DNA of 64,000 nt from Rhodopirellula sp. (GTDB lineage: Bacteria; Planctomycetota; Planctomycetia; Pirellulales; Pirellulaceae), in the NCBI GenBank assembly GCA_041740735.1, contig JBGSLL010000058.1, positions 17,783 through 81,782 on the forward strand. The letters run 5' to 3'. This document shows positions 1 to 64,000 of this stretch, piece after piece; the first letter of the stretch is position 1, and every line of letters begins with the position of its first letter. Under the pieces are notes generated by a model that saw only the letters and a program-made list of their open reading frames with translations, was not told the origin of the DNA and ran no database searches. The translations under genes were made by a program, and so were the position numbers.

Positions 1-91
1 GAATAGGAAACCTACGTCGATCGGAACTTGCCAACCAGGCCAAAGCAATGAAAAACACCAGTCCCAATGCACAACTGATTTGAGACTGCAT
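1..91 (-). CDS. NupC-family nucleoside transporter, N-terminal fragment (gene runs off the left edge)
   Basis: A reverse-strand ATG at 91..89 opens MQSQISCALGLVFFIALAWLASSDRRRFPI. The hydrophobic helix followed by SSDR plus basic residues resembles the E. coli NupC N-terminus (LALLVSSDRKKIRIR, recalled from memory). It sits next to upp (pyrimidine salvage). It is too short to appear in the ORF track. Confidence 0.4.
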   Translation of the reverse strand, partial: MQSQISCALGLVFFIALAWLASSDRRRFPI

Positions 92-99
92 GGATGCTC

Positions 100-735
100 T
101 TAACCATTTTGAGGAGTGTTGAAAATACGATCTCCCGCGTCACCCAAACCGGGGACAATGTACGCTTGATCGTTTAGCCGCTCGTCAATCGCGGCAACAT
201 AGATCTTTACATCTGGAAAATCTCGCTGGACTCGTTCAATCCCAGGCTGGCTTGCAATGATACTCAGTACACGAATCTCATCGACTCCCCAGCTCATCAG
301 CCGCTCAATCACCATCTCGATTGAACCGCCCGTCGCGAGCATCGGATCGAGGACGAGCGCGATGTTGGGAGCGCCTGAATGAGGAAGCTTGTCGTAATAG
401 CCGACCGGTTCGGCGGTTTCCTCATTACGATACAAACCAAGATGCCAAACCGAGGAATCAGGAAGTAACGTCTGGAGTGGGGCGACCATGCCAAGGCCAG
501 CTCGAAGGATCGGGACGATTCCGATCCTAACAGCGAGAGTCTGACAATCTGCTTCAGCAATCGGTGTTTGCACAACGACTGCGCGAGTGGCTAGATCCTC
601 AGTTGCATAGACACCGAGTAATACAGCCAGACGCCCCACGGCATAACGAAACTCGCTGCTCGAACTCTCCCGATTGCGAACGGTACAAAGATGATGTTCG
701 ATGAGGGGATGATCAATGTGTGTGACGTTGCTCAT
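100..735 (-). CDS. upp: uracil phosphoribosyltransferase
   Basis: 211-aa ORF with the PRPP-binding loop LVLDPMLATGGS and the C-terminal YIVPGLGDAGDR motif typical of Upp. Confidence 0.9.
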   Translation of the reverse strand: MSNVTHIDHPLIEHHLCTVRNRESSSSEFRYAVGRLAVLLGVYATEDLATRAVVVQTPIAEADCQTLAVRIGIVPILRAGLGMVAPLQTLLPDSSVWHLGLYRNEETAEPVGYYDKLPHSGAPNIALVLDPMLATGGSIEMVIERLMSWGVDEIRVLSIIASQPGIERVQRDFPDVKIYVAAIDERLNDQAYIVPGLGDAGDRIFNTPQNG

Positions 736-771
736 CGAGTGCGGCCTTCCTTCATGCCAATGGTTACTTTT

Positions 772-2379
772 CTAGCTTAGCAGAGCTTCTTTATCTGCAC
801 TGGACTGCTTCTTGCTTTGTAACACTTTCTCGGCCTTCGGCCAATGGAACACGCCGGAATCAGATTTCTTTGGTGCCGACTCGAGCCCCTCGATCACAAG
901 ATCAATCTGAGGTGATAGTTCGCCAAGTTGTTCGATGAACTCTGAAACCCGACTGTAAACCTCAGGAGCATTGGCAGAGGCAACGAGATTCACTCGACCG
1001 ATGGAAATTTGACTCCCATCCTTCGTTCGCCGAGTGAACAAGGGAACGCACATGGTTAGTTGATATGCTTTCTCAGGCATTCGAACGCTTTGCCATGACG
1101 CATGATATCCCTCATGGAGCCAAGCCAGATTCAAGTCAATTTTCAGACTTGCTAAATCATGGGCTTGTGCTTTTTCAACAAGCGGTTCCCAGATAGTTTC
1201 CCAGGATCCATCTCCTTGCAACGAATGCGTCCGATGCAGTTTTTCTGTATCGATCCGTGTCGGCGGCGTTGAGAACGAACGACAGAAATGCGAGAAGCGC
1301 ACTGCGACCAATCGAGTCTCGGCGTAACCGAACGAACGGGTCAACACAAGCAGACCGAACACGAAAAAGACACCGGCACCTGCTGCCCAGGGAAGGTTGA
1401 AGTAAATCGAAACAAAGGACAAGCCTGTGGTCAAGCTACAAAGCATCGCCACAACGACAAGCATGCCATAACTACCGTATTTGGCTTGAAGGAGATGATG
1501 CAAGTGAGCGCGGTCGGTTACGTAAATACTTCTTCCAGTCAACCAGCGGCGCAAAATCGCTGCACTTGAATCAAACAATGGCAACGCAAGGATCGCCACA
1601 GGCGCCGATGAAAGAACCGTCGATTCCTTGATGTTGCTCCATATCGCAAGCACTCCAACAAAAAATCCAATCATCATGCTCCCAGCGTCACCAAGATAGA
1701 TCGTTGCAGGAGGACGATTGAACATAAAGAAACCAGCAAGTGCACCGGCAATGGAAAAGCAAAGAATTCCTGTGAGGTTGACCCCAGAACGACTGCTGAT
1801 AAGACCGAGCCCGAGACAGACAATACAGCCGACAGTCGTCGCCATTCCGTCTGCCCCGTCGATCAAATTCAGTGCATTGATCGCGATAAGCAACCAAAGC
1901 ATTGTAATCGGCATCGCAAGGGCACCGAGTTCAAGGTTGTAACTGAATAAACCAATGCTATTGATGATCGTGCCACTCCCAGCAACACTTGCCACGATGA
2001 GGCATTGAGCGAGAAGTTTCTGGCGACCGCGAAGTGCCCATCGATCGTCAACCAAACCAACAACGAGAATGGCAAACGCAGCAAAGAAAAGAACGTACCA
2101 CCTATGGTTGTTCAGAAATCCAAGTGAGTATTCGTAGTAATTGCGATCAATGAGGATCGTCGCTGCAAAACTGATTGTCAGCGCGATAAAAACGGCGAGC
2201 CCACCTCCTAGAGCGATAGGAGTGGTGTGCAGCTTTCGTTCAGCGTCTGGCTTATCGATCATGCCGATTGAAACAGCGAATCCTCGGATCAGAGGAACGA
2301 AGATCAAGGAGGAAACCGCCGAAATGAGCAAACTGACGAGCAGCAACTGATTCATATTTTCGCCTACGATGTCTATCAA
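772..2379 (-). CDS. polyprenyl-phosphate hexose/HexNAc-1-phosphate transferase (MraY/WecA family, GT4) with a long soluble C-terminal extension
   Basis: The N-terminal ~350 aa are multi-TM and carry family motifs VGLVDDRWAL, NLIDGADGMA and LGDAGSMMIGF. The last ~185 aa are soluble with no motif I recognise. An alternative ATG lies at 2355. Confidence 0.8.
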   Translation of the reverse strand: MIDIVGENMNQLLLVSLLISAVSSLIFVPLIRGFAVSIGMIDKPDAERKLHTTPIALGGGLAVFIALTISFAATILIDRNYYEYSLGFLNNHRWYVLFFAAFAILVVGLVDDRWALRGRQKLLAQCLIVASVAGSGTIINSIGLFSYNLELGALAMPITMLWLLIAINALNLIDGADGMATTVGCIVCLGLGLISSRSGVNLTGILCFSIAGALAGFFMFNRPPATIYLGDAGSMMIGFFVGVLAIWSNIKESTVLSSAPVAILALPLFDSSAAILRRWLTGRSIYVTDRAHLHHLLQAKYGSYGMLVVVAMLCSLTTGLSFVSIYFNLPWAAGAGVFFVFGLLVLTRSFGYAETRLVAVRFSHFCRSFSTPPTRIDTEKLHRTHSLQGDGSWETIWEPLVEKAQAHDLASLKIDLNLAWLHEGYHASWQSVRMPEKAYQLTMCVPLFTRRTKDGSQISIGRVNLVASANAPEVYSRVSEFIEQLGELSPQIDLVIEGLESAPKKSDSGVFHWPKAEKVLQSKKQSSADKEALLS

Positions 2380-2832
2380 GTTGAACGCCCAGGAAGTCGT
2401 CGCGATTCATCTTAGAATCAAAACAACTTGTTCGCGAAACCGAGTATCGTAGACCGAGATTTTTGTGGGCAACGAATACACTGGTTCGCAACTCGTAAAC
2501 ATTCGCCAACCCTGAGACAAGCAGCAGTTTGTTTACACTGACGAGAGGAGGAGTCAAAGTCACCAGTATAAAAATGAATTGGGCGATGCGAATGCCTTCT
2601 AAACGAAATTTGTCAAAATTCATTGAATATACGCCTTAAACGCATACTCACCCCCACCCATAGAATGGTGGCCATGCATTCAAGCGATTTGTCTCATACA
2701 ACCCGTCAAACTTTGCCAGTCGTTCTTTCCGCGATTTTTGGCTAAACCCTCAGAGCAATCGCGGCGATAAATAGCTCTTAGTGGGTGTTCTTTCTAGCAC
2801 AACCCACATAACCAGTAGGACTAGAACACGGA

Positions 2833-3837
2833 ATGCCTTTGCTGCCAAAGGGGGGCCAAATGGCGATTCGTTCACAAAATTTGCCGCAATCACGAATCAG
2901 CGCCCAATGTGGCGTCGCGGCTCACAACAGCGTATCAGACCATCGAACTTCCAATTCGCAGCCATCACGGAGCAAAACGTTTGCTCAAGTGGTGCTGTTT
3001 ACCGGACTTTCGATTGTGATGCTTGGCTCGACCGGTTGCACCATGTTTAGTGGTCTCGGTCGTGCGGTCTCGCAACATGATGGTCTCGACAAATTCATGA
3101 TCAGTCATCGCAACAGTACGATGGCTGCGAAAGCGTGGCATTGCCAGAAGGGTAACTTCTGTAATCCATCAAGCGCTTTCAAAGATGGTTTTTATGATGG
3201 GTACGCAGCCGTCGCCAAAGGGGGCGTGGTCTGTCCGCCGACGACCGCTCCTTCAAAGTATTGGGGGTGGATGTATCAATCGTCCAATGGCCAATCTGCA
3301 GTGAATGATTGGTTTGCGGGCTATCCGATGGGCGTCCAGGCCGCGAGGCAAGACTGCATCGGAGATTGGAGCCAAATCAGTACGACTCGGTTCCCTCCGC
3401 CTGCACCGCTACTTACGGATTCAGCCGCATTTCCGACGGTCCTCGCACCGGCGATGATCGGAAGCCAGTCGATTGACTCCGCTACGAGTCCTTTCATTCC
3501 TACCGACGGGGATGTTACGGATATCGATTCGAAGCCAATCGAAGACACTCCGGACCCGAATAAAACACTTGATAAAGATGAGACGCCTACGCCGAAAGAT
3601 CGGCTCAAAGACGCTCTTGATCTGAACAAGGATGACACTGCGATGCAGTGGCAACCGAACTCCGGTGGCTATTCCTATTCCACTTCGTCCAAACCGGCGA
3701 AGTCAGTAGGGGATTGGGCGAGTGCGGCAGGAGTCGAGGCAAATTCGCCTGGAGAGAGTTCAAGTTCGGGACGTGCTGTTTACAGCGATCCCGCGCCTTC
3801 GACAAGTAGTAGCAAGCTGCCGTTCAGCTTTCAATAA
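2833..3837 (+). CDS. hypothetical lipoprotein or secreted protein
   Basis: A hydrophobic stretch ends in the lipobox-like LGSTGC. The C-terminal half is Ser/Pro/Asp-rich and low in complexity. No family recognised, and the start is uncertain. Confidence 0.5.
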   Translation: MPLLPKGGQMAIRSQNLPQSRISAQCGVAAHNSVSDHRTSNSQPSRSKTFAQVVLFTGLSIVMLGSTGCTMFSGLGRAVSQHDGLDKFMISHRNSTMAAKAWHCQKGNFCNPSSAFKDGFYDGYAAVAKGGVVCPPTTAPSKYWGWMYQSSNGQSAVNDWFAGYPMGVQAARQDCIGDWSQISTTRFPPPAPLLTDSAAFPTVLAPAMIGSQSIDSATSPFIPTDGDVTDIDSKPIEDTPDPNKTLDKDETPTPKDRLKDALDLNKDDTAMQWQPNSGGYSYSTSSKPAKSVGDWASAAGVEANSPGESSSSGRAVYSDPAPSTSSSKLPFSFQ

Positions 3838-3946
3838 CGTGAATTCGTAGAAATACGGACCACTGAAAAATTTGTTTTACACTGGCGACGCCACGGAAGC
3901 GCACCAATTTACGCATAAGCATTGACCTTCGTTAGAGAGTTCAGGG

Positions 3947-5299
3947 ATGAACAGGAAACCTTTGCAAGCCATAAAACGGGCGCGACGAGTGATTCGGTCC
4001 TTACAGACCGTGGTTGCCGCTGGCCTACTTTGTTCAACCTTTAGTGGTTGTTCAACACTCACGATGCCGATCGACGGAGTTCCCGCGAATCGACTTCCAC
4101 CAGAATTCTTTGCTGAGCCAAAGAACGACTTGGTGCCTGTCGATATCTCGCTGCTGTCGCTCGAACCTCCTCGTGACTATCAACTCGATGGCGGTGACAT
4201 TCTCGGTGTTTACATCGAGGGCGTCCTGCCGTTTAATCCGCCGAACGCTCCTCCGGAGCCACCGCCGGTAAACTTTCCCGACCGCGATAGTACCTTGCCA
4301 CCGTCGATCGGTTATCCGATCGCTGTGCAGGATGACGGCACACTCGCGTTGCCTCTCATCGAGCCACTCAAGGTCAAAGGTTTGACTCTTGAACAAGTTC
4401 GCGAAGCCATTCGTGATGCCTACATTGATGAAGAGATTTTGCGACCTGAAAAAGCTCGCCCGATTGTGACCATCATCAAGGAACGAACGTACGATATCAT
4501 CGTCGTGCGGGAAGATGGTGGAAATCTTAACACTCAGTCGCTTGCTGCAGACTTCATTCGTGGAACGAGTGATCGCAGTGCAAGTGGAGCCATGGTTAAG
4601 TTGCCAGCATATCAAAACGATGTGCTGCATGCGTTGGTCGAAACAGGCGGTTTGCCTGGACTTAACGCGAAAAACGAAGTGCGAGTCCTCCGTGCAAGCC
4701 TAGCTGATCAGCGGAAACGGTCGCAGTTTATGCAGCAGTTCTATGCTCAACAGCAAGCTGCTCTATTGGATCCATGTGTATGCCCACCAGAGCTTCCTGA
4801 AGATCCTTCGATCTTAAGGATTCCGCTACGGGTCAAACCTGGAGTGGTTCCGAACATCTCTCCAAAAGATATCGAGCTCGAAGACGGTGACATTGTTTAC
4901 ATCGAATCACGTGAGACAGAGGTGTTCTACACCGGCGGATTGTTGCCGGGCGGTGAGCATTCGCTTCCACGTGACTATGATCTCGATATCCTCGGGGCAA
5001 TGGCCATCGCAGGCGGCGGTGTCGGAACTGTTCAGCAACAAGGCGGGGGAGGACTCGGTGGAGCACGTTCGATCGGCGGTGTGCCACCAGGACGCGCTTA
5101 CATCCTCAGGAAGACTCGCTGCAATGGCCAAGTTGCCATCGAAGTGGATCTAGCGGCGGCTGTAAACGACCCACGCCAACGTCCCCTGATCCAAGCTGGC
5201 GATACCATTATCCTCCAGTACAAATGCGAAGAGGAACTGCTGAACTTCGGACTGGGTAGCTTCTTCACCTATGGTTTGGCTTCGATTGTAAGACGTTAA
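3947..5299 (+). CDS. polysaccharide export protein (Wza / Poly_export plus SLBB-like)
   Basis: Lipobox LLCSTFSGCS. YQLDGGDILGVYIEG and GLTLEQVREAIRDAY are typical of the Poly_export domain. Later GD-I-V / GDTIIL segments resemble SLBB domains. Confidence 0.75.
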   Translation: MNRKPLQAIKRARRVIRSLQTVVAAGLLCSTFSGCSTLTMPIDGVPANRLPPEFFAEPKNDLVPVDISLLSLEPPRDYQLDGGDILGVYIEGVLPFNPPNAPPEPPPVNFPDRDSTLPPSIGYPIAVQDDGTLALPLIEPLKVKGLTLEQVREAIRDAYIDEEILRPEKARPIVTIIKERTYDIIVVREDGGNLNTQSLAADFIRGTSDRSASGAMVKLPAYQNDVLHALVETGGLPGLNAKNEVRVLRASLADQRKRSQFMQQFYAQQQAALLDPCVCPPELPEDPSILRIPLRVKPGVVPNISPKDIELEDGDIVYIESRETEVFYTGGLLPGGEHSLPRDYDLDILGAMAIAGGGVGTVQQQGGGGLGGARSIGGVPPGRAYILRKTRCNGQVAIEVDLAAAVNDPRQRPLIQAGDTIILQYKCEEELLNFGLGSFFTYGLASIVRR

Positions 5300-5332
5300 A
5301 CATTCCTAACGCGATCATGTCAATGCGAACAC

Positions 5333-5380
5333 AAGGCTGTGTTTCAAACAAGTGTTTGAAGTACAGCCTTTTTCTTTTTG
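5333..5380 (+). terminator. rho-independent terminator candidate after the export gene
   Basis: Long hairpin AAGGCTGTGTTTCAAACA / TGTTTGAAGTACAGCCTT followed by TTTTTCTTTTT. Confidence 0.6.
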
Positions 5381-5584
5381 CTTCCAAGGCTTACTAACTC
5401 GATGCCACGACGTTTGTCAAGAGTCTCACAATTGTTAAAAAAAGTGAGGGATAATTGCCTTGCGAGTACCGTGACTCCCTCACTAATATGAAGTTAGCTC
5501 GTGACGTCGTTATTGAAAACTTTTCGCAGCAGGCAGCGTAGCCTCAACGTCCAAAGCAACCCCTTCTAGTCGGATGAACCATTG

Positions 5585-5893
5585 ATGATCCATTACACTT
5601 GTGATCGCTGTAAACGGGAAATCGATATGACGTGCGAAACTCGCTATACCGTTCAACTAGAAGTTCAGGCAGCCCGTGATTCGCAACATGCAGAATTTGA
5701 CGACGACATTGATCATCTCACTGAACTTCATCAAATCCTAGAAGGGATCGCCGACGAAGAGGAGCTCGATTATCATTCCGAGGAATCGAGCTTGCGAGGT
5801 TGCTATGATCTATGTCCCGATTGCCATCGTCAGTTTCTTAAAAACCCACTCGGGCGCGACGCCATGCTGGCGATTGGTTTCAGCAACAACTAG
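5585..5893 (+). CDS. hypothetical acidic zinc-ribbon protein
   Basis: Two CxxC pairs, CDRC near the N-terminus and CPDC near the C-terminus, flank a highly acidic helical middle. ATG at 5585; the ORF track starts at the TTG at 5582. Confidence 0.5.
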   Translation: MIHYTCDRCKREIDMTCETRYTVQLEVQAARDSQHAEFDDDIDHLTELHQILEGIADEEELDYHSEESSLRGCYDLCPDCHRQFLKNPLGRDAMLAIGFSNN

Positions 5894-5922
5894 GCTTTAA
5901 CGCCTATTCCTCTTCATTAAAC

Positions 5923-7038
5923 CTATTCCTCTTTAATCGGATGGCGAGAAGCAGCGTATCGCTCTTTCCCATCGCGCTGCTTTTTATCGAGGTTCTCTTC
6001 TTGATTCTTCGCAATCTCCGAAGAACTCGAACGATGTCGACTCAGCTGAATAAATTTGTCTCGGGCCTCGCAGTAATCGATCGCCACCACTCGCGTTTGA
6101 ACCGGCAGCCGCAAAATGTCTTTGTCCGAATGAGGATTTGTTGTGGCAAGCAAGATCCCTTGAACCCACGCATCAGACCGAACTCGCTCCTGCGGATCAA
6201 AGAGCTGGGTTACGTTCTTTAGAAAGCTCGGCAGTGATGAATGCTCTTTTCTCGCCGCATTGGCCGCTGCGATCCGTAGTGCCTCTTCAGCTCGCGAGAG
6301 TGAGGTCGCAGCTTGATACGCAAGCTGATCTCCATCGCCAAACACCGCCACCACGAATTGAGCATGCCCGAGTGTCTCCGTTTCGGCCTCCCAGCTACCA
6401 AATGACTTTCGTTCGCTTTGTGCAATCACCGACACGTCGATCAATCCAGTTCGCCAAGATTCGGGGACACTCAACGTTAAATGAAATACTTTTTCCCCTT
6501 CGAGCACTTGCTGTTCAGTCCACTTCAGTTTGAAGTAAACACCGCGACCGCGATTGATGGTTCCTGATGCTGTCACCGCTTGAACCGGAGCCAATCGATC
6601 GTATTGCTGACATTCGCTTTTTTTGTTGCCGTGGTCGGTTCCCGTGTGGCCTCGAACAAGGTTCGTGTAGTTGCCATCAAGTGAAATTCCCGCAGAGCTT
6701 GTTTTCTCGTCCGAAGTCTTGATTTGAATCGAACCTTGGATCGAGCTTGCCACTTCCGTTCGCGGTGCGTAGTCGGCGATCATGATCGACTCATCACGAG
6801 GCTGGCATCGAACAACCCACTGATCAATTGGTTTCGGTTTTGGCGAGAGGATCATTGAAGACAGTCTCAGTTCAACTTCGACCAAACGATGGCCGTTTGC
6901 ATCACACGACACAGGAACAGCTCCTGTGATGAGCGGCAAGTCAAACGAAATTTCCGGAGTGCTTGATCTCGCATTTTCCAGCCTGTTCACGGATCCCAAA
7001 AACAACAGCAGAATCAAACCAAAGAACCGTTTCGACAT
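5923..7038 (-). CDS. hypothetical secreted protein
   Basis: N-terminal signal peptide MSKRFFGLILLLFLGS. No recognisable domain. Charged C-terminal tail. Confidence 0.55.
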   Translation of the reverse strand: MSKRFFGLILLLFLGSVNRLENARSSTPEISFDLPLITGAVPVSCDANGHRLVEVELRLSSMILSPKPKPIDQWVVRCQPRDESIMIADYAPRTEVASSIQGSIQIKTSDEKTSSAGISLDGNYTNLVRGHTGTDHGNKKSECQQYDRLAPVQAVTASGTINRGRGVYFKLKWTEQQVLEGEKVFHLTLSVPESWRTGLIDVSVIAQSERKSFGSWEAETETLGHAQFVVAVFGDGDQLAYQAATSLSRAEEALRIAAANAARKEHSSLPSFLKNVTQLFDPQERVRSDAWVQGILLATTNPHSDKDILRLPVQTRVVAIDYCEARDKFIQLSRHRSSSSEIAKNQEENLDKKQRDGKERYAASRHPIKEE

Positions 7039-7383
7039 ATTCGTTTCCTTTTCCCAGCCTTGCGTAATCGATCATGCAACTTTAGCGTTGCAAAAACAGC
7101 CGGATCCGTCTGGCACCGCAGGATCGCTCCGTAATGAAACAGGCCCAATCCGCGCTTACCATTTTCCATCGTGGAAAAGGGGAACACCGCAGCGAGTAAA
7201 GCACTCGCAGGCGTGATCAATAGAAATCTATCGCGGTAACGAGCAAAAGCAAATTTTCAAGCGGCGTCGATAACTCGAATCAAGAAAGGACCGTCCATCA
7301 GTCCGACTGCGTGAAACTTTCCGATTAGGATCGATCATTCGGAAATCAACGTCCCGTTCAGCGGGCAAGCTGTGAAACAATCC

Positions 7384-7965
7384 TCAGCTATGCATCCGAG
7401 CCAATGAAGAACCCGACTGAATGATCTCCGACTCTGCTTCCGACAGTTGGTCGAGTCTCGCCCGAACCGTTTCACGAGAGGCAAAATGCTCGGCCAATCG
7501 GACGTAAGTCGTATGGTGTCGAGCTTCACTTTCAAAGAGACCTGCGTAGAATTCGGCCAATTTCGGATCTTTCTCACGGATATGTTCGGCGAGCAAGCTA
7601 AACCGCTCACAGCTTCGCGCCTCGATCAATGATGCGACCAACAGCCGGTCAATCGCTCGATCGGGTTCTTGTGAACGCACCCACTGGTTGAGCTCTCGAC
7701 CGTAGGGACCAACCGCCAAGCGACGAAATGCGATCCCACGTTCATCTAGAATATTGAGCACCATGTCAAAGTGTTCCAGTTCCTCTTGGATGATGCGCGT
7801 CATTTCGCGACACAGGTCTCGATTCTCGGTGTAGGCATTCATCAGATTCATTGCAGTCGCGGCTGCTTTGCGTTCGCAATGAGCATGATCGATTAGGATC
7901 TCATCGAGACTCGCATCGACCTGGGCCAACCAACGCCTTGCGGATTCGGATTTCAAGTGCAACAT
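7384..7965 (-). CDS. miaE: tRNA-(ms2io6A37)-hydroxylase
   Basis: Di-iron helical-bundle motifs DHAHCERKAA, EELEHF, IEARSCERF and ESEARHH match the MiaE family (Salmonella MiaE recalled). Confidence 0.8.
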   Translation of the reverse strand: MLHLKSESARRWLAQVDASLDEILIDHAHCERKAAATAMNLMNAYTENRDLCREMTRIIQEELEHFDMVLNILDERGIAFRRLAVGPYGRELNQWVRSQEPDRAIDRLLVASLIEARSCERFSLLAEHIREKDPKLAEFYAGLFESEARHHTTYVRLAEHFASRETVRARLDQLSEAESEIIQSGSSLARMHS

Positions 7966-7968
7966 GGT

Positions 7969-8949
7969 TTATTCCGCAAACAGAGCTTCTGCGAATGCTT
8001 TCGGATTGAAGGAGGCGAGGTCGTTGATCCCTTCACCAAGTCCCACATACTTCACAGGCAATTTGAACTGTTCTCGGATCGGCAGGATCACGCCTCCTTT
8101 GGCGGACCCGTCTAGTTTCGCCAAAATGATCCCAGTGCATTTCGCCGCATCGCTAAATCCTTTCGCTTGGCTAATGGCGTTCTGCCCTGCGGTTGCGTCC
8201 AGGACGAGCAAGACTTCATGCGGTGCTCCTTCAATTTTTTTCTCAATGACTCGGCGGATTTTCTCAAGTTGCTGCATCAGATTCGATTGCGTTTGCAATC
8301 GGCCGGCGGTATCGATGATGGCAACATCAGCACCCACTTCGAGCGCCCGCTCGACAGTTTGAAACGCAACACTCGCCGGGTCCGCTTCATGTTTCCCCGT
8401 CACGATCTCGCATCCAATCCGGCTGGCCCAGATCGTTAACTGCTCGACCGCCGCAGCTCGAAACGTGTCGCCCGCACCGAGCACGACCTTATTTCCACCG
8501 CGGTGCAAGTGCATCGCAAGTTTTCCGATTGAGGTGGTTTTTCCGCTTCCATTGACTCCAACGACCAGAATGACGGTAGGACCTGAATCCACAAATCGAA
8601 GATTCGTTTTTTCTTGAGCGAGCATCGTCTGAGTTTGTTCCGTGATTGCCGCAATCACTTCGTTAAAGTGAACCACTCGACCACGAAACCGCCGGGCGAC
8701 ATCGTCACGCAACGACTCAGCGGGCCCAATTCCCATATCGGTCCGAATCAATCGAGCGAATAACTCATCGAGAAAGGTTTCGTCAACGAGCCGACCCTCG
8801 TTTTTGAACAAGTCTCGAATGTCGGTATTCAGGGTGCGACGAGTCTTTTGAAGTCCCGCCTTCATTTTTGCAATTAATCCACCCCCAGAGTTTTCTACTG
8901 ATTCAGGGGTTTCTACGGAATCTGCTTTCTTGGAACGCCAAAACGCCAT
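7969..8949 (-). CDS. ftsY: signal recognition particle receptor
   Basis: SRP GTPase motifs GVNGSGKTTSIGK, DTAGRLQ and AKLDGSAKGG, with an N-terminal helical N-domain. Confidence 0.92.
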   Translation of the reverse strand: MAFWRSKKADSVETPESVENSGGGLIAKMKAGLQKTRRTLNTDIRDLFKNEGRLVDETFLDELFARLIRTDMGIGPAESLRDDVARRFRGRVVHFNEVIAAITEQTQTMLAQEKTNLRFVDSGPTVILVVGVNGSGKTTSIGKLAMHLHRGGNKVVLGAGDTFRAAAVEQLTIWASRIGCEIVTGKHEADPASVAFQTVERALEVGADVAIIDTAGRLQTQSNLMQQLEKIRRVIEKKIEGAPHEVLLVLDATAGQNAISQAKGFSDAAKCTGIILAKLDGSAKGGVILPIREQFKLPVKYVGLGEGINDLASFNPKAFAEALFAE

Positions 8950-9462
8950 CTGTCAAATCGCAGGAATAGAGGAAAGGTGATGCCCAGTGCTGGTGATACC
9001 CAGTGCCACTCATGATTCTGGCTGAAAGGAGGCCAGACGCCTAGATGCGGCGAATCGTTATAATCCGAACCACTGTAACGCACGTTACCACCGCCAAGAA
9101 TGGAAAAGGCGGATCATCGGGATAGGTTTCCCCAATGATTGCGTGCGGCACAGCACAAGGCAAATCATGGACACTTTACAGTGAAGAAAAGCGGATTCGC
9201 CAGTTCCGCTCCGATAACTCTCTCTGAAGACACAGCGACTGTGCTGTGAAGACGAAGCGTGGACTAGGGAAGGTCGATCGCATTTTTGAAGTAGCCCCTC
9301 GGGATTTCTTCAGGCGGAAATCTGAGCTCGCGAATCCTACTCGATTTTGGGGACGTCTTTCCCCTCTCGTTCTGGTTCCAATGAATTGGTGCTGGAATCC
9401 ACGTGGTTGTTGCCATGTTTAACAAACCACCCTTTATGGATATTGGGGAGTAGAGAGCGAAT

Positions 9463-10749
9463 ATGAGAATCAGCAAACTCGCAATGGTGGCTATGATGGC
9501 CTGCGGCGTTAACGCAGCAGCGTACTCTGGCGCCCATGCAAACGAAATTAATCTTGTATCACACTGTGCCGAAAAAGGCTGTGATTGTGGTCAACCGACT
9601 TGTGGATGTGAATCCGAAGTACCCGCTTGTGACACCGACTGCCCAGCAGGTTGCGACAGCGGTTGCGAAGCGGGATGTGACGGGGGTTGTGACTCCTGTG
9701 GTTGCGGTCTCTTAGGGGATTGCAACCTTGGTGACCCGTGGCAACTCTTCGGAGAACGCGATGGTTGGTCGGCTGGAGGTTGGGCTCAATTGGGTTATCA
9801 CACCAAGGCCCTTCCACTGTTCAACAGCCGCCCTGACGAAGTTCAACTTCAACAGGCTTGGTTGTATGCTCAGAAGGCCATCGACACAACCGACGGATTC
9901 GATCTCGGTGGACGGATCGATTACGTTTATGGAACCGACGGTCCCGATACCCAAGCGTTCGGTCTTTCGAACGATCATTGGGACAACGGCTGGGAACACG
10001 GAGCCGATTACGGGCAAGCGATTCCACAACTTTACGGCGAAGCGGGTTACGGGGATTTGTCCGTGAAGTTCGGTCACTTCTACACCATCATCGGATGGGA
10101 AGTGGTTCAAGCGACCGGTAACTTCTTCTACAGCCATGCCTATACGATGTACAACAGCGAGCCGTTTACGCACACCGGTGCACTCGCAACGTACAATGCG
10201 TCGGATGACTTGACCGTCTACGGTGGCTACGTTCTGGGATGGGACAGCGGATTCGAAGACAACGGCGATGCGTTCCTCGGTGGAGCCTCGATGGCGTTGA
10301 CAGAAGATTTGAAAGTCACTTACGCAACCGTCTTTGGACGCTTCGGTAAAGAGACCGGAGAACGAGGTTACATGCAATCGGTCGTTGCCGACTACGCGGC
10401 GTCCGACAATCTTCAGTACATCTTCCAAACCGACTGGTTGGACACAGAAGATGCTGCTGGCGATGACTTCCGTAAGACCTTCGACATCAATCAATACTTG
10501 ATCTACACGATCAACGATTGCTGGGCAGCAGGCACTCGTTTCGAATGGTACAACGCCGATACCGGTGTCTACAACGGAGACAACGATATCTATGCACTCA
10601 CAGCCGGTGTGAACTACAAACCACACGCTAACGTAACCATTCGTCCCGAAATTCGTCACGACTGGGTCTTTGGTGATTCAACTGAGATCCTCGAAAACGA
10701 CAGCGACAGTCAAACTACGTTCGGTATCGATTCGATCTTCACTTTTTAA
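9463..10749 (+). CDS. outer-membrane beta-barrel (porin-like) protein with a cysteine-rich N-terminal module
   Basis: Signal peptide ending AHA-NE. There are 14 Cys between residues 35 and 87. The body is Gly/Tyr/Asp-rich with alternating residues. The C-terminus IDSIFTF carries the terminal aromatic residue typical of OMPs. Confidence 0.65.
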   Translation: MRISKLAMVAMMACGVNAAAYSGAHANEINLVSHCAEKGCDCGQPTCGCESEVPACDTDCPAGCDSGCEAGCDGGCDSCGCGLLGDCNLGDPWQLFGERDGWSAGGWAQLGYHTKALPLFNSRPDEVQLQQAWLYAQKAIDTTDGFDLGGRIDYVYGTDGPDTQAFGLSNDHWDNGWEHGADYGQAIPQLYGEAGYGDLSVKFGHFYTIIGWEVVQATGNFFYSHAYTMYNSEPFTHTGALATYNASDDLTVYGGYVLGWDSGFEDNGDAFLGGASMALTEDLKVTYATVFGRFGKETGERGYMQSVVADYAASDNLQYIFQTDWLDTEDAAGDDFRKTFDINQYLIYTINDCWAAGTRFEWYNADTGVYNGDNDIYALTAGVNYKPHANVTIRPEIRHDWVFGDSTEILENDSDSQTTFGIDSIFTF

Positions 10750-10788
10750 AGTGTGACTTCGATTCCGAGAACCTATTCGCATCTCGAA

Positions 10789-10828
10789 GCCTGGTTGCTT
10801 TTTCAAAAAAAGCAGCCGGGCTTTTTTC
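10789..10828 (+). terminator. rho-independent terminator candidate after the porin-like gene
   Basis: GCCTGGTTGCT / AGCAGCCGGGC stem (two G-U pairs) with an A/T-rich loop, followed by TTTTTT. Confidence 0.5.
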
Positions 10829-10848
10829 GTCTGAAGAAACCGTCCCCG

Positions 10849-11340
10849 CTACGAAGGCGGATTCGCTTGTTCGGCGTATACCCGAAGCTGCTCGATCAAT
10901 CTCGCAAGCTCTGCTGCAGCCGTGGGAAGGATCGTCTCGCAGTGTTCGTTCACGTCAGCCATCGGACCAGCCAAGTCGTCACAGACTTTCGTGACCTGAA
11001 TCGCCCAAGACCGAAGCTGTCTTCGTTTGTCTTCACAAAGCCGTAAGCGACGTTCGGCCTTTTGCACCCGCGCAAACGCCTCGGTCGCCGAAGGCCGATC
11101 CTCGGGGCGAATCGCAGCACGTTTCGTCGCGAGGTTGTCTTTCGCTTCGGTCAGCTCTCTCTCGGCCAATTGCTGCTGGTGTCGCCAATACGTGGGCATT
11201 GTTTGATCAAAATGCTCGCGCGCACGATACACCATCACGCGAAGCTCTTGAAGCGTTTTGTCCCATTCACTGGACAAACGAATCATCCCACCATGAAGCG
11301 CTGCAAGCGAGTCTATGTTGCGCACATTGCTTGTCGACAT
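10849..11340 (-). CDS. hypothetical all-helical protein, paralogue-like partner of the upstream WXG100-like ORF
   Basis: 163 aa, strongly helical and charged. It contains TYWRHQQQLAEREL, which parallels QTWRDEQQRKFAEEF of the 89-aa ORF that ends 3 nt upstream. Confidence 0.55.
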   Translation of the reverse strand: MSTSNVRNIDSLAALHGGMIRLSSEWDKTLQELRVMVYRAREHFDQTMPTYWRHQQQLAERELTEAKDNLATKRAAIRPEDRPSATEAFARVQKAERRLRLCEDKRRQLRSWAIQVTKVCDDLAGPMADVNEHCETILPTAAAELARLIEQLRVYAEQANPPS

Positions 11341-11343
11341 AGT

Positions 11344-11613
11344 CTATTTACCCAAGTAAGCATCAATCTGTTCGGCTTTCCGCATCAAGTACGGAACGTG
11401 TTGCTCGGTCGCTTGGATCAACCGAGTCAGTTGACGCATTTGTGTCGTGAACTCTTCAGCAAATTTACGCTGCTGTTCGTCCCTCCAAGTCTGTTCCAGT
11501 TGATTCATCTGCGAGGCAAGTCCCGTCGAACGCTGCTTGAGCTCTTCGGAGAACCGATGGAGATGAGCAGCGAACTGACGCAATTGTTCAGGGTCGACGA
11601 CCGCTTGATTCAT
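11344..11613 (-). CDS. small helical-hairpin protein, WXG100/ESAT-6-like (non-canonical W-R-D)
   Basis: 89 aa. The N-terminal VDPEQLRQFA, Trp at residue 43 and following F-x-x-x-F fit the WXG100 pattern (compare YukE and EsxA W43, recalled). The Gly of W-x-G is missing. Confidence 0.55.
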   Translation of the reverse strand: MNQAVVDPEQLRQFAAHLHRFSEELKQRSTGLASQMNQLEQTWRDEQQRKFAEEFTTQMRQLTRLIQATEQHVPYLMRKAEQIDAYLGK

Positions 11614-11690
11614 GATAGAGGAATCCGTATGAAGGAGAAAGAATTGACGATTTCATGGAAGGGAGCCGCAAGCAATGGTTCGCTTAGGCT

Positions 11691-12602
11691 CTATCGCGAT
11701 GCAGTCGACTGCTTCGCAATATCCTGTTCCACTTGCTTGAGTTGACGGGTGTAGTGCTCTAACGTTAACTCGATCCCAAGCCTCTCCGCAGTTTCGCACA
11801 GTAAGCGAAGTGCCGCTTGTCGAATCGGAAGAGGGGCTACCACCGCACGGCGTAGCCCCGCTGCACGCAGTGCCGTCATCGCTTCGACGTCCCGACCGAG
11901 ACTTAGCAAACATTTTCCCTTGAGCAAATTGGCTTGCGGTGAAAATTCGTCGAACTTGATGAGTTCTTCGAGTTCCTTAACTGCTAAGTCATGCTGCTCC
12001 GAGTCGATGTAAGCTTCTGCGAGCACGAGCCGGAGATTTTGTAGGGAAGGGTCTCGGGCAAGCCGATTTTTGCAAACTTCAATTCTTCGAAATGCCCAAT
12101 CTTCACGGCTCCGTTTAACCTCGCGGTCCATCTCTTTGGTTCGGAGCTTGCCCGCCAATTCGCTGACTTCACGATACTGTTGAAGGGAGCGAGCGAGTGT
12201 CGCTTCTTCGAGTTCCCACTTCAAAGACTTCTCATCCGGAAATAGGCGAACGGCTTCGGTCAATACGCGTTTCGCTTCAGCCGGTCGATTCTCCTTCCGA
12301 TAAATCGTCGCTAATTCTTGGTAAGCGCCCATGTCCGTGGGACAGGACTTCAGCAGATGCTCAAGTTCTTGTCGCCGTTCCCGAATCAGTTTGGGGTTGA
12401 TCGGAGGAAGTGCATCGGGATCAACAATGGGTGCATTCTTGAGCAACAACTCCTCTGGGCGAACCGGTCGCCACTGGCCCCCGTTCGTCGAGCTCAACTC
12501 AGAAGTTGGTGCAGATCGCTTGGAGGCTTCACGCTTTGCGTCGTTCGCGGAAGAGGGCTGCGACGAGTTCGCCGATTCGGAAGACTCGTTCGTGGTAGAC
12601 AT
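11691..12602 (-). CDS. TPR-repeat protein
   Basis: Repeated helix-turn-helix units (YQELATIYRKENRPAEAKRVLTEAVRLFP; LVLAEAYIDSEQHDLAVKELEELI; LLKGKCLLSLGRDVEAMTALRAA). Start placed at the ATG at 12602 (MSTTNESS). The longest ORF reaches 12806 and would overlap the J-protein gene by 37 nt. Confidence 0.6.
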   Translation of the reverse strand: MSTTNESSESANSSQPSSANDAKREASKRSAPTSELSSTNGGQWRPVRPEELLLKNAPIVDPDALPPINPKLIRERRQELEHLLKSCPTDMGAYQELATIYRKENRPAEAKRVLTEAVRLFPDEKSLKWELEEATLARSLQQYREVSELAGKLRTKEMDREVKRSREDWAFRRIEVCKNRLARDPSLQNLRLVLAEAYIDSEQHDLAVKELEELIKFDEFSPQANLLKGKCLLSLGRDVEAMTALRAAGLRRAVVAPLPIRQAALRLLCETAERLGIELTLEHYTRQLKQVEQDIAKQSTASR

Positions 12603-12769
12603 GCCGACAAGAAGCCCAAGGTGATAGCGCGGAAAGGAAATGACAACTCTGCTATTGTGATCGATCCTAAGGCCAAGAGCAACTCTATCTGAACGAGTAA
12701 GATTCCGGCCCGCCATTGACCATAATAGGTGATCAATCACTTGCGAGAGGTTTAAGCTATCACTGCGAG

Positions 12770-14395
12770 CTAGCGAATCACCGTTTGCAGTGCCGCGAAA
12801 AGACATAACCCACCATCAAGTCGCATGAAATGGTGGATGATGTTCGTCAAATCAGAACGATTGATATTCGCACAAATTGCTGCAATTCGCGACGCATGGA
12901 CATCAATCGTCTCGGGACTCGACTTAACATAACGAAACAATCGAGATCTCCACTTTTCTCCATAAGAAGCAAGCATTCCCCTTCTCATCGCATTTTCTTG
13001 ACGGGGCTGAAGAAACTTAGGATACAAATAGCCATAAAAACTCCATAACAACCCTGCAAAAAGGGAAATGATTCCGATTCCAAAGAAGAGCCCAACTGCA
13101 TCGCCTGTTAATGAAAAGGACGTCATCACAAGCAGTAAGCATCCGAGTGTTGTGCCACATAATAACCACAAAACAAGCGGATAGGTTTTGTAATGAGACT
13201 CCGTGCGTCCAGCGGCTGATGTTACCTCCACCGCAGTCGGTTCTAGATCGCGGATCAAATGCATCGTTTGCACAGCAATCCTCTCCATCGGAACGGTGTT
13301 CGATTCCATCTCGAATGCTTCAACCTGTTGCACCAGCTTATAAACGACCGAGACCCAGATGCGGTCTTCCTCTTCATTGCCAAGCGGAAAAGCCCGTTGT
13401 ACACCGCTTGCATCGCGGGCGATCTCCGCGAGCAGATCGACGATCTTCGATAATGAGGCTCCGGTCTCCGCTTGACAAGCCAGTCGCAATGCCTTGAGCA
13501 GCTTTTCACGGATGGGATCTCTTAAAGGTGACGACGCTCGTAGTTTTAGAAGTTGGCGGATCTCAGCGACGAACTCAAGATCGTTTTGACGCGCGATGTC
13601 CAACTCAATCGAATGCGATTCTAAATCCGAGAGCATCGCATCAATCCATTGCGGCGGTGCCACCCAAACCGCAGATTGCAAAAGTCGCAAACAAAAAGTC
13701 GCTCGCATGACCGGATCCGTCTGATGAATCGATTGTTCACAGCGTTGAAGCAGCAATGCAAATCGACCAAATGGAATCTTCTTGACCAATCGTAACCAAA
13801 CCGGCTCTGTGAGCATGTAGAATACTGGTGATCGCAACTCTTTCGCTACAAACTCGACCGTTCGCTCGTCGCTTGCATCGGACGCCCCCCCTCGCAAGTA
13901 TTCCGTAGCAAGCATCGTCAATCCCGGATCTGAGGGAAATGCTACCAATCCCTCAATGAGTCGCCCCAAGTATTTTGCCGTCGGTTTCCCTTCGGTCGCA
14001 TCCGCCAATACAGCAGCCAAATAGTAATCGGGCGGAGTGCGACGTACTTGAGTCCGCAATCTCGCAGCGGCTGCCGAAGGATCGATCAAAGCGAGTTCGC
14101 TCAGTGTTCGCTCTCGCTTTATTTCAGAAGGTTCAGCCGGAGTGGTCTTTACAGGAACCGAATTCGTCCAAGTGTCCGCTGCGATTGAGAGTTCTTGTTG
14201 GCGGCTGCCGTAACGAAGCTGCTTTTCCAATTGTTCGTAGGCGTCGCGAACACGTCGAAACTCATCAGGATGCGTTTCCGGCTTGTATTGGCGAATCGCG
14301 ACGCCATACGCCCGCTTCAAATCACGCCGATCGTAACCCTGCTCCAATACGAAAAATCCAACCGGATCATGCGGCAACAAACGCAAATCGCTCAC
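12770..14395 (-). CDS. membrane-anchored J-domain (DnaJ-like, DjlC-like) co-chaperone
   Basis: N-terminal J domain DLKRAYGVAIRQYKPETHPDEFRRVRDAYEQL with an intact HPD. Long helical middle. Two adjacent TM helices (PLVLWLLCGTTLGCLLLVMTSF; GLFFGIGIISLFAGLLWSFYGYL). GTG start overlaps the upstream stop (GTGA). Confidence 0.8.
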   Translation of the reverse strand: MSDLRLLPHDPVGFFVLEQGYDRRDLKRAYGVAIRQYKPETHPDEFRRVRDAYEQLEKQLRYGSRQQELSIAADTWTNSVPVKTTPAEPSEIKRERTLSELALIDPSAAAARLRTQVRRTPPDYYLAAVLADATEGKPTAKYLGRLIEGLVAFPSDPGLTMLATEYLRGGASDASDERTVEFVAKELRSPVFYMLTEPVWLRLVKKIPFGRFALLLQRCEQSIHQTDPVMRATFCLRLLQSAVWVAPPQWIDAMLSDLESHSIELDIARQNDLEFVAEIRQLLKLRASSPLRDPIREKLLKALRLACQAETGASLSKIVDLLAEIARDASGVQRAFPLGNEEEDRIWVSVVYKLVQQVEAFEMESNTVPMERIAVQTMHLIRDLEPTAVEVTSAAGRTESHYKTYPLVLWLLCGTTLGCLLLVMTSFSLTGDAVGLFFGIGIISLFAGLLWSFYGYLYPKFLQPRQENAMRRGMLASYGEKWRSRLFRYVKSSPETIDVHASRIAAICANINRSDLTNIIHHFMRLDGGLCLFAALQTVIR

Positions 14396-15585
14396 GGAAA
14401 TCCACCTGGCATTGCTCCCGATCGCGGAAAATTCGGTGGCGAAAAACTCGGTCGCGGTGTGGAAGAGCTCGGCGAGAAACTGGGGGGTGTGAAACGAGGC
14501 GGAGCGTAATAGGGAGGCAGAACCTCAATCGGTTTTTGTATCTCTTTTATCCGATCCATGATTTCTTGATGCGATCGGTTTCGCCTTTCTCGAATTTCAC
14601 GCATCAATTCCTCGTGCCGCTCGGAAGCCGTTCGATCGAGATTCAACGATCCCCTTTCCATTGAGCTGCGGAAATGGGGCGGTAGCTCGTTTGCAATTCC
14701 GCCAGATGGTATTGCGCCAGTTGGCATTGAATCGGGCATCTTCAAGGCAGGTACCACCGGTGGCTGTGGAACCGTTGGTACTTGATACACTGGCGGGCGA
14801 ACCGGTTGTTGTGCAGGATACGAACTTTGGTAAGGAGGGTTGCGCGGCGATCGATTACTGGCTCGCGACAGCGGTACGATGATGCTTGCCGCAATGAACA
14901 TAGCAATTCCAACCAATTTCATGCCGGAGAGGGAACTTACTGAAAATGCATTTCCCTGGGACCACCGTTTTCGGTTCGCCGGATCGAGAAACAAGTCAAA
15001 CCAATCGCGTTCCAATTCATAGATTCGAGGGTGCCGCTCAACGAAACTCGCAATCATTTGGCAGCTTGAATGGACGCGGTTCTCTGCGATGATGGCCTCA
15101 ATGTACTGTTCTTTGAGAGAACCGGACTGAGCCGCTGAACCGATCACTCCTTGTTGCAATGAGTAAGCGAATTTCACATCGCCCGTTTCTCTTTCAATGC
15201 CGAGTAGTTCGTTGCGACACTTTGCCACTTCCGAAAATCGTTTGGCCCGAGCTGCAAATTCGGGAAGCCGATCGTTTCGCAGGAATCGCAAATGCTCGCG
15301 GAGTTTGTCTTCGGGCAACTGATAAAACTCTAACTGCACGATTTGCAAACAACGACTGGCTCGCTCTTGCAATCGTGCTTCAACTTGCGGATCCATTGGA
15401 GCTTTCGCCGACACTCCCTCCTGAGTCGAGCGAGGGAGAGAACCTGACCATAGTTCGTTACGGCGACGAATGATTTGAGCTGATTGCCACATCGGATTGA
15501 GTTCTAACATTTCACGAATGTACGCCTTCACGATCGTCGAATCGAGCGACGGTGAGTGTTTCGCATCGTGTTGGGTTTCTCTCAC
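14392..15585 (-). CDS. hypothetical single-pass membrane protein with a proline-rich C-terminal region
   Basis: ~220-aa helical N-terminal domain, one TM (LVGIAMFIAASIIVPL), then Pro-rich low complexity (PPYQSSYPAQQPVRPPVYQVPTVPQPPVVP; PPRFTPPSFSPSSSTPRPSFSPPNFP). GTG start overlaps the Hsp70 stop (GTGA). Confidence 0.6.
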   Translation of the reverse strand: MRETQHDAKHSPSLDSTIVKAYIREMLELNPMWQSAQIIRRRNELWSGSLPRSTQEGVSAKAPMDPQVEARLQERASRCLQIVQLEFYQLPEDKLREHLRFLRNDRLPEFAARAKRFSEVAKCRNELLGIERETGDVKFAYSLQQGVIGSAAQSGSLKEQYIEAIIAENRVHSSCQMIASFVERHPRIYELERDWFDLFLDPANRKRWSQGNAFSVSSLSGMKLVGIAMFIAASIIVPLSRASNRSPRNPPYQSSYPAQQPVRPPVYQVPTVPQPPVVPALKMPDSMPTGAIPSGGIANELPPHFRSSMERGSLNLDRTASERHEELMREIRERRNRSHQEIMDRIKEIQKPIEVLPPYYAPPRFTPPSFSPSSSTPRPSFSPPNFPRSGAMPGGFP

Positions 15586-17477
15586 GAGCGTTCTCCATTA
15601 GGATCTAGTCCGAGCGCCGACAAACAGAGGAGCAGGTACTGTTGGGCCGCAGCAAATTCGGTTCGATCCGCACGGTTCATTGCTGCTTCGTAAGCATCGA
15701 GCGCTCCGTCGAGTTGTTCTCGCTGAGTGGGGTGCAGTTCGCCGAGCATGCGTTCTGCAAACCTCGCCAATTGTTGATTCGCCAGATCTTCTCGCGGATA
15801 AAATTTCATCTCCTTGATTCGTTTTCGAGCGGCTTCGACCGCTTTGGGTGAAAGCCCCTTTACATGATTGGTGAGAACGGTGTGAAATTTCTTGCCGCCC
15901 GGCGCGTAAGCTTCGACTTCGAGCACACCGCTTAGGTCATAAGTAAAGCGAATGTAAAATGGACTCCCCGCTGGGCCCGGCGGCATCGAGCTGACTTCGA
16001 GTACACCGAGCAGTACGTTATCGGCAACCTTCCGGGCATCTCCTTGAAAAACTTTCACAGTAACCGACTGTTGGTTCGCCACCACAGTACTAAAAACCTG
16101 TTCGCGCGAGATAGGGATCGTGCTGTTGCGATGCAAAACAGGCGAAAAGTATCCATCCTGGATCTGGCCCCCGAGTTCGCGTACCACCTCGACCCCCATG
16201 GTAAAGGGGCAAACATCGGTCATTACCATGTCATCGACTGCAGCGTCTTCCCCAATTAACGCTGCTTGAATTGCAGCCCCAAGTGCGACGACTTCATCTG
16301 GGTTATACCGCATCACAGCTGGTTGACCAAAAAACTCTTGGACAAAAATTTGCAACATGTTCATCCGAGTTGCCCCTCCCACGAGAATGATTTCGTCAAT
16401 CTCGGTCGGCTTTAGCTCTGCATCACGAAGCGCACGAGCGATGGGGGATGCTACACGTTGCATCAGAGGGTTGCATAGCCTCGAAAACACCTTTCGATCG
16501 ATTCGAAACCGTTTTGGTTTGTCGCCAAAACGACCGTCAACATCGGGAACTCGAATCGATGCTTCTTCTTCGGTAGCGAGTGTCCGTTTGGCCGATTCAC
16601 ATTCGCTCCGCAAACGGGCGACTCTCAAGGGATCATTGAGTTCTGCTAGTTCGAGACGCGAGTTCTCTGCATTGAGCACTTCTGAAACGATTCGGTCAGT
16701 AAAATCTTCGCCCCCGAGTAGACTCTCACCCGCACTGGCTCGGATCTCAAGCGTCGATTCGAACACTTCCATTACGGTAACGTCAAACGTTCCGCCGCCG
16801 AGGTCAATCACTACGATGTTCTTTTCTTCTTTGCGATCATGGAAACCGTACATCAAAGCGGCAGCAGTTGGTTCGTTAATCATTCGCCGAACATGTAGCC
16901 CCGCCATTTCGCCCGCGATCCGAGTTGCTTGGCGAGCGTGATCATTAAAGTAGGCTGGTACCGTGATGACAGCGTTGGTGACATCGCAACCCAATGCGAG
17001 CGACGCATCGCTGCGTAGCGAACGAAGCACGAGACTACTCAACTCATGAGGTGTAAATTCTTTGGTCCCAAGCACAAAACGTCGATCTTGTCCCATGTAG
17101 CGTTTGAAACACCACACACAGGATTCGGGGTGGGTGACTCGCAATTCTTTCGCCGTTTGACCGACGACGACTTCCCCACTAGGAAGCACTCCCACTACGG
17201 ACGGTGTCATCACACTTCCGTGAGCATTGGGAATCAAGACTGGTTTGCCGTCATGAAAAACAGTGACGAGCGAATTGGTCGTGCCAAGGTCGATGCCAAT
17301 GCAAACATCTGAGTCGTATTGACCAGGCGTGAAAAGAGAAGGATCCATCGTCGCGCGTTCTTCAGAGCCCAAGAAGAGGGTAGAGTGACTTCGAAGGTAT
17401 TCTAGTGTCTCGCTACTGTCGCGTGTAGAGTGGACTACTTCGGGATGAGCGGCTGTCCTGGTTTGGGAACTCGCCAT
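15582..17477 (-). CDS. Hsp70-family chaperone, HscC-type (not DnaK)
   Basis: Contains IGIDLGTTNS, VITVPAYFND, INEPTAAAL, VIDLGGGTFDV and ILVGGATRM. The substrate-binding segment TDVCPFTMGVEV resembles E. coli HscC TDICPYSLGVEV. The C-terminal helical lid has no EEVD. The alternative ATG at 17348 (MDPSLFTPG) would remove the 43-nt overlap with the upstream ORF. Confidence 0.9.
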   Translation of the reverse strand: MASSQTRTAAHPEVVHSTRDSSETLEYLRSHSTLFLGSEERATMDPSLFTPGQYDSDVCIGIDLGTTNSLVTVFHDGKPVLIPNAHGSVMTPSVVGVLPSGEVVVGQTAKELRVTHPESCVWCFKRYMGQDRRFVLGTKEFTPHELSSLVLRSLRSDASLALGCDVTNAVITVPAYFNDHARQATRIAGEMAGLHVRRMINEPTAAALMYGFHDRKEEKNIVVIDLGGGTFDVTVMEVFESTLEIRASAGESLLGGEDFTDRIVSEVLNAENSRLELAELNDPLRVARLRSECESAKRTLATEEEASIRVPDVDGRFGDKPKRFRIDRKVFSRLCNPLMQRVASPIARALRDAELKPTEIDEIILVGGATRMNMLQIFVQEFFGQPAVMRYNPDEVVALGAAIQAALIGEDAAVDDMVMTDVCPFTMGVEVVRELGGQIQDGYFSPVLHRNSTIPISREQVFSTVVANQQSVTVKVFQGDARKVADNVLLGVLEVSSMPPGPAGSPFYIRFTYDLSGVLEVEAYAPGGKKFHTVLTNHVKGLSPKAVEAARKRIKEMKFYPREDLANQQLARFAERMLGELHPTQREQLDGALDAYEAAMNRADRTEFAAAQQYLLLCLSALGLDPNGERS

Positions 17478-19333
17478 TTCGATTTCAATCTGACCCTTTT
17501 TTGAGCATCCTTAAGCTGCGCGTCGGTGCTTTCAATCGGGCTTAATTTATAGGACATGCTGCCGAACGGAGGACTGTGATAGCTTTCCAAGGAGTTTCCG
17601 GTACAGCACAATCCGGTGAGGTCGCCATCACTTAACTCGAATCCGAAAATCAAGACGTTTGGTCGAAACGGATCGATCGCATTAGAATCATGGGCAGGAG
17701 CTGTCCATTCGCTGGACACACCCAAGGCGTACAGAAAAATGATCTGCAGTCCATCGCGATTTTTGGCAAGATAACCGCCCAGAGGCCGGGTTTGCGCGGG
17801 ATGCTTCGGGTTGAATATCTCCGCGCGAATCGTTCGTCCATCACCCAAGCATTCCGTAAAAATGATTCCGAGTTCGCCCGCATTTCCGACACCCGAAAAC
17901 GCTCCTCGATACGTTTTCCCTGCCGCACATGCTTGGAGAAGCTCAGTAGGTATTTGATTTTGGATTTTTGCGAGCGCCTTGCTGGGACTGGCAAGCAATT
18001 CTTTCGCACGTGCCGCATAGGGAGAATTGGCAGGAAGCACCAACATGAGTGGCAATAGATATCGGCCCAGGATAAGTGTCGCACGTTTTTCCATCGATTG
18101 GATCTGTTCTCTCTCTGATCGAATTGACGTCGAGATCTGATTACGTCGATTCAGCGAAGTCACTTTTGATGGCTTCACCGCAGAAAAATCGAACTGTGGA
18201 GATCTGAGTGTGTTTTCTGCTATTTCGATGAGTGCAGGAGCAATCTTGTCAATTCTCTGCTGGAGATCGATCGTGGTCGCGCGTTGCTTTGCCTGGTTGG
18301 ACCAAACCGTTAGCACCATTCGTACGACACCGGCCATTTCCAGGAGCTCAGGGTTGGGCAGTGTGTTCGCGTCTCCGTTTCGGTGAAAGATTGGCAAATG
18401 GTATTGATTGCCACCCCGAGTTGGATCCCGCACGAGCATATTTGAAAGTTCGAGTTCCTCTCCGTTTTTCCATCGAGTGACGTAGTAGACGTGACGGCTC
18501 GTCACACGAGGCAGCGTTGAGAAATGAAACAGATCGACCGCGAACGTCACATGGTGCAGCTCTCTACCGGAAATATTCTTGGCAACGTATCGACCTTGAA
18601 ATAATTCAGAGTAGCCCTGCGGGCGATATTGCGAGGCCACCTCCGGTGTGATGTTTCGTTCCACGGGAGTGAATCGCACGGTAACGAGAGGCGAACTGGA
18701 CTGGGGCCCTGAGAACTGTTCAGGCAGCTCAGGGATGAGTTCGTCCCAAGCACGAGCGCGGGACGAATGCATGCGAGTGTGCTTAACTGCGTCAATACGA
18801 TTAGCGATCACGCCATCTGTATCTTTTTCGGCGTAGTAAAGTTCAATGTTTGACCAATGTTCAGCCCAGAAGTTGTCGTCGATGGTGCGTGATTGCTGGA
18901 CCCAACGACCTGCCCCCGAGTCGTAGTACTCGAACGTCTCGTCATGGGTGAAATCGCCTCGTCTGGCGCGCGCCAGCCGACTTTTTGCACGTTCGATTAT
19001 TTCGTCGCGCCGTTGCTTGGCTCGCTCGACCTCTTTGACACTATCCACATTGAGGCCGACAATATGACTCGCCGCCAATCGTACTTCGGGGACCGTTGAA
19101 TTGCGTGCCAGAGTATCCATGAAACGTGCAAGTGGGTCGCCATTGACTCGATCACCGGCGAGCCGATAGCTCTCGGTGATCTCTTTCGCGATCCCTGCGT
19201 AGGCATCTTGAACGGGGCCTTTGACCGGTGGGTCGAGTGGGCGCTGAGGTGACCGAGATTGTGACCAGCCGATCGTGTCGTCAACGACGAGCAGACACGA
19301 AACTGCCAAAATCATTCCGCAGATGTTCTTCAC
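17435..19333 (-). CDS. hypothetical secreted protein (first gene of the Hsp70 operon)
   Basis: Signal peptide MKNICGMILAVSCLLVV. 632 aa with no recognisable domain. Co-directional with the Hsp70 ORF and overlapping or abutting it. Confidence 0.6.
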   Translation of the reverse strand: MKNICGMILAVSCLLVVDDTIGWSQSRSPQRPLDPPVKGPVQDAYAGIAKEITESYRLAGDRVNGDPLARFMDTLARNSTVPEVRLAASHIVGLNVDSVKEVERAKQRRDEIIERAKSRLARARRGDFTHDETFEYYDSGAGRWVQQSRTIDDNFWAEHWSNIELYYAEKDTDGVIANRIDAVKHTRMHSSRARAWDELIPELPEQFSGPQSSSPLVTVRFTPVERNITPEVASQYRPQGYSELFQGRYVAKNISGRELHHVTFAVDLFHFSTLPRVTSRHVYYVTRWKNGEELELSNMLVRDPTRGGNQYHLPIFHRNGDANTLPNPELLEMAGVVRMVLTVWSNQAKQRATTIDLQQRIDKIAPALIEIAENTLRSPQFDFSAVKPSKVTSLNRRNQISTSIRSEREQIQSMEKRATLILGRYLLPLMLVLPANSPYAARAKELLASPSKALAKIQNQIPTELLQACAAGKTYRGAFSGVGNAGELGIIFTECLGDGRTIRAEIFNPKHPAQTRPLGGYLAKNRDGLQIIFLYALGVSSEWTAPAHDSNAIDPFRPNVLIFGFELSDGDLTGLCCTGNSLESYHSPPFGSMSYKLSPIESTDAQLKDAQKRVRLKSKWRVPKPGQPLIPK

Positions 19334-19484
19334 TTTATCATTCTCCTGAATTCACTGAGGTGGTTTTCAACGCGACCAGGCTGGTCTGTTTAGTGCGTAA
19401 AATGCCGCACATCTTCGCCAACGGTTGACTGATATTTTCATGGATAAAAACTCGATCAAGACCGTTCGCGTGAATCGAAACGAT

Positions 19485-19505
19485 CATTTGTAGACATTTG
19501 TAGAC
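19485..19505. repeat. perfect tandem 10-mer (CATTTGTAGA x2 plus C) in a divergent intergenic region
   Basis: Read directly: cgatCATTTGTAGACATTTGTAGACtaagg. It lies between the Hsp70 operon start (19333) and the Sel1/ECF operon (19630). Confidence 0.6.
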
Positions 19506-19629
19506 TAAGGAATTTTTGAAATGTTTGACAAAATTTGGCGACGCCCAGCATTGTAAATCGCATGAGCCTGAAGAGTGGACTTGTAGTAACGCAGCGGTCC
19601 TCAACCGCCTGAACAAAGGAACATGCCCG

Positions 19630-21069
19630 ATGAGATCGAAAATAGTTTGCGGTGTATTTGTCGTTGCTCTCTGGTGCGTTAACAATGTAGGTGCGGTACA
19701 GCCGCAAACGCCACTGCGACAAGCGATGGAGCTACTTTCAAGTGGCACGCCCTCCGAAGCGATTCCCTTGTTGGTTGAAGCTGGCCGAGCAGGTGATGCC
19801 GAAGCGGTTTTTCAGCTTGGCAAATGCTATTTGGACGCGATTGGAACGGAAAAGAACGACGAAAAGGCGCTTGCTTGTTTTCGACGCGCGGCCAATCAAG
19901 GGCATGCCGCCTCGATGACGCACGTAGGCTTGATGGTCGGGCAGGGACTGGGAACGAAAGTCGATCGAGAATTAGCAGTGATCTGTTATCAACGGGCTGT
20001 CGAGGCGGGTGATTCGCTCGGCATGTTCCACCTTGCGCTCTGCCTTCGTGATGGCACGGGCGTGACACGCGACGCCCAAAAAGCAGTGGGCTACTTCGAA
20101 AAACTTGCTGACCAACGCGACATTGCCGCGATGGTCCAGCTCGGCGACATGTTGCTCAATGCGAGGGGAATTCCCAAAGACAGTTCAGCGGGATTCCAGT
20201 GGTTTCGAAAAGCCGCGGAACTCGGCGAACCGGCCTGCATGACTGTCGTCGGAATGCTCTTCGAAGATGGCGAGGGCGTTCCCGCCGATCCAAAACAGGC
20301 GTTGCTCTGGTATCGAAAAGCGATGGATGCCAAAGACTCTGAAGGAATGTTTCAACTCGGAAAATGTTATTGGAACGGAATAGGATGTGTCGCCAATCGC
20401 CAAGAATCGATGGAGTGGTTTCACAAGGCTGCCAACGCAAACCATGCTCGCAGTATGTTGATTCTCGGAGCAATGTACGAAGAAGGCGAGGGTGTTACGC
20501 AAGATTTGGCGCAGGCATTCTCATGGTTCGAGAAGTCGGCAAAGCTAGGTGATCCTCAAGCGATGTCAAAAGTGGGCCACTGCTACATGCACGGTCAGGG
20601 GACGGCTGAGGATTTCGCACAAGCCTTCGCATGGAATCGCAAAGCCGCGCTTGCCCAGGATCGGCATGCGATGCATAATCTCGGGATGTGTTACGCGAAT
20701 GGATTGGGAGTAAAGAAGAATCCCAAAACAGCGATGACTTGGTTTCGAAAAGCTGCGAAGCTCGGCCATCCCGAATCCCAGATTTTTGTACGGGCAGAGG
20801 ACGATCCGCATTTCGCAACCATGTTGGCAGCTCAACAGTTGTTTGAAATCGTGGGCGATGTTAATGAGATGTTTGACAGCTTGGGAGCTTCCGGTGGCGA
20901 TAGCGGAAGCCTATTCAATCCCCAAGGCTCGCCGATGATGAATTCGCAAACTCAAGCAACCATTCGCGAGCAAACGCAACGTTATGAAGAACGCCGAGCC
21001 GCCGAAGCTGCCCAGGATGCACACAATCAAAAGATGGACGCTTACTATGATCGGATGCAAAACTTTTGA
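19630..21069 (+). CDS. secreted Sel1-repeat (SLR/TPR-like) protein
   Basis: Signal peptide MRSKIVCGVFVVALWCVNNVGA. About 10 repeats of the Sel1 pattern (A..W..KAA.QG...A...LG.MY..G.GV..D). Gln/Ala-rich C-terminal tail. The ORF track begins at 19516. Confidence 0.8.
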   Translation: MRSKIVCGVFVVALWCVNNVGAVQPQTPLRQAMELLSSGTPSEAIPLLVEAGRAGDAEAVFQLGKCYLDAIGTEKNDEKALACFRRAANQGHAASMTHVGLMVGQGLGTKVDRELAVICYQRAVEAGDSLGMFHLALCLRDGTGVTRDAQKAVGYFEKLADQRDIAAMVQLGDMLLNARGIPKDSSAGFQWFRKAAELGEPACMTVVGMLFEDGEGVPADPKQALLWYRKAMDAKDSEGMFQLGKCYWNGIGCVANRQESMEWFHKAANANHARSMLILGAMYEEGEGVTQDLAQAFSWFEKSAKLGDPQAMSKVGHCYMHGQGTAEDFAQAFAWNRKAALAQDRHAMHNLGMCYANGLGVKKNPKTAMTWFRKAAKLGHPESQIFVRAEDDPHFATMLAAQQLFEIVGDVNEMFDSLGASGGDSGSLFNPQGSPMMNSQTQATIREQTQRYEERRAAEAAQDAHNQKMDAYYDRMQNF

Positions 21070-21653
21070 TCGATGACGACCATCCCATCAGCGAGTTGTC
21101 TCAAGTATTGGCGGACATCGACGCAGGCGTCCCGCTAGCCAGCGAGCGACTTTTGCCATTGGTTTACGATGAGCTGCGTAAACTGGCTGCCATTCAACTC
21201 GCCAACGAACGCCCTGGCCAGACGCTCCAACCGACCGCGCTTGTTCATGAGGCGTTTTTGCGATTGACCGCCGGAGAAGAGCCTCCGATGTGGAAGAATC
21301 AAAGCCATTTCTTCGGGGCTGCTGCGATTGCGATCCGCAGAATTCTTGTCGAAAATGCTCGCCGTAAAAAGAGTCTCAAGCGAGGTGGTGGTGGACATCG
21401 TGAATTCATGGAAGACGAAATCCCCGATGCGCAAAGCGACCCGATCGAAGATATTGTTGCATTGGATGACGCGCTAACGAAGCTGGCTCAGATCAATCCT
21501 GAGGCGGCTAAATTTGTCGAACTGCATTATTTTTCGGGAGTTTCACGCATTCAAGCGGCGGCAATGCTGTCGATCTCGTCGCGTTCAGCGGATCGACTTT
21601 GGGCGTACGCTCGGGCTTGGCTGCGACGAGAGATGACCTCTTGTGATGACTAG
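21066..21653 (+). CDS. ECF-type RNA polymerase sigma factor (TIGR02999 / ECF43-like, kinase-associated group)
   Basis: LLPLVYDELRKLAAIQLANERPGQTLQPTALVHEAFLRL is the signature N-terminus of this family. Region 4 HTH VSRIQAAAMLSISSRSADRLWAYARAWLR. TTG start overlaps the Sel1 stop (TTGA). Confidence 0.85.
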   Translation: MIDDDHPISELSQVLADIDAGVPLASERLLPLVYDELRKLAAIQLANERPGQTLQPTALVHEAFLRLTAGEEPPMWKNQSHFFGAAAIAIRRILVENARRKKSLKRGGGGHREFMEDEIPDAQSDPIEDIVALDDALTKLAQINPEAAKFVELHYFSGVSRIQAAAMLSISSRSADRLWAYARAWLRREMTSCDD

Positions 21654-21675
21654 AATCCATTTTCGGACCCGTGAC

Positions 21676-23988
21676 TTACTCGGTGTTGGGCATCTCCCAT
21701 ACTCGCACGCTTTTGTCATCACTAGCTGACGCGACGTAACGGGCTGAAGCCGAGAATGTGACATCGTTAATCGCGCCGGTATGACCACTGAAGCGAGCTA
21801 ATTCGTCTCCGGTTGAAAGCGAGTACAGGGTTAACATGCCGTCAGCACTCCCGGCCATCAATTGATTTCCATCAGGGGAGCAGGCGACACAACGAACTCC
21901 GCTTTCCAAGATCTCGTCGTCACCGATGCAGACCAATTCAGCGGCTGAATCCCAGTCCCAGATCCGAATCGTGAAGTCGTCGCCACAAGTCACCAACCTC
22001 CGTCCTCCAGGAGCCATCACAACATGAGACGGCGGCTTGGTGTGTCCTTGAAACCGTTTGACAATTTCTCCAGTTGATGCATCCCATGCCAACGTATCTC
22101 CTGCGCCTCCCCATTGAGCGCTCAGAACATACCGGCCATCCTCGGACCATGACATGCGCGGGGCTTCTACGCGAAAGGGAAGGTCCTTCAATTCGACATC
22201 CGGCAAAGGCTCACCTGTTGGCAACGCCCAGCTATGAATGAGGCCCTTTCCACTAGTCGTTGTTCGCACTTGAGAACCATCGGGCGTGATATTGATTGCC
22301 CGAATCGCATGGTTCGTGGGGAGGGCGAAATGTTGATGGAGCACATTGCTATTGGTTTTCCAGATGTAAACACTTGGTTCGGATGGACCGTTGGCAAATA
22401 TCCATCCCGAGGCAATGGCGATCGTTTCACCCTCTGGGCTCCTGCACATTGAAATCGGTCCGTAGCCATGCTCATAGGTCATACGTAAACGGTGTACCTC
22501 GTTTCCCGATTCGATCTCCCAAAGTCGTATGGTATTGTCTGCGCCGGTGACATGATAGCGCACTCCACCATGAACTTCGTGATGGTCGCCATTACTTGCA
22601 GATACGATAGTTTTCTCATCGTCGCTAAACAGCACGCGAACGACGGCATTGTCGTGGCCAAGAAACACGTTCTGCTTTCTTGTTACAGTTTCCTGTGTAG
22701 ACGAGTCCTTGATCGGTATTGAGCTTTTCGCAGGCAAACTCTTTAGAAGAGGTTTGCTGTTGGAAAACGTGAACAACCGATTGCTTGAAGCGTAGAGAAC
22801 GACGGGAAGGATTAGCAGCAGAACTGCCAAAGCGACTTGCCAGGACAAGGCGAAGGGTGCTCTGCGCCGCAGTTTTGTATCTTGTGCGATGAAGCCGGAT
22901 TCTTCCAGTGTCAAAAGTTCTTCTACTTCCTTTGCATCGCTGGGCCGGTGCTCGGGCGTTTTCGCGTGAAGTCGCGCGATGATCCCAATTAACCATTGCG
23001 GAACATCGGGGACTACTTCTCGAATATTACGAGGTTGATCGTCGACGACACGTTTTAAGACAGCAACTGTCGAAGGGGCACGAAAAGGCGGGCGTCCGCT
23101 GCACATCACGTACATCACGCTGCCGAGACTAAAGAGGTCCGACTTTTGGTCTACGGTGTTTCCAAGAGCTTGCTCAGGTGACATATAGAGCGGCGTTCCA
23201 CAAATGAACCCGCTCCGAGTCACGCTAGCATCATCCGCCGATCGTGCAAGTCCAAAGTCCGTGAGCTTTACTAGCCCTGTGGCCTGCTCCAATAAAATGT
23301 TTGCTGGTTTTATGTCTCGATGAACCAGACCGCGAGAGTGAGCCGCAGTCAATCCGCGACTGATTTGCGTCGAAATATCGATTACATCACGAATCTCCAG
23401 TGGCCCAGTGCGGTGGATTCGCTGCTGAAGATTTTCGCCTTCGATAAACTCCATCACCAGGAAGGGATGCGGAGACTCTTCCACAGCGTAGACGCTAATG
23501 ACGTTTTGGTGTCGTATGGCGGCCATCGCGCGAGCTTCGCCGAGAAATCGTTTGCGTGCCGGAGAGGTTAGAGATAGCTCGGGCAGCATGACTTTGATCG
23601 CGACGACGCGGCGCAAACGACTGTCAAATGCTTCCAAAACAATTCCGAAACCGCCACTCCCCAGCACTCGATTGATTTCGTAATGTGAAAGGCGGCCCAG
23701 AGAGTCGGGTTGGGATGATGGCTCTAGGAAGGAAAGATTGATCGACTCATCGGATCGCCTTGGACGAGAGTCCTCGTCAAGTGTTGCTCCGGAATCTTCT
23801 GCGTGGTCAGCCAACTGCTCAATCACTGGCACCTTCAAGAATTCACCCGACGCCTCGTGAGCGTTCAACAACTCATCGACACTCTTTTTCAGCGCGAGAT
23901 CGTTCCCGCAAACTCGCTCAATGTATTTTCTTCTTTGATCGAGGTCTGCTATTTCGATTGCTGAAAAGAAAACATCTTGTTCGTTCAC
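21676..23988 (-). CDS. transmembrane Ser/Thr protein kinase with a C-terminal WD40 beta-propeller
   Basis: Hanks kinase motifs VAIKVM, HRDIKPANILL, DFGLAR and SPEQ. One TM (WQVALAVLLLILPVVLYA). WD40 signatures DNTIRLWEIESG, DFTIRIWDWDS and DKSVRVWEM. Confidence 0.9.
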   Translation of the reverse strand: MNEQDVFFSAIEIADLDQRRKYIERVCGNDLALKKSVDELLNAHEASGEFLKVPVIEQLADHAEDSGATLDEDSRPRRSDESINLSFLEPSSQPDSLGRLSHYEINRVLGSGGFGIVLEAFDSRLRRVVAIKVMLPELSLTSPARKRFLGEARAMAAIRHQNVISVYAVEESPHPFLVMEFIEGENLQQRIHRTGPLEIRDVIDISTQISRGLTAAHSRGLVHRDIKPANILLEQATGLVKLTDFGLARSADDASVTRSGFICGTPLYMSPEQALGNTVDQKSDLFSLGSVMYVMCSGRPPFRAPSTVAVLKRVVDDQPRNIREVVPDVPQWLIGIIARLHAKTPEHRPSDAKEVEELLTLEESGFIAQDTKLRRRAPFALSWQVALAVLLLILPVVLYASSNRLFTFSNSKPLLKSLPAKSSIPIKDSSTQETVTRKQNVFLGHDNAVVRVLFSDDEKTIVSASNGDHHEVHGGVRYHVTGADNTIRLWEIESGNEVHRLRMTYEHGYGPISMCRSPEGETIAIASGWIFANGPSEPSVYIWKTNSNVLHQHFALPTNHAIRAINITPDGSQVRTTTSGKGLIHSWALPTGEPLPDVELKDLPFRVEAPRMSWSEDGRYVLSAQWGGAGDTLAWDASTGEIVKRFQGHTKPPSHVVMAPGGRRLVTCGDDFTIRIWDWDSAAELVCIGDDEILESGVRCVACSPDGNQLMAGSADGMLTLYSLSTGDELARFSGHTGAINDVTFSASARYVASASDDKSVRVWEMPNTE

Positions 23989-24303
23989 ACTTCGCTCTTT
24001 TGGGAACTGGTCAATTTCAATCAGTTTGTCTAAATGACAAGCGAGACAACGGAAAGTAATGGTCTGTCATCACCGGCCAGCAAGTCTTAGTGCGAAAAGT
24101 AGAGATGAGATCGCCATGAAACCACGAAAATTGTGACACTTCTCGCAGATCACCCGCAAAGGCTCGTTCGTCGCCCGGCACTCTTGGGAACACACTGTCA
24201 TGACTAGCTCCGCCAAGGAACTCGTGCGGTTCTACAAAGTCGTGGCTGATTCCGCGATGGTGGAATGCAGAACCGTAGTTTACTTGAGAAACAGGGCAGC
24301 GGC

Positions 24304-25125
24304 TTATCGCTGTGCATCGAGCATATTCTTCATGCTCTCGAGGACCAATCGTTCGATGCCTGGGGCGTAATCGAAAACCTCGACGCTCACCCAACGGTCG
24401 TAATTGACTTCATCGAGCGCCGCGAAGATCGGACGAAAATCGACTTCGCCCATTCCAGGTCCAAGACGGTTGGGGTCGTTGGCGTGAAAATGGATCATCC
24501 AATCGGCATGATTTCGAATCACTTGTTCGATTGGAATCGTTTCGGTGCTCATCGCTTTAACATCGAGATGCAAACCGATTTGAGGACTGTGGATCATCGA
24601 AGCGAGAGTGCGCGCTTGGTCAGCAGTATTAAGAAAATTGCCCTCCGCAGGTCCGAGTGGTTCAAGTGCAATCTTCACGTCAAGTTCCGCGAGAGTCGGT
24701 ACTACCGAGGAGAGCACTTGGGCTGCGTTCTCCATCGCCTCGTCAATCGTTTGGCCTTCGGTAAGGTTCCGCTGAAGCGGCGACCCGAGCACCATCACAC
24801 GACCACTGAGATCGCTGCACAAGCCAACAAGTTCTTTGAGATAATCGCTCGTTCGCTTGCGTACTTCCGAGTCCTTCGTCGTCAAATGAAGCCCTTCGGT
24901 TTTCGCCAAGAGCCAATGCAGCCCGACCACTTCGAGACCAGCGGAGGTGACTGCGTCGCGATAATCCTCACGCTCGGACTTAGAGAATGACCGAATGTTC
25001 TCGGTCAACATAAAAGGGGCAATTTCCCAGCCGGTGTAGCCCGCATCGATCGCAAACTTGAGAGCTCGGCTCAGAGGCCAATCTTGAAATGTTTCGTTGC
25101 AAATTGCGTAACGATGAGACATCAA
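24304..25125 (-). CDS. sugar phosphate isomerase/epimerase (xylose-isomerase-like TIM barrel)
   Basis: 273 aa with the overall pattern of the AP_endonuc_2 / TIM-barrel family common in planctomycetes (YTGWEIAP, VVGLHWLL, ALEPL, HFHANDPN). Confidence 0.7.
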   Translation of the reverse strand: MMSHRYAICNETFQDWPLSRALKFAIDAGYTGWEIAPFMLTENIRSFSKSEREDYRDAVTSAGLEVVGLHWLLAKTEGLHLTTKDSEVRKRTSDYLKELVGLCSDLSGRVMVLGSPLQRNLTEGQTIDEAMENAAQVLSSVVPTLAELDVKIALEPLGPAEGNFLNTADQARTLASMIHSPQIGLHLDVKAMSTETIPIEQVIRNHADWMIHFHANDPNRLGPGMGEVDFRPIFAALDEVNYDRWVSVEVFDYAPGIERLVLESMKNMLDAQR

Positions 25126-25126
25126 T

Positions 25127-25369
25127 TTATCGTCGGTTTAGTTTTTCCTCCGCACGAGCCGCCTTCAAGGCTGCGGCTTCACGCGGCAACTTGAATTCAG
25201 GGCCAGCGGGGAAGTATTGGACATCGTCTTGCAAGTAGTACGGACTCGGCAGCGTTTGTCCATTGAGGGACACCTGACAGCCGGTCGCGGAAAGGACGCA
25301 GACGCCAGTCAATAGGGTGGCTACAGCCAAACGATTCATGCGTTGATGTTTCGACTTGCGGCTCATCAT
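25127..25369 (-). CDS. small hypothetical lipoprotein
   Basis: Basic N-terminus followed by LLTGVCVLSATGCQ (lipobox). It ends 1 nt before the isomerase start codon. The longest ORF reaches 25438. Confidence 0.45.
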   Translation of the reverse strand: MMSRKSKHQRMNRLAVATLLTGVCVLSATGCQVSLNGQTLPSPYYLQDDVQYFPAGPEFKLPREAAALKAARAEEKLNRR

Positions 25370-25512
25370 GTGCCTTCGTGGTTTCCGGCGGTTTATTCGG
25401 GGTGCTCTCTGCACAACCTTGACTTGATGATTCTTCAACCTGCATCAAGTCTCCTCACAACCCCTATCGGCCTAAAAGCCAGCGTATCTTTACATCAGAT
25501 AGCCATAAACGA

Positions 25513-27255
25513 CTATTTTTCCTTTTTCGACTTTGCTTTCATTTCCTTCAGCTTGTTTTCCAGGCGACGGATTTCCTCTTCAATGTTCTCGCTTTCCGAA
25601 GCCGTGGAAGGTGTTTTCTCACGGTTATCATCGAGATTTCGCTCGATGGGAGTTGTTGGAGTATCGAGCTTTACGGACCCGATCTCCTCTTCGTCACCAA
25701 ATGCAAGGGGATCACTAGTTACGGCAGGTCCGCTCGATTTGGTTGGCGGACTCAATGTGTTTCCCTCATTACCATTCGAGCTGCTTTTGTCATTGCTTTT
25801 ATTGAGAAAGCCACCGATCGCCGAACCGAGCCCGCTCAACATCGATCCCGCTGGGGGTGATGTACTCGCACTCTTGTTTGCATCAGCGGGTGACTTGGAT
25901 TCGGCGTCGGAAGACGGAGAAGCACTAGGGTCCAACGAGAGAGTCAGCAAACGTTGGTTTCGGATCAACTGCAGCTTGAGGGGTGCCACGCCATCCCACT
26001 GTTTCAAGCGGACCTCGAGCATCTCACCTGTAAAGACAAAATCTTCTCCCACAGAAACGATTCGGTCGCCAGTTTCTAATCCCATTCGGCTACCGATTGA
26101 TTCCGACGTAATCGTCTTGATCACAGCACCGCGAACCACTTTGGCATCCTCGACTTCGAATCCCAATGTCTCGATCATCGATGTTTCGATCATCGACGAA
26201 GTCTTCGCGGTTGAAACCACCTTTTCGTCATTGATCTTTTCTACTGCCTTCATCTCCGGCACCGGTGCAACGGATGGATCTTTCGTCACAGATGAAGCCT
26301 TCTGCGGGGCAGCCTGGTTGGGTGAGGCCGCAGGGGTTGGATTATCAGGGAGCCCTTGCAAAGCAGGCCCTGCCAATGTCGGTTCATCATTCGCCGGAAC
26401 TGGACTTTCGGGTATTGGACTTTCCGGAGTTGGCTGAGCGATCATCGGCTGAGAGTTGGTCGGCTCATCATTTGTCGGCTCAGTGCTGGGATCGGAAGGA
26501 TTCGCTGGCTTCGCAGAAGCGACTTGGCGATTCGCGGTGCCGTCCACCAATGGAATCGTCAAGTCACCAGTGCGGCGATCTCGAACAATTCGCGTCACGA
26601 CCGTTTCCCCAGGCTGTTTCTCACTCAGAGAGGCGATAATCAATGGAATGCTCGAAGTACTCTGGCCATCGACACCGACGATCACATCACCGACCTGAAG
26701 CCCTGAATTACCAGCTAAAGATTGGGGACCGATCTTTGTCACTCGAACTCCCTGCACACCAGTCACTGGATCTGAAAACGGTTCAACATCCACACCAAGC
26801 GAGCCATTTTTTTGTAAATCGCTCCCTTGAGAATCGCTGCCAGTGGGAAACGCACCGGGACTTGGGGGAGCAACCATCACAGAACGCCCAAGATCCTCAT
26901 CGTTTGGATTCATGGGAACTGCAGGAGCAGCAACGATGGGATTTCTAACTTGCGGATCGATGGATTGAGCGGAACGCAGTGGGACTTGTGCCCCGTTCGG
27001 GCGCGCTGCGGATGTTTGGCCTCGGGGCGGAATGGTTAGCGGAACGTTGGGGCGGACCTGAGGCTGGCCCCCGATAGGTTGGCGAGCCTGAGGAGGTTGT
27101 TGGTTGGCCGGATACGGTTGACGCGCTGGAGCAGGACTGCTCAGCAGGGAACGCAATCGGGGAAAAAGTTGGGCTTCCGCTGACGGAGCGCTCGCCGCCA
27201 ACACGAAGGCAACCGTAAAAACGATCACTAAGATTCGGGTTTGTGGCTGTTTCAT
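25513..27255 (-). CDS. secreted PDZ-domain protein (two PDZ domains, Pro/Gln-rich linkers)
   Basis: Signal peptide. PDZ-like GVRVTKIGPQSLAGNSGLQVGDVIVGVDGQ and AVIKTITSESIGSRMGLETGDRIVSVGE. Lys/Glu-rich coiled C-terminus. Confidence 0.7.
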   Translation of the reverse strand: MKQPQTRILVIVFTVAFVLAASAPSAEAQLFPRLRSLLSSPAPARQPYPANQQPPQARQPIGGQPQVRPNVPLTIPPRGQTSAARPNGAQVPLRSAQSIDPQVRNPIVAAPAVPMNPNDEDLGRSVMVAPPSPGAFPTGSDSQGSDLQKNGSLGVDVEPFSDPVTGVQGVRVTKIGPQSLAGNSGLQVGDVIVGVDGQSTSSIPLIIASLSEKQPGETVVTRIVRDRRTGDLTIPLVDGTANRQVASAKPANPSDPSTEPTNDEPTNSQPMIAQPTPESPIPESPVPANDEPTLAGPALQGLPDNPTPAASPNQAAPQKASSVTKDPSVAPVPEMKAVEKINDEKVVSTAKTSSMIETSMIETLGFEVEDAKVVRGAVIKTITSESIGSRMGLETGDRIVSVGEDFVFTGEMLEVRLKQWDGVAPLKLQLIRNQRLLTLSLDPSASPSSDAESKSPADANKSASTSPPAGSMLSGLGSAIGGFLNKSNDKSSSNGNEGNTLSPPTKSSGPAVTSDPLAFGDEEEIGSVKLDTPTTPIERNLDDNREKTPSTASESENIEEEIRRLENKLKEMKAKSKKEK

Positions 27256-27338
27256 CTTCTACTAGCTTCCCCACATTGGAGTTTGGAGTGTCGGACCAAG
27301 GAGGCGGTCTGTCCGCCTCAATATACGCACCGACTACC

Positions 27339-27911
27339 TTATGTCCTAGGGTCTAAATTTCCCTCAACCCCTTGCTGGTGATAAAAATGCTCGATATTTG
27401 ATTGGTTTTCCAGCAACCAATCAATCGTCGGCTCATTCTTTAGGGCCTTCTCAATTACTCGGACAGTCGCTTGACGATGGATGTCAAACAGAGCTTGGTA
27501 GTCAATTTCCTTGAGTTGAATCACGCTCGGGTCAAGCCATACGGAATAGATGATGCCGAGTTCGCTCGCCTTTGATTTATCGATGATTCCGCTTCGAACT
27601 GCGTCCAGTACCCCATTGGCAATTCCCGCTTGAACGCTTCCCATCAAGATATTGGTGTAGCGTTCGCTCGAAACCGTCACCTTGCTGACCATCAAGGTCG
27701 CTGGTTTGACCTGAACGTCGCAGTTCAATATGGCAAAGACCCGCGTGTGACCCTTCACTTGGTCGCCCAAAAGGGTCGCCATCGCGGTCCCTACCGGACC
27801 ATCGAGTTCGCCGATTGCGATCTCTGGTTCTGCACAAAGATACCCTTCACTCCCTTCGAGCATCGTTTCGGCAGTTCGCATTCCAATTCGCATGATAGTC
27901 GTTTCCTTCAT
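27339..27911 (-). CDS. formaldehyde-activating enzyme (Fae) homologue
   Basis: IGELDGPVGTAMATLL, VKPATLMVSKVTV and GSVQAGIANGVLDAV align by eye with Methylorubrum Fae (IIGPRGSPAE; CKPNTLMFNKVTI; GPAQHGVAMAVQDAV; recalled). The start may be the ATG at 27893. Confidence 0.65.
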   Translation of the reverse strand: MKETTIMRIGMRTAETMLEGSEGYLCAEPEIAIGELDGPVGTAMATLLGDQVKGHTRVFAILNCDVQVKPATLMVSKVTVSSERYTNILMGSVQAGIANGVLDAVRSGIIDKSKASELGIIYSVWLDPSVIQLKEIDYQALFDIHRQATVRVIEKALKNEPTIDWLLENQSNIEHFYHQQGVEGNLDPRT

Positions 27912-27919
27912 TCGCTTCT

Positions 27920-28660
27920 TTAGAGGATTTCCAAAAGTTCAACTTCGAAAACGAGAACTTGGTTCGGGCCGATCGCTCCTTGGCTTCCCCGTTCCCCATA
28001 CGCCAGTTCTGAAGGAATGTAGAGCATCCATTTGTCGCCGACCTTCATCGCTTGGAGCGCCATTTGCCAACCCTGAATGACCTGCCCGACCATAAAGCTC
28101 GCGGGCTCGCCGCGTTCAACCGAACTGTCAAACACGGTTCCATCTATAAGTTTTCCGGTGTAGTGAACCTTGACTTTATCCGAAGCTGTTGGCGAGGCTC
28201 CGGTTCCCGATTCGATCACCGAGTAGTAAACCCCTCCAGGCAGTTTCTTCACCCCTTCTTTTTTGGCGTTTTGCTCTAACCAAAGTTTTCCTTTTTCTTT
28301 GTTCATTACGATTTGCTCTTGAGCCCGCTTTTGAAGCATCGCTTCCATACGACCTTGGACTTCGCCAAGCTGTTTGTTGCTCATCGCAGGATCGCTGTTC
28401 GCCAGCCCATCAGTGAGACCTTCAATGAGCGTCTTGAAATTCATGTCCTCCGCTGTAAATCCTTGGGCTTCCATTTGTTGTCCGAGCGAAATGCCGAGCA
28501 GGTAACCAATTTCGTCAGCCGGTTCCGTATATTTCGGTGCGCTATCGTCGGTTTTTGCAGCTTCGTCTTGGGCCATGATTGGATTCGTCATGAGAAAGAG
28601 GGTGACGAGTGCAATCCCGCCAAATCGTGTGTTTGAAAAGAGAGAGGATCGGTGAGACAT
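27920..28660 (-). CDS. FKBP-type peptidyl-prolyl cis-trans isomerase (FkpA/Mip-like, secreted)
   Basis: Signal peptide, N-terminal helical dimerisation region, and FKBP core VKVHYTGKLIDGTVFDSS, GQVIQGWQMAL and LVFEVELLEI. Confidence 0.9.
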   Translation of the reverse strand: MSHRSSLFSNTRFGGIALVTLFLMTNPIMAQDEAAKTDDSAPKYTEPADEIGYLLGISLGQQMEAQGFTAEDMNFKTLIEGLTDGLANSDPAMSNKQLGEVQGRMEAMLQKRAQEQIVMNKEKGKLWLEQNAKKEGVKKLPGGVYYSVIESGTGASPTASDKVKVHYTGKLIDGTVFDSSVERGEPASFMVGQVIQGWQMALQAMKVGDKWMLYIPSELAYGERGSQGAIGPNQVLVFEVELLEIL

Positions 28661-28808
28661 GCGTTCGTTTCCTAATCGAAAGGGGGGTAATTCGAGAGAC
28701 AGTTATAGCGTGCCCAAGCAAATCGTGTTACGGGGGGTTATATTATGGAGCCGCCAGTTCGCCTCGCTGCAAATCTCACTCCTAATCTATCCTCTGAAAA
28801 GAACTGCC

Positions 28809-31800
28809 ATGACAAGTTTTTGCTTTCGTTGTGCACTGCGATGCTGGTCCACTTGGATCCTGATAGGTGTCCTATCGCTTTCGTCGGAGGTTTGGGCCCA
28901 GCGAGTGACGATCCCGCGCCGCCAAGACGCTCCCCCCGGCCCCCCGCTCACCCCCGCCGAGGCGCTGAAAAAAATGCAAGTCCCCGACGGATTCTCCGTC
29001 GAGTTGGTGGCTGCTGAACCGCAACTGATCAATCCCGTTGCGATGTGCATCGATGATCAAGGGCGTTTTTGGGTGACCGAGAGTTTTGAATATCCGCGCC
29101 GTGAAGCTGGTCCTGGTCGCGACCGCATCAAAGTTCTCCAAGACACCGACCGCGATGGTGTGGTCGACAAAGTCACTGTGTTCGCCGAAGGACTCAATAT
29201 CCCCTCAGGCATCCAAGTAGGTTACGGAGGCGTTTGGGTTGCCAACGCTCCTGATCTTCTCTTCCTCCAAGACACCGATGGCGACTTGAAAGCGGACAAG
29301 ACAACTCGTGTGCTCACAGGTTTCGGAAGGACCGATACACACGAATTGCCAAACGCATTCACTTGGGGCCCTGATGGATACTTGTACGGGCTCAATGGCG
29401 TTTTCAATTATTGCCAAGTCCGTTACACCCAAGAAAACCCGAACTACCGCGAAGGCCAACCTTCGCGAGACTTCACATGCGCCTTGTGGCGTCTCGATCC
29501 TCGCACCATGAAGTTCGAAATTTTTGCTGAAGGAACGAGCAATCCGTGGGGAATCGCGATCAATCCGCAAGGTGATTTCTTTTTATCCGCATGCGTGATC
29601 GATCATCTGTGGCACATCGCTGAAACCGGTTATTACATTCGCCAAGGAGGCCCATACCCGCCACACACTTGGCCGATGCAATCGATTGTCAAACATGCGC
29701 ATCAAAAAGCTGCCTATTGTGGAATCGTTTACTTCGACAGCGAAGCGTACCCCGAAGAGTTTCGCGATACGCTTTACATGGGCAACGTTCACGCTGGTTG
29801 CCTCAATGCCGATGTGATTGAACAGCGAGGGGCGACCTACTTTGGAAAACCACGCAGCGATTTTCTCACGGCGAACGATGTTTGGTTCATGCCAGTGGCC
29901 CAAGTCGTCGGTCCTGACGGGTGTCTCTATGTTCTTGATTGGTACGACCGATATCACTGCTACCAAGACGCCAATGCCGATCCCGAAGGAGTCGATCGCG
30001 GTCATGGTCGGCTCTACCGGATTTCTTACAAAGAAACCCCCGTCGCTCCAGCGTTTGACTTGGCAAGCGATTCCGATGCAAAACTGATCGAGCGTCTAAG
30101 TGACCCGAACGTTTTCTGGCGCAATCATGCAGCACGACTGCTCGGCGAGCGATCTTCGCCGGAGATTGCCAGCGAACTCAAACGAGTGATCGACCATTCC
30201 GATACCGATCCAAAGCAGCGGTCGCATGCTTTGTGGGCATATCTCAGTGGCGATCATCACGAACTCACTTCACTACTTAGGTGGACTCGGGATCGGTCAC
30301 CCACGATCGCAGCTTGGGCCGTGCGCGGACTGGGGGATTTGTATCCTGCGGACCCGCAAGTCGCCAAGGAACTTACTGAGCTTTCCCAACGGGACAAACT
30401 CGATCCCCGCGTCGCCTTGCAAGTGATCGTCGCCGTCCGAAAAACGTCGATCGCTTCCTCGTTGAAATCTCAAGTGATTTGCAACTTATTGCGTCTGCAC
30501 TCCGATGACACGATCACGCATATCGCATGGAACGCACTGCTGCCGCTGGCAATCGAGGCTCCGCACGCGGTATTCACAGAATTGATGGTTGCCAAAGACT
30601 CGCCCGCAGTACAAGAGCTCATGCCGAAGTTCTTAGCGGTACTCGCTGATGATCCCCAGCGGAACTTTGAAACGATTGAGGAAATCGTTGGGGGGTATCT
30701 CCCTATTCTCGATCGCGGTGCGCGAGAAGATTTAGTGAAGCGATTGTTCGAATTGACTCGCTCCAGAGCATTCACGGAAATCCAACAGGCATCACTGAGC
30801 ACTGCTTCGAACAGTCTTCGTGATGACGAATCAACGAGCACATTATTGCTCAAAGCAATCTGGGGCAGCGTACCGAGTCAACAAAAGGCGAGAGACATCT
30901 TTTCAGACGAAAACCGTGTTGCAGATGATCGTATCGGCGCTCTTCAAGCACTCATCTTCGTAGGAGACCGAGAATTTTTGTCTATGATCAGTCCTATCCT
31001 GAAAAAGAGCATTGGTGACAACGCTTTTCGCGGTCAGGTGATTGATGCACTAGGTGGAGTGAACGTTCCCGAAGTCGCAACCACGCTGCTTGAGCAATTC
31101 ACGACGCTCCCCGACGATATCAAGCCGCGCGTGATCGAGCTGTTGACACAACGACCGAACTGGACGATCCAACTTCTCGATCGGATTGCTGCGAAAGACT
31201 TTTCGCCGCAAGTTGTAAACCTTAACCAGCTTCAACGAATTGCCACATTTAAGGAACCGAAAGTTCAAGTACTGGTGCAAGAAATCTACGGCAGTGTTCG
31301 TTCGGACCGCCGAAGCGATCGCCAGCATGTCATTCAATCCGTCAGCCAGCAACTGGCGAAAACCAAGGGGGATCCTAATGTTGGCCAAGAGACGTTCAAG
31401 AAAGTTTGCGGCCAATGTCACAAGATTCACGGAGAAGGTTTCGAAGTCGGTCCCGACATCACCAGGAACGGACGCAATGATTGGAATCAACTATTGCAAA
31501 ACGTACTCGATCCGTCTGCGGTGATCGGCCCTGGGTATCAATCTCGCACCGTATTGGCGTCCGATGGTCGAGTGCTCACGGGGCTTGCCGTAGAAGAATC
31601 CGAGCAACAGGTGGTGCTTAAAGTTCAAGGGGGAAAAACAGAAACGATCCGCCGCGACGACATCGAACAATACAAGGTTAACGATGTCTCGATGATGCCT
31701 GAAGATTTGGAAAAACAACTGTCGCCGCAAGAGCTTGCCGATCTATTCGCCTTTCTCTCGCTCGACAAAGCCCCCTCGGACCCCACCGCAAAACGACTCC

Positions 31801-31823
31801 CCGGTGCTCCGAATTCCCGATAA
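28809..31823 (+). CDS. PVC-type putative membrane-bound dehydrogenase with HEAT repeats and a C-terminal CxxCH heme-binding domain
   Basis: Signal sequence from the ATG at 28809. The N-terminal beta-propeller-like region (FSVELVAAEPQLINPVAMCIDDQGRFWV) is typical of TIGR02604. HEAT-like middle. C-terminal CGQCHKIHG is typical of TIGR02603. The ORF-track start at 28659 would overlap the divergent FKBP start. Confidence 0.8.
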   Translation: MTSFCFRCALRCWSTWILIGVLSLSSEVWAQRVTIPRRQDAPPGPPLTPAEALKKMQVPDGFSVELVAAEPQLINPVAMCIDDQGRFWVTESFEYPRREAGPGRDRIKVLQDTDRDGVVDKVTVFAEGLNIPSGIQVGYGGVWVANAPDLLFLQDTDGDLKADKTTRVLTGFGRTDTHELPNAFTWGPDGYLYGLNGVFNYCQVRYTQENPNYREGQPSRDFTCALWRLDPRTMKFEIFAEGTSNPWGIAINPQGDFFLSACVIDHLWHIAETGYYIRQGGPYPPHTWPMQSIVKHAHQKAAYCGIVYFDSEAYPEEFRDTLYMGNVHAGCLNADVIEQRGATYFGKPRSDFLTANDVWFMPVAQVVGPDGCLYVLDWYDRYHCYQDANADPEGVDRGHGRLYRISYKETPVAPAFDLASDSDAKLIERLSDPNVFWRNHAARLLGERSSPEIASELKRVIDHSDTDPKQRSHALWAYLSGDHHELTSLLRWTRDRSPTIAAWAVRGLGDLYPADPQVAKELTELSQRDKLDPRVALQVIVAVRKTSIASSLKSQVICNLLRLHSDDTITHIAWNALLPLAIEAPHAVFTELMVAKDSPAVQELMPKFLAVLADDPQRNFETIEEIVGGYLPILDRGAREDLVKRLFELTRSRAFTEIQQASLSTASNSLRDDESTSTLLLKAIWGSVPSQQKARDIFSDENRVADDRIGALQALIFVGDREFLSMISPILKKSIGDNAFRGQVIDALGGVNVPEVATTLLEQFTTLPDDIKPRVIELLTQRPNWTIQLLDRIAAKDFSPQVVNLNQLQRIATFKEPKVQVLVQEIYGSVRSDRRSDRQHVIQSVSQQLAKTKGDPNVGQETFKKVCGQCHKIHGEGFEVGPDITRNGRNDWNQLLQNVLDPSAVIGPGYQSRTVLASDGRVLTGLAVEESEQQVVLKVQGGKTETIRRDDIEQYKVNDVSMMPEDLEKQLSPQELADLFAFLSLDKAPSDPTAKRLPGAPNSR

Positions 31824-32037
31824 GCAATCTCACAATGATTCAATGCGCTGATGGTCTGAGAAGACTAGTTTTCTTGGAGTAAATATGTACATGCCTAAGA
31901 GAAAGGCGTCCGTATATTGACTGTTTTCAATAGCTTGCATGTTGTTTTCGGGATTGATTGATTGCTTCAATGGTGTCAGGATATGGGGTTTGGATTTCCC
32001 GCAGAACCTCGCCGCCTCCATGCCGAAAAGAGATACT

Positions 32038-32244
32038 ATGAAGACCTTTAGTAGGACCGTGAACACCTTCTTTGCGATAATTTTCACAGTAATTTTGATG
32101 TCAGGATGCTCAAGCAGTGAGAATCAATCGGGAGCAAGCACCAACGAAATCCAACAGTACATTCAGAATAATCCTGATAAGATAGCTCGCCCAGAAGATT
32201 CGCCTGCAAACGAGCAGGCTGAATTCGAAGCTGGCAACAATTGA
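32038..32244 (+). CDS. small hypothetical lipoprotein
   Basis: MKTFSRTVNTFFAIIFTVILMSGCSS (lipobox) followed by a polar tail. AT-rich surroundings. No family recognised. Confidence 0.4.
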   Translation: MKTFSRTVNTFFAIIFTVILMSGCSSSENQSGASTNEIQQYIQNNPDKIARPEDSPANEQAEFEAGNN

Positions 32245-32349
32245 CTTCGTTCAATAATAGAAAGTATTAATCGATTAACGCATTTTTCAGTGTGCGAGAA
32301 TTCGTTTGATGTAATGTTTCGTTTTACTCCTTTTTCGATTGAGGTGTTG

Positions 32350-33589
32350 ATGATGAGAAGGTCTGTTTCAAAACTCGGTTTCACTCTCGTTGAGTTGTTA
32401 GTTGTAATTGCCATCATAGGCGTACTTGTCGGATTACTACTTCCGGCGGTTCAGGCAGCCCGCGAAGCAGCTCGGCGGATGAGCTGTAGCAACAACGTTA
32501 AGCAGCTGGGCTGGTATACACAACTACCATTCGGCGTTCCGTCAGTTGCCGACAAGTCGTGGAGGCACATCCAATGTTTTTGGTACCACTGCGGAAGCGG
32601 TCCTTCCGAGCGGCTCAGGCTCAGGCCGAGGCGGTAATAACCGGAACAACTTGAGTGCTCTAGTGCCCATTCTTCCGTTCATCGAACAACAAGCACTTTG
32701 GGAACAAATCAGCAATCCCTTCGTTGTCGTCGATCCGCCAACACCCCAAAGGGTTTACAGTGCGATGGGCCCCAATCCAGAGATGAGTTTGGCAAATCAT
32801 ACGACGGCTCGCTACGATCCATGGATAACAAATGTGACATCGTTTCGGTGCCCCAGCGACCCGGGCGTCGGTTTGCCTGCGCAAGGCCGAACGAATTATG
32901 GAGTCTGTATCGGTGATGCACTGGGGCAACAGAATACGGGTGGCGTGAATGAGAATGGAAGTCCCCATACTACGGATTACCCACGTGCTACCAGCGCATG
33001 TCGTGGAATGTTTCGATCGCGTGTAGCGATGAGCTTCCGTGATGTCTTAGATGGATTGGCCAATACAATTATGATGGGTGAGATGAACACTGATATTGGA
33101 GATAACCATGTCACGACTCAGGCGATCCACGACAACGGTTTTGCTGACACAATTGTCAACAGGCCGTCGTATTGTACGAATTCAACTGAGAAGGATTCGG
33201 CTCGCCCTTCGTTTTGGTTGACCGGTTCAACTGAGTTTGCGGGTGGTGTCGAGATTCAACGTGGTTATAAGTGGGCATGTGGGTTTCCCGTTTTTACGAC
33301 GATCACGACCATCACTCCTCCGAACTCACCGGTTTGCAGTACCGACCCGAGCACATGGCAGCCCGGAATCTATGGTCCAAGCAGTCGTCACCAAGGTGGC
33401 GTTCATGTATTGATGGGTGATGGTGCGGTCAAGTTTGTCACTGATTCCATTGAAGCCGGAAATCAAAACGCCGGCAATGTCTGGTGGAATGGTACTGGGG
33501 TCCGCGCACCAGGCAATCCCAGTCCTTACGGCCTTTGGGGTGCACTCGGAACACGGGCTGTCAAAGAGACGATCGATAAAGAATTCTAA
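32350..33589 (+). pseudogene. DUF1559 / prepilin-type N-terminal cleavage-methylation protein (H-X9-DG family), interrupted by a frameshift near 32508-32512
   Basis: Frame A gives [45 protein letters not shown] and then nonsense. Frame B continues with the family-typical [19 protein letters not shown] and runs to HQGGVHVLMGDG (H-X9-DG) and the stop at 33589. The frames switch at the GGG run at 32508-32510. Confidence 0.7.
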
Positions 33590-33612
33590 ACACTGCAGAT
33601 CAGCTCGGTTTT

Positions 33613-33653
33613 CTCAGTCGAAAGCGCTTACCATGTAGTGGCTTTCGACTGAG
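33613..33653 (+). terminator. 13-bp perfect hairpin between convergent genes
   Basis: CTCAGTCGAAAGC (33613-33625) pairs with GCTTTCGACTGAG (33641-33653). No clear U-tract. Confidence 0.35.
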
Positions 33654-33669
33654 TTGGAAAGTGGAAGAC

Positions 33670-33693
33670 ACGCGGGGCGATTCCCCCGCGTTT
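33670..33693 (+). terminator. GC-rich hairpin with a short T-run
   Basis: ACGCGGGG cgattc CCCCGCGT followed by TTT. Confidence 0.4.
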
Positions 33694-33742
33694 CGCATAA
33701 GCTCTCTTCTAAAACACGATTCATTGAGCAACGAGAGTTGCT

Positions 33743-35386
33743 TCAGCTTTCAGCAGTTGTCGCTGCCGCTTCGGCTGCTTCTTCTGCAGCTCGATCAGCA
33801 TCCGTTTCGTCAATTCGAATCGCGCGGTAGCCTCCGATCCCTTTGAAGTAGAGTACCAACAATAAATAGATCCCTGCCATCGTCAACGGAATGAATGCAT
33901 CGGCTCGCAGTGTGCGGCGATCCCCTTCGATGGACGCTTCAAGAACCATTTTTTCTGCGTCGCTTCGAGTCTCTTTTGGCTTCTCGTTGATCGCTCCGAC
34001 TTTCTTTGCGTCTAATCCGTAAGCCTCAGGGAAGACGGTGAACTTACTTGGATCCGTCGACTTGTATTCTTCGTAAACGGGTTGCGATGCTTCTGCGAGC
34101 GCTTCACCGGAATAGCGGTCTTTGAAGTAACCAAGACCCTGTGAGCCGAGTAGACCTGCGGACATCATTCCGATGCCACCCATGATACTGATCGCTACAG
34201 CCCCGGTACGCGGGAACCGGTCGCTAGCGACCGCAAGCATCGTGGGCCAGAAGAACGTCTTGCCGAATCCGTAAACGGTCAAAGCCAAAATCGCCATTCC
34301 GAACGAGTTGACGTAACTAGTCAAATTGAGCCCCACGAATGCCAAGACGGCGCACACCAGGAGCAAAGCAATCGGCGACAATCCGAGTTTGTTTTCAATG
34401 AAATGGGCACAGAAGCGAAGGCCGAACATCACTGCGGAGGTGAATACGAAGAGGATCTTTCCTTCTTCAGAGCTAAGAATGTTACCAGTGATATTCTGGA
34501 TCCAGCCGTCAGTGCCAAGTTCCACAGCTCCAACAAGTGCGTGGGCAATGAAAAGAACAAATAGGAGCCAAGATCCGATTGAGAATTCCGTGATCACACC
34601 GATGCCAACAAGAAGGATCATTCCAATCCCGTATCCAACGTATGACGCGATTTGGGGATCCATGAAACCTTTGAGAACGTCGCCAAAGAACAGCGAGATC
34701 AAATAGCAAACGACCAAACCACCAAGAATACCGACGTCCTTGAGCATCTGGCCCAAGCTGAGCCCTTTTTGAGACGCTTCGGATTGAGGCATTCTTTGTC
34801 CGAAAAACATCAATCCATAAAGGACCGTTGGGATGAGGAACAACGCAAGCTGCCATTTCCAATCCCATTGGAACTTGTCATCCAGGACCCAGCCAGCAAC
34901 ACCCCCTAGAATCATTCCCGCTGGCCAACTCGCATGGAGGATATTCAAGTAGTGGGTTCGGTTTTGCGGAAAAAGAGTTGCGACCAACGGATTTGCGACC
35001 GCTTCAAGCGTTCCATTGGCGATTGCGAACAAGAACGTACCCCAGAAAAGCCACTTATAGGCTAAATCCGGAGACATTCCATCCACCGCAGCAAAGGTAA
35101 CAAAGGCACTCAACACATGAAATGCAAATGCAACCATGACGAGTTTTCCGTAACCGATCTTGTCTGCGACCACGCCGCCTACAATGATTCCGAAGCAGAA
35201 TCCGGTGAAACCGGCGCCGCCAATCGCTCCTAATTGGAGCCCCGTAAATCCGAACTCTCGTCCCCAGTTGTCGAGGATACCACCGCGAATCGCAAAGCCG
35301 ACTCCCGCTGCAAGAATTGCGGTAAAACCGGCCCACAACAGCCGCTTTGCATTGGGAGTGACCCCGTTTACTTCGTTGCTGGTCAT
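33743..35386 (-). CDS. MFS transporter with an extra C-terminal loop and TM
   Basis: 12-TM-like hydrophobic pattern. The start is placed at the ATG at 35386 (MTSNEVNG), because the longest ORF (to 35581) adds a non-hydrophobic leader. C-terminal Ala/Glu-rich tail. Confidence 0.75.
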
Positions 35387-35634
35387 CAGCAGTCGCCTTG
35401 TTTCTAAAATGTCTGTGTTGGCAAGACGCGCGAGGGCGTCAAAATAGGATGCAGCAAAATGCTTGCAAAACGAAAGGTCTAAGTCAAGCTGGTTGCCGCT
35501 AAATCGCGTAGAACGTAAAGCTAATTCCCGATGGCTCGCATTGCTACTGCCCCAGTCGCTATAATTTCTCTCCATGGGCAAAATTGCCTGATTCCACTAA
35601 ACCAGACACCTGATTCGACCACCTTTGGAGCAAT

Positions 35635-36207
35635 TTGATTATGCGTCACCTTCTCGCTTGTGCCCTTACCCTGGGAGTATTTACCACGATGGCTTTTGCA
35701 GCAGATAAATCGGACGAGCATGACTGCTCCCTCGATTTCAAAGTTAAGAACATTGACGGCGAAACGGTCGACCTCGAAGACTATGAGGGAAAAGTGGTCC
35801 TGATCGTCAATGTCGCCAGCAAGTGCGGGCTTACGAAACAGTACACCGGCCTTGAGGCCCTCTACAAAAAGTACGAAGACAAAGGCTTTGTGATCCTCGG
35901 TTTCCCTTGCAATCAGTTCAAAGGCCAAGAGCCAGGTTCTGAAGCCGACATCAAGAAATTCTGCTCGACAAAGTACAATGTCACGTTCCCTTTGTTTAGC
36001 AAGGTCGAAGTCAACGGTGAGGGTGCCTGCGATCTTTACAAACATTTGACTTCGACTCCCGCGTCACCCGTCGGAGAAGGAGAGATTTCGTGGAACTTCG
36101 AAAAATTCCTGATCAACCGCGACGGAAAATTGGTTCATCGCTTCAGCCCGAGAACGGTTCCAGAAGATGAAGAACTCGTCAAAGCAATCGAAGCGGAACT
36201 GAATTAG
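35635..36207 (+). CDS. glutathione peroxidase (Cys-type) with a signal peptide
   Basis: VVLIVNVASKCGLT, LGFPCNQFKGQEPG and WNFEKFLI. The catalytic residue is Cys, not a TGA-encoded Sec. Confidence 0.9.
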   Translation: MIMRHLLACALTLGVFTTMAFAADKSDEHDCSLDFKVKNIDGETVDLEDYEGKVVLIVNVASKCGLTKQYTGLEALYKKYEDKGFVILGFPCNQFKGQEPGSEADIKKFCSTKYNVTFPLFSKVEVNGEGACDLYKHLTSTPASPVGEGEISWNFEKFLINRDGKLVHRFSPRTVPEDEELVKAIEAELN

Positions 36208-36225
36208 AGAGAGAAAGCTAGCGGT

Positions 36226-37131
36226 TCATTGCGTCTCGATTGCACGGACTCCCATTGTCCAGGCAAACAAAATGATGAGGATCGCAGTCGCACCCGCAGC
36301 ACTTTGAACTCGCGCGTTTTCTAAAACGCGCGGCGGCAATTGTGTGGCGAACCATCCGAACAAGCCGCCAGAAATGAACCCAGCGAAATGGGCTCCGACA
36401 TCAGTGCGTTCGCCCTCGGTACCTAAAAACGCGAGCATCAGAACGCCCGCAATAAGCGGACTGTACCTCTGCATTGAATTGAGAGCAGCTTTGCTACTGG
36501 GCCGCAGAGCGTGAGCCACGAGGATACCGAGCGCCGCAAATACCCCCGTCGACGCTCCGATCGAAGTGTGATCGGTGCCTTGCATCATTGCATTTAAGAC
36601 GTTTCCCACGGCTCCGGCGCAAGTAATGGAAAACCATGCGATTCCGCCGCCAAGCAAACGGCCAACGAGTAAACCGAAGAAGCTGCCGAACACCAGATTC
36701 GACATCAAGTGGCCTGCGTCGACGTGAAGCGTGAGCGCCGTGATGGCCCGCCACCATTGCCCGCTGAGTAAGTCTCCTGCTCGCATCCGGCCCACTGCGT
36801 GCCACGGCGATGGCTCATTGCCTGCATTGGCCACTAGAAAAATAGAAACGAGGATCACACTATAAAAGGCTATCCCCAGCACCGCCCCGCCGTAAATAGG
36901 AACTGCGGATTCGGTAATCGTGGAAATCGCAGGATTGTCTTTCGCGTAAGCATCGAGCTCCAATGCAGCGACTTCGTGGTGCCGCGCTGCGACGAGCAAC
37001 TGCCAGTGGCCATCTTCGCGATGAACATGACTCGGGATCGAAGCCGATTCAAGGACGAGTCGATATTCCAGACACTCGGAATGATGCGGCGATTCAAAAA
37101 CGATCGCAAGTTCCTTATCAGACTTTTCCAT
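36226..37131 (-). CDS. rhomboid-family intramembrane serine protease
   Basis: Contains WRAITALTLHVDAGHLMSN, catalytic GASTGVFAALG and HFAGFISGG. Soluble N-terminal domain. Confidence 0.85.
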   Translation of the reverse strand: MEKSDKELAIVFESPHHSECLEYRLVLESASIPSHVHREDGHWQLLVAARHHEVAALELDAYAKDNPAISTITESAVPIYGGAVLGIAFYSVILVSIFLVANAGNEPSPWHAVGRMRAGDLLSGQWWRAITALTLHVDAGHLMSNLVFGSFFGLLVGRLLGGGIAWFSITCAGAVGNVLNAMMQGTDHTSIGASTGVFAALGILVAHALRPSSKAALNSMQRYSPLIAGVLMLAFLGTEGERTDVGAHFAGFISGGLFGWFATQLPPRVLENARVQSAAGATAILIILFAWTMGVRAIETQ

Positions 37132-37161
37132 AATGCAAAAGCAATAATTGAGTGGCAGAGG

Positions 37162-38190
37162 TTAAATGCCTGTTGCCGTTAGCCGCTCTTCGACAGGAAA
37201 AAACTCCTCGACGATGCTGTAGAACTCTTCGGGAGTCGAGACATTGGCGACATGGGAGCGAAAGTGTCTCGCACCGGGTTTTCCTTGGGCATAGCAGCAT
37301 GCGTACTTGCGCATCAGCACGGTTCCCTTGTCCGCACCAAATCGATCGACCACCAATTGGTAGTGCCGGAGCATCACATCGCGCTGTTCCAAAAGCGTCG
37401 GCTCGGGAGGGATTGGCTCTCCTTTCAACGCCGCAGCGGCCTGTGCAAACAGCCACGGACGGCCCAAGCATGCGCGTGCGATCATCACCCCATCCACATC
37501 ATAGTTCTCAAACGCAGCCACCACTTTCTCGGCGGAATCAAGGTCTCCGTTTCCAATCAGCGGAATCGATTTGAGTCGGCTTTTGATCTCGCTAATTCGA
37601 TCCCAGTCCGCAGAGCCCGTAAACATGTCTTGAGCGGTGCGTCCATGAACGGTGAGTGCTGCGGCCCCGGCTTCTTCAACAACCTTAGCGACATCATTGC
37701 AGTTCACGTTGTCTCGCGTGCATCCCAGCCGAATTTTTGCGGTCACAGGGGTCGGACTGCACGCCTTTACCAATTGGCTGATGATTGCATACATACGCTG
37801 TGGGTCGCGAAGTAGATAGCTTCCGCTATGCGCTTTTTGTGTCACCTGTTTGACGGGGCATCCGAAATTGATGTCGACGATGCTGACGCGATACTCTTCG
37901 ACGAGTCGCTTCCCCACCTTTGCCATGGTCTCCGGATCGTTGTCCCAGATCTGAACCGCGAGTGGTCGAGGCTCATCGGCAACTCCCCACAAGCGATCAG
38001 GGTGTTCGGCTTCGTTCTCATCGAGCCAAACAAATCCGCGAGCGTTCACCATTTCGGTCGCCAGCAAGCCGGCACCACCAAAACCTCGAACGATGTGTCG
38101 AAATGCAGCATTCGTGAACCCTGCCATCGGAGCTTGAAGGATTGGAGGATCGATGGTTAGGTCGCCAATCTTTAATGGAGGGGGAGACAT
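37162..38190 (-). CDS. tRNA-dihydrouridine synthase (Dus family)
   Basis: LQAPMAGFTNAAFR, DINFGCPVKQV, HGRTAQDMF and IGNGDL motifs. Confidence 0.9.
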   Translation of the reverse strand: MSPPPLKIGDLTIDPPILQAPMAGFTNAAFRHIVRGFGGAGLLATEMVNARGFVWLDENEAEHPDRLWGVADEPRPLAVQIWDNDPETMAKVGKRLVEEYRVSIVDINFGCPVKQVTQKAHSGSYLLRDPQRMYAIISQLVKACSPTPVTAKIRLGCTRDNVNCNDVAKVVEEAGAAALTVHGRTAQDMFTGSADWDRISEIKSRLKSIPLIGNGDLDSAEKVVAAFENYDVDGVMIARACLGRPWLFAQAAAALKGEPIPPEPTLLEQRDVMLRHYQLVVDRFGADKGTVLMRKYACCYAQGKPGARHFRSHVANVSTPEEFYSIVEEFFPVEERLTATGI

Positions 38191-38484
38191 AGTCTGAAGG
38201 TTCAGAAGGGTAGGAATATGAGTGAGTCAACTTACCTTTCTCGCAAGAATTCGAGTCGGGACTGCAACGACACTCTACAATAAATCGGGCTTTTCGCGAA
38301 TCGCTTCTCCGATAATCCCCGGCAATTTCTTTGCTGCCCAGTCAAACAAATTTGGATTTGCGATCAACAATTTGTGTGTTCCATTTACACAGCAAGCTTT
38401 TGGGAAACTATAATGCTGCGGTAGTTGCTTATCGCCTGTCAAGTAAAATTCACAATCATTTTTTAGCGTTATTGCCCCAAAGTC

Positions 38485-39552
38485 TTGAACGTTCTAATTA
38501 CCGGTGTCTGTGGGTTTGTTGGCAGGTGGATTGCTCAAAGCTTGGTCCAAATGGACTCGTCAATCCAGCTTTGGGGAATTGATAACCTAAGTCGTGCTGG
38601 CAGCGAATGGAATCGCACACCGTTGAAGCACTTGGGGGTGCGGTTCATCCATGGCGATTTGCGTTCTGCCAGTGATCTAGATTCGTTGCCGACGGTGGAC
38701 TGGGTGATTGATTGCGCTGCGATGCCGAGCGTCTTGGCCGGCACCGAGGGTAATGGCTCTCCTCGACAACTTATTGAGCACAATGTGTTGAGTTCGGTAA
38801 ACCTACTTGAGTATTGCCGCGCTCGGCGCAGCGGATTGATTCTGTTGAGTACCAGTCGTGTGTACTCGATCGAGCCTTTGTCAAGGCTTCCATTGATTGT
38901 GCGTGACAATGCATTAGTTCTTGATTTGTCTTGCGAGCTTGCGGTGGGTGTATCGTCAAGTGGAATTGACGAGTCTTTCTCGACGGTCGCTCCCGTGTCG
39001 CTATATGGGGCAACAAAACTTGCTTCCGAAACGATGGCGTGCGAGTATGCTTGGGCGTTTGATATTCCTCTTAGGATCAATCGATGTGGTGTGCTTGCAG
39101 GAGCAGGCCAGTTTGGACGCGCCGAGCAAGGGATTTTTAGCTTTTGGATCCACTCGCATCATGCCCGCAAATCCCTGAAGTACATCGGTGCAAACGGAAC
39201 GGGATTTCAAGTTCGAGATTGTTTGCATCCCATGGATGTTGCTCGGTTGGTTTTGTTGCAAATGCACGAGGGCTTGAATCCGAAGAAGCCGGTCATCGCA
39301 AATGTCAGTGGTGGAATTGAGTCAGCACGCTCGCTCTATCAACTGACTCAGTGGTGCAACGAAGAGTTTGGAGACCACGAAGTGCACTCGTCCGACGAAG
39401 TACGGCCTTTTGATTTACCGTGGATTGTTTTGAACAGTGAGTTAGCACGCCAGATGTGGAATTGGACTCCTGCGCTTTCGACCGATCAGATCCTCAGTGA
39501 GATTGCCGAGCATGCTCGCACCCACACCGACTGGTTGGAGTATTCCCAATGA
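38485..39552 (+). CDS. NAD-dependent sugar epimerase/dehydratase (SDR extended family)
   Basis: TTG start. Rossmann motif VLITGVCGFVGRW and a YGATK catalytic-type motif. Confidence 0.85.
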   Translation: MNVLITGVCGFVGRWIAQSLVQMDSSIQLWGIDNLSRAGSEWNRTPLKHLGVRFIHGDLRSASDLDSLPTVDWVIDCAAMPSVLAGTEGNGSPRQLIEHNVLSSVNLLEYCRARRSGLILLSTSRVYSIEPLSRLPLIVRDNALVLDLSCELAVGVSSSGIDESFSTVAPVSLYGATKLASETMACEYAWAFDIPLRINRCGVLAGAGQFGRAEQGIFSFWIHSHHARKSLKYIGANGTGFQVRDCLHPMDVARLVLLQMHEGLNPKKPVIANVSGGIESARSLYQLTQWCNEEFGDHEVHSSDEVRPFDLPWIVLNSELARQMWNWTPALSTDQILSEIAEHARTHTDWLEYSQ

Positions 39553-40385
39553 CTCCTGAGCTATCGATCGTTATTCCTGCGTTCAATGAGGAAGCGAATA
39601 TAGGGCCTTGCCTTGACGAACTGCTGGGGTTGCTGGTCGATGAGAAACAAATTGCCACTGAGGTTATCGTTGTCAACGACAACAGCCAAGACGATACCGA
39701 AGCGGAGGTGCTTGAACGCATGGAGCGATGGCCGATGATTCGTTTGGTTCGTCGACAACCGCCTGGTGGATTCGGTCGTGCATTGCGAACGGGATTGCAA
39801 TTTGTTCGTGGCAATATTGTCGTCGTTTACATGGCGGATCGGTCCGACCATCCTCAAGACGTCTTGAAGTATTTTCAAACGATAAACGAAGGATACGATT
39901 GCGTTTTCGGTTCTCGTTTTATAAAGGGTGCCGAAGTCAAACGATATCCCAAAGTGAAGCTCTTTGTGAATCGAATCGTCAACAAATCGGTTCAATGGAT
40001 GTTCTGGACCGACATGAACGACCTCACCAACGCCTTCAAGGCTTACCGGCGAGACGTGATCGAACACTGCGGTCCCTATCGCGCTTGTCATTTCAACATC
40101 ACCCTTGAGATGTCGCTCAGTGCACTGATAAGTGGTTACCGCATTTGCCAGATTCCCATTCACTGGGAAGGGAGAACATGGGGGGCGAGCAATCTTAGAA
40201 TGCGAGAAATGGGGCGTCGCTACCTTTGCACCTTGATGATGTTGTTTTTCCAGCGCGTGCTCATGTCGGACGACGTTCGAGCGGAAAGCGTGAGGCAACT
40301 TGATAGTGCGATTGAAATTAACTCAACTAAACAGATTGGACCGAGCACATTAGAAGAATTTCCAGGTAGGCAAAAGGATGCTTGA
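39549..40385 (+). CDS. family-2 glycosyltransferase (polyprenyl-phosphate sugar synthase-like)
   Basis: LSIVIPAFNEE, VVNDNSQDDT and VVVYMADRSDHP (DxD-like). 4-nt overlap with the epimerase gene. Confidence 0.85.
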   Translation: MTPELSIVIPAFNEEANIGPCLDELLGLLVDEKQIATEVIVVNDNSQDDTEAEVLERMERWPMIRLVRRQPPGGFGRALRTGLQFVRGNIVVVYMADRSDHPQDVLKYFQTINEGYDCVFGSRFIKGAEVKRYPKVKLFVNRIVNKSVQWMFWTDMNDLTNAFKAYRRDVIEHCGPYRACHFNITLEMSLSALISGYRICQIPIHWEGRTWGASNLRMREMGRRYLCTLMMLFFQRVLMSDDVRAESVRQLDSAIEINSTKQIGPSTLEEFPGRQKDA

Positions 40386-40400
40386 GTCAGCCGTCTGGTC

Positions 40401-42119
40401 GTGCAACTTATCCAAAATCAGATTTCTACTCAACCAAGCTCAGACATGGTAAGTGATACAAAAGAGGAGTCTTGCGGAAATGAACAACTCGAAAAAATCG
40501 AAAGGGAAAAAGTATCGCAAAAATGGGCAAAACTGGAGATTGCGACGCAAATAGTGCTTGTTGTGGGTGTGCTATGCATCTTGCACCTACGTGGGTTAAA
40601 CGAATCCACATTGCGAGGAACCGGACTATGGGCTGAGGATGGTAGCGTTTTCATGGTCGATGCCTTGAACCATGGATTGGCTTCTGTCGTGAAACCATAC
40701 TCAGGCTACCTTCACCTGTACCCTCGCTTGATTGCACTTACTTCGACACTCCGCACATTCACAGTGCCTTGGATCTTTACTTTGGGGTGGTTGCTCAGCT
40801 TCTTTTTAATGTGGGGTACGATTTACTGTGCCTTTAGACCACTAAAATTTGGAGCCAGCTTGTCCTCTTTAGTGGTGCTGGGCATCGTGCTACAACCAAA
40901 CACCGGTGAAGTCTTTTTTAATCTCACCAATTCGCAATGGTTTCTAGCAATTGGCATGAGTGTCTACTCTCTTCTTTGCGATGTAGGGAAGCACAAAACG
41001 ATTGCGTTTGCAATGCTTATGACTCTTGGTTTGACAGGCCCCTTTTCGATCATCTTGGTTCCTCCTCTGCTCGTTAAGTGGTATTTTGCACGAGACTTCC
41101 AAGAAAATAGAAGTCTCTACGTTGCAATTCTTATTTCAGCGTTGATTCAGTTGCTTTTCGTTATGCAATCGCAACGACTCGAGGGCGTCGTCAGCTCAAA
41201 TGTATTTGATTGGATCGATGCAGTCGTGAAGTTTATGTCTTTTGGCACATCTGGCGCAATGCAAATCGTGGCGATTTTCATGTGGCTTTGTTATCTGCTG
41301 TTTGTGGTGAGTGGGGTGCGTTCTCCAGATGTGCTCAACACTGAAACTTTTAAACGAGGATTGTTTTTATTAATCGCAATGGTGTTTTTCTACGTTGCGG
41401 GACTTTGGGTCTATCGAGATAGACCTGCTCTTCTGAGCCCAATGGGATTTGGAGCAAGATACTTTTTCATTCCGTATTCTTTAGCAATTATCGCGTTTCC
41501 GTTTGTTTTGCATAAGAGAGTTTCATTGCTTGCCCTGGGGCATGAGGCATGGGGCGTACTTCTCTCCACGATGTTTGTTGTGGTTAGCATCTTTCAGTTT
41601 TCTGAATCGCAAATTGAGCGTCCTGATCTTCAGTTTCAGTCCTACCGCTGGTGGGCTTCCAAGAAGCCAGACGTCTCGATTCCGATTAACCCTGGCGGGA
41701 TATGGGACATCAAGATCAACGCCACTGGTCCTCAAGATAATTTTAGAGTGATGACTATTAAGAAAGCGAAAGTATCTAACGGGAAGATGCTTAGTGGCAA
41801 AGGCACGCTCTTGCTTGCAAGCGAGAAAACTGAGTTGCAGTTCTCGATTCCACCTCAGTCGCATAACTCAAAAAATATTGGCATTGAAATTGAACTCGTT
41901 CGAGAATTTCCGGGAACGGGTCAAATGTCTCTAGGGAATGAGAAATCCCTTGACGACCAAATAAGCATAACGAGAGAATATCCTGCGGGCGCAATTTACA
42001 TGCAATTTGCGTTTCCGCTAAGTAAAGACGCCAACAGGGTTAGGTTTAATCCAACAACACAGATTGAAACTATTCTAATCAAGGAAGTTCGCATTTACTT
42101 TGATTCAACAAAGTCTTGA
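40401..42119 (+). CDS. polytopic membrane protein with a soluble C-terminal domain (possible GT-C-like or polysaccharide-assembly protein)
   Basis: About 10 or more hydrophobic segments over ~400 aa, then a ~170-aa soluble domain. GC is clearly lower than in neighbouring genes. GTG at 40401 or ATG at 40446. Confidence 0.6.
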   Translation: MQLIQNQISTQPSSDMVSDTKEESCGNEQLEKIEREKVSQKWAKLEIATQIVLVVGVLCILHLRGLNESTLRGTGLWAEDGSVFMVDALNHGLASVVKPYSGYLHLYPRLIALTSTLRTFTVPWIFTLGWLLSFFLMWGTIYCAFRPLKFGASLSSLVVLGIVLQPNTGEVFFNLTNSQWFLAIGMSVYSLLCDVGKHKTIAFAMLMTLGLTGPFSIILVPPLLVKWYFARDFQENRSLYVAILISALIQLLFVMQSQRLEGVVSSNVFDWIDAVVKFMSFGTSGAMQIVAIFMWLCYLLFVVSGVRSPDVLNTETFKRGLFLLIAMVFFYVAGLWVYRDRPALLSPMGFGARYFFIPYSLAIIAFPFVLHKRVSLLALGHEAWGVLLSTMFVVVSIFQFSESQIERPDLQFQSYRWWASKKPDVSIPINPGGIWDIKINATGPQDNFRVMTIKKAKVSNGKMLSGKGTLLLASEKTELQFSIPPQSHNSKNIGIEIELVREFPGTGQMSLGNEKSLDDQISITREYPAGAIYMQFAFPLSKDANRVRFNPTTQIETILIKEVRIYFDSTKS

Positions 42120-42270
42120 TTATTTGTTCCAACCTAATTGCATTGTTGTGGTCTAGCTTAAAGACCGAGGGTAAATCGCAAAAGCAACTCTCGAGTTCAA
42201 ACGATTGTGAATAAATTCGAGTTGCTCGGTCTGAGTTATTTCGGACGGAAATTCAAAACTCTCTCGCCCC

Positions 42271-44055
42271 TCACTCATATACTTCAGCACTCAGTTCGAC
42301 CCAGCGTTCTTCGGCTTCGCTTAGCTCGACTTCGATCGCTTTGATCTGATCGTGCAACTTCATTGCCGATTTCGGATCGGTTTCTGTTAAAAGCTGTGAG
42401 TTGAGTGCTTTCTTTTCATCGTCGAGTTTGGCAATCTTCTTTTCAACATTCTTGAGTTCTTTCTCCGCTTTACGCGAATCGCGTTGATCCTTGCGATGGT
42501 CTATCGCTGGAGCTTTCCCAGGGCGGTCCGATTTTGTTGGGGCGACTTTTCCTCGCGCGATCTCGTTGTCGTCGACTTCTTTCTCAAGCGATGCCAAGTA
42601 GTGGTCGTAGTCGCCAAAGTGATTCTTGACCGTGCCATCGCGAACTTCGATCACACTTGTTGCCAATCGCCGCATGAAATAACGATCATGGCTGGTAAAG
42701 ATCACAGTCCCTTTATAACCCTCTAGTGCCGCCGCGAGCGCTTCGACCGTTTCCACGTCCAAGTGGTTACCGGGTTCGTCGAGGACGAGTACGTTCGAAT
42801 TGCCTAACAGCAGCCCGGCCATGCAGAGCCTTGCTCGCTCCCCGCCGCTAAGCACCTTTACCTTCTTTTGAATTTGATCATCGCGGAACAAAAGTGCTCC
42901 CGCCATCGCGAGAAGCTCTTGTCGAGTCGTTCCTGCATTGGAGTTGTACTCCAAGTGTTCAATGACTGTCATCCGTTCGTCGAGACTCGTGTAAACATGT
43001 TGAGCGTAAACGCCGATGTCGACTCCGTAGCCCCACTTCATTTCTCCCTCAATCGGCGGAAGCGAATGGACGAGCGTCCGAAGCATCGTTGTTTTTCCTT
43101 GCCCGTTGTCACCAACGATCGCCGCGCGCACACCATGTTCAATCTCGAGTGTGATATCACCAGCGACTTTATGGTCGGGATATCCGATGGCGAGCCCGGT
43201 GCAACGGAACGCAGTCCCTTGTCGAGGCTCCACACGAGGTGCCCTCATGTAGACCGTGGGTTCATCGGTTTCGATCTCGGTGGTTTGCAACCGTTCAAGT
43301 TGTTTTGCTTTGCTTCGAGCTTGGCTAGCAGTCGATGCGTTTGCTCGATTCTTTTCGATAAAACGTTGTAATTGCTTTTGCTTGGAGGCTACCGTTGCAT
43401 TGACTCGCCGATCGTGTTCCCGGCGTTCTTCACGAAAATCCAGATAGGCGTCGATCTTGCCAGTAAACATGGTCAATTTTCCACGCGACAACTCGAGTGT
43501 TTGAGAGCAAGTCGCTTTTAAGAACGCTCGGTCGTGGCTCACGATGAGTGCGGCTTTGCTAAAAGCACGCAAAAAATGCTCCAACAGGATCTGCGTTCTC
43601 AAGTCCAAGAAGTTCGTCGGCTCATCGAGCATCAGGAGATTTGGGTCATGCAATAGCAGGGCTGCGAGCTTGACTCGCGTTTGCCAGCCACCGGAGAGCG
43701 CCTTGACTGGGCCCTCAAGATAGGCCCCTTTCAGTTCGAATTCGCCAGCAACTTCGCCGCACCGCCATTCGGGTTGGCCGCTGTCGCGCATCAGAAAATC
43801 GAGAGCCGATTCACCTGGTTGGAACGGATCATGCTGGCGCAAATACCCGATGCGAAGGTTCGGATGGCGGACGATTTCGCCTTTTTCCAGTTCTTCTTCG
43901 CCTAAAAGAACTCGCATCAACGTTGATTTTCCTGCTCCATTACGTCCGATGAAGCCGACTTTCACATCGTCGACGAGTGAGATTTCAGCGGCATCCAGTA
44001 CGATTTGATCTCCGAATCGCTTGTATGCGTCGCGTAATTGAAGAAGGACTGCCAT
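42271..44055 (-). CDS. ABC-F family ATPase (two ABC cassettes, no TM; coiled-coil C-terminus)
   Basis: Two Walker A motifs (GRNGAGKST; GDNGQGKTT), two signature motifs (LSGGWQ; LSGGER), and a charged C-terminal coiled coil. Confidence 0.9.
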   Translation of the reverse strand: MAVLLQLRDAYKRFGDQIVLDAAEISLVDDVKVGFIGRNGAGKSTLMRVLLGEEELEKGEIVRHPNLRIGYLRQHDPFQPGESALDFLMRDSGQPEWRCGEVAGEFELKGAYLEGPVKALSGGWQTRVKLAALLLHDPNLLMLDEPTNFLDLRTQILLEHFLRAFSKAALIVSHDRAFLKATCSQTLELSRGKLTMFTGKIDAYLDFREERREHDRRVNATVASKQKQLQRFIEKNRANASTASQARSKAKQLERLQTTEIETDEPTVYMRAPRVEPRQGTAFRCTGLAIGYPDHKVAGDITLEIEHGVRAAIVGDNGQGKTTMLRTLVHSLPPIEGEMKWGYGVDIGVYAQHVYTSLDERMTVIEHLEYNSNAGTTRQELLAMAGALLFRDDQIQKKVKVLSGGERARLCMAGLLLGNSNVLVLDEPGNHLDVETVEALAAALEGYKGTVIFTSHDRYFMRRLATSVIEVRDGTVKNHFGDYDHYLASLEKEVDDNEIARGKVAPTKSDRPGKAPAIDHRKDQRDSRKAEKELKNVEKKIAKLDDEKKALNSQLLTETDPKSAMKLHDQIKAIEVELSEAEERWVELSAEVYE

Positions 44056-44348
44056 ATTCCAAACGGTTGAACGTGAAAAAAGAGTGATTACAGGACCATT
44101 CTCGGCATGGGTGTCTACCGGGGTCCAGGGGAAGGGGCTCGGAAACGAGCTTTGCCGTCCGAAAATTTATCAAGCGGAAGCCGATTGCCATAGGCGTTTG
44201 AAGACAGCCACTAGGAACGCAATCGCTGATATTCTAAATTTTAGGCCTGAGCAATATGATTCATTTCTTCGTAACAAATTTGTTGAAATGACTTCCCCCT
44301 ATAGCCCTCTCCCTGCCGTTAAGAAATTAGACGGCTGGATTTGCCGAT

Positions 44349-47153
44349 ATGAATAGCTACAGCTTGGACTACATCGATGATTTGTACGTCCAGTATGTCC
44401 GTGACCCTGCGAGTGTTTCGGACACATGGCGCCAGTACTTTGAACAATTCCTGGTGGTGACAGGACCTCGATCGAGTGTTCGTTCCGCGAGCGGAAATGG
44501 AGCGTCCACGTCTTCCGTCGCCAACGGTGAGGCACCCCAAGAAGATCGACTGGGGACGAGCGGCAACGAGAACACGGATCAAGTCATCTGGATGTCTCGC
44601 ATTCAAGATCGGGTGAACCAACTAGTAAGGGAATACCGAGTTCGCGGACACATGGCGGCTCAACTGGATCCGCTCGGACTGCTCAAATCCGAAGGCCCTG
44701 AGCTGAGCCCTGAGCTGTATGGTCTGTCGGAACAGGACTTGGAACGCCCGCTCGATAGCAGTGCGCTTGAGCACGTTGAGGGAAGTACACTGCACGCAAT
44801 TCTCAAGAAATTGCGGAACACGTATTGTCGCAGCATTGGCGCTCAGTTCATGCACATCGACAATCGCAACATTCGCGACTGGTTGCAAAAGCGGATGGAA
44901 ACGACTGAGAATCGACTTGAACTGTCGCATCAAAAGCAACGCCGGATCTATGCTCGGCTCGCAGATGCTTCGATTTTCGAAGAATTTGTACGGCGGAAAT
45001 TTGTTGGCGCGAAAACGTTTTCGCTCGAAGGTGCCGAGACGCTGATCCCAATGCTCGATTTGGCACTGGAAAAAGCCGGACAACATCACGTCAAAGAAGT
45101 GGTGATGGGGATGGCGCATCGCGGTCGACTCAACGTGATGGCGAACATTCTCAAAAAACGTGCGATGAATATTTTCTGGTCGTTCGACGACCCAGATCCC
45201 GAGATGAGCCGCGGCGGGGGTGATGTTCGCTACCACCTCGGTTACAGCAGTGACTGGGTCACCGCAACTGGCGAAAAGATCCATATTTCGCTCTGCTTCA
45301 ACCCCAGCCATTTGGAATTCGTCAACCCCGTTGCGCTGGGACGCTGTCGCTGCAAACAAGACCATCGTGGTGATACAAAACGCCAAGAAGTACTCACCAT
45401 TCTGATTCACGGGGATGCGGCGTTTGCGGGCGAAGGGATCGTTCAAGAAACGCTAAATCTCAGCGAACTCGAAGCCTATCGTACCGGTGGCACCCTTCAC
45501 ATCATTATCAATAACCAAGTCGGTTTTACCACTGAACCTCGCTGTGGCCGGAGTACAACTTACGCGACTGACATCGCGAAAATGTTGCAAATTCCAATTT
45601 TCCATGTCAACGGTGAAGATCCTGAGGCCGTTGCGCAGGTCGTATCGCTCGCCATGGACTTCCGTAAAGAATTCCAACGCGACGTGGTGATCGATTTGTA
45701 TGCGTATCGTCGTTGGGGACATAACGAAGGGGACGAACCACGCTTTACGCAACCTCGCATGTACGCAGAGATCGATCGTCGGGCGAGCGTGCGCGAACAG
45801 TATCTCAAACGACTGATGAAGATGGGAGAGATCACCTCACAAGAAGCCGAAGAGATCCAACGCAAACGAACCGAAAAACTCGAAAGTGAGTTTGAAGCGA
45901 GCAAAAATGAAGCGTTTGTTCCCGACACCCAAACACTTGCGGCGAATTGGTCCGAGTATTTTGGTGGTCCCGAACCCATCGAAGAAACGGACACCACGTT
46001 TGATCAGACGCGATTAGGCGAACTTCTCGACTCGATCACTCGATTGCCTGAAGGGTTTGCTGCAAATAAAAAATTGAAGCGTCCTATGGCTCTTCGCCGT
46101 GAGATGGCTCTGGGGCTGCAACCGCTCGATTGGGCCAGTGCTGAAGCCGCAGCGTTCGCAACGTTGCTTGTTGAAGGGCACCCGATTCGAATGACTGGAC
46201 AAGACGTCCAGCGAGGAACGTTCAGCCATCGGCACGCCGTGCTTCACAATACGAAAAACGGTGAGACTTACATGCCTCTTGCCCACCTTTCAAAGGATCA
46301 AGCACGCATCGAGCTTTACAATTCCCCGCTGAGCGAAGCGGGTGTTCTCGGTTTCGAGTATGGTTATTCGCTCGACCGGCCCGATGGTTTGTGTGCTTGG
46401 GAGGCCCAATTCGGCGACTTTTGGAATTGTGCCCAAGTGATCGTCGATCAATTTATTGCCAGCGCCGAGGATAAATGGAATCGGCTAAGTGGTTTGGTGA
46501 TGTTATTGCCACACGGTTTCGAAGGACAAGGCCCTGAACATTGCAGTGCTCGCCTAGAGCGATTTCTTGCGATGAGTGCTGAGCACAACATTCAGGTATG
46601 CCAACCGACGACGCCTGCCCAATTATTCCACCTGCTTCGCCGACAAGTAATACGCAAATGGCGCAAGCCCCTGATCTTGTTGACTCCCAAGAGTCTGCTT
46701 CGGCATCCCATGGTCGTCAGTCCGATCGAAGATCTTTCGAAGGGAAAATTTCTCAAGATCTTGGGTGACAGTACAGTGCCACTGAGCCAATGCAAACGTC
46801 TACTGATCTGCACTGGGAAAATCTACTACGACTTAATCGAAGCGCGTGCAGCTCGACAGACCAACGACGTTTCGATCATCCGAATCGAGCAACTCTACCC
46901 GCTGCTCGACGAGGAGTTGAATAAAGCCATCAAAGACTTGCCTTTGGGCACGGACATTCGATGGATTCAAGATGAGCCGACGAACATGGGAGCTTGGCCT
47001 TACATGAAATTAAAGTTCGGCGACATGCTTGCCAAAGACCACCCATTCGCTGTGATTTCTCGAGACGAGTCTGCCAGCCCAAGCACCGGCAGTATGGCAG
47101 CACACAAGATCGAGCAGGCTGAACTCATCGAAGCTGCGTTTGCTGGACTGTGA
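44349..47153 (+). CDS. sucA: 2-oxoglutarate dehydrogenase E1 component
   Basis: 934 aa. The N-terminal YIDDLYVQYVRDPASVSDTWRQYF, the ThDP region GDAAFAGEGIV and GHNEGDEP are typical of SucA. Confidence 0.93.
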   Translation: MNSYSLDYIDDLYVQYVRDPASVSDTWRQYFEQFLVVTGPRSSVRSASGNGASTSSVANGEAPQEDRLGTSGNENTDQVIWMSRIQDRVNQLVREYRVRGHMAAQLDPLGLLKSEGPELSPELYGLSEQDLERPLDSSALEHVEGSTLHAILKKLRNTYCRSIGAQFMHIDNRNIRDWLQKRMETTENRLELSHQKQRRIYARLADASIFEEFVRRKFVGAKTFSLEGAETLIPMLDLALEKAGQHHVKEVVMGMAHRGRLNVMANILKKRAMNIFWSFDDPDPEMSRGGGDVRYHLGYSSDWVTATGEKIHISLCFNPSHLEFVNPVALGRCRCKQDHRGDTKRQEVLTILIHGDAAFAGEGIVQETLNLSELEAYRTGGTLHIIINNQVGFTTEPRCGRSTTYATDIAKMLQIPIFHVNGEDPEAVAQVVSLAMDFRKEFQRDVVIDLYAYRRWGHNEGDEPRFTQPRMYAEIDRRASVREQYLKRLMKMGEITSQEAEEIQRKRTEKLESEFEASKNEAFVPDTQTLAANWSEYFGGPEPIEETDTTFDQTRLGELLDSITRLPEGFAANKKLKRPMALRREMALGLQPLDWASAEAAAFATLLVEGHPIRMTGQDVQRGTFSHRHAVLHNTKNGETYMPLAHLSKDQARIELYNSPLSEAGVLGFEYGYSLDRPDGLCAWEAQFGDFWNCAQVIVDQFIASAEDKWNRLSGLVMLLPHGFEGQGPEHCSARLERFLAMSAEHNIQVCQPTTPAQLFHLLRRQVIRKWRKPLILLTPKSLLRHPMVVSPIEDLSKGKFLKILGDSTVPLSQCKRLLICTGKIYYDLIEARAARQTNDVSIIRIEQLYPLLDEELNKAIKDLPLGTDIRWIQDEPTNMGAWPYMKLKFGDMLAKDHPFAVISRDESASPSTGSMAAHKIEQAELIEAAFAGL

Positions 47154-47188
47154 ATAAAAGTGAGTGTGGCGGAGAAACGTCGACTCAT

Positions 47189-49372
47189 TTAAGTCAGCCG
47201 TTTCTGGAATCGGAACACGCTGAGCGAGATCACGATCACGCCACAAATCGTCAATCCTACGACCCACGGCATGAGGTCGCGGAAGTCAGCTCCGCGAAGG
47301 ACGACTCCCCGTAGGATCTCGATATAGTAGGTCGCTGGGATTGCGAATGTCGCCAAATGAATGGGTAGCGGCATTTCGCTGCGGGGGAAAACGAACCCCG
47401 ACAACAAAACGGAAGGAAGCATGATAACGAATGCAAATTGAACCGCTTCGAGTTGTGTTTTGGCAATTGTTGAGACAAGTAAACCGAGTCCCAACGAACA
47501 CACCATGAACAACATTGACAAGGCTAATAGCAACGAGATGCTGCCTTGAATGTTGACACCAAAAACATAAATCATCACTGCGAGCACCGTCAGCAGCGTA
47601 ACGAACCCAACGAGCGCGTAAGGCAATAGCTTTCCCAATAGAAGTCCTGTGCGTCCGACCGGGGTGACGAATAACTGCTCCAGTGTCCCCAGTTCTCGCT
47701 CGCGAACGACTGCGAACGATGTGAGGAACAACGTCACGAGTTGCAGGATGATTCCGACCAAACCGGGCACAAAGAAATGTGAGCTATCCAGATCAGGGTT
47801 GTACAGCATGCGAGTCCGAACCTCGATTGGAAGCGAACCCCGCCCTGAGGCATCACGCGCTGGAGCCAGTTGTAAAGCATCGCCTTTCGCCATTGCCATT
47901 TGGATGGATAGATTCAGTCCCAGTAACTGCGCAGTGCTTTGTGCCGTCGTGGCAACTTGCGAATCACTTCCATCGATCAGGATTTGCAGTTTTGCTTGTT
48001 CACCGAGCAACACTTGATCGACATAATTCGGTGAAATTCGGATGCCAACTTTCGCACGTCCTGAGGAGAGTGCTCGCTGAAAAGCTTCTTCGCTCAGCAC
48101 ATGCTCGATCAATCGAAATCGCCGCGTATTTTCAAATGCCGCGACCAGTTCTCGCGATGATTGTCGACCGTCCATGTTGAAGACCACCGTCGGAATGTTC
48201 TCGATTTGGGTATCGATCGCGTATCCAAATATGATCGTCTGCATCACCGGGACCACGAGCATGAAAAACAATGTCGTCGGTTGCCTACGGATGTGGACGA
48301 ATTCCTTCACGAGTACAGCCCAAAGCCCAGCCCAGGTTCCGCAGTGACGCGATGATTTGGGCGCAGCGGAAGTCGCCGAGTTCTTCGGAAGATCTTCGAT
48401 GAAACTCGTGGCGGGTTCCACATCAGACGCCGATGATTGCTGTTGAGCGTTGCTTGTCAAAGTCACGAAGACGTCCTCCAAGCTCGGTGGAACCTCGTGA
48501 GTCTCTTGTGAAGTGGGGATTCCCAGTTGCAATAAAACGTCGTCAGGAGATCTCGGCTGCTGCAACAGCAAGTGAATCGTTTCACCAAAAAGCGTAGCGT
48601 CACGCACGTCGGGTATCTGACGCAAACTCGCGAGGTGCTGAGCTGGCGAAGGAATGCGAATTTCAAAACGCCTTGTTCCCTTAGGCGTTACCTCGGGTAA
48701 TCGTTTGAGTTCTTCCGGCTTGCCCAGCACTAAAAGTCTCGAATCGTAGATATAGCCAACTTCGCTACAGCGTTCGGCTTCGTCCATGTAGTGAGTGGTC
48801 ACGAACAGCGTCACGCAACGACCCGAAAGCTCGAACAATAGATCCCAAAGGTGACGTCTTGCTACGGGATCGATTCCTGCGGTGGGTTCGTCGAGGAATA
48901 GAACGTCAGGCTCGTGAATGAGCGAACAAGCAAGTGCTAGCCGTTGTTTCCAACCACCTGATAACGTCTCCGCAAGTTGTGGCAATCGATCTGACAAACC
49001 GGTCAGTTCTAAAACCGCTTCACGTCGCTCAATCAATCGATTCCGATCGAGCCCGTAGATTCGACCATAGAAATCGATATTCTCGCGAACAGATAAATCG
49101 CCATACAGACTGAACTGCTGCGACATGTAGCCAACTCGTGGCTTAATCAATTCAGCGTCGGTCCGCACATCCATACCGAGCACACTCGCTTCGCCACTGC
49201 TGGGCGGTAGGATGCCCAACAACATGCGAATGATTGTCGATTTACCACTTCCGTTGGGCCCAAGCAAACCAAAGATAGAGCCGCGATGAACTTGAAAACT
49301 AACATCACGTACCGCCACAAGCGATCCGAACGAACGCGAAAGAGATCGAACATCGATGATCGCAGTTGTCAT
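47189..49372 (-). CDS. fused ABC transporter ATPase plus ABC-2-type permease
   Basis: N-terminal GPNGSGKST, LSGGWKQRL and LFLDEP. The C-terminal ~370 aa form a 6-TM ABC-2 permease. The start shares one base with the HlyD stop (TGATG). Confidence 0.85.
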   Translation of the reverse strand: MTTAIIDVRSLSRSFGSLVAVRDVSFQVHRGSIFGLLGPNGSGKSTIIRMLLGILPPSSGEASVLGMDVRTDAELIKPRVGYMSQQFSLYGDLSVRENIDFYGRIYGLDRNRLIERREAVLELTGLSDRLPQLAETLSGGWKQRLALACSLIHEPDVLFLDEPTAGIDPVARRHLWDLLFELSGRCVTLFVTTHYMDEAERCSEVGYIYDSRLLVLGKPEELKRLPEVTPKGTRRFEIRIPSPAQHLASLRQIPDVRDATLFGETIHLLLQQPRSPDDVLLQLGIPTSQETHEVPPSLEDVFVTLTSNAQQQSSASDVEPATSFIEDLPKNSATSAAPKSSRHCGTWAGLWAVLVKEFVHIRRQPTTLFFMLVVPVMQTIIFGYAIDTQIENIPTVVFNMDGRQSSRELVAAFENTRRFRLIEHVLSEEAFQRALSSGRAKVGIRISPNYVDQVLLGEQAKLQILIDGSDSQVATTAQSTAQLLGLNLSIQMAMAKGDALQLAPARDASGRGSLPIEVRTRMLYNPDLDSSHFFVPGLVGIILQLVTLFLTSFAVVRERELGTLEQLFVTPVGRTGLLLGKLLPYALVGFVTLLTVLAVMIYVFGVNIQGSISLLLALSMLFMVCSLGLGLLVSTIAKTQLEAVQFAFVIMLPSVLLSGFVFPRSEMPLPIHLATFAIPATYYIEILRGVVLRGADFRDLMPWVVGLTICGVIVISLSVFRFQKRLT

Positions 49373-50532
49373 CAGTCGTCACCCATTCCGTCGAGCCACA
49401 CATCCGCCATCATGCCTGGGCGCAGCAAATCGCCTTGACTCACTACCGCCACCTTGATGCGAAAAACTTGCTTGGATCGTTCCTTGGGCGTTTGCACATT
49501 ACTGGGGGTGAATTCCGCTTGCCGAGCCACAAATGTAATCACACCTTCAAATTGTTGTTGTGGATAACCGTCGACGGTCAACGCAACCCGATCACCGACC
49601 TTTACTGCGACACGATTCTGGGGAATGTAGGCCCGAACCCACAGGTTTCTTCGATCTAACATCGCAAGCACTGGTGCACTCGGCGCGACCATGTCACCTG
49701 GTTGCAGATCGAGAGCTTCGATCGTTCCATCAATTGGGCTTCTGATGCTGAGTTCTTCTTTCTGACGACGAATCGCTGCCAAAGTCGCTTGCGCAGCATC
49801 GCGAGTCGCTTTGGCTTTCGCGATTTCTTCACTTCGATAGCCATGCGTTTTCAATTGCCAAGCTTGTCGGGCCTCTTCGAGGACAGCCTCGGCTTCACGC
49901 AGTTCTTCTTTTCTAGGCCCGCTTTCCAACAAGTCAAGTTCCTGTTGCCGAACCACCACACTGGCCATTGAAGCTTCCAACGATTCACGGACAGTATCAA
50001 ATTCTTGAGGTGACGCTGCGTTGGTATTTTTGAGTTTTGACAGCCGTTGATAGTTTTGCTCCGCGAGGTTCTTCTCAGCCTCTGCCAACATCAGTCGTCC
50101 ACGAGCGGCCTCGATCTCTTGAGCTCGCGGGCCTGCACGAAGTAAGTCCAATCTTGCCTGTAATTGATCGACTTTGGCTTTTGCTTGGGCCTTTTCTTCA
50201 TCGCGAAAACCGGCCAGAAATCGCTGATAGTCCGCCTCATATCCCGCCAAGGAAAGTTCGGTTTGCTTTTCATGTTCCAAGAGATCGTAAGGTTCCAGTT
50301 CGACCAAGACGCTCCCGGCGATGACGTCCTGACCCTCCTGGACATGCACTGCCGAGACTCGTCCGCCAACCCGTGAGCCCAAACGGATTTCATCAGCCTC
50401 GATTACCCCAGAAACTCGCTGCGGTTCAGGACGCCACTTACCGTAAGCAACCAACGCAACAAGTGCAAAAACGAATAAGGGAAGGAGGATGAATCTTTTT
50501 GTCATTATTACGGTAGTTACTTCGCGTACCAT
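49372..50532 (-). CDS. HlyD-family membrane fusion (periplasmic adaptor) protein
   Basis: N-terminal TM, lipoyl/barrel segments GVIEADEIRLGSRVGGRV, a long coiled coil, and a C-terminal beta-barrel. The start may be the ATG at 50505. Confidence 0.85.
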   Translation of the reverse strand: MVREVTTVIMTKRFILLPLFVFALVALVAYGKWRPEPQRVSGVIEADEIRLGSRVGGRVSAVHVQEGQDVIAGSVLVELEPYDLLEHEKQTELSLAGYEADYQRFLAGFRDEEKAQAKAKVDQLQARLDLLRAGPRAQEIEAARGRLMLAEAEKNLAEQNYQRLSKLKNTNAASPQEFDTVRESLEASMASVVVRQQELDLLESGPRKEELREAEAVLEEARQAWQLKTHGYRSEEIAKAKATRDAAQATLAAIRRQKEELSIRSPIDGTIEALDLQPGDMVAPSAPVLAMLDRRNLWVRAYIPQNRVAVKVGDRVALTVDGYPQQQFEGVITFVARQAEFTPSNVQTPKERSKQVFRIKVAVVSQGDLLRPGMMADVWLDGMGDD

Positions 50533-51183
50533 TGATCGCTAGTTAGCTGACGGCGCCAACAGCATAAGCGATTTTAGTGACTGGTCGAAAGTCTTCGCGA
50601 CTCACCTTACACGCTAAGAAATCGCTTAAAAGGAGGATTGTTCAATCTCACAAGACACAGAAACATTGACGATTCAGGGTGATGGGGTCAGCGAAGTGCT
50701 TTCAAGTTACGCCATCGCTTCCTGGGAAAGGCTTAGCAATACAGGTGACAACTCTTTCAGGCCTAGCGGGAGCATCGCGAATGCGATTTGGCGGGATTCC
50801 TTTTTTGGTCAATTCGCCACGAAAGGGCAAAATAAGTCGATCAATTAGTTGCCCGCGGGGCAAGCATCACCCAAGCCATCGTTTACTGGACTGATCTCTT
50901 TACCGCTCAATGGCCCATCCACCGGCATTCGTAAACGGTTGTCGATGGAGTCAGTCTCGGCCATCAATGATCGCCATTCGTCACCGCGAAAGTGCGTGAG
51001 TGGGCGATCGTTCGCAGGGAAGCGGCCAAATTATTTGATTGCCTTGACTTAGTGCTTCACTCCGTGTGCAGCATTCTTGGAAAATCTAGTTTTTTGGTCA
51101 GTCGCAGGACGCTACAATTCATCTATTCGAATGAAAGTGTGATTCGCTTTTCATTTACGAAACTTTATAGAAGCAGTAGAACC

Positions 51184-51612
51184 ATGAACTCATTGGAAAT
51201 CGTTTGCTCAGAATGTGCGGCGGTCAATCGAGTGCCTGTTTTGAAATCTCACGACAAACCGGTTTGCGGAAAATGCAGAACTCGGCTGTTGCCAGCCCAT
51301 CCGGTGGAGCTAAACGACTCATCGTTTGCCAAGTTCATCGCCAGAAACAAGGTGCCGGTGCTGGTAGACTTCTGGGCACCGTGGTGTGGCCCGTGTCGCA
51401 TGATGGCGCCAGAGTTCCATGATGCCGCCGCTCAACTTTCACCGTCAGTGATTCTCGCCAAATTGAATACGGAATCCGACCCGAGAACGGCAGCTCAATT
51501 TGGTATTTCAGGAATTCCTACACTCATATTGTTTAAAGATGGAATCGAAGTCCATCGTCAGTCCGGCGTAATGAATGCTCAACAGATTGCGAGATTCGTT
51601 GGCGGAAGATAG
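51184..51612 (+). CDS. trxC: thioredoxin 2 (N-terminal zinc finger plus thioredoxin fold)
   Basis: CSECAAVNRV...CGKC zinc-finger pairs followed by the WAPWCGPCR active site. Start at the ATG at 51184; the longest ORF from 50992 adds an implausible leader. Confidence 0.88.
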   Translation: MNSLEIVCSECAAVNRVPVLKSHDKPVCGKCRTRLLPAHPVELNDSSFAKFIARNKVPVLVDFWAPWCGPCRMMAPEFHDAAAQLSPSVILAKLNTESDPRTAAQFGISGIPTLILFKDGIEVHRQSGVMNAQQIARFVGGR

Positions 51613-51721
51613 CTTCTAAACCGCGCTCATAAGAAACGATTTATCAAATGTGCATGGTCCTGATGGGACTTACGCGAGGTGATTTCTCTCGGGTCACTCT
51701 CTTTCGTAACGTGAATTTTAG

Positions 51722-53575
51722 CTATCGCTTTCCGGATAAGTAATCGAGTCGATTCTTAGGTTCGCCTTTGGTGCTGATCGTAATGCTAGAGTTCAGCTTT
51801 ATGGCGTCGATCCCCAATCGATCACCGAAATGATCGTTCAAGAAAACGGCTGTATTGAGCAAGCGAAGCAGTTCAGGTTCGTTCGTCGCTCGTCCAACCG
51901 AGCGATACAAATAGGCCCGCGGGTCGATATCACTACAAACAGCTAAGTACTCAATGGCACGCATCACGACCAGAGGCTCTTCGTCCGTCAGGCATGTTTT
52001 GACCAAGGTCTGAAGCGATGAATCGGTTTGCCCGTGACTGGTTGCCGCGACTAACCCCCAATAACGTGTCCATGGATTCGTACTCTCAATGGCTTCTCGC
52101 AATCGAGGCTCCGCTTCTTCGAAAGGGAGGAGAGCTAGATTGACCGTATCGACCAAACCCGCAATTTCAAGTTTCTGTTGTTGGCCAAAATCAACGGGAT
52201 TCGACATGGCCGACTTGAACAAAACCGCTTCGGGCAAGAAGCTCAAATCCGGCATTTCCTTGAGACGCTCGACGAGTCGATTTCGCATCTGGAGGAGCTT
52301 GCCACTAAACGCAGGTTCGTCTGCTAAGTTCCTCGTTTCATGCGGATCTTCTCTAAGATTGTAGAGAGCCTCGGGAGCCTTAGCTTCAAAGAATTTTCTC
52401 TGAATCGCGTTCAGTTTGCCTTGCTCGAAGAGCGTTCGCCATTCTTCGTAAGCCAACATCTTATACCGGTAATTATTTTGCAATCCATCAGGATAGAACG
52501 GCTCGAAGTTCCGGATGTATTTGAAATCGTCGTTTCTCAGTGATCGAACGAAATCATACTTCTCGTCGAATCGATCGGCATAACCGATGGTCTCATTCCT
52601 TTTGTCGACTTCGTCGGGACGAATGGCTCCCCCGAGAAATGCGCGGCCATCGATTCCATTTGGAGCCTCCACGCCAGCGAGCGAAAGAACCGTCGGTCCA
52701 AAATCGACGAATTCAACCAAGCCATTCGTTCGCGAATGAAGGTCGCGACTGACGAGAGTCTTGTAATGATCGGGCACGCGGACGACGAGCGGGATATGGA
52801 GCCCCGATTCATAGATGTAACCTTTACTTCGTGGCAGAACCCCACCGTGGTCCCCAAAGTAAAAGATGAATGTATTTTCCAGTTCCCCAGCATCGCGAAG
52901 TTCATCGACTACTTTGCCGACGACACCATCAATCGCCTTCATCCGATCATGGTAGGTCGCTCGGGTGTAACGAAATGTGTCTGTGTTGGGGAAATAAGGT
53001 GGAAGTTCAACGGAGGCCGTGTCGGTCTGAGTCGACTCATTAAGCATTTTCTCTTTGGAAAAATGCAGGCTGCTTTCATGGGACAGCGTCGAAGTCAGTA
53101 CATGAAAGAACGGAGTCTGTTTGGAGGGCCGATTCTTCCAATGGGCTTTTTTGGAAGAGTCGTTCCAGACATCGTCTGTCTTTACGGCGTTGTAGTCTTC
53201 TTTCGAGTTATTTGTGGTGTAGTAACCTGCATCTTGCAAATACGCCGGAAACATTCGCAGCCCCTCGGGCATCTGCGCTGGTTTGCTGCGCCGATGAAAC
53301 TGAGTGCCGATGCGAGGTGCGTAACAGGAAGTGATCAGCGTTGTTCGGGCAACCGAGCAAACAGGGGCACACGAGAAAGCTCGATCAAAAGTGATGCCGT
53401 GCTCGGCGAGCGCTTCGATATTCGGAGCACTCACTCCCGACTCATCAAAGTGTTTGAGGTAGTGTTTGGAATTATCTTCGGACATGATCCAAACAAAATT
53501 TGGCCTATCCAAAGCAATCGCGAACTCGGCAAGCAGGAGAAGTATGACGAGTGAGAAATAGCGAGTGCAGGTCAT
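51722..53575 (-). CDS. sulfatase (S1 family) with a C-terminal helical (HEAT-like) extension
   Basis: Signal peptide. NFVWIMSEDNS metal-site region. The active-site segment reads CSVAR where C-x-P-x-R is expected. GDHGG motif. About 170 extra C-terminal residues. Confidence 0.8.
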   Translation of the reverse strand: MTCTRYFSLVILLLLAEFAIALDRPNFVWIMSEDNSKHYLKHFDESGVSAPNIEALAEHGITFDRAFSCAPVCSVARTTLITSCYAPRIGTQFHRRSKPAQMPEGLRMFPAYLQDAGYYTTNNSKEDYNAVKTDDVWNDSSKKAHWKNRPSKQTPFFHVLTSTLSHESSLHFSKEKMLNESTQTDTASVELPPYFPNTDTFRYTRATYHDRMKAIDGVVGKVVDELRDAGELENTFIFYFGDHGGVLPRSKGYIYESGLHIPLVVRVPDHYKTLVSRDLHSRTNGLVEFVDFGPTVLSLAGVEAPNGIDGRAFLGGAIRPDEVDKRNETIGYADRFDEKYDFVRSLRNDDFKYIRNFEPFYPDGLQNNYRYKMLAYEEWRTLFEQGKLNAIQRKFFEAKAPEALYNLREDPHETRNLADEPAFSGKLLQMRNRLVERLKEMPDLSFLPEAVLFKSAMSNPVDFGQQQKLEIAGLVDTVNLALLPFEEAEPRLREAIESTNPWTRYWGLVAATSHGQTDSSLQTLVKTCLTDEEPLVVMRAIEYLAVCSDIDPRAYLYRSVGRATNEPELLRLLNTAVFLNDHFGDRLGIDAIKLNSSITISTKGEPKNRLDYLSGKR

Positions 53576-53751
53576 GGTGCGATGGCGGAAACGGAGTGCA
53601 AGTGGTTGAAAAATCGAGCGAAGCCCGACGAAACATTCAGGCTCGCCCCAAGTTTACCATCCTGCTTCCCTGACCGCAGCAGGACGGATTTGGTACACCC
53701 ATCCACACATTATCAAGGACACTTGTTCTCCGCCCTTAGCCGCCCCTTTCT

Positions 53752-55530
53752 CTACTCCAAGATCATGTCATCAACGGTCTTTCCACCAGGGATCATTGGC
53801 AGTACGTGTTCTTGATAAGGAACTTGAACGTCGAGCAAGTAGGGGCCTTTGTGCGCGATCATCTCCCGAAGAGCCCCCTCGAGATCCGACTTCTTTCGGA
53901 TGGTCGCAGCGCCACATCCGTAACCTTGGGCGATTTTCACAAAATCGGGATACCGCTCCTCTGCGTAACTGAACCGTTCTGCGTTACTCTCGCCAGCTGC
54001 TTCTTCGTGGTGGATCGGACCGAGGTAAGTGTGGGCTCGGTTGCGTTGCATGAATCGGTCTTCCCACTGTACCACCATTCCAAGATGTTGATTGTTCAGC
54101 AGCAAAACTTTCACTGGCAACTCTTCGCAAAAACAGGTTGCTAATTCTTGAATGTTCATCTGGAAGCTTCCGTCTCCGTCGATATCGACAACAAGCGAGC
54201 CGGGATGAGCGGCTTGAACGCCCATCGCTGCGGGAAGTCCAAACCCCATCGTACCGAGTCCGCTGCTGCTCATCCAAGTTCGAGGGCGACGGAATTGATA
54301 GAACTGGGCAGCCCACATTTGATGTTGTCCTACACCCACAGTGATGTAGGTGTCCATTTCCGCTGTGATGTCACTCAGCGTCTTGATCGCATGCTGTTGC
54401 AAAATTCCATCAAACGTTTCGTCGTAGTGGAATGGATACTGAGCTTTGAGATCGGCACAGTGTTTCTGCCAAGCGGAAATCTCAGGCTTCTGGACCACTT
54501 TATTTAGTTCGGTAAGCACTTGTTTCACATCGCCGCGAACTGGGATGTGAGCCTGCTTGTTCTTGTTTAACTCTGAACCATCGATGTCGACATGAATGAT
54601 CTTTGCGTCTTTCGCAAACGCTTCGACTTTCCCCGTCACACGGTCATCGAAACGAACACCGAGGGCAATCAGCAAATCACAGTCCCGTACGGCATAGTTG
54701 GCGTACGCAGCACCGTGCATTCCGAGCCACGCCATCGAATTTTCTTGCTCAGGCGGAATCGTTCCAATCCCCATGATCGTGGTCGTCACGGGAATGCCTG
54801 AACGTTTGACGAACTCACGGAGTTCTTCGGTCGCACTTCCAAGAATAATTCCCCCGCCCGCATAGATCATCGGCCGTCGAGCTAACTTAATGGCGGCAGC
54901 AATTTGGCGAATCGTTTCCATCGGAACCGGAGTGGGTGTCGGATCGTACCCCGGCAATTGCATGGCGGGATCTAAATCGATCTCGAAATTGCTCATTTGG
55001 ACGTCCTTAGGCATGTCGATTAACACCGGTCCTGGGCGTCCACTGGTGGCAATGAAGAACGCCTCCTTCATTACCCGTGGCAAATCGGCAACATCAGTCA
55101 CCATGTAATGATGCTTGGTAATGCCGCGACAGATTTCAACCATGGGCGTTTCTTGAAACGCATCGGTTCCGATCACATTAGTTGGAACTTGGCCGGTGAT
55201 ACAAATCAGTGGAATGCTGTCAAGTTTTGCATCGGCGATTGCGGTCACGAGGTTGGTGGCACCTGGGCCGCTCGTGGCCATCACCACACCCACTTTTCCG
55301 GTGCTTCGCGCGTAACCCTGAGCGGCGAACGCACCACCCTGTTCATGTCGTGGAAGAATCGTACGAATAGAATCCCCGTACCGCGTCAATGCTTGATGGA
55401 GCGGCATGCTACAACCGCCAGGGTAAGCGAACAGCACTTCGACCCCGTGATCCACGAGCGATTTGACGAGAATATCGGCTCCATTCATGGTTCGAACGGG
55501 CGTGGAAGGGGCAGTTTTGGCTGTACTCAT
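53752..55530 (-). CDS. ilvB: acetolactate synthase large subunit (biosynthetic type)
   Basis: ThDP enzyme: [33 protein letters not shown] and [14 protein letters not shown]...DGDGSFQMN. No small-subunit gene is adjacent. Confidence 0.92.
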
Positions 55531-55707
55531 CAGATAGATCAACACATAGAGTAGGGGAACGTTCGTTTATCTTAAAATGTGAGGTTTTAGGGTTTTCCAT
55601 TGTTTTCTAGAAAACTGGCGTTTACTCAAACAGGCGAAACTCCGAACCTACGCATCTAAGTTAAGTTCGTACCCTCACTTAGGCAATGGATAAATTGGCT
55701 CAAGGAA

Positions 55708-56097
55708 ATGAGTAGTTGGCTCAATTTGATGGTTGTAGCTGTTGGCGGAGCGATCGGCTCTCTCATGAGATATTGGGTCACACTCGCCGCAGCATCGGTC
55801 CCGGGCGGGAGCACGATGCTTGGCACCACGATCGTTAATGTGCTTGGTTGTGCCGCAATCGGTGCTTTAGCGGAATACAGCCTCATCACAGAGAACTTTT
55901 CACCTCGATCCACGCTTGCGCTAAGAGTCGGCTTTCTCGGCGCTTTTACGACATTTTCCACATTCGCGGCTGAGTCGACTCTTCTCGCAGGACAGCAGCG
56001 ACTTGGGGCCGCATTTTTTTACGTCGCTGCAAATTTGCTTTTCGGGTGGGGGGCATTGATGTTAGCCGCAATATGGGTCAAAGGATGGAGCACATGA
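55708..56097 (+). CDS. crcB: fluoride ion channel
   Basis: 129 aa, 4 TM, with GGAIGSLMRYWV and GFLGAFTTFSTF motifs. Confidence 0.9.
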   Translation: MSSWLNLMVVAVGGAIGSLMRYWVTLAAASVPGGSTMLGTTIVNVLGCAAIGALAEYSLITENFSPRSTLALRVGFLGAFTTFSTFAAESTLLAGQQRLGAAFFYVAANLLFGWGALMLAAIWVKGWST

Positions 56098-58691
56098 ATC
56101 GAAGCCTTTATGTTCTGTTGTTGGTAGTCGCTAGCTCGGTTACTGAATCTATCAAAACGTCCGCCCAAATCTCGCTTCAGCCCCCTGCGATTTATACCCA
56201 GACAGTGCTCTTGCGCGAGGAGGCTTCCTTGAAAGCAATTGCATTTGCCCCTGATGATTCGACTGGGATCGCTGTCGGTGAACACGGGACGATTCTTCGA
56301 TCCATTGATGGAGGAGCGTCTTGGGCGATCCAGCAGAGTTCTGTTGCTTCCGGATTGTTCGATGTGATTTGGACCAGCAACCAAAACGTGGTTGTTGTTG
56401 GGGGGCAGTTTGATCGCATTACCCAAATGGGTCGCGCGGTGGTCCTTTTCTCAAACGATGCTGGGCACTCGTGGAAACGTGGGAACGACGAAGAATTACC
56501 TTTTCTCCATTCACTCTCGCTGCGAAAAGAGGATCATGCGCTCATTGCGAAAGGTCATTGGTCTTCCATTGTGCTTTCGAGCGAGTTTGAAAGTCACGAT
56601 GGCGGGCAAACATGGGGTAGCACGGGTGAGCTCGGGGGGGAGCCTCTGATTGAGCCCGAATCGAAGTCTGCCATTCGGTCGGCTTGGGTTTCTGCGACAG
56701 GAGCACAGGCGGTCATTCGTGATGTCGTGGAGCGAGCAAATTCAGAAATTTTCGCTGTCGGTGATCATGGCGCGATTTTGCACAGGGATCGAGCGAGCGG
56801 TCGATGGAAAACCATTCGGGGTGAGAGTCGGCACGCGTTGGTACTTATCGTTGCAAGAGATCCCTCATCGGTCCCGTGGCCGCTCGTTGGCAGTGAATCG
56901 CTTGAGTTTCATTCTCGCGTTGCCATTTTGCTGGAATCCCCGAATACTGTTTCGACGAGTAACGCCGATTCGGAGAAGTGGCTTTACTTAGCTCGCCAAG
57001 CTGCTTCATCGCTAGGGGCTACGTCGGTTGATACCATTGATTCGTCCGAAGCGATTCCTTCCGAAGCGAAAAATTGGCTGGCCATCCATCGGCCTACTGT
57101 CGTGGTCATTGATCAATCGCTTCGAGATGCAACGAGTACGGCTTTTGCTCAGGCCGCCGTTTCATCAGGTGCCACACGCGTCATTCGATACGGTGTTGGA
57201 AGTGTGGGAGAGATGTCCGTTCATGGCGGAGCAATGCTGCCCTCCGCAGGTGTGCTTGCGAGTGATCTGTGGAATGATTCGATTCAACTTGTTGCACCTG
57301 AGAGGCAAGTCGCAGAGGCGATTTCGCTACGTGTCATGTACGACGTATCGGGGGAACCGATGCGGGGCGAGTCTGTGACTTCGGGGTTGACGATTTCAGA
57401 TTCAGAAAAACTTTCCGCTTCATTTATTCCAGCAAATCGACGCCAGTTGCAGATCGTTCAGGCACGCATGAGTGAAGCGAAACGTGTGGAACAGTTGATT
57501 CGGACCAGTCCAACCGAAGCTTTTTTTACGCATTCACTTAAGACAATTCTCGATCAAACCGCTCAAGACGACCAGTTCCGACTGGCTTGGTTGATCCAGT
57601 CGAAACTGGCTTCGTTGAGCTCCGAAACCTTTCCCGATTCTATTCTTTTCCAGCAAGCCGCCCTTGGTGAATTTGCAAGACGTTTTGCAGATCATTCGAT
57701 GGGAGAGTGGTGTTCATTGCGAGCGGATTCAATGCGAAATAGCGAAGAGTGGAAACGATTGAAGAAAGTCACCCCATCGGGTCGCGTCGAAAATTCAAGT
57801 GGCTCGATTCACCAAGTTTCTCACGTTGCCATCTCCCCTTTTGAAGTTCAGGGCTCCTCACAAGATTCCACTGGCGTCCAGCAGGCCTCCTCGTTGTCTC
57901 CGATTCGTGTGGCTGAACCAACCCATATCGAGATTGGAGCGAAACCGGTTGCACCGAGATCATCTGAGATAGATCTGGCGTGGGAATTTCATCCGCTGGT
58001 CTTGATTGCGAATGAGGCAGCGCGCCAGAGAGGAGACAATCTTGACGCATCGAGCAACCATTCGCTCGAAGAAGTGGGGAGAGTTTCGAGCAACCTAGAG
58101 CGATTGCTCGAAAGTGAATCATCAAACCCGTGGACAGATCTTCTTCGTGGTCGCGGTACATGTGGTCTTTTTGCCACGAAAGTCGACTCGCGTCCCAAAC
58201 TTGACGGTGAGGATGATGAAGCTTGTTGGGCTGGCGCGGGCAATGATTCAGGGTTTCGAATCGCCTACGATGACGAGTTTGTCTACCTCTTCGCCAAGTA
58301 TCCTTCATCATTGCTCAAGCGGGAAGCCGAGACTGAGAGTACGGAGAGAAAACGTGACTATGATCTACGGATGTCCGATCGTCTGAGAATCTCCATTGAT
58401 GTCGACATGGATTTAATGACAGCGTACCGTTTGGAGACCACGGCATCAGGAAAGACACATGATAGCGTCGATGGACAATCGGAATGGCAGCCCACTTGGT
58501 ACGTGGCGACGAAGAACCGTGACGAATACCTTCAATTTGAAATTGCGATCTTACGGCGTGATCTCACGGATCTCCCCTTGTACCCTGGACAACATTGGTT
58601 TGTTTCGTTTGAAACGATCCCGTCAGGCAAACCTTCCGCGACGCCCCCAATTCCAAAGCCAAGCGATTGGAAGAACGTGACGCTTCGATGA
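56094..58691 (+). CDS. secreted protein with an N-terminal BNR/Asp-box beta-propeller (Ycf48-like) and a C-terminal CBM9/DOMON-like domain
   Basis: The ATG at 56094 overlaps the crcB stop (ATGA). Signal peptide MNRSLYVLLLVVASS. Asp-boxes SIDGGASW, SNDAGHSW and SHDGGQTW. The C-terminal pattern DGEDDEACW...YDDEFVYLFA...DRLRISIDVD...W...FEIAI resembles CBM9. Confidence 0.6.
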   Translation: MNRSLYVLLLVVASSVTESIKTSAQISLQPPAIYTQTVLLREEASLKAIAFAPDDSTGIAVGEHGTILRSIDGGASWAIQQSSVASGLFDVIWTSNQNVVVVGGQFDRITQMGRAVVLFSNDAGHSWKRGNDEELPFLHSLSLRKEDHALIAKGHWSSIVLSSEFESHDGGQTWGSTGELGGEPLIEPESKSAIRSAWVSATGAQAVIRDVVERANSEIFAVGDHGAILHRDRASGRWKTIRGESRHALVLIVARDPSSVPWPLVGSESLEFHSRVAILLESPNTVSTSNADSEKWLYLARQAASSLGATSVDTIDSSEAIPSEAKNWLAIHRPTVVVIDQSLRDATSTAFAQAAVSSGATRVIRYGVGSVGEMSVHGGAMLPSAGVLASDLWNDSIQLVAPERQVAEAISLRVMYDVSGEPMRGESVTSGLTISDSEKLSASFIPANRRQLQIVQARMSEAKRVEQLIRTSPTEAFFTHSLKTILDQTAQDDQFRLAWLIQSKLASLSSETFPDSILFQQAALGEFARRFADHSMGEWCSLRADSMRNSEEWKRLKKVTPSGRVENSSGSIHQVSHVAISPFEVQGSSQDSTGVQQASSLSPIRVAEPTHIEIGAKPVAPRSSEIDLAWEFHPLVLIANEAARQRGDNLDASSNHSLEEVGRVSSNLERLLESESSNPWTDLLRGRGTCGLFATKVDSRPKLDGEDDEACWAGAGNDSGFRIAYDDEFVYLFAKYPSSLLKREAETESTERKRDYDLRMSDRLRISIDVDMDLMTAYRLETTASGKTHDSVDGQSEWQPTWYVATKNRDEYLQFEIAILRRDLTDLPLYPGQHWFVSFETIPSGKPSATPPIPKPSDWKNVTLR

Positions 58692-58743
58692 TTTCAGAAA
58701 TGCAAATTAAGGGTCGTACCGGACACTTATTTCCCGCTCGATG

Positions 58744-60042
58744 CTAAGTCGCAGGCGACGCTGGCGCACTTGAATCATCGGCGTCTGCAGTTTGCAATGA
58801 GCGAATGAAATTGATGATGTGCCAAACATCATCTCGCTCGAACTGTCCCGGCGAAAACGTCGCCGCAGGCATCGGCGTTCCATCGATCCCTTGAGTGATC
58901 CGGCGATACAAATCTTCGGAATCGGAACCACCATGGAACAATCCTTCGGCAAAATTACGCGGGATTGCATTGATCGGAGGGAGTGCGCCTCGCGCCAAAA
59001 GTGGAATCAGTGACTCGCGATCCTCGGGCTTCAGACCGACCCTTGCGGTCCAATCTTTCGTCCATTCGTCGTAGTCGGTTGTTTGTCCGTTTCCAAGCCC
59101 TTGTTCGCCATGACACTTGCTGCAAGATGCAACCTTTCCGATAAACAATTCGCGTCCGCGAGCAACAGATGCCGCGAGTGTTTTTGATTTGAATCCTTTG
59201 CTCATCTCAATGTACTCTTTTCGTGAGTTCGCGACGGGAATGTCCTCGGGGGGATTGGGAACTTCAAGGACTTCATCTTCGGCGTCGAGCCAAGAACCGC
59301 CAATGTCTCCTGCGATCTCTTCTGCAATGGACCACTGTTCCTCGAATTCCTCTTTCTCTTCTTCGTTGGCACTGTCGGCAAGTGCAGGGTTGATGATTCG
59401 CTCTCCCGCTTCGAAGTCGACTCCTTCGAGAATCGCATCGTCGATCAGAGCCCGTTCCGTTTCACCGCGCCAAGACAAATAAATGACGTAATCTGTGATC
59501 GCTTGCACATCTTCTTCGGTCAAAGTGGGGATCTTGACCATTGCGGTTCCTGCGATGCCGTTGCGAATCGAGCGGGCGACGTCTTCCCGAGTCGGTTTCG
59601 AGCCGAGGGGAGTCGACTTGAATTTGAAAACACCCATTCGATAGTCTCGCGGGTAGGGATTTAAAATCGCGGCTTGTGTTCCTCGCCCGTTGCCGGTCAC
59701 CCCGTGGCAATTGGCACAATGCTTTCGGTAAAGTCCCCGCCCCTCGGCTTCAGGAGGTCCAGACGCGCGAACGAGATTATCGAGGCTGACGAGCGACGCT
59801 AAGTCTTCATCTTCAGAAACAAAGTCCGGTAATTTGGGATCATTCGGGGTGCCAAACATTTTCGTCGTGACCCACATCGCGTCATCCGATGCTTGATCCA
59901 TCGGTACCTTATCTTTGATTTGGTATTTCATCGCATGAACGAGATTGGGTTCGAAGGTGACCGGCGATTCCTCCTTTTGGCAGCCTGTGATTGCAAAAAC
60001 GACGAGGCCAGCAAGGATGATGTTGATTTTGGGAAAGGACAT
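58744..60042 (-). CDS. di-heme c-type cytochrome lipoprotein
   Basis: Lipobox AITGCQ and two CxxCH motifs (CANCHG, CSKCHG). Confidence 0.75.
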   Translation of the reverse strand: MSFPKINIILAGLVVFAITGCQKEESPVTFEPNLVHAMKYQIKDKVPMDQASDDAMWVTTKMFGTPNDPKLPDFVSEDEDLASLVSLDNLVRASGPPEAEGRGLYRKHCANCHGVTGNGRGTQAAILNPYPRDYRMGVFKFKSTPLGSKPTREDVARSIRNGIAGTAMVKIPTLTEEDVQAITDYVIYLSWRGETERALIDDAILEGVDFEAGERIINPALADSANEEEKEEFEEQWSIAEEIAGDIGGSWLDAEDEVLEVPNPPEDIPVANSRKEYIEMSKGFKSKTLAASVARGRELFIGKVASCSKCHGEQGLGNGQTTDYDEWTKDWTARVGLKPEDRESLIPLLARGALPPINAIPRNFAEGLFHGGSDSEDLYRRITQGIDGTPMPAATFSPGQFERDDVWHIINFIRSLQTADADDSSAPASPAT

Positions 60043-60329
60043 TTCTCAGGCTTTCATTGTTCGAGGCTGTCAGAGGTCGAGAGGCGGGACACCCATCTCA
60101 GCTCATTCTAACGAAATTCAATGCTTTTCGTCATAGGCACAGATTGTCGCGGAAACAAATCCTCATTTAGTAGACAACCTCCATCGGTCGGATAAAAAGC
60201 CTGAAAAGGATCTTGTTTGATAACCCCTGGGCGACTTGGCGTGTCTGGTCGACAATATCGACGAACGAAACTCCACAGAAAGTCTGTGGGGTTTGCAACA
60301 ACTATTTCACCCTTTTGGCTTTTTGTGAC

Positions 60330-61616
60330 ATGAGTCAACCATTCGACGCGGATACGCCTAACATCGATGCACCCGCAATTCAACCCTTGACGACGGACCC
60401 CGTGCCAGAGCCGTTTGAAGTGAAATTTGCCTCACGTGTCGACAGATTGCCTCCTTACATGTTCGGGCGAATCAACAATTCGTTGTATCAAAAACGGCGT
60501 GCTGGCGATGATGTGATCGACCTTGGAATGGGAAATCCGTCGGACCCTCCGCATCCCGATGTGATCCAAAAACTAACGGATGCTGCGTCGGACCCTGGGA
60601 ATCATGGCTACAGCAAGTCGAACGGGATCGTGAACCTGCGCCGCGAAGTTGCGAGCAAGTACAACCGCCAGTACGGTGTACGTCTCGATCCCGATTCTGA
60701 GATCATTGCTTGTTTGGGAAGCAAAGAAGGCTTCTCGCATATGTGTCTCGCCTTGATGGGGCCTGGTGACACGGCGATGATTCCTTCGCCATTCTTCCCT
60801 GTTCACATGTATGGGGTGATTTTGGCGAGTGGCAATGTCGTGGCGCTCGACGTTGCCGATCCTGATCGTTTCTTGCGAAATGTGGCTTACACATGTGAGC
60901 ACATGGCTCCCCGGCCCAAAATTCTAATCATCAATTATCCGCACAACCCTTCGTCAGCGGTCATCGAGCCCGACTTCTTTGTTGAAGTAGTTCGTTTGGC
61001 GAAGAAGTATAAGTTCATGGTGATCCACGACTTTGCTTATGCCGACGTTGCTTACGATGGATACAAGCCGCCGAGCTACTTGAGCGCAAACGGAGCGAAG
61101 GACGTTGGCGTTGAGTTCACGACGATGAGCAAAGGTTACAACATGGCCGGTTGGCGAGTCGGCTTTTGTGCGGGGAACTCCGAAATGATCCGTGGCCTTG
61201 GCACGATCAAAGGTTATTACGATTACGGAATGTTCCAAGCCATCCAAATCGCCGCAATCGTAGCTCTGAGAGAGACCGAAGCCAACGTTGCGAATCAGTC
61301 GTTGATTTATCAAGGTCGCCGAGACGTTTTGGTCAGCGGACTGAGACGCCTCGGATGGAACGTCACCCCGCCCAAGGCAGGCATGTTTGTTTGGGCCGAA
61401 GTTCCTGAGCCATGGAAGAGCAAAATGAGCACCATGGACTTCGCCATGAAATTGCTCGAAGAAGGAAATGTCGCCGTCAGCCCTGGCAGCGGTTTTGGTA
61501 CCGGAGGCGAGGGGTTCCTGCGCATGTCGCTCGTTGAAAATGAGCAACGATTGCGGCAAGCGGTGCGGCAAATTGCCAAGTGCTTGTCTCAATCGAGTTC
61601 ACCGGCCCCCGCCTGA
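60330..61616 (+). CDS. class I/II PLP-dependent aminotransferase (AlaA/aspartate aminotransferase-like)
   Basis: INYPHNPS, the [12 protein letters not shown] Lys motif and LRMS near the C-terminus. Start at the ATG at 60330 (MSQPFD); the ORF track begins at 60213. Confidence 0.85.
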
Positions 61617-62327
61617 TGCTGATTGCAATCGTGAAAGTCCGCCGTCGATGCCGATCACTTGTCCGGTGATCCAGCCGCTTTGGGGACTGAGCAAAAATGT
61701 AGCCATCGAAGCGATATCGTCGACCGTCCCGATTCGACCGAGAGGATACATCGACGACATCGCATTTCGTTTAGCCTCATTTGAAAGAAATGATTTTGAG
61801 AGAGGTGTATCGGTCAGCGCCGGAGCGATGCAGTTGACTCGAATCTTGGGAGCAAGTTCCGCTGCCCAACACCGAGTGATCGATTCGACAGCCCCTTTCG
61901 CGGCGGAGACCGAGGTGTGCATTCCGATGCCTCGCTCAACAGCCACTGTGCCAAACATCACTACACTGGACTGATCGACGGACTTAAGCGACGGGAGCAC
62001 TCGCTGCATCACTCGCACTGCTCCAACGACATTGAGTTCAAAATCGCTTCGCATCTGCTCGAGTTTGAGGAGTCGTAAGGGGGCCAAGTTGATGGATCCC
62101 GGACAGTAAGCCATTCCATCGAGCGAGTCGGGTAACGGCAATCCATCGAGTTCTTCGGTTGTGATGTCAGCGATCACATGCTTGAGGTGAGGCGATTGAA
62201 TCGTTTCAAGTGAGCCGTGCGTCCTCGAAACGACCGTCACGGCCATCCCCTGGGCGATAAGTCGCTCAGTGATGCCAAATCCAATGCCATGACTTCCACC
62301 GACCACGAGATAATGTTTGATATTCAT
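61599..62327 (-). CDS. short-chain dehydrogenase/reductase (SDR)
   Basis: [11 protein letters not shown] cofactor motif, SAAKGAV (a YxxxK-region variant), and IAPALTDTP. Confidence 0.85.
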
Positions 62328-62445
62328 TTTTATGCCTTAGCCTAGGCCGATACTCTTGATGAGTTTCGCTACCCTCGATTCAAAACTTGACAAAGCGACG
62401 ACGGACTGTAGGGGGCGACAACAAAACGTAAAGGTTCGTTTTGCA

Positions 62446-64000
62446 TCACTCGCTCCGCAACGATTCGAGCAGCGGCATTTTGGAAATCTGGCGGACAGCA
62501 AACAGCCCTGCAAGCAATCCGAATATCACGATTCCTAAAACAATCAACAGCGGCTCGATCCAAGGGGGACGAATGCCGCTGAGCATTCCGTAAGGCAGTA
62601 CCGCGAGAATCGCACACACTGCCCCACAGCCAATTCCAACCAACAACAAGATCGCAGTCTCTTTCATCACGAGGCCCGACAAACGTTCTCGTGTGAACCC
62701 AATCGCTCGCATTACAGCCAGTTCGCTGCGGCGCTGAAGCACGCTCCGCACTTGAGAGATTGCAAGCCCCACCGTACCTAATAACAAGCCAAGCGTCCCC
62801 AGACTTTGAAAAGTTCGCAGATAGGTATTTTGCACCGCCATCATGCTCGATAAAACGGCATCGGTTTGTGACACGTCGAATCCCACATCACCGAGCCGAT
62901 TCTCAAGTACAGAAGCCACTTTCTCCGAGTCACTATGGGATTCGATCAAGAAAAATCGATAGCCGCTAATGTTGGGGAACGCGCGCTGGAAATTTGCTTC
63001 CCCAATGAGCAACTTTCCTTGCAGGAGCGTATTTGAAAGCAGTCCCACAACTTTTAAATAAACCAATTTACCTGCTTCGAACTCAAACGCTTTGGTCTCT
63101 CCGATCCCTTTTTGCATTTGCAGACTCCACATTGCGGTGTTGAGGTCGATCACCACCGGAATCGGATCGTCGGCAGTGCCGCTCGCCTTTGTCGCAAGCA
63201 ATTCCCAAGCGGTTTGTCCTTCGGCGAGAGTCGCATGATTTGCCCAATCAAAACCGGGAAGCTCTGATTCATTCATTTGTAGCAGTTTGCCAAAGCTCTC
63301 CGGCACACCGAGCACAGTAGGGTTCGTCGCTTGATAAAGATTGTTGCAACTCGCGTCCTGGCCCAACCGCATCCGCATCGGAGCAACCAGCGAAGAACTC
63401 AGGAAGGTTGTATCGGGTCCGAGTATTTCCGATCGAATCTTTGGATCGGCGAGATCCCGATAGAATGGCTGAGAGGTTTGGGCGACAAGGTCAAATCCAC
63501 CCGTCCCTTTCTCAGTCGGTCGAAGTTGAAACGCTGTGATGGCGATGATAAGGAACGCCGCAGTCGCCATCAATCCAATGGTGAGCGTGCTGCGAAGTGG
63601 ATTGCGAGAAGCATTTCGGATAGCGAGCGTCGTAGTATTAAAAGAATTCGTGTGAATCGATTTTTCAATTTTACGAGGACGTTTTAATCGGTCGTAAACG
63701 GTCATCAGGACGGCGACTAGCAGTAGCATGCCGCCCCCGACAAAGCCACCTGCTGCTGATTGACCTCCCGCAGAAGCTCCTGCACCGGCGATCACGATTG
63801 CGATTAAACCTATCGCGATGGCAATCCACTTCAACCGACTCTGTCCACCGGTAATTGCCTGCCTCGCGATGGATTGATCTTCGTCTTTACCCACCAAAAG
63901 GGTTTGGGCGTCCACTCGCACGATCGACCGGATGGTCATTGCGAGCGTCAACAGGGCAACGAGCCAACTGGTAATCGCTCCGATTAATAAACTCTTCATG
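62446..64000 (-). CDS. ABC transporter permease, FtsX/MacB type, C-terminal part (gene probably continues past the right edge)
   Basis: C-terminal FtsX domain (three TMs after a large periplasmic loop). The extra TM helices at the window edge suggest a two-FtsX-domain permease whose N-terminus lies outside the window. Confidence 0.7.
   Translation of the reverse strand, partial: MKSLLIGAITSWLVALLTLAMTIRSIVRVDAQTLLVGKDEDQSIARQAITGGQSRLKWIAIAIGLIAIVIAGAGASAGGQSAAGGFVGGGMLLLVAVLMTVYDRLKRPRKIEKSIHTNSFNTTTLAIRNASRNPLRSTLTIGLMATAAFLIIAITAFQLRPTEKGTGGFDLVAQTSQPFYRDLADPKIRSEILGPDTTFLSSSLVAPMRMRLGQDASCNNLYQATNPTVLGVPESFGKLLQMNESELPGFDWANHATLAEGQTAWELLATKASGTADDPIPVVIDLNTAMWSLQMQKGIGETKAFEFEAGKLVYLKVVGLLSNTLLQGKLLIGEANFQRAFPNISGYRFFLIESHSDSEKVASVLENRLGDVGFDVSQTDAVLSSMMAVQNTYLRTFQSLGTLGLLLGTVGLAISQVRSVLQRRSELAVMRAIGFTRERLSGLVMKETAILLLVGIGCGAVCAILAVLPYGMLSGIRPPWIEPLLIVLGIVIFGLLAGLFAVRQISKMPLLESLRSE

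Follow-up and report, generated by a model that had tools for sequence, protein, structure and literature searches.

Seven open reading frames follow one another on the minus strand (19333-10849) of a 64,000-nucleotide stretch of Rhodopirellula sp. DNA, called the window here, and one of them encodes an Hsp70. The question is whether all seven genes belong to a single chaperone system, as the original prediction had it, or whether only some of them do.

Gene order and its conservation

All seven frames were confirmed at their coordinates. On the minus strand, they encode in order a 632-aa protein (17435..19333), an HscC-type Hsp70 (15582..17348, 588 aa from M44), a middle protein of 397 aa (14392..15585), a J-like membrane protein of 541 aa (12770..14395), a TPR protein (11691..12602, about 303 aa from M69), a WXG100-family protein of 89 aa (11344..11613) and a 163-aa protein of no described family (10849..11340). 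The tight packing claimed for them holds in part. GTGA start/stop overlaps were read from the sequence between the hsp70 and middle genes (15582-15585) and between the middle and J-like genes (14392-14395), and the 89-aa and 163-aa genes are separated by 3 nt. The flanks of the hsp70-middle-J-like triad, however, are not tightly packed. The longest hsp70 frame extends to 17477, and the 43-nt overlap with the 632-aa gene had been deduced from it. Hsp70 homologues are 576-596 aa long and begin 14-25 residues ahead of IGIDLGTT, which fits the M44 start and leaves a gap of 86 nt. TPR homologues are 247-309 aa long and their alignment begins at residue 67 of the window frame; the most likely start of the TPR gene is M69, 167 nt after the J-like stop. 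Therefore, the overlaps at the triad flanks are artefacts of the longest frames, because the homologue-supported starts turn both into gaps. Promoter-like and terminator-like sites were not more frequent than in shuffled sequence, and no terminator-like site was found inside the 86-nt or the 167-nt gap. All seven genes could be co-transcribed in the window genome.

The gene order was compared at 54 loci with a J-like gene, 45 of which were informative (the J-like gene complete, with 2.7 kb or more of sequence ahead of it). At 42 of these 45, a same-strand Hsp70 gene ends less than 2.2 kb upstream of the J-like gene with the middle gene between them, and two of the three exceptional loci keep the middle and J-like pair. 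The commonest junction of the triad is a 4-nt overlap. The triad loci range over Pirellulaceae, Planctomycetaceae, Gimesia, Aeoliella, Lacipirellula and Mariniblastus. Judged by this synteny, the hsp70, middle and J-like genes (12770-17348, minus strand) are a system conserved across Planctomycetota, and the seven genes are three independent units in juxtaposition.

The three proteins of the triad

The Hsp70 matches PF00012 with E=1.5e-134. Over the full length it is 40% identical to E. coli HscC (395 bits), whereas DnaK reaches 35% (337 bits). A 24-aa deletion in lobe I, a deletion in the D211 loop and an insertion in L1,2 are common to this Hsp70 and HscC, the lid deletions coincide in position with those of E. 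coli HscC, and both proteins have the KFYPRE motif. These features are given as hallmarks of HscC (PMC8215388). The protein also groups with HscC in a neighbour-joining tree. By its indels and tree position, it is thus of the HscC type, and the predicted subfamily was upheld. The catalytic and allosteric residues K70, P143, D148, E171 and T173 are retained together with the J-contact residues R167, Q378 and P419. Neither grpE nor a canonical dnaJ was present in the flanks examined, in agreement with the original prediction.

The middle protein consists of a conserved, all-helical cytosolic domain of about 200 aa, one TM segment (~218-243) and a Pro-rich tail, and hydropathy agrees with the single pass proposed for it. 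A public gene call for an identical protein begins at V19 (379 aa). Most lineages have a protein of about 230 aa, and the Pro-rich tail is a clade-specific addition. The proposed periplasm-facing character of the gene set is accordingly lost, as no conserved component faces the periplasm. Basal members end 3-8 residues past the TM segment, and therefore the middle proteins are regarded as tail-anchored. Homologues sit between the hsp70 and J-like genes at about 45 loci, and the family comprises 172 representative clusters among 1.84e9 proteins. None of 29 members matched Pfam. The AF2 model is confident (pLDDT 88.3), yet no PDB relative was found by structure or by sequence. Assignments to DUF1266 and to a J-like fold were each rejected by comparison. 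The middle protein is a previously uncatalogued family.

The J-like protein has an N-terminal J-domain fold (residues ~7-62, 14210..14377), a disordered linker, an alpha-solenoid (~98-360), a TM hairpin (~404-455, 13031..13186) and a helical C-terminal domain of about 75 aa. Kyte-Doolittle hydropathy gave hydrophobic segments at 404-430 and 431-455, the all-helical AF2 model (pLDDT 84.8) has long helices at 370-426 and 433-481, and the hairpin is also found in divergent homologues. One protein search returned 24 relatives, and 54 full-length genomic loci were collected. Outside the J domain, neither a Pfam family nor a structural relative in the PDB was found despite the confident model, and Foldseek returned generic solenoid resemblance only. 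The family profile matches about 50 solved J domains in the PDB (best E=5.5e-7), and hhalign against DjlB/DjlC gave E=2.8e-5 with KPETHP.EF aligned to HPETDPQGF. Pfam DnaJ matched 7 of 18 members, each time below threshold, and the window protein had no match at E<=0.1. By profile comparison, the J-domain fold of the partner is genuine and belongs to the short-loop subtype of DjlB/DjlC (xPE-T-xP-xx-F), in which Glu replaces the Asp of HPD.

The membrane J-protein of the original prediction was thus borne out in its fold and its hairpin, but the intact HPD came from a misread register. Aligned to solved J domains, including the HPD of DNAJA1, the canonical slot is K38-P39-E40 (codons 14276..14284). 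Residues 42-44, which had been taken for HPD, are part of a variable loop four residues downstream of the slot, and D44 lacks conservation within the family. P39 is invariant, and the conservation of K38 and E40 is 90% or more. The slot reads KPE in 39 members, RPE in three, NPE in three and KPD in one, and His at the canonical position occurs in no member.

In every system tested, H-to-Q changes in HPD abolish the stimulation of Hsp70; HPE is described as the one variant that is tolerated (PMC13254874). Therefore, the KPE domain may not stimulate the ATPase at all. It might be a non-stimulating ('type IV') J domain that tethers or sequesters Hsp70, or a relic, or the two membrane proteins might be clients of the Hsp70, for example during insertion. 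Reviews call the QPD and HPN variants inactive and presume non-HPD JDPs to be non-functional, and in E. coli the biogenesis of DjlC, which is tail-anchored, requires DnaK (Peschke et al. 2018, as cited in PMC8215388). We consider these possibilities rather unlikely. A relic would not be expected to show phylum-wide purifying selection on K38, P39, E40 and helices II and III. The cognate Hsp70 keeps R167, Q378 and P419, the readers of P34 and D35. Moreover, in DnaJ the hydrogen bond from H33 goes to a backbone carbonyl, and Lys could presumably donate one as well. Related J proteins encoded next to an Hsp70 carry HPE in E. coli or NPE in Firmicutes, so that the first position of the slot is variable in HscC partners, and one of these, DjlC, is experimentally active.

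The neighbouring genes

The 632-aa protein has a signal-like N-terminus by hydropathy, as had been proposed, and matched no Pfam, NCBIfam, PADLOC or PHROG family. Only four relatives were found (39-45% identical), and their genes lie in unrelated contexts. At none of 58 related loci is the 632-aa or the 163-aa gene beside the triad. As a neighbour, the 632-aa gene is rare and lineage-specific.

The other three genes form a module of their own. TPR Pfam matches exceed the cutoffs, so this assignment was sustained. In L061, L062, L063 and Novipirellula pilleata (L008), the gene immediately upstream of WXG100 encodes a TPR homologue (48-64% identical), in an operon without Hsp70. N. galeiformis and Rubripirellula amarantea both keep the whole module, in surroundings that contain neither an Hsp70 nor a J gene, and the 163-aa protein is 75% and 60% identical, respectively, to the product of the gene after WXG100 there. 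WXG100/ESAT-6 proteins are substrates of type VII secretion. The 89-aa protein resembles them in its match to PF06013 (43.8 bits, where the cutoff is 27.3), in its size within a family of about 90-100 aa and in its helical hairpin. On the other hand, it has W-R-D instead of W-x-G, within a TWRDEQQRKF block invariant among its relatives, its host is a diderm planctomycete, and its gene is flanked by the TPR gene upstream and the 163-aa gene downstream. No FtsK/SpoIIIE-type ATPase was found in the WXG100 gene contexts examined. Both small proteins had been called WXG100-like; this is valid for the 89-aa protein, but the 163-aa protein gave an hhalign probability of 0.6% against WXG100 and no match to Pfam or any other family.

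These relationships bear on the reading of all seven genes as one envelope-associated system, in which the WXG100 and 163-aa proteins would be held, assembled or exported by a tethered Hsp70 and the 632-aa and TPR proteins would be further subunits. The seven genes do share one strand with terminator-free gaps between modules, and an identical J-like/TPR junction recurs on a second short contig (L065), probably of the same organism. However, the TPR and WXG100 genes are near the triad at only one of the 58 related loci, that of N. pilleata, where they are 4-5 kb away on the opposite strand and on the other side, with an R-M system and an alcohol dehydrogenase gene between. The gene order, on which the original prediction had itself made the system depend, is not kept beyond very close relatives for four of the seven genes. 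Rates of evolution do not suggest a co-evolving unit either: the best 120 of 385 WXG100 relatives (Novipirellula, Rubripirellula and Stieleria) are 79-94% identical, against about 45-50% for the J-like protein. The EEVD-type C-terminus is the binding site for TPR co-chaperones, and the window Hsp70 has no such end. The start corrections also set the units apart. A single seven-gene system is therefore very improbable, and the handling or export of small helical proteins by the Hsp70 finds no comparative support, because the TPR-WXG100-163aa module is separate and conserved without any Hsp70 or J gene.

A looser link, limited to the Rhodopirellula/Novipirellula-like clade and arising by lineage-specific recruitment such as co-regulation, is improbable. 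The modules are within 5 kb of each other in the window and in N. pilleata, but the two genomes differ in orientation and side, at least seven other loci of the clade (L001, L004-L007, L009 and L020) have no module within 7-10 kb, and in N. galeiformis and R. amarantea it is sited elsewhere. The WXG100 gene has no conserved link with the triad. By these comparisons, the 632-aa gene and the module would be neighbours by chance, or at most by a lineage-specific rearrangement.

A probable dedicated Hsp70 at the membrane

We consider it probable that the triad as a whole is best explained as an operon of an HscC-type Hsp70, a tail-anchored helical protein and a KPE J-like membrane protein. The HscC/DjlC chaperone pair of E. 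coli is poorly understood. Its locus (ybeQ-ybeR-djlB-ybeT-ybeU-djlC-hscC) likewise encodes an HscC-subfamily Hsp70 with identical diagnostic indels, a J partner that is fixed in the cytoplasmic membrane and has a cytosolic N-terminus made up of the J domain, and a protein of about 230-235 aa whose gene precedes the J gene with a 4-nt overlap; no GrpE partner is encoded nearby in either case. In contrast to DjlB/DjlC, the J motif of the triad begins with K, R or N rather than H, and a TM hairpin with a C-terminal domain takes the place of the tail anchor. The hsp70 gene is co-directional and translationally coupled, whereas hscC is convergent, and the Hsp70 retains the GrpE-signature loop, unlike E. 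coli HscC. No conserved Sel1-repeat genes are near the triad. The analogy is one of architecture and not of common descent, because there is no detectable homology to DjlB/DjlC beyond the J domain and the middle protein is unrelated to the soluble DUF1266 proteins YbeU/YbeR.

Two Firmicutes loci, from a Eubacteriales MAG (L057) and Paenibacillus sp. (L058), also have a J gene immediately after an Hsp70 gene; their Hsp70s group with HscC and their J loop reads NPET-xP-EF. They differ from the triad in having no middle gene, and their J proteins have either a single mid-chain TM segment with an extracytoplasmic domain (L057) or a soluble form with many TPR-like repeats (L058). In bacterial DjlA-DnaK and in eukaryotic Sec63-BiP and Pam18/Pam16-mtHsp70, membrane J proteins localise a general Hsp70, and by analogy the membrane-embedded J-fold protein of the triad may recruit its Hsp70 to one membrane face. 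The DjlA, Sec63 and Pam18 systems have a canonical HPD J domain for stimulation, a shared housekeeping Hsp70 and an association with a translocon, whereas the triad would have a dedicated Hsp70 from the same operon, one J-like domain and no linked translocon component. For a J-like domain that lacks HPD and works alongside an Hsp70, Pam16 provides a precedent.

An HscC-type Hsp70, a coupled membrane J-fold protein and flanks without grpE or dnaJ are thus best read as a dedicated, membrane-tethered Hsp70. Translational coupling would supply the two membrane proteins in fixed proportion, and these may form a platform on the cytoplasmic membrane, at its cytoplasmic side. At this platform, the J domain would dock the Hsp70 by way of the conserved contacts P-E / R167-Q378-P419, in a complex in which the KPE domain might stimulate the ATPase. 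DjlC stimulates HscC ATPase, and DjlB and DjlC each have a tail anchor (PMC8215388). Clients would be selected by the solenoid, the middle protein or both. Probable clients are membrane proteins, through their cytosolic domains, or complexes close to the membrane, in line with what has been proposed for HscC and DjlB/DjlC in E. coli. The three-gene core is a previously undescribed form of the HscC/DjlC kind, in which the Hsp70 is most likely recruited to the membrane at its cytoplasmic face.

Gene arrangement and conservation of the three-gene operon

The original prediction placed seven minus-strand genes, at 10849-19333 of the window, in one envelope chaperone system. All seven ORFs were found at these positions, and the window sequence also shows GTGA start/stop overlaps at 15582-15585 and at 14392-14395, as well as 3 nt of spacing between the genes of the 89-aa and 163-aa proteins. 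The tight packing claimed at the borders of the gene groups was removed by starts supported by homologues. The longest Hsp70 ORF encodes 631 aa; a start at M44 gives a product of 588 aa that fits the N-termini of its homologues (mostly 576-596 aa), and leaves 86 nt after the stop codon of the upstream 632-aa gene. Similarly, a start at M69 of the 371-aa TPR ORF fits the homologues (247-309 aa, alignment from residue 67), and 167 nt separate it from the stop codon of the J-like gene.

The 541-aa J-like protein has 24 relatives in an index of 5.8 billion proteins. A pattern scan with one genome per GTDB species yielded 55 genomic loci, nearly all from Planctomycetota (Pirellulaceae, Planctomycetaceae, Gimesia, Aeoliella, Lacipirellula, and Mariniblastus). 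One locus carries the label of an Acidobacteriota MAG, and in two Firmicutes loci only the J domain was matched. With three contigs added from the protein index, the 55 loci made up a set of 58 that was searched by tblastn with the seven window proteins. In almost every locus, one strand carries in this order the genes of an Hsp70 (52-85% identical), of a homologue of the 397-aa protein, and of the J-like protein; in the window this triad occupies 12770-17348 (-). The 632-aa and 163-aa genes were absent from all 58 related loci, and the TPR and WXG100 genes lay near the triad only in Neorhodopirellula pilleata. The J-like gene is full-length in 54 loci, and the upstream sequence extends for at least 2.7 kb in 45 of them. 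A same-strand Hsp70 gene ends less than 2.2 kb upstream of the J-like gene in 42 of these 45 loci (93%), and the commonest junction within the triad is a 4-nt overlap. In close relatives the triad stands alone amid unrelated housekeeping genes; at locus L001 a glutamine synthetase gene lies on one side and a GT87 glycosyltransferase gene on the other.

Two of the three exceptions keep the pair of middle and J-like genes without an adjacent Hsp70 gene. They come from Planctomycetaceae UBA2671-like MAGs (L045 9238-11602 and L046 9248-11602), and their J loop reads RPE...QPE. Therefore, the link between the two membrane proteins is the closest in the triad, and the Hsp70 gene can lie at another site.

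The conserved seven-gene system failed in the tblastn search of the 58 loci and in the contexts of the WXG100 and 632-aa homologues, and an envelope chaperone/export system of seven genes is not supported. Judged from gene order, neighbour contexts, and corrected starts, the region is composed of three units, namely a lineage-specific 632-aa gene, the triad, and a TPR-WXG100-163aa module. The conserved three-gene HscC-type module is real.

Genes surrounding the operon

The TPR-WXG100-163aa module is located at 10849-12602 (-) of the window, and its counterparts are at L061 7005-8817, L062 7075-8760, L063 7261-8270, and L008 (N. pilleata) 1927-3167. The TPR repeats of the 371-aa ORF were confirmed with curated family models. 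Two small proteins had been described as WXG100-like. This holds for the 89-aa protein, which matches PF06013 with 43.8 bits against a cutoff of 27.3. No such similarity was detected for the 163-aa protein, which matched no Pfam or NCBIfam family and aligned with WXG100 at an hhalign probability of 0.6%. For the WXG100 protein, 385 relatives were found; identity is 79-94% for the best 120, which span Novipirellula, Rubripirellula, and Stieleria, and the protein is far more conserved than those of the triad. Its W-x-G turn is absent, and an invariant T-W-R-D-E (W43 R44 D45) is found in a TWRDEQQRKF block. No FtsK/SpoIIIE type VII ATPase was seen in the 16-kb contexts of three WXG100 homologues.

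In Novipirellula galeiformis and Rubripirellula amarantea, the TPR and WXG100 genes are followed by a 165/181-aa gene whose product is 75% and 60% identical, respectively, to the window 163-aa protein. Stieleria and N. pilleata have the TPR and WXG100 genes alone. None of the contexts examined held an Hsp70 or J-like gene in operon with these modules. The module and the triad of N. pilleata are divergent, with a restriction-modification island and an Fe-alcohol dehydrogenase gene between them. Judged from the ORF translations, L008 3294-5539 holds one more ORF besides a C5 DNA methyltransferase-like gene and a short HTH gene, and the segment looks like an inserted island of this kind. Overall, no evidence was obtained for the proposed Hsp70-driven export of WXG100 or other small helical proteins, and this false lead is removed. 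The TPR-WXG100 module in a diderm planctomycete may deserve its own study.

The 632-aa protein has a signal-like N-terminus, as hydropathy supported, and no Pfam or NCBIfam match. Its four relatives (39-45% identity) are 706-944 aa long, and all three homologue contexts inspected are unrelated to the triad. At L067 8001-18475 and L068 6634-15677, the homologues are convergent with a grpE-dnaJ-groEL-groES-groEL cluster at a distance of 1-3 kb, and in the window the family adjoins the HscC-type Hsp70 gene. Because L067 and L068 are syntenic and count as one independent observation, the proximity to chaperone clusters may be coincidence.

Beyond the 632-aa gene, the segment 19516-23988 holds a divergent Sel1-repeat gene (19516-21069, 517 aa, 9 repeats), an ECF sigma factor gene (21066-21653) overlapped by it, and then a convergent gene for a 770-aa Ser/Thr kinase-WD40 protein. 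The Sel1-repeat gene was considered as a counterpart of ybeQ/ybeT in the E. coli hscC locus and was ruled out, as a Sel1 homologue occurs in no triad locus. On the other side, the 163-aa gene (10849-11340 (-)) is convergent with a BBP2 porin gene (9463-10749 (+)) encoding a Cys-rich N-terminal segment. A hairpin with an 18-bp stem and A and T runs on either side lies between them at 10786-10824 (+), and it is plausibly a bidirectional terminator at which the row of minus-strand genes ends.

No meaningful match to PADLOC or PHROGs was obtained for the seven products, the best PADLOC match being a marginal one of the 163-aa protein to NsnC (E=5.4e-4, 17.9 bits), and a defence-system or phage origin was ruled out on these grounds. 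Neither CIRCE, with up to 3 mismatches allowed, nor any Rfam family was matched in the window, and heat-shock regulation via CIRCE or a known RNA element was rejected on this basis. In the promoter/terminator scan between the modules, the sites found were not above chance.

Features of the Hsp70, the middle protein, and the J-like protein

The Hsp70 identity of the 631-aa ORF was confirmed by PF00012 (E=1.5e-134). It had been predicted to be of the HscC type, and most of the indels listed as hallmarks for assignment to this subfamily (PMC8215388) agree, as does its position in a neighbour-joining tree. The identity of the Hsp70 to E. coli HscC is 40% (395 bits) from end to end, lid included, compared with 35% and large gaps for DnaK (337 bits). 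E. coli HscC and all triad Hsp70s have a gap of 24-27 aa in lobe I of the NBD (DnaK ~76-101). The alignment of 19 sequences showed that the window Hsp70 and HscC also have in common the D211-loop deletion and the K-F/I-Y/H-P-R-E/D motif. Loop L1,2 of SBD-beta, for which an insertion of 4-8 residues is the HscC criterion, carries one of 8 residues here (VRELGGQIQDG); that of E. coli HscC is 4-5 residues long. The gaps of the lid helix B deletion coincide in column with those of E. coli HscC, and the two proteins align without gaps to the C-terminus. The length of 588 aa is slightly over the quoted HscC range of 550-580 aa. One hallmark differs: the GrpE signature loop (DnaK ~290-295) is kept in the window and planctomycetal Hsp70s, 1 residue shorter than in DnaK, and is deleted in E. 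coli HscC and the Paenibacillus protein. In the tree, which is small (19 sequences, without support values), E. coli HscC groups in one clade with the triad Hsp70s and the Firmicutes pair, apart from HscA and DnaK. Identities in this set are 39-44% to HscC, 35-40% to DnaK, and 30-33% to HscA. The catalytic and allosteric residues K70, P143, D148, E171, and T173 are conserved, and so are R167, Q378, and P419, which contact P34 and D35 of DnaJ. The linker V-M-T-D resembles I-L-T-D of HscC, and the gene is genetically linked to one encoding a J domain that resembles the DjlB/C subtype. HscC-type Hsp70s in Planctomycetes are already marked in a published tree (PMC8215388).

The middle protein (14392-15585 (-)) has a single TM segment at residues 218-243, in agreement with the original prediction. 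In most lineages it is ~230 aa long, with a helical cytosolic domain, and ends 3-8 residues past the TM segment; therefore, it is tail-anchored. Residues Y22, P31, R42, P108, R116, P186, and W195 are near-invariant. The Rhodopirellula/Rubripirellula-like clade, window included, has added a Pro-rich tail of 100-200 aa after the TM segment, which is predicted to be the sole extracytoplasmic part of the triad. Residues ~245-397 of the window protein include a charged helical stretch ERHEELMREIRERRNRSHQEIMDRIKEIQK and PPxF/PPNFP repeats, and tails of a similar kind, little conserved in sequence, are present in lineages such as Rubripirellula, Rhodopirellula, and Aeoliella. In a search of 1.84 billion proteins, the family amounted to 172 representative clusters. 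The window protein matched no NCBIfam family, and Pfam matched none of 29 members. The AF2 model has a pLDDT of 88.3 (core 95-98), and Foldseek found no neighbour in the PDB (best E=0.68). Because the gene order and size run parallel to those of ybeU-djlC, a DUF1266 (PF06889; YbeU/YbeR) identity was weighed; it was rejected since BLASTP and Pfam found nothing and the hhalign probability was 0.07%. A degenerate J domain at the N-terminus was likewise rejected (hhalign probability 0.2%, no PDB sequence or Foldseek match). Y22...N30-P31...R42 of the middle protein is in register with helix II-HPD-helix III.

The J-like protein had been described as having a J domain with an intact HPD. The Pfam DnaJ model (PF00226) did not match it at E<=0.1, and matched 7 of 18 relatives at best with E=5.4e-5 and 23.7 bits, under the gathering cutoff of 27.8 bits. 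A profile of 33 N-termini matched about 50 solved J domains (best E=5.5e-7), confirming the J fold. Its alignment puts Y-K-P-E on Y-H-P-D, and the same register was seen in the single-sequence alignment. The canonical slot is therefore occupied by K38-P39-E40 (KPE), and the HPD at residues 42-44 aligns to the loop beyond the motif, where HPA, HPQ, FPE, YPT, APE, and others are found. Among 46 family members scored, the slot is KPE in 39, RPE in 3, NPE in 3, and KPD in 1; His never occurs. P39 shows no variation, and conservation reaches at least 90% at K38 and E40. The AF2 model, for which the alignment was built from the representative search, has a pLDDT of 84.8, with J helices at 23-36 and 43-62 (about 90). 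Residues 76-94 form a disordered linker and residues 98-360 an alpha-solenoid; then come two very long helices bearing the TM hairpin and a small C-terminal bundle. The predicted hairpin was found by hydropathy at residues 404-430 and 431-455. Foldseek against the PDB returned generic TPR/HAT/PPR-like alpha-solenoid matches only, none with E<0.001 and with TM<=0.24.

Relation to known HscC systems and possible function

Among known systems, hscC/djlC/djlB of E. coli with ybeU/ybeR comes closest; there, a gene of ~235 aa overlaps the J gene by 4 nt. The triad mirrors this gene grammar. In E. coli, the HscC partners are spread over a duplicated locus and their expression is under detection. The alignment of the J-like protein to DjlB/DjlC by hhalign (E=2.8e-5, probability 74%, 57 columns) covers the J domain only, with KPETHP.EF against HPETDPQGF. 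The loop has the same length and PET-xP-xx-F pattern as HPE-T-DP-xx-F of DjlB/DjlC, with Lys in place of His. Over the ~400 aa after the J domain, hhalign detected no homology to DjlB/DjlC, and BLASTP gave nothing else significant. DjlB and DjlC carry their TM segment at the extreme C-terminus, whereas in the window family about 75-90 residues follow the TM hairpin. No feature beyond the J domain supports membership in the DjlB/DjlC or DUF1266 families. Two Firmicutes J proteins adjacent to Hsp70 have NPET.P.EF, the same short-loop pattern. At L057 8208-11749 (Eubacteriales MAG) and L058 8243-12496 (Paenibacillus sp.), the HscC-like Hsp70 gene is directly followed by that of the NPE J protein; one J protein has a mid-chain TM segment and an extracytoplasmic domain, and the other is soluble, with 844 aa and many TPR-like repeats. 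These loci suggest a broader class of HscC partners without His.

The simplest model, drawn from the analogy to HscC and DjlC, would be an Hsp70 station on the membrane face. The J-like protein and the tail-anchored middle protein would form a membrane platform, the J fold would dock the ATP-state Hsp70, and clients would be presented by the solenoid, the middle protein, or both. Whether the KPE J domain would stimulate hydrolysis is the main uncertainty of this model. According to reviews (PMC13254874), stimulation is lost when H is changed to Q or D to N, and no variant other than HPE is tolerated; in the rival explanation, the domain is a tether or a pseudo-J domain without stimulation. A functional domain is argued from the strong purifying selection on the motif, from the cognate contact residues kept in the Hsp70, and from the variable first position (H, K, N, R) in HscC-linked J domains, among which one has proved active in experiments. 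H33 of DnaJ donates a hydrogen bond to a backbone carbonyl, and Lys could donate the same bond. A bolder reading is tentative and less likely than not: a hitherto undescribed, phylum-wide three-subunit Hsp70 machine would work at the planctomycetal cytoplasmic membrane, with a K/R/N-P-E J domain that activates without His and an obligatory tail-anchored third subunit whose fold is absent from the PDB.

No description of the triad operon was found in the searchable literature. A large survey of J-domain proteins left out non-HPD sequences (PMC10410713), and the family has gone unnoticed because such surveys dropped these sequences and the Pfam DnaJ model misses it. A 2026 review asked whether J domains without HPD are evolutionary accidents or selected variants (PMC13254874). 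The KPE motif is directly testable in this respect, because purifying selection acts on it and it is tied to an Hsp70 of its own. The interest of the triad is moderate and specialist, and lies chiefly in the two uncatalogued partner families and in a J domain that is under selection without HPD. Known since 2002, HscC still has an unclear cellular role, with Cd2+ and UV sensitivity as reported phenotypes (PMC8215388). Planctomycetota keep an HscC-kind chaperone across the phylum as a compact, translationally coupled three-gene operon, which defines a minimal partner set and points to the two uncatalogued protein families as specificity factors. If the bolder reading is true, the HscC branch reads only Pro-Glu of the motif, and the triad would be a naturally selected exception to the rule by which J domains without HPD are dead. 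It would also provide a second, genetically cleaner way into the function of HscC systems.
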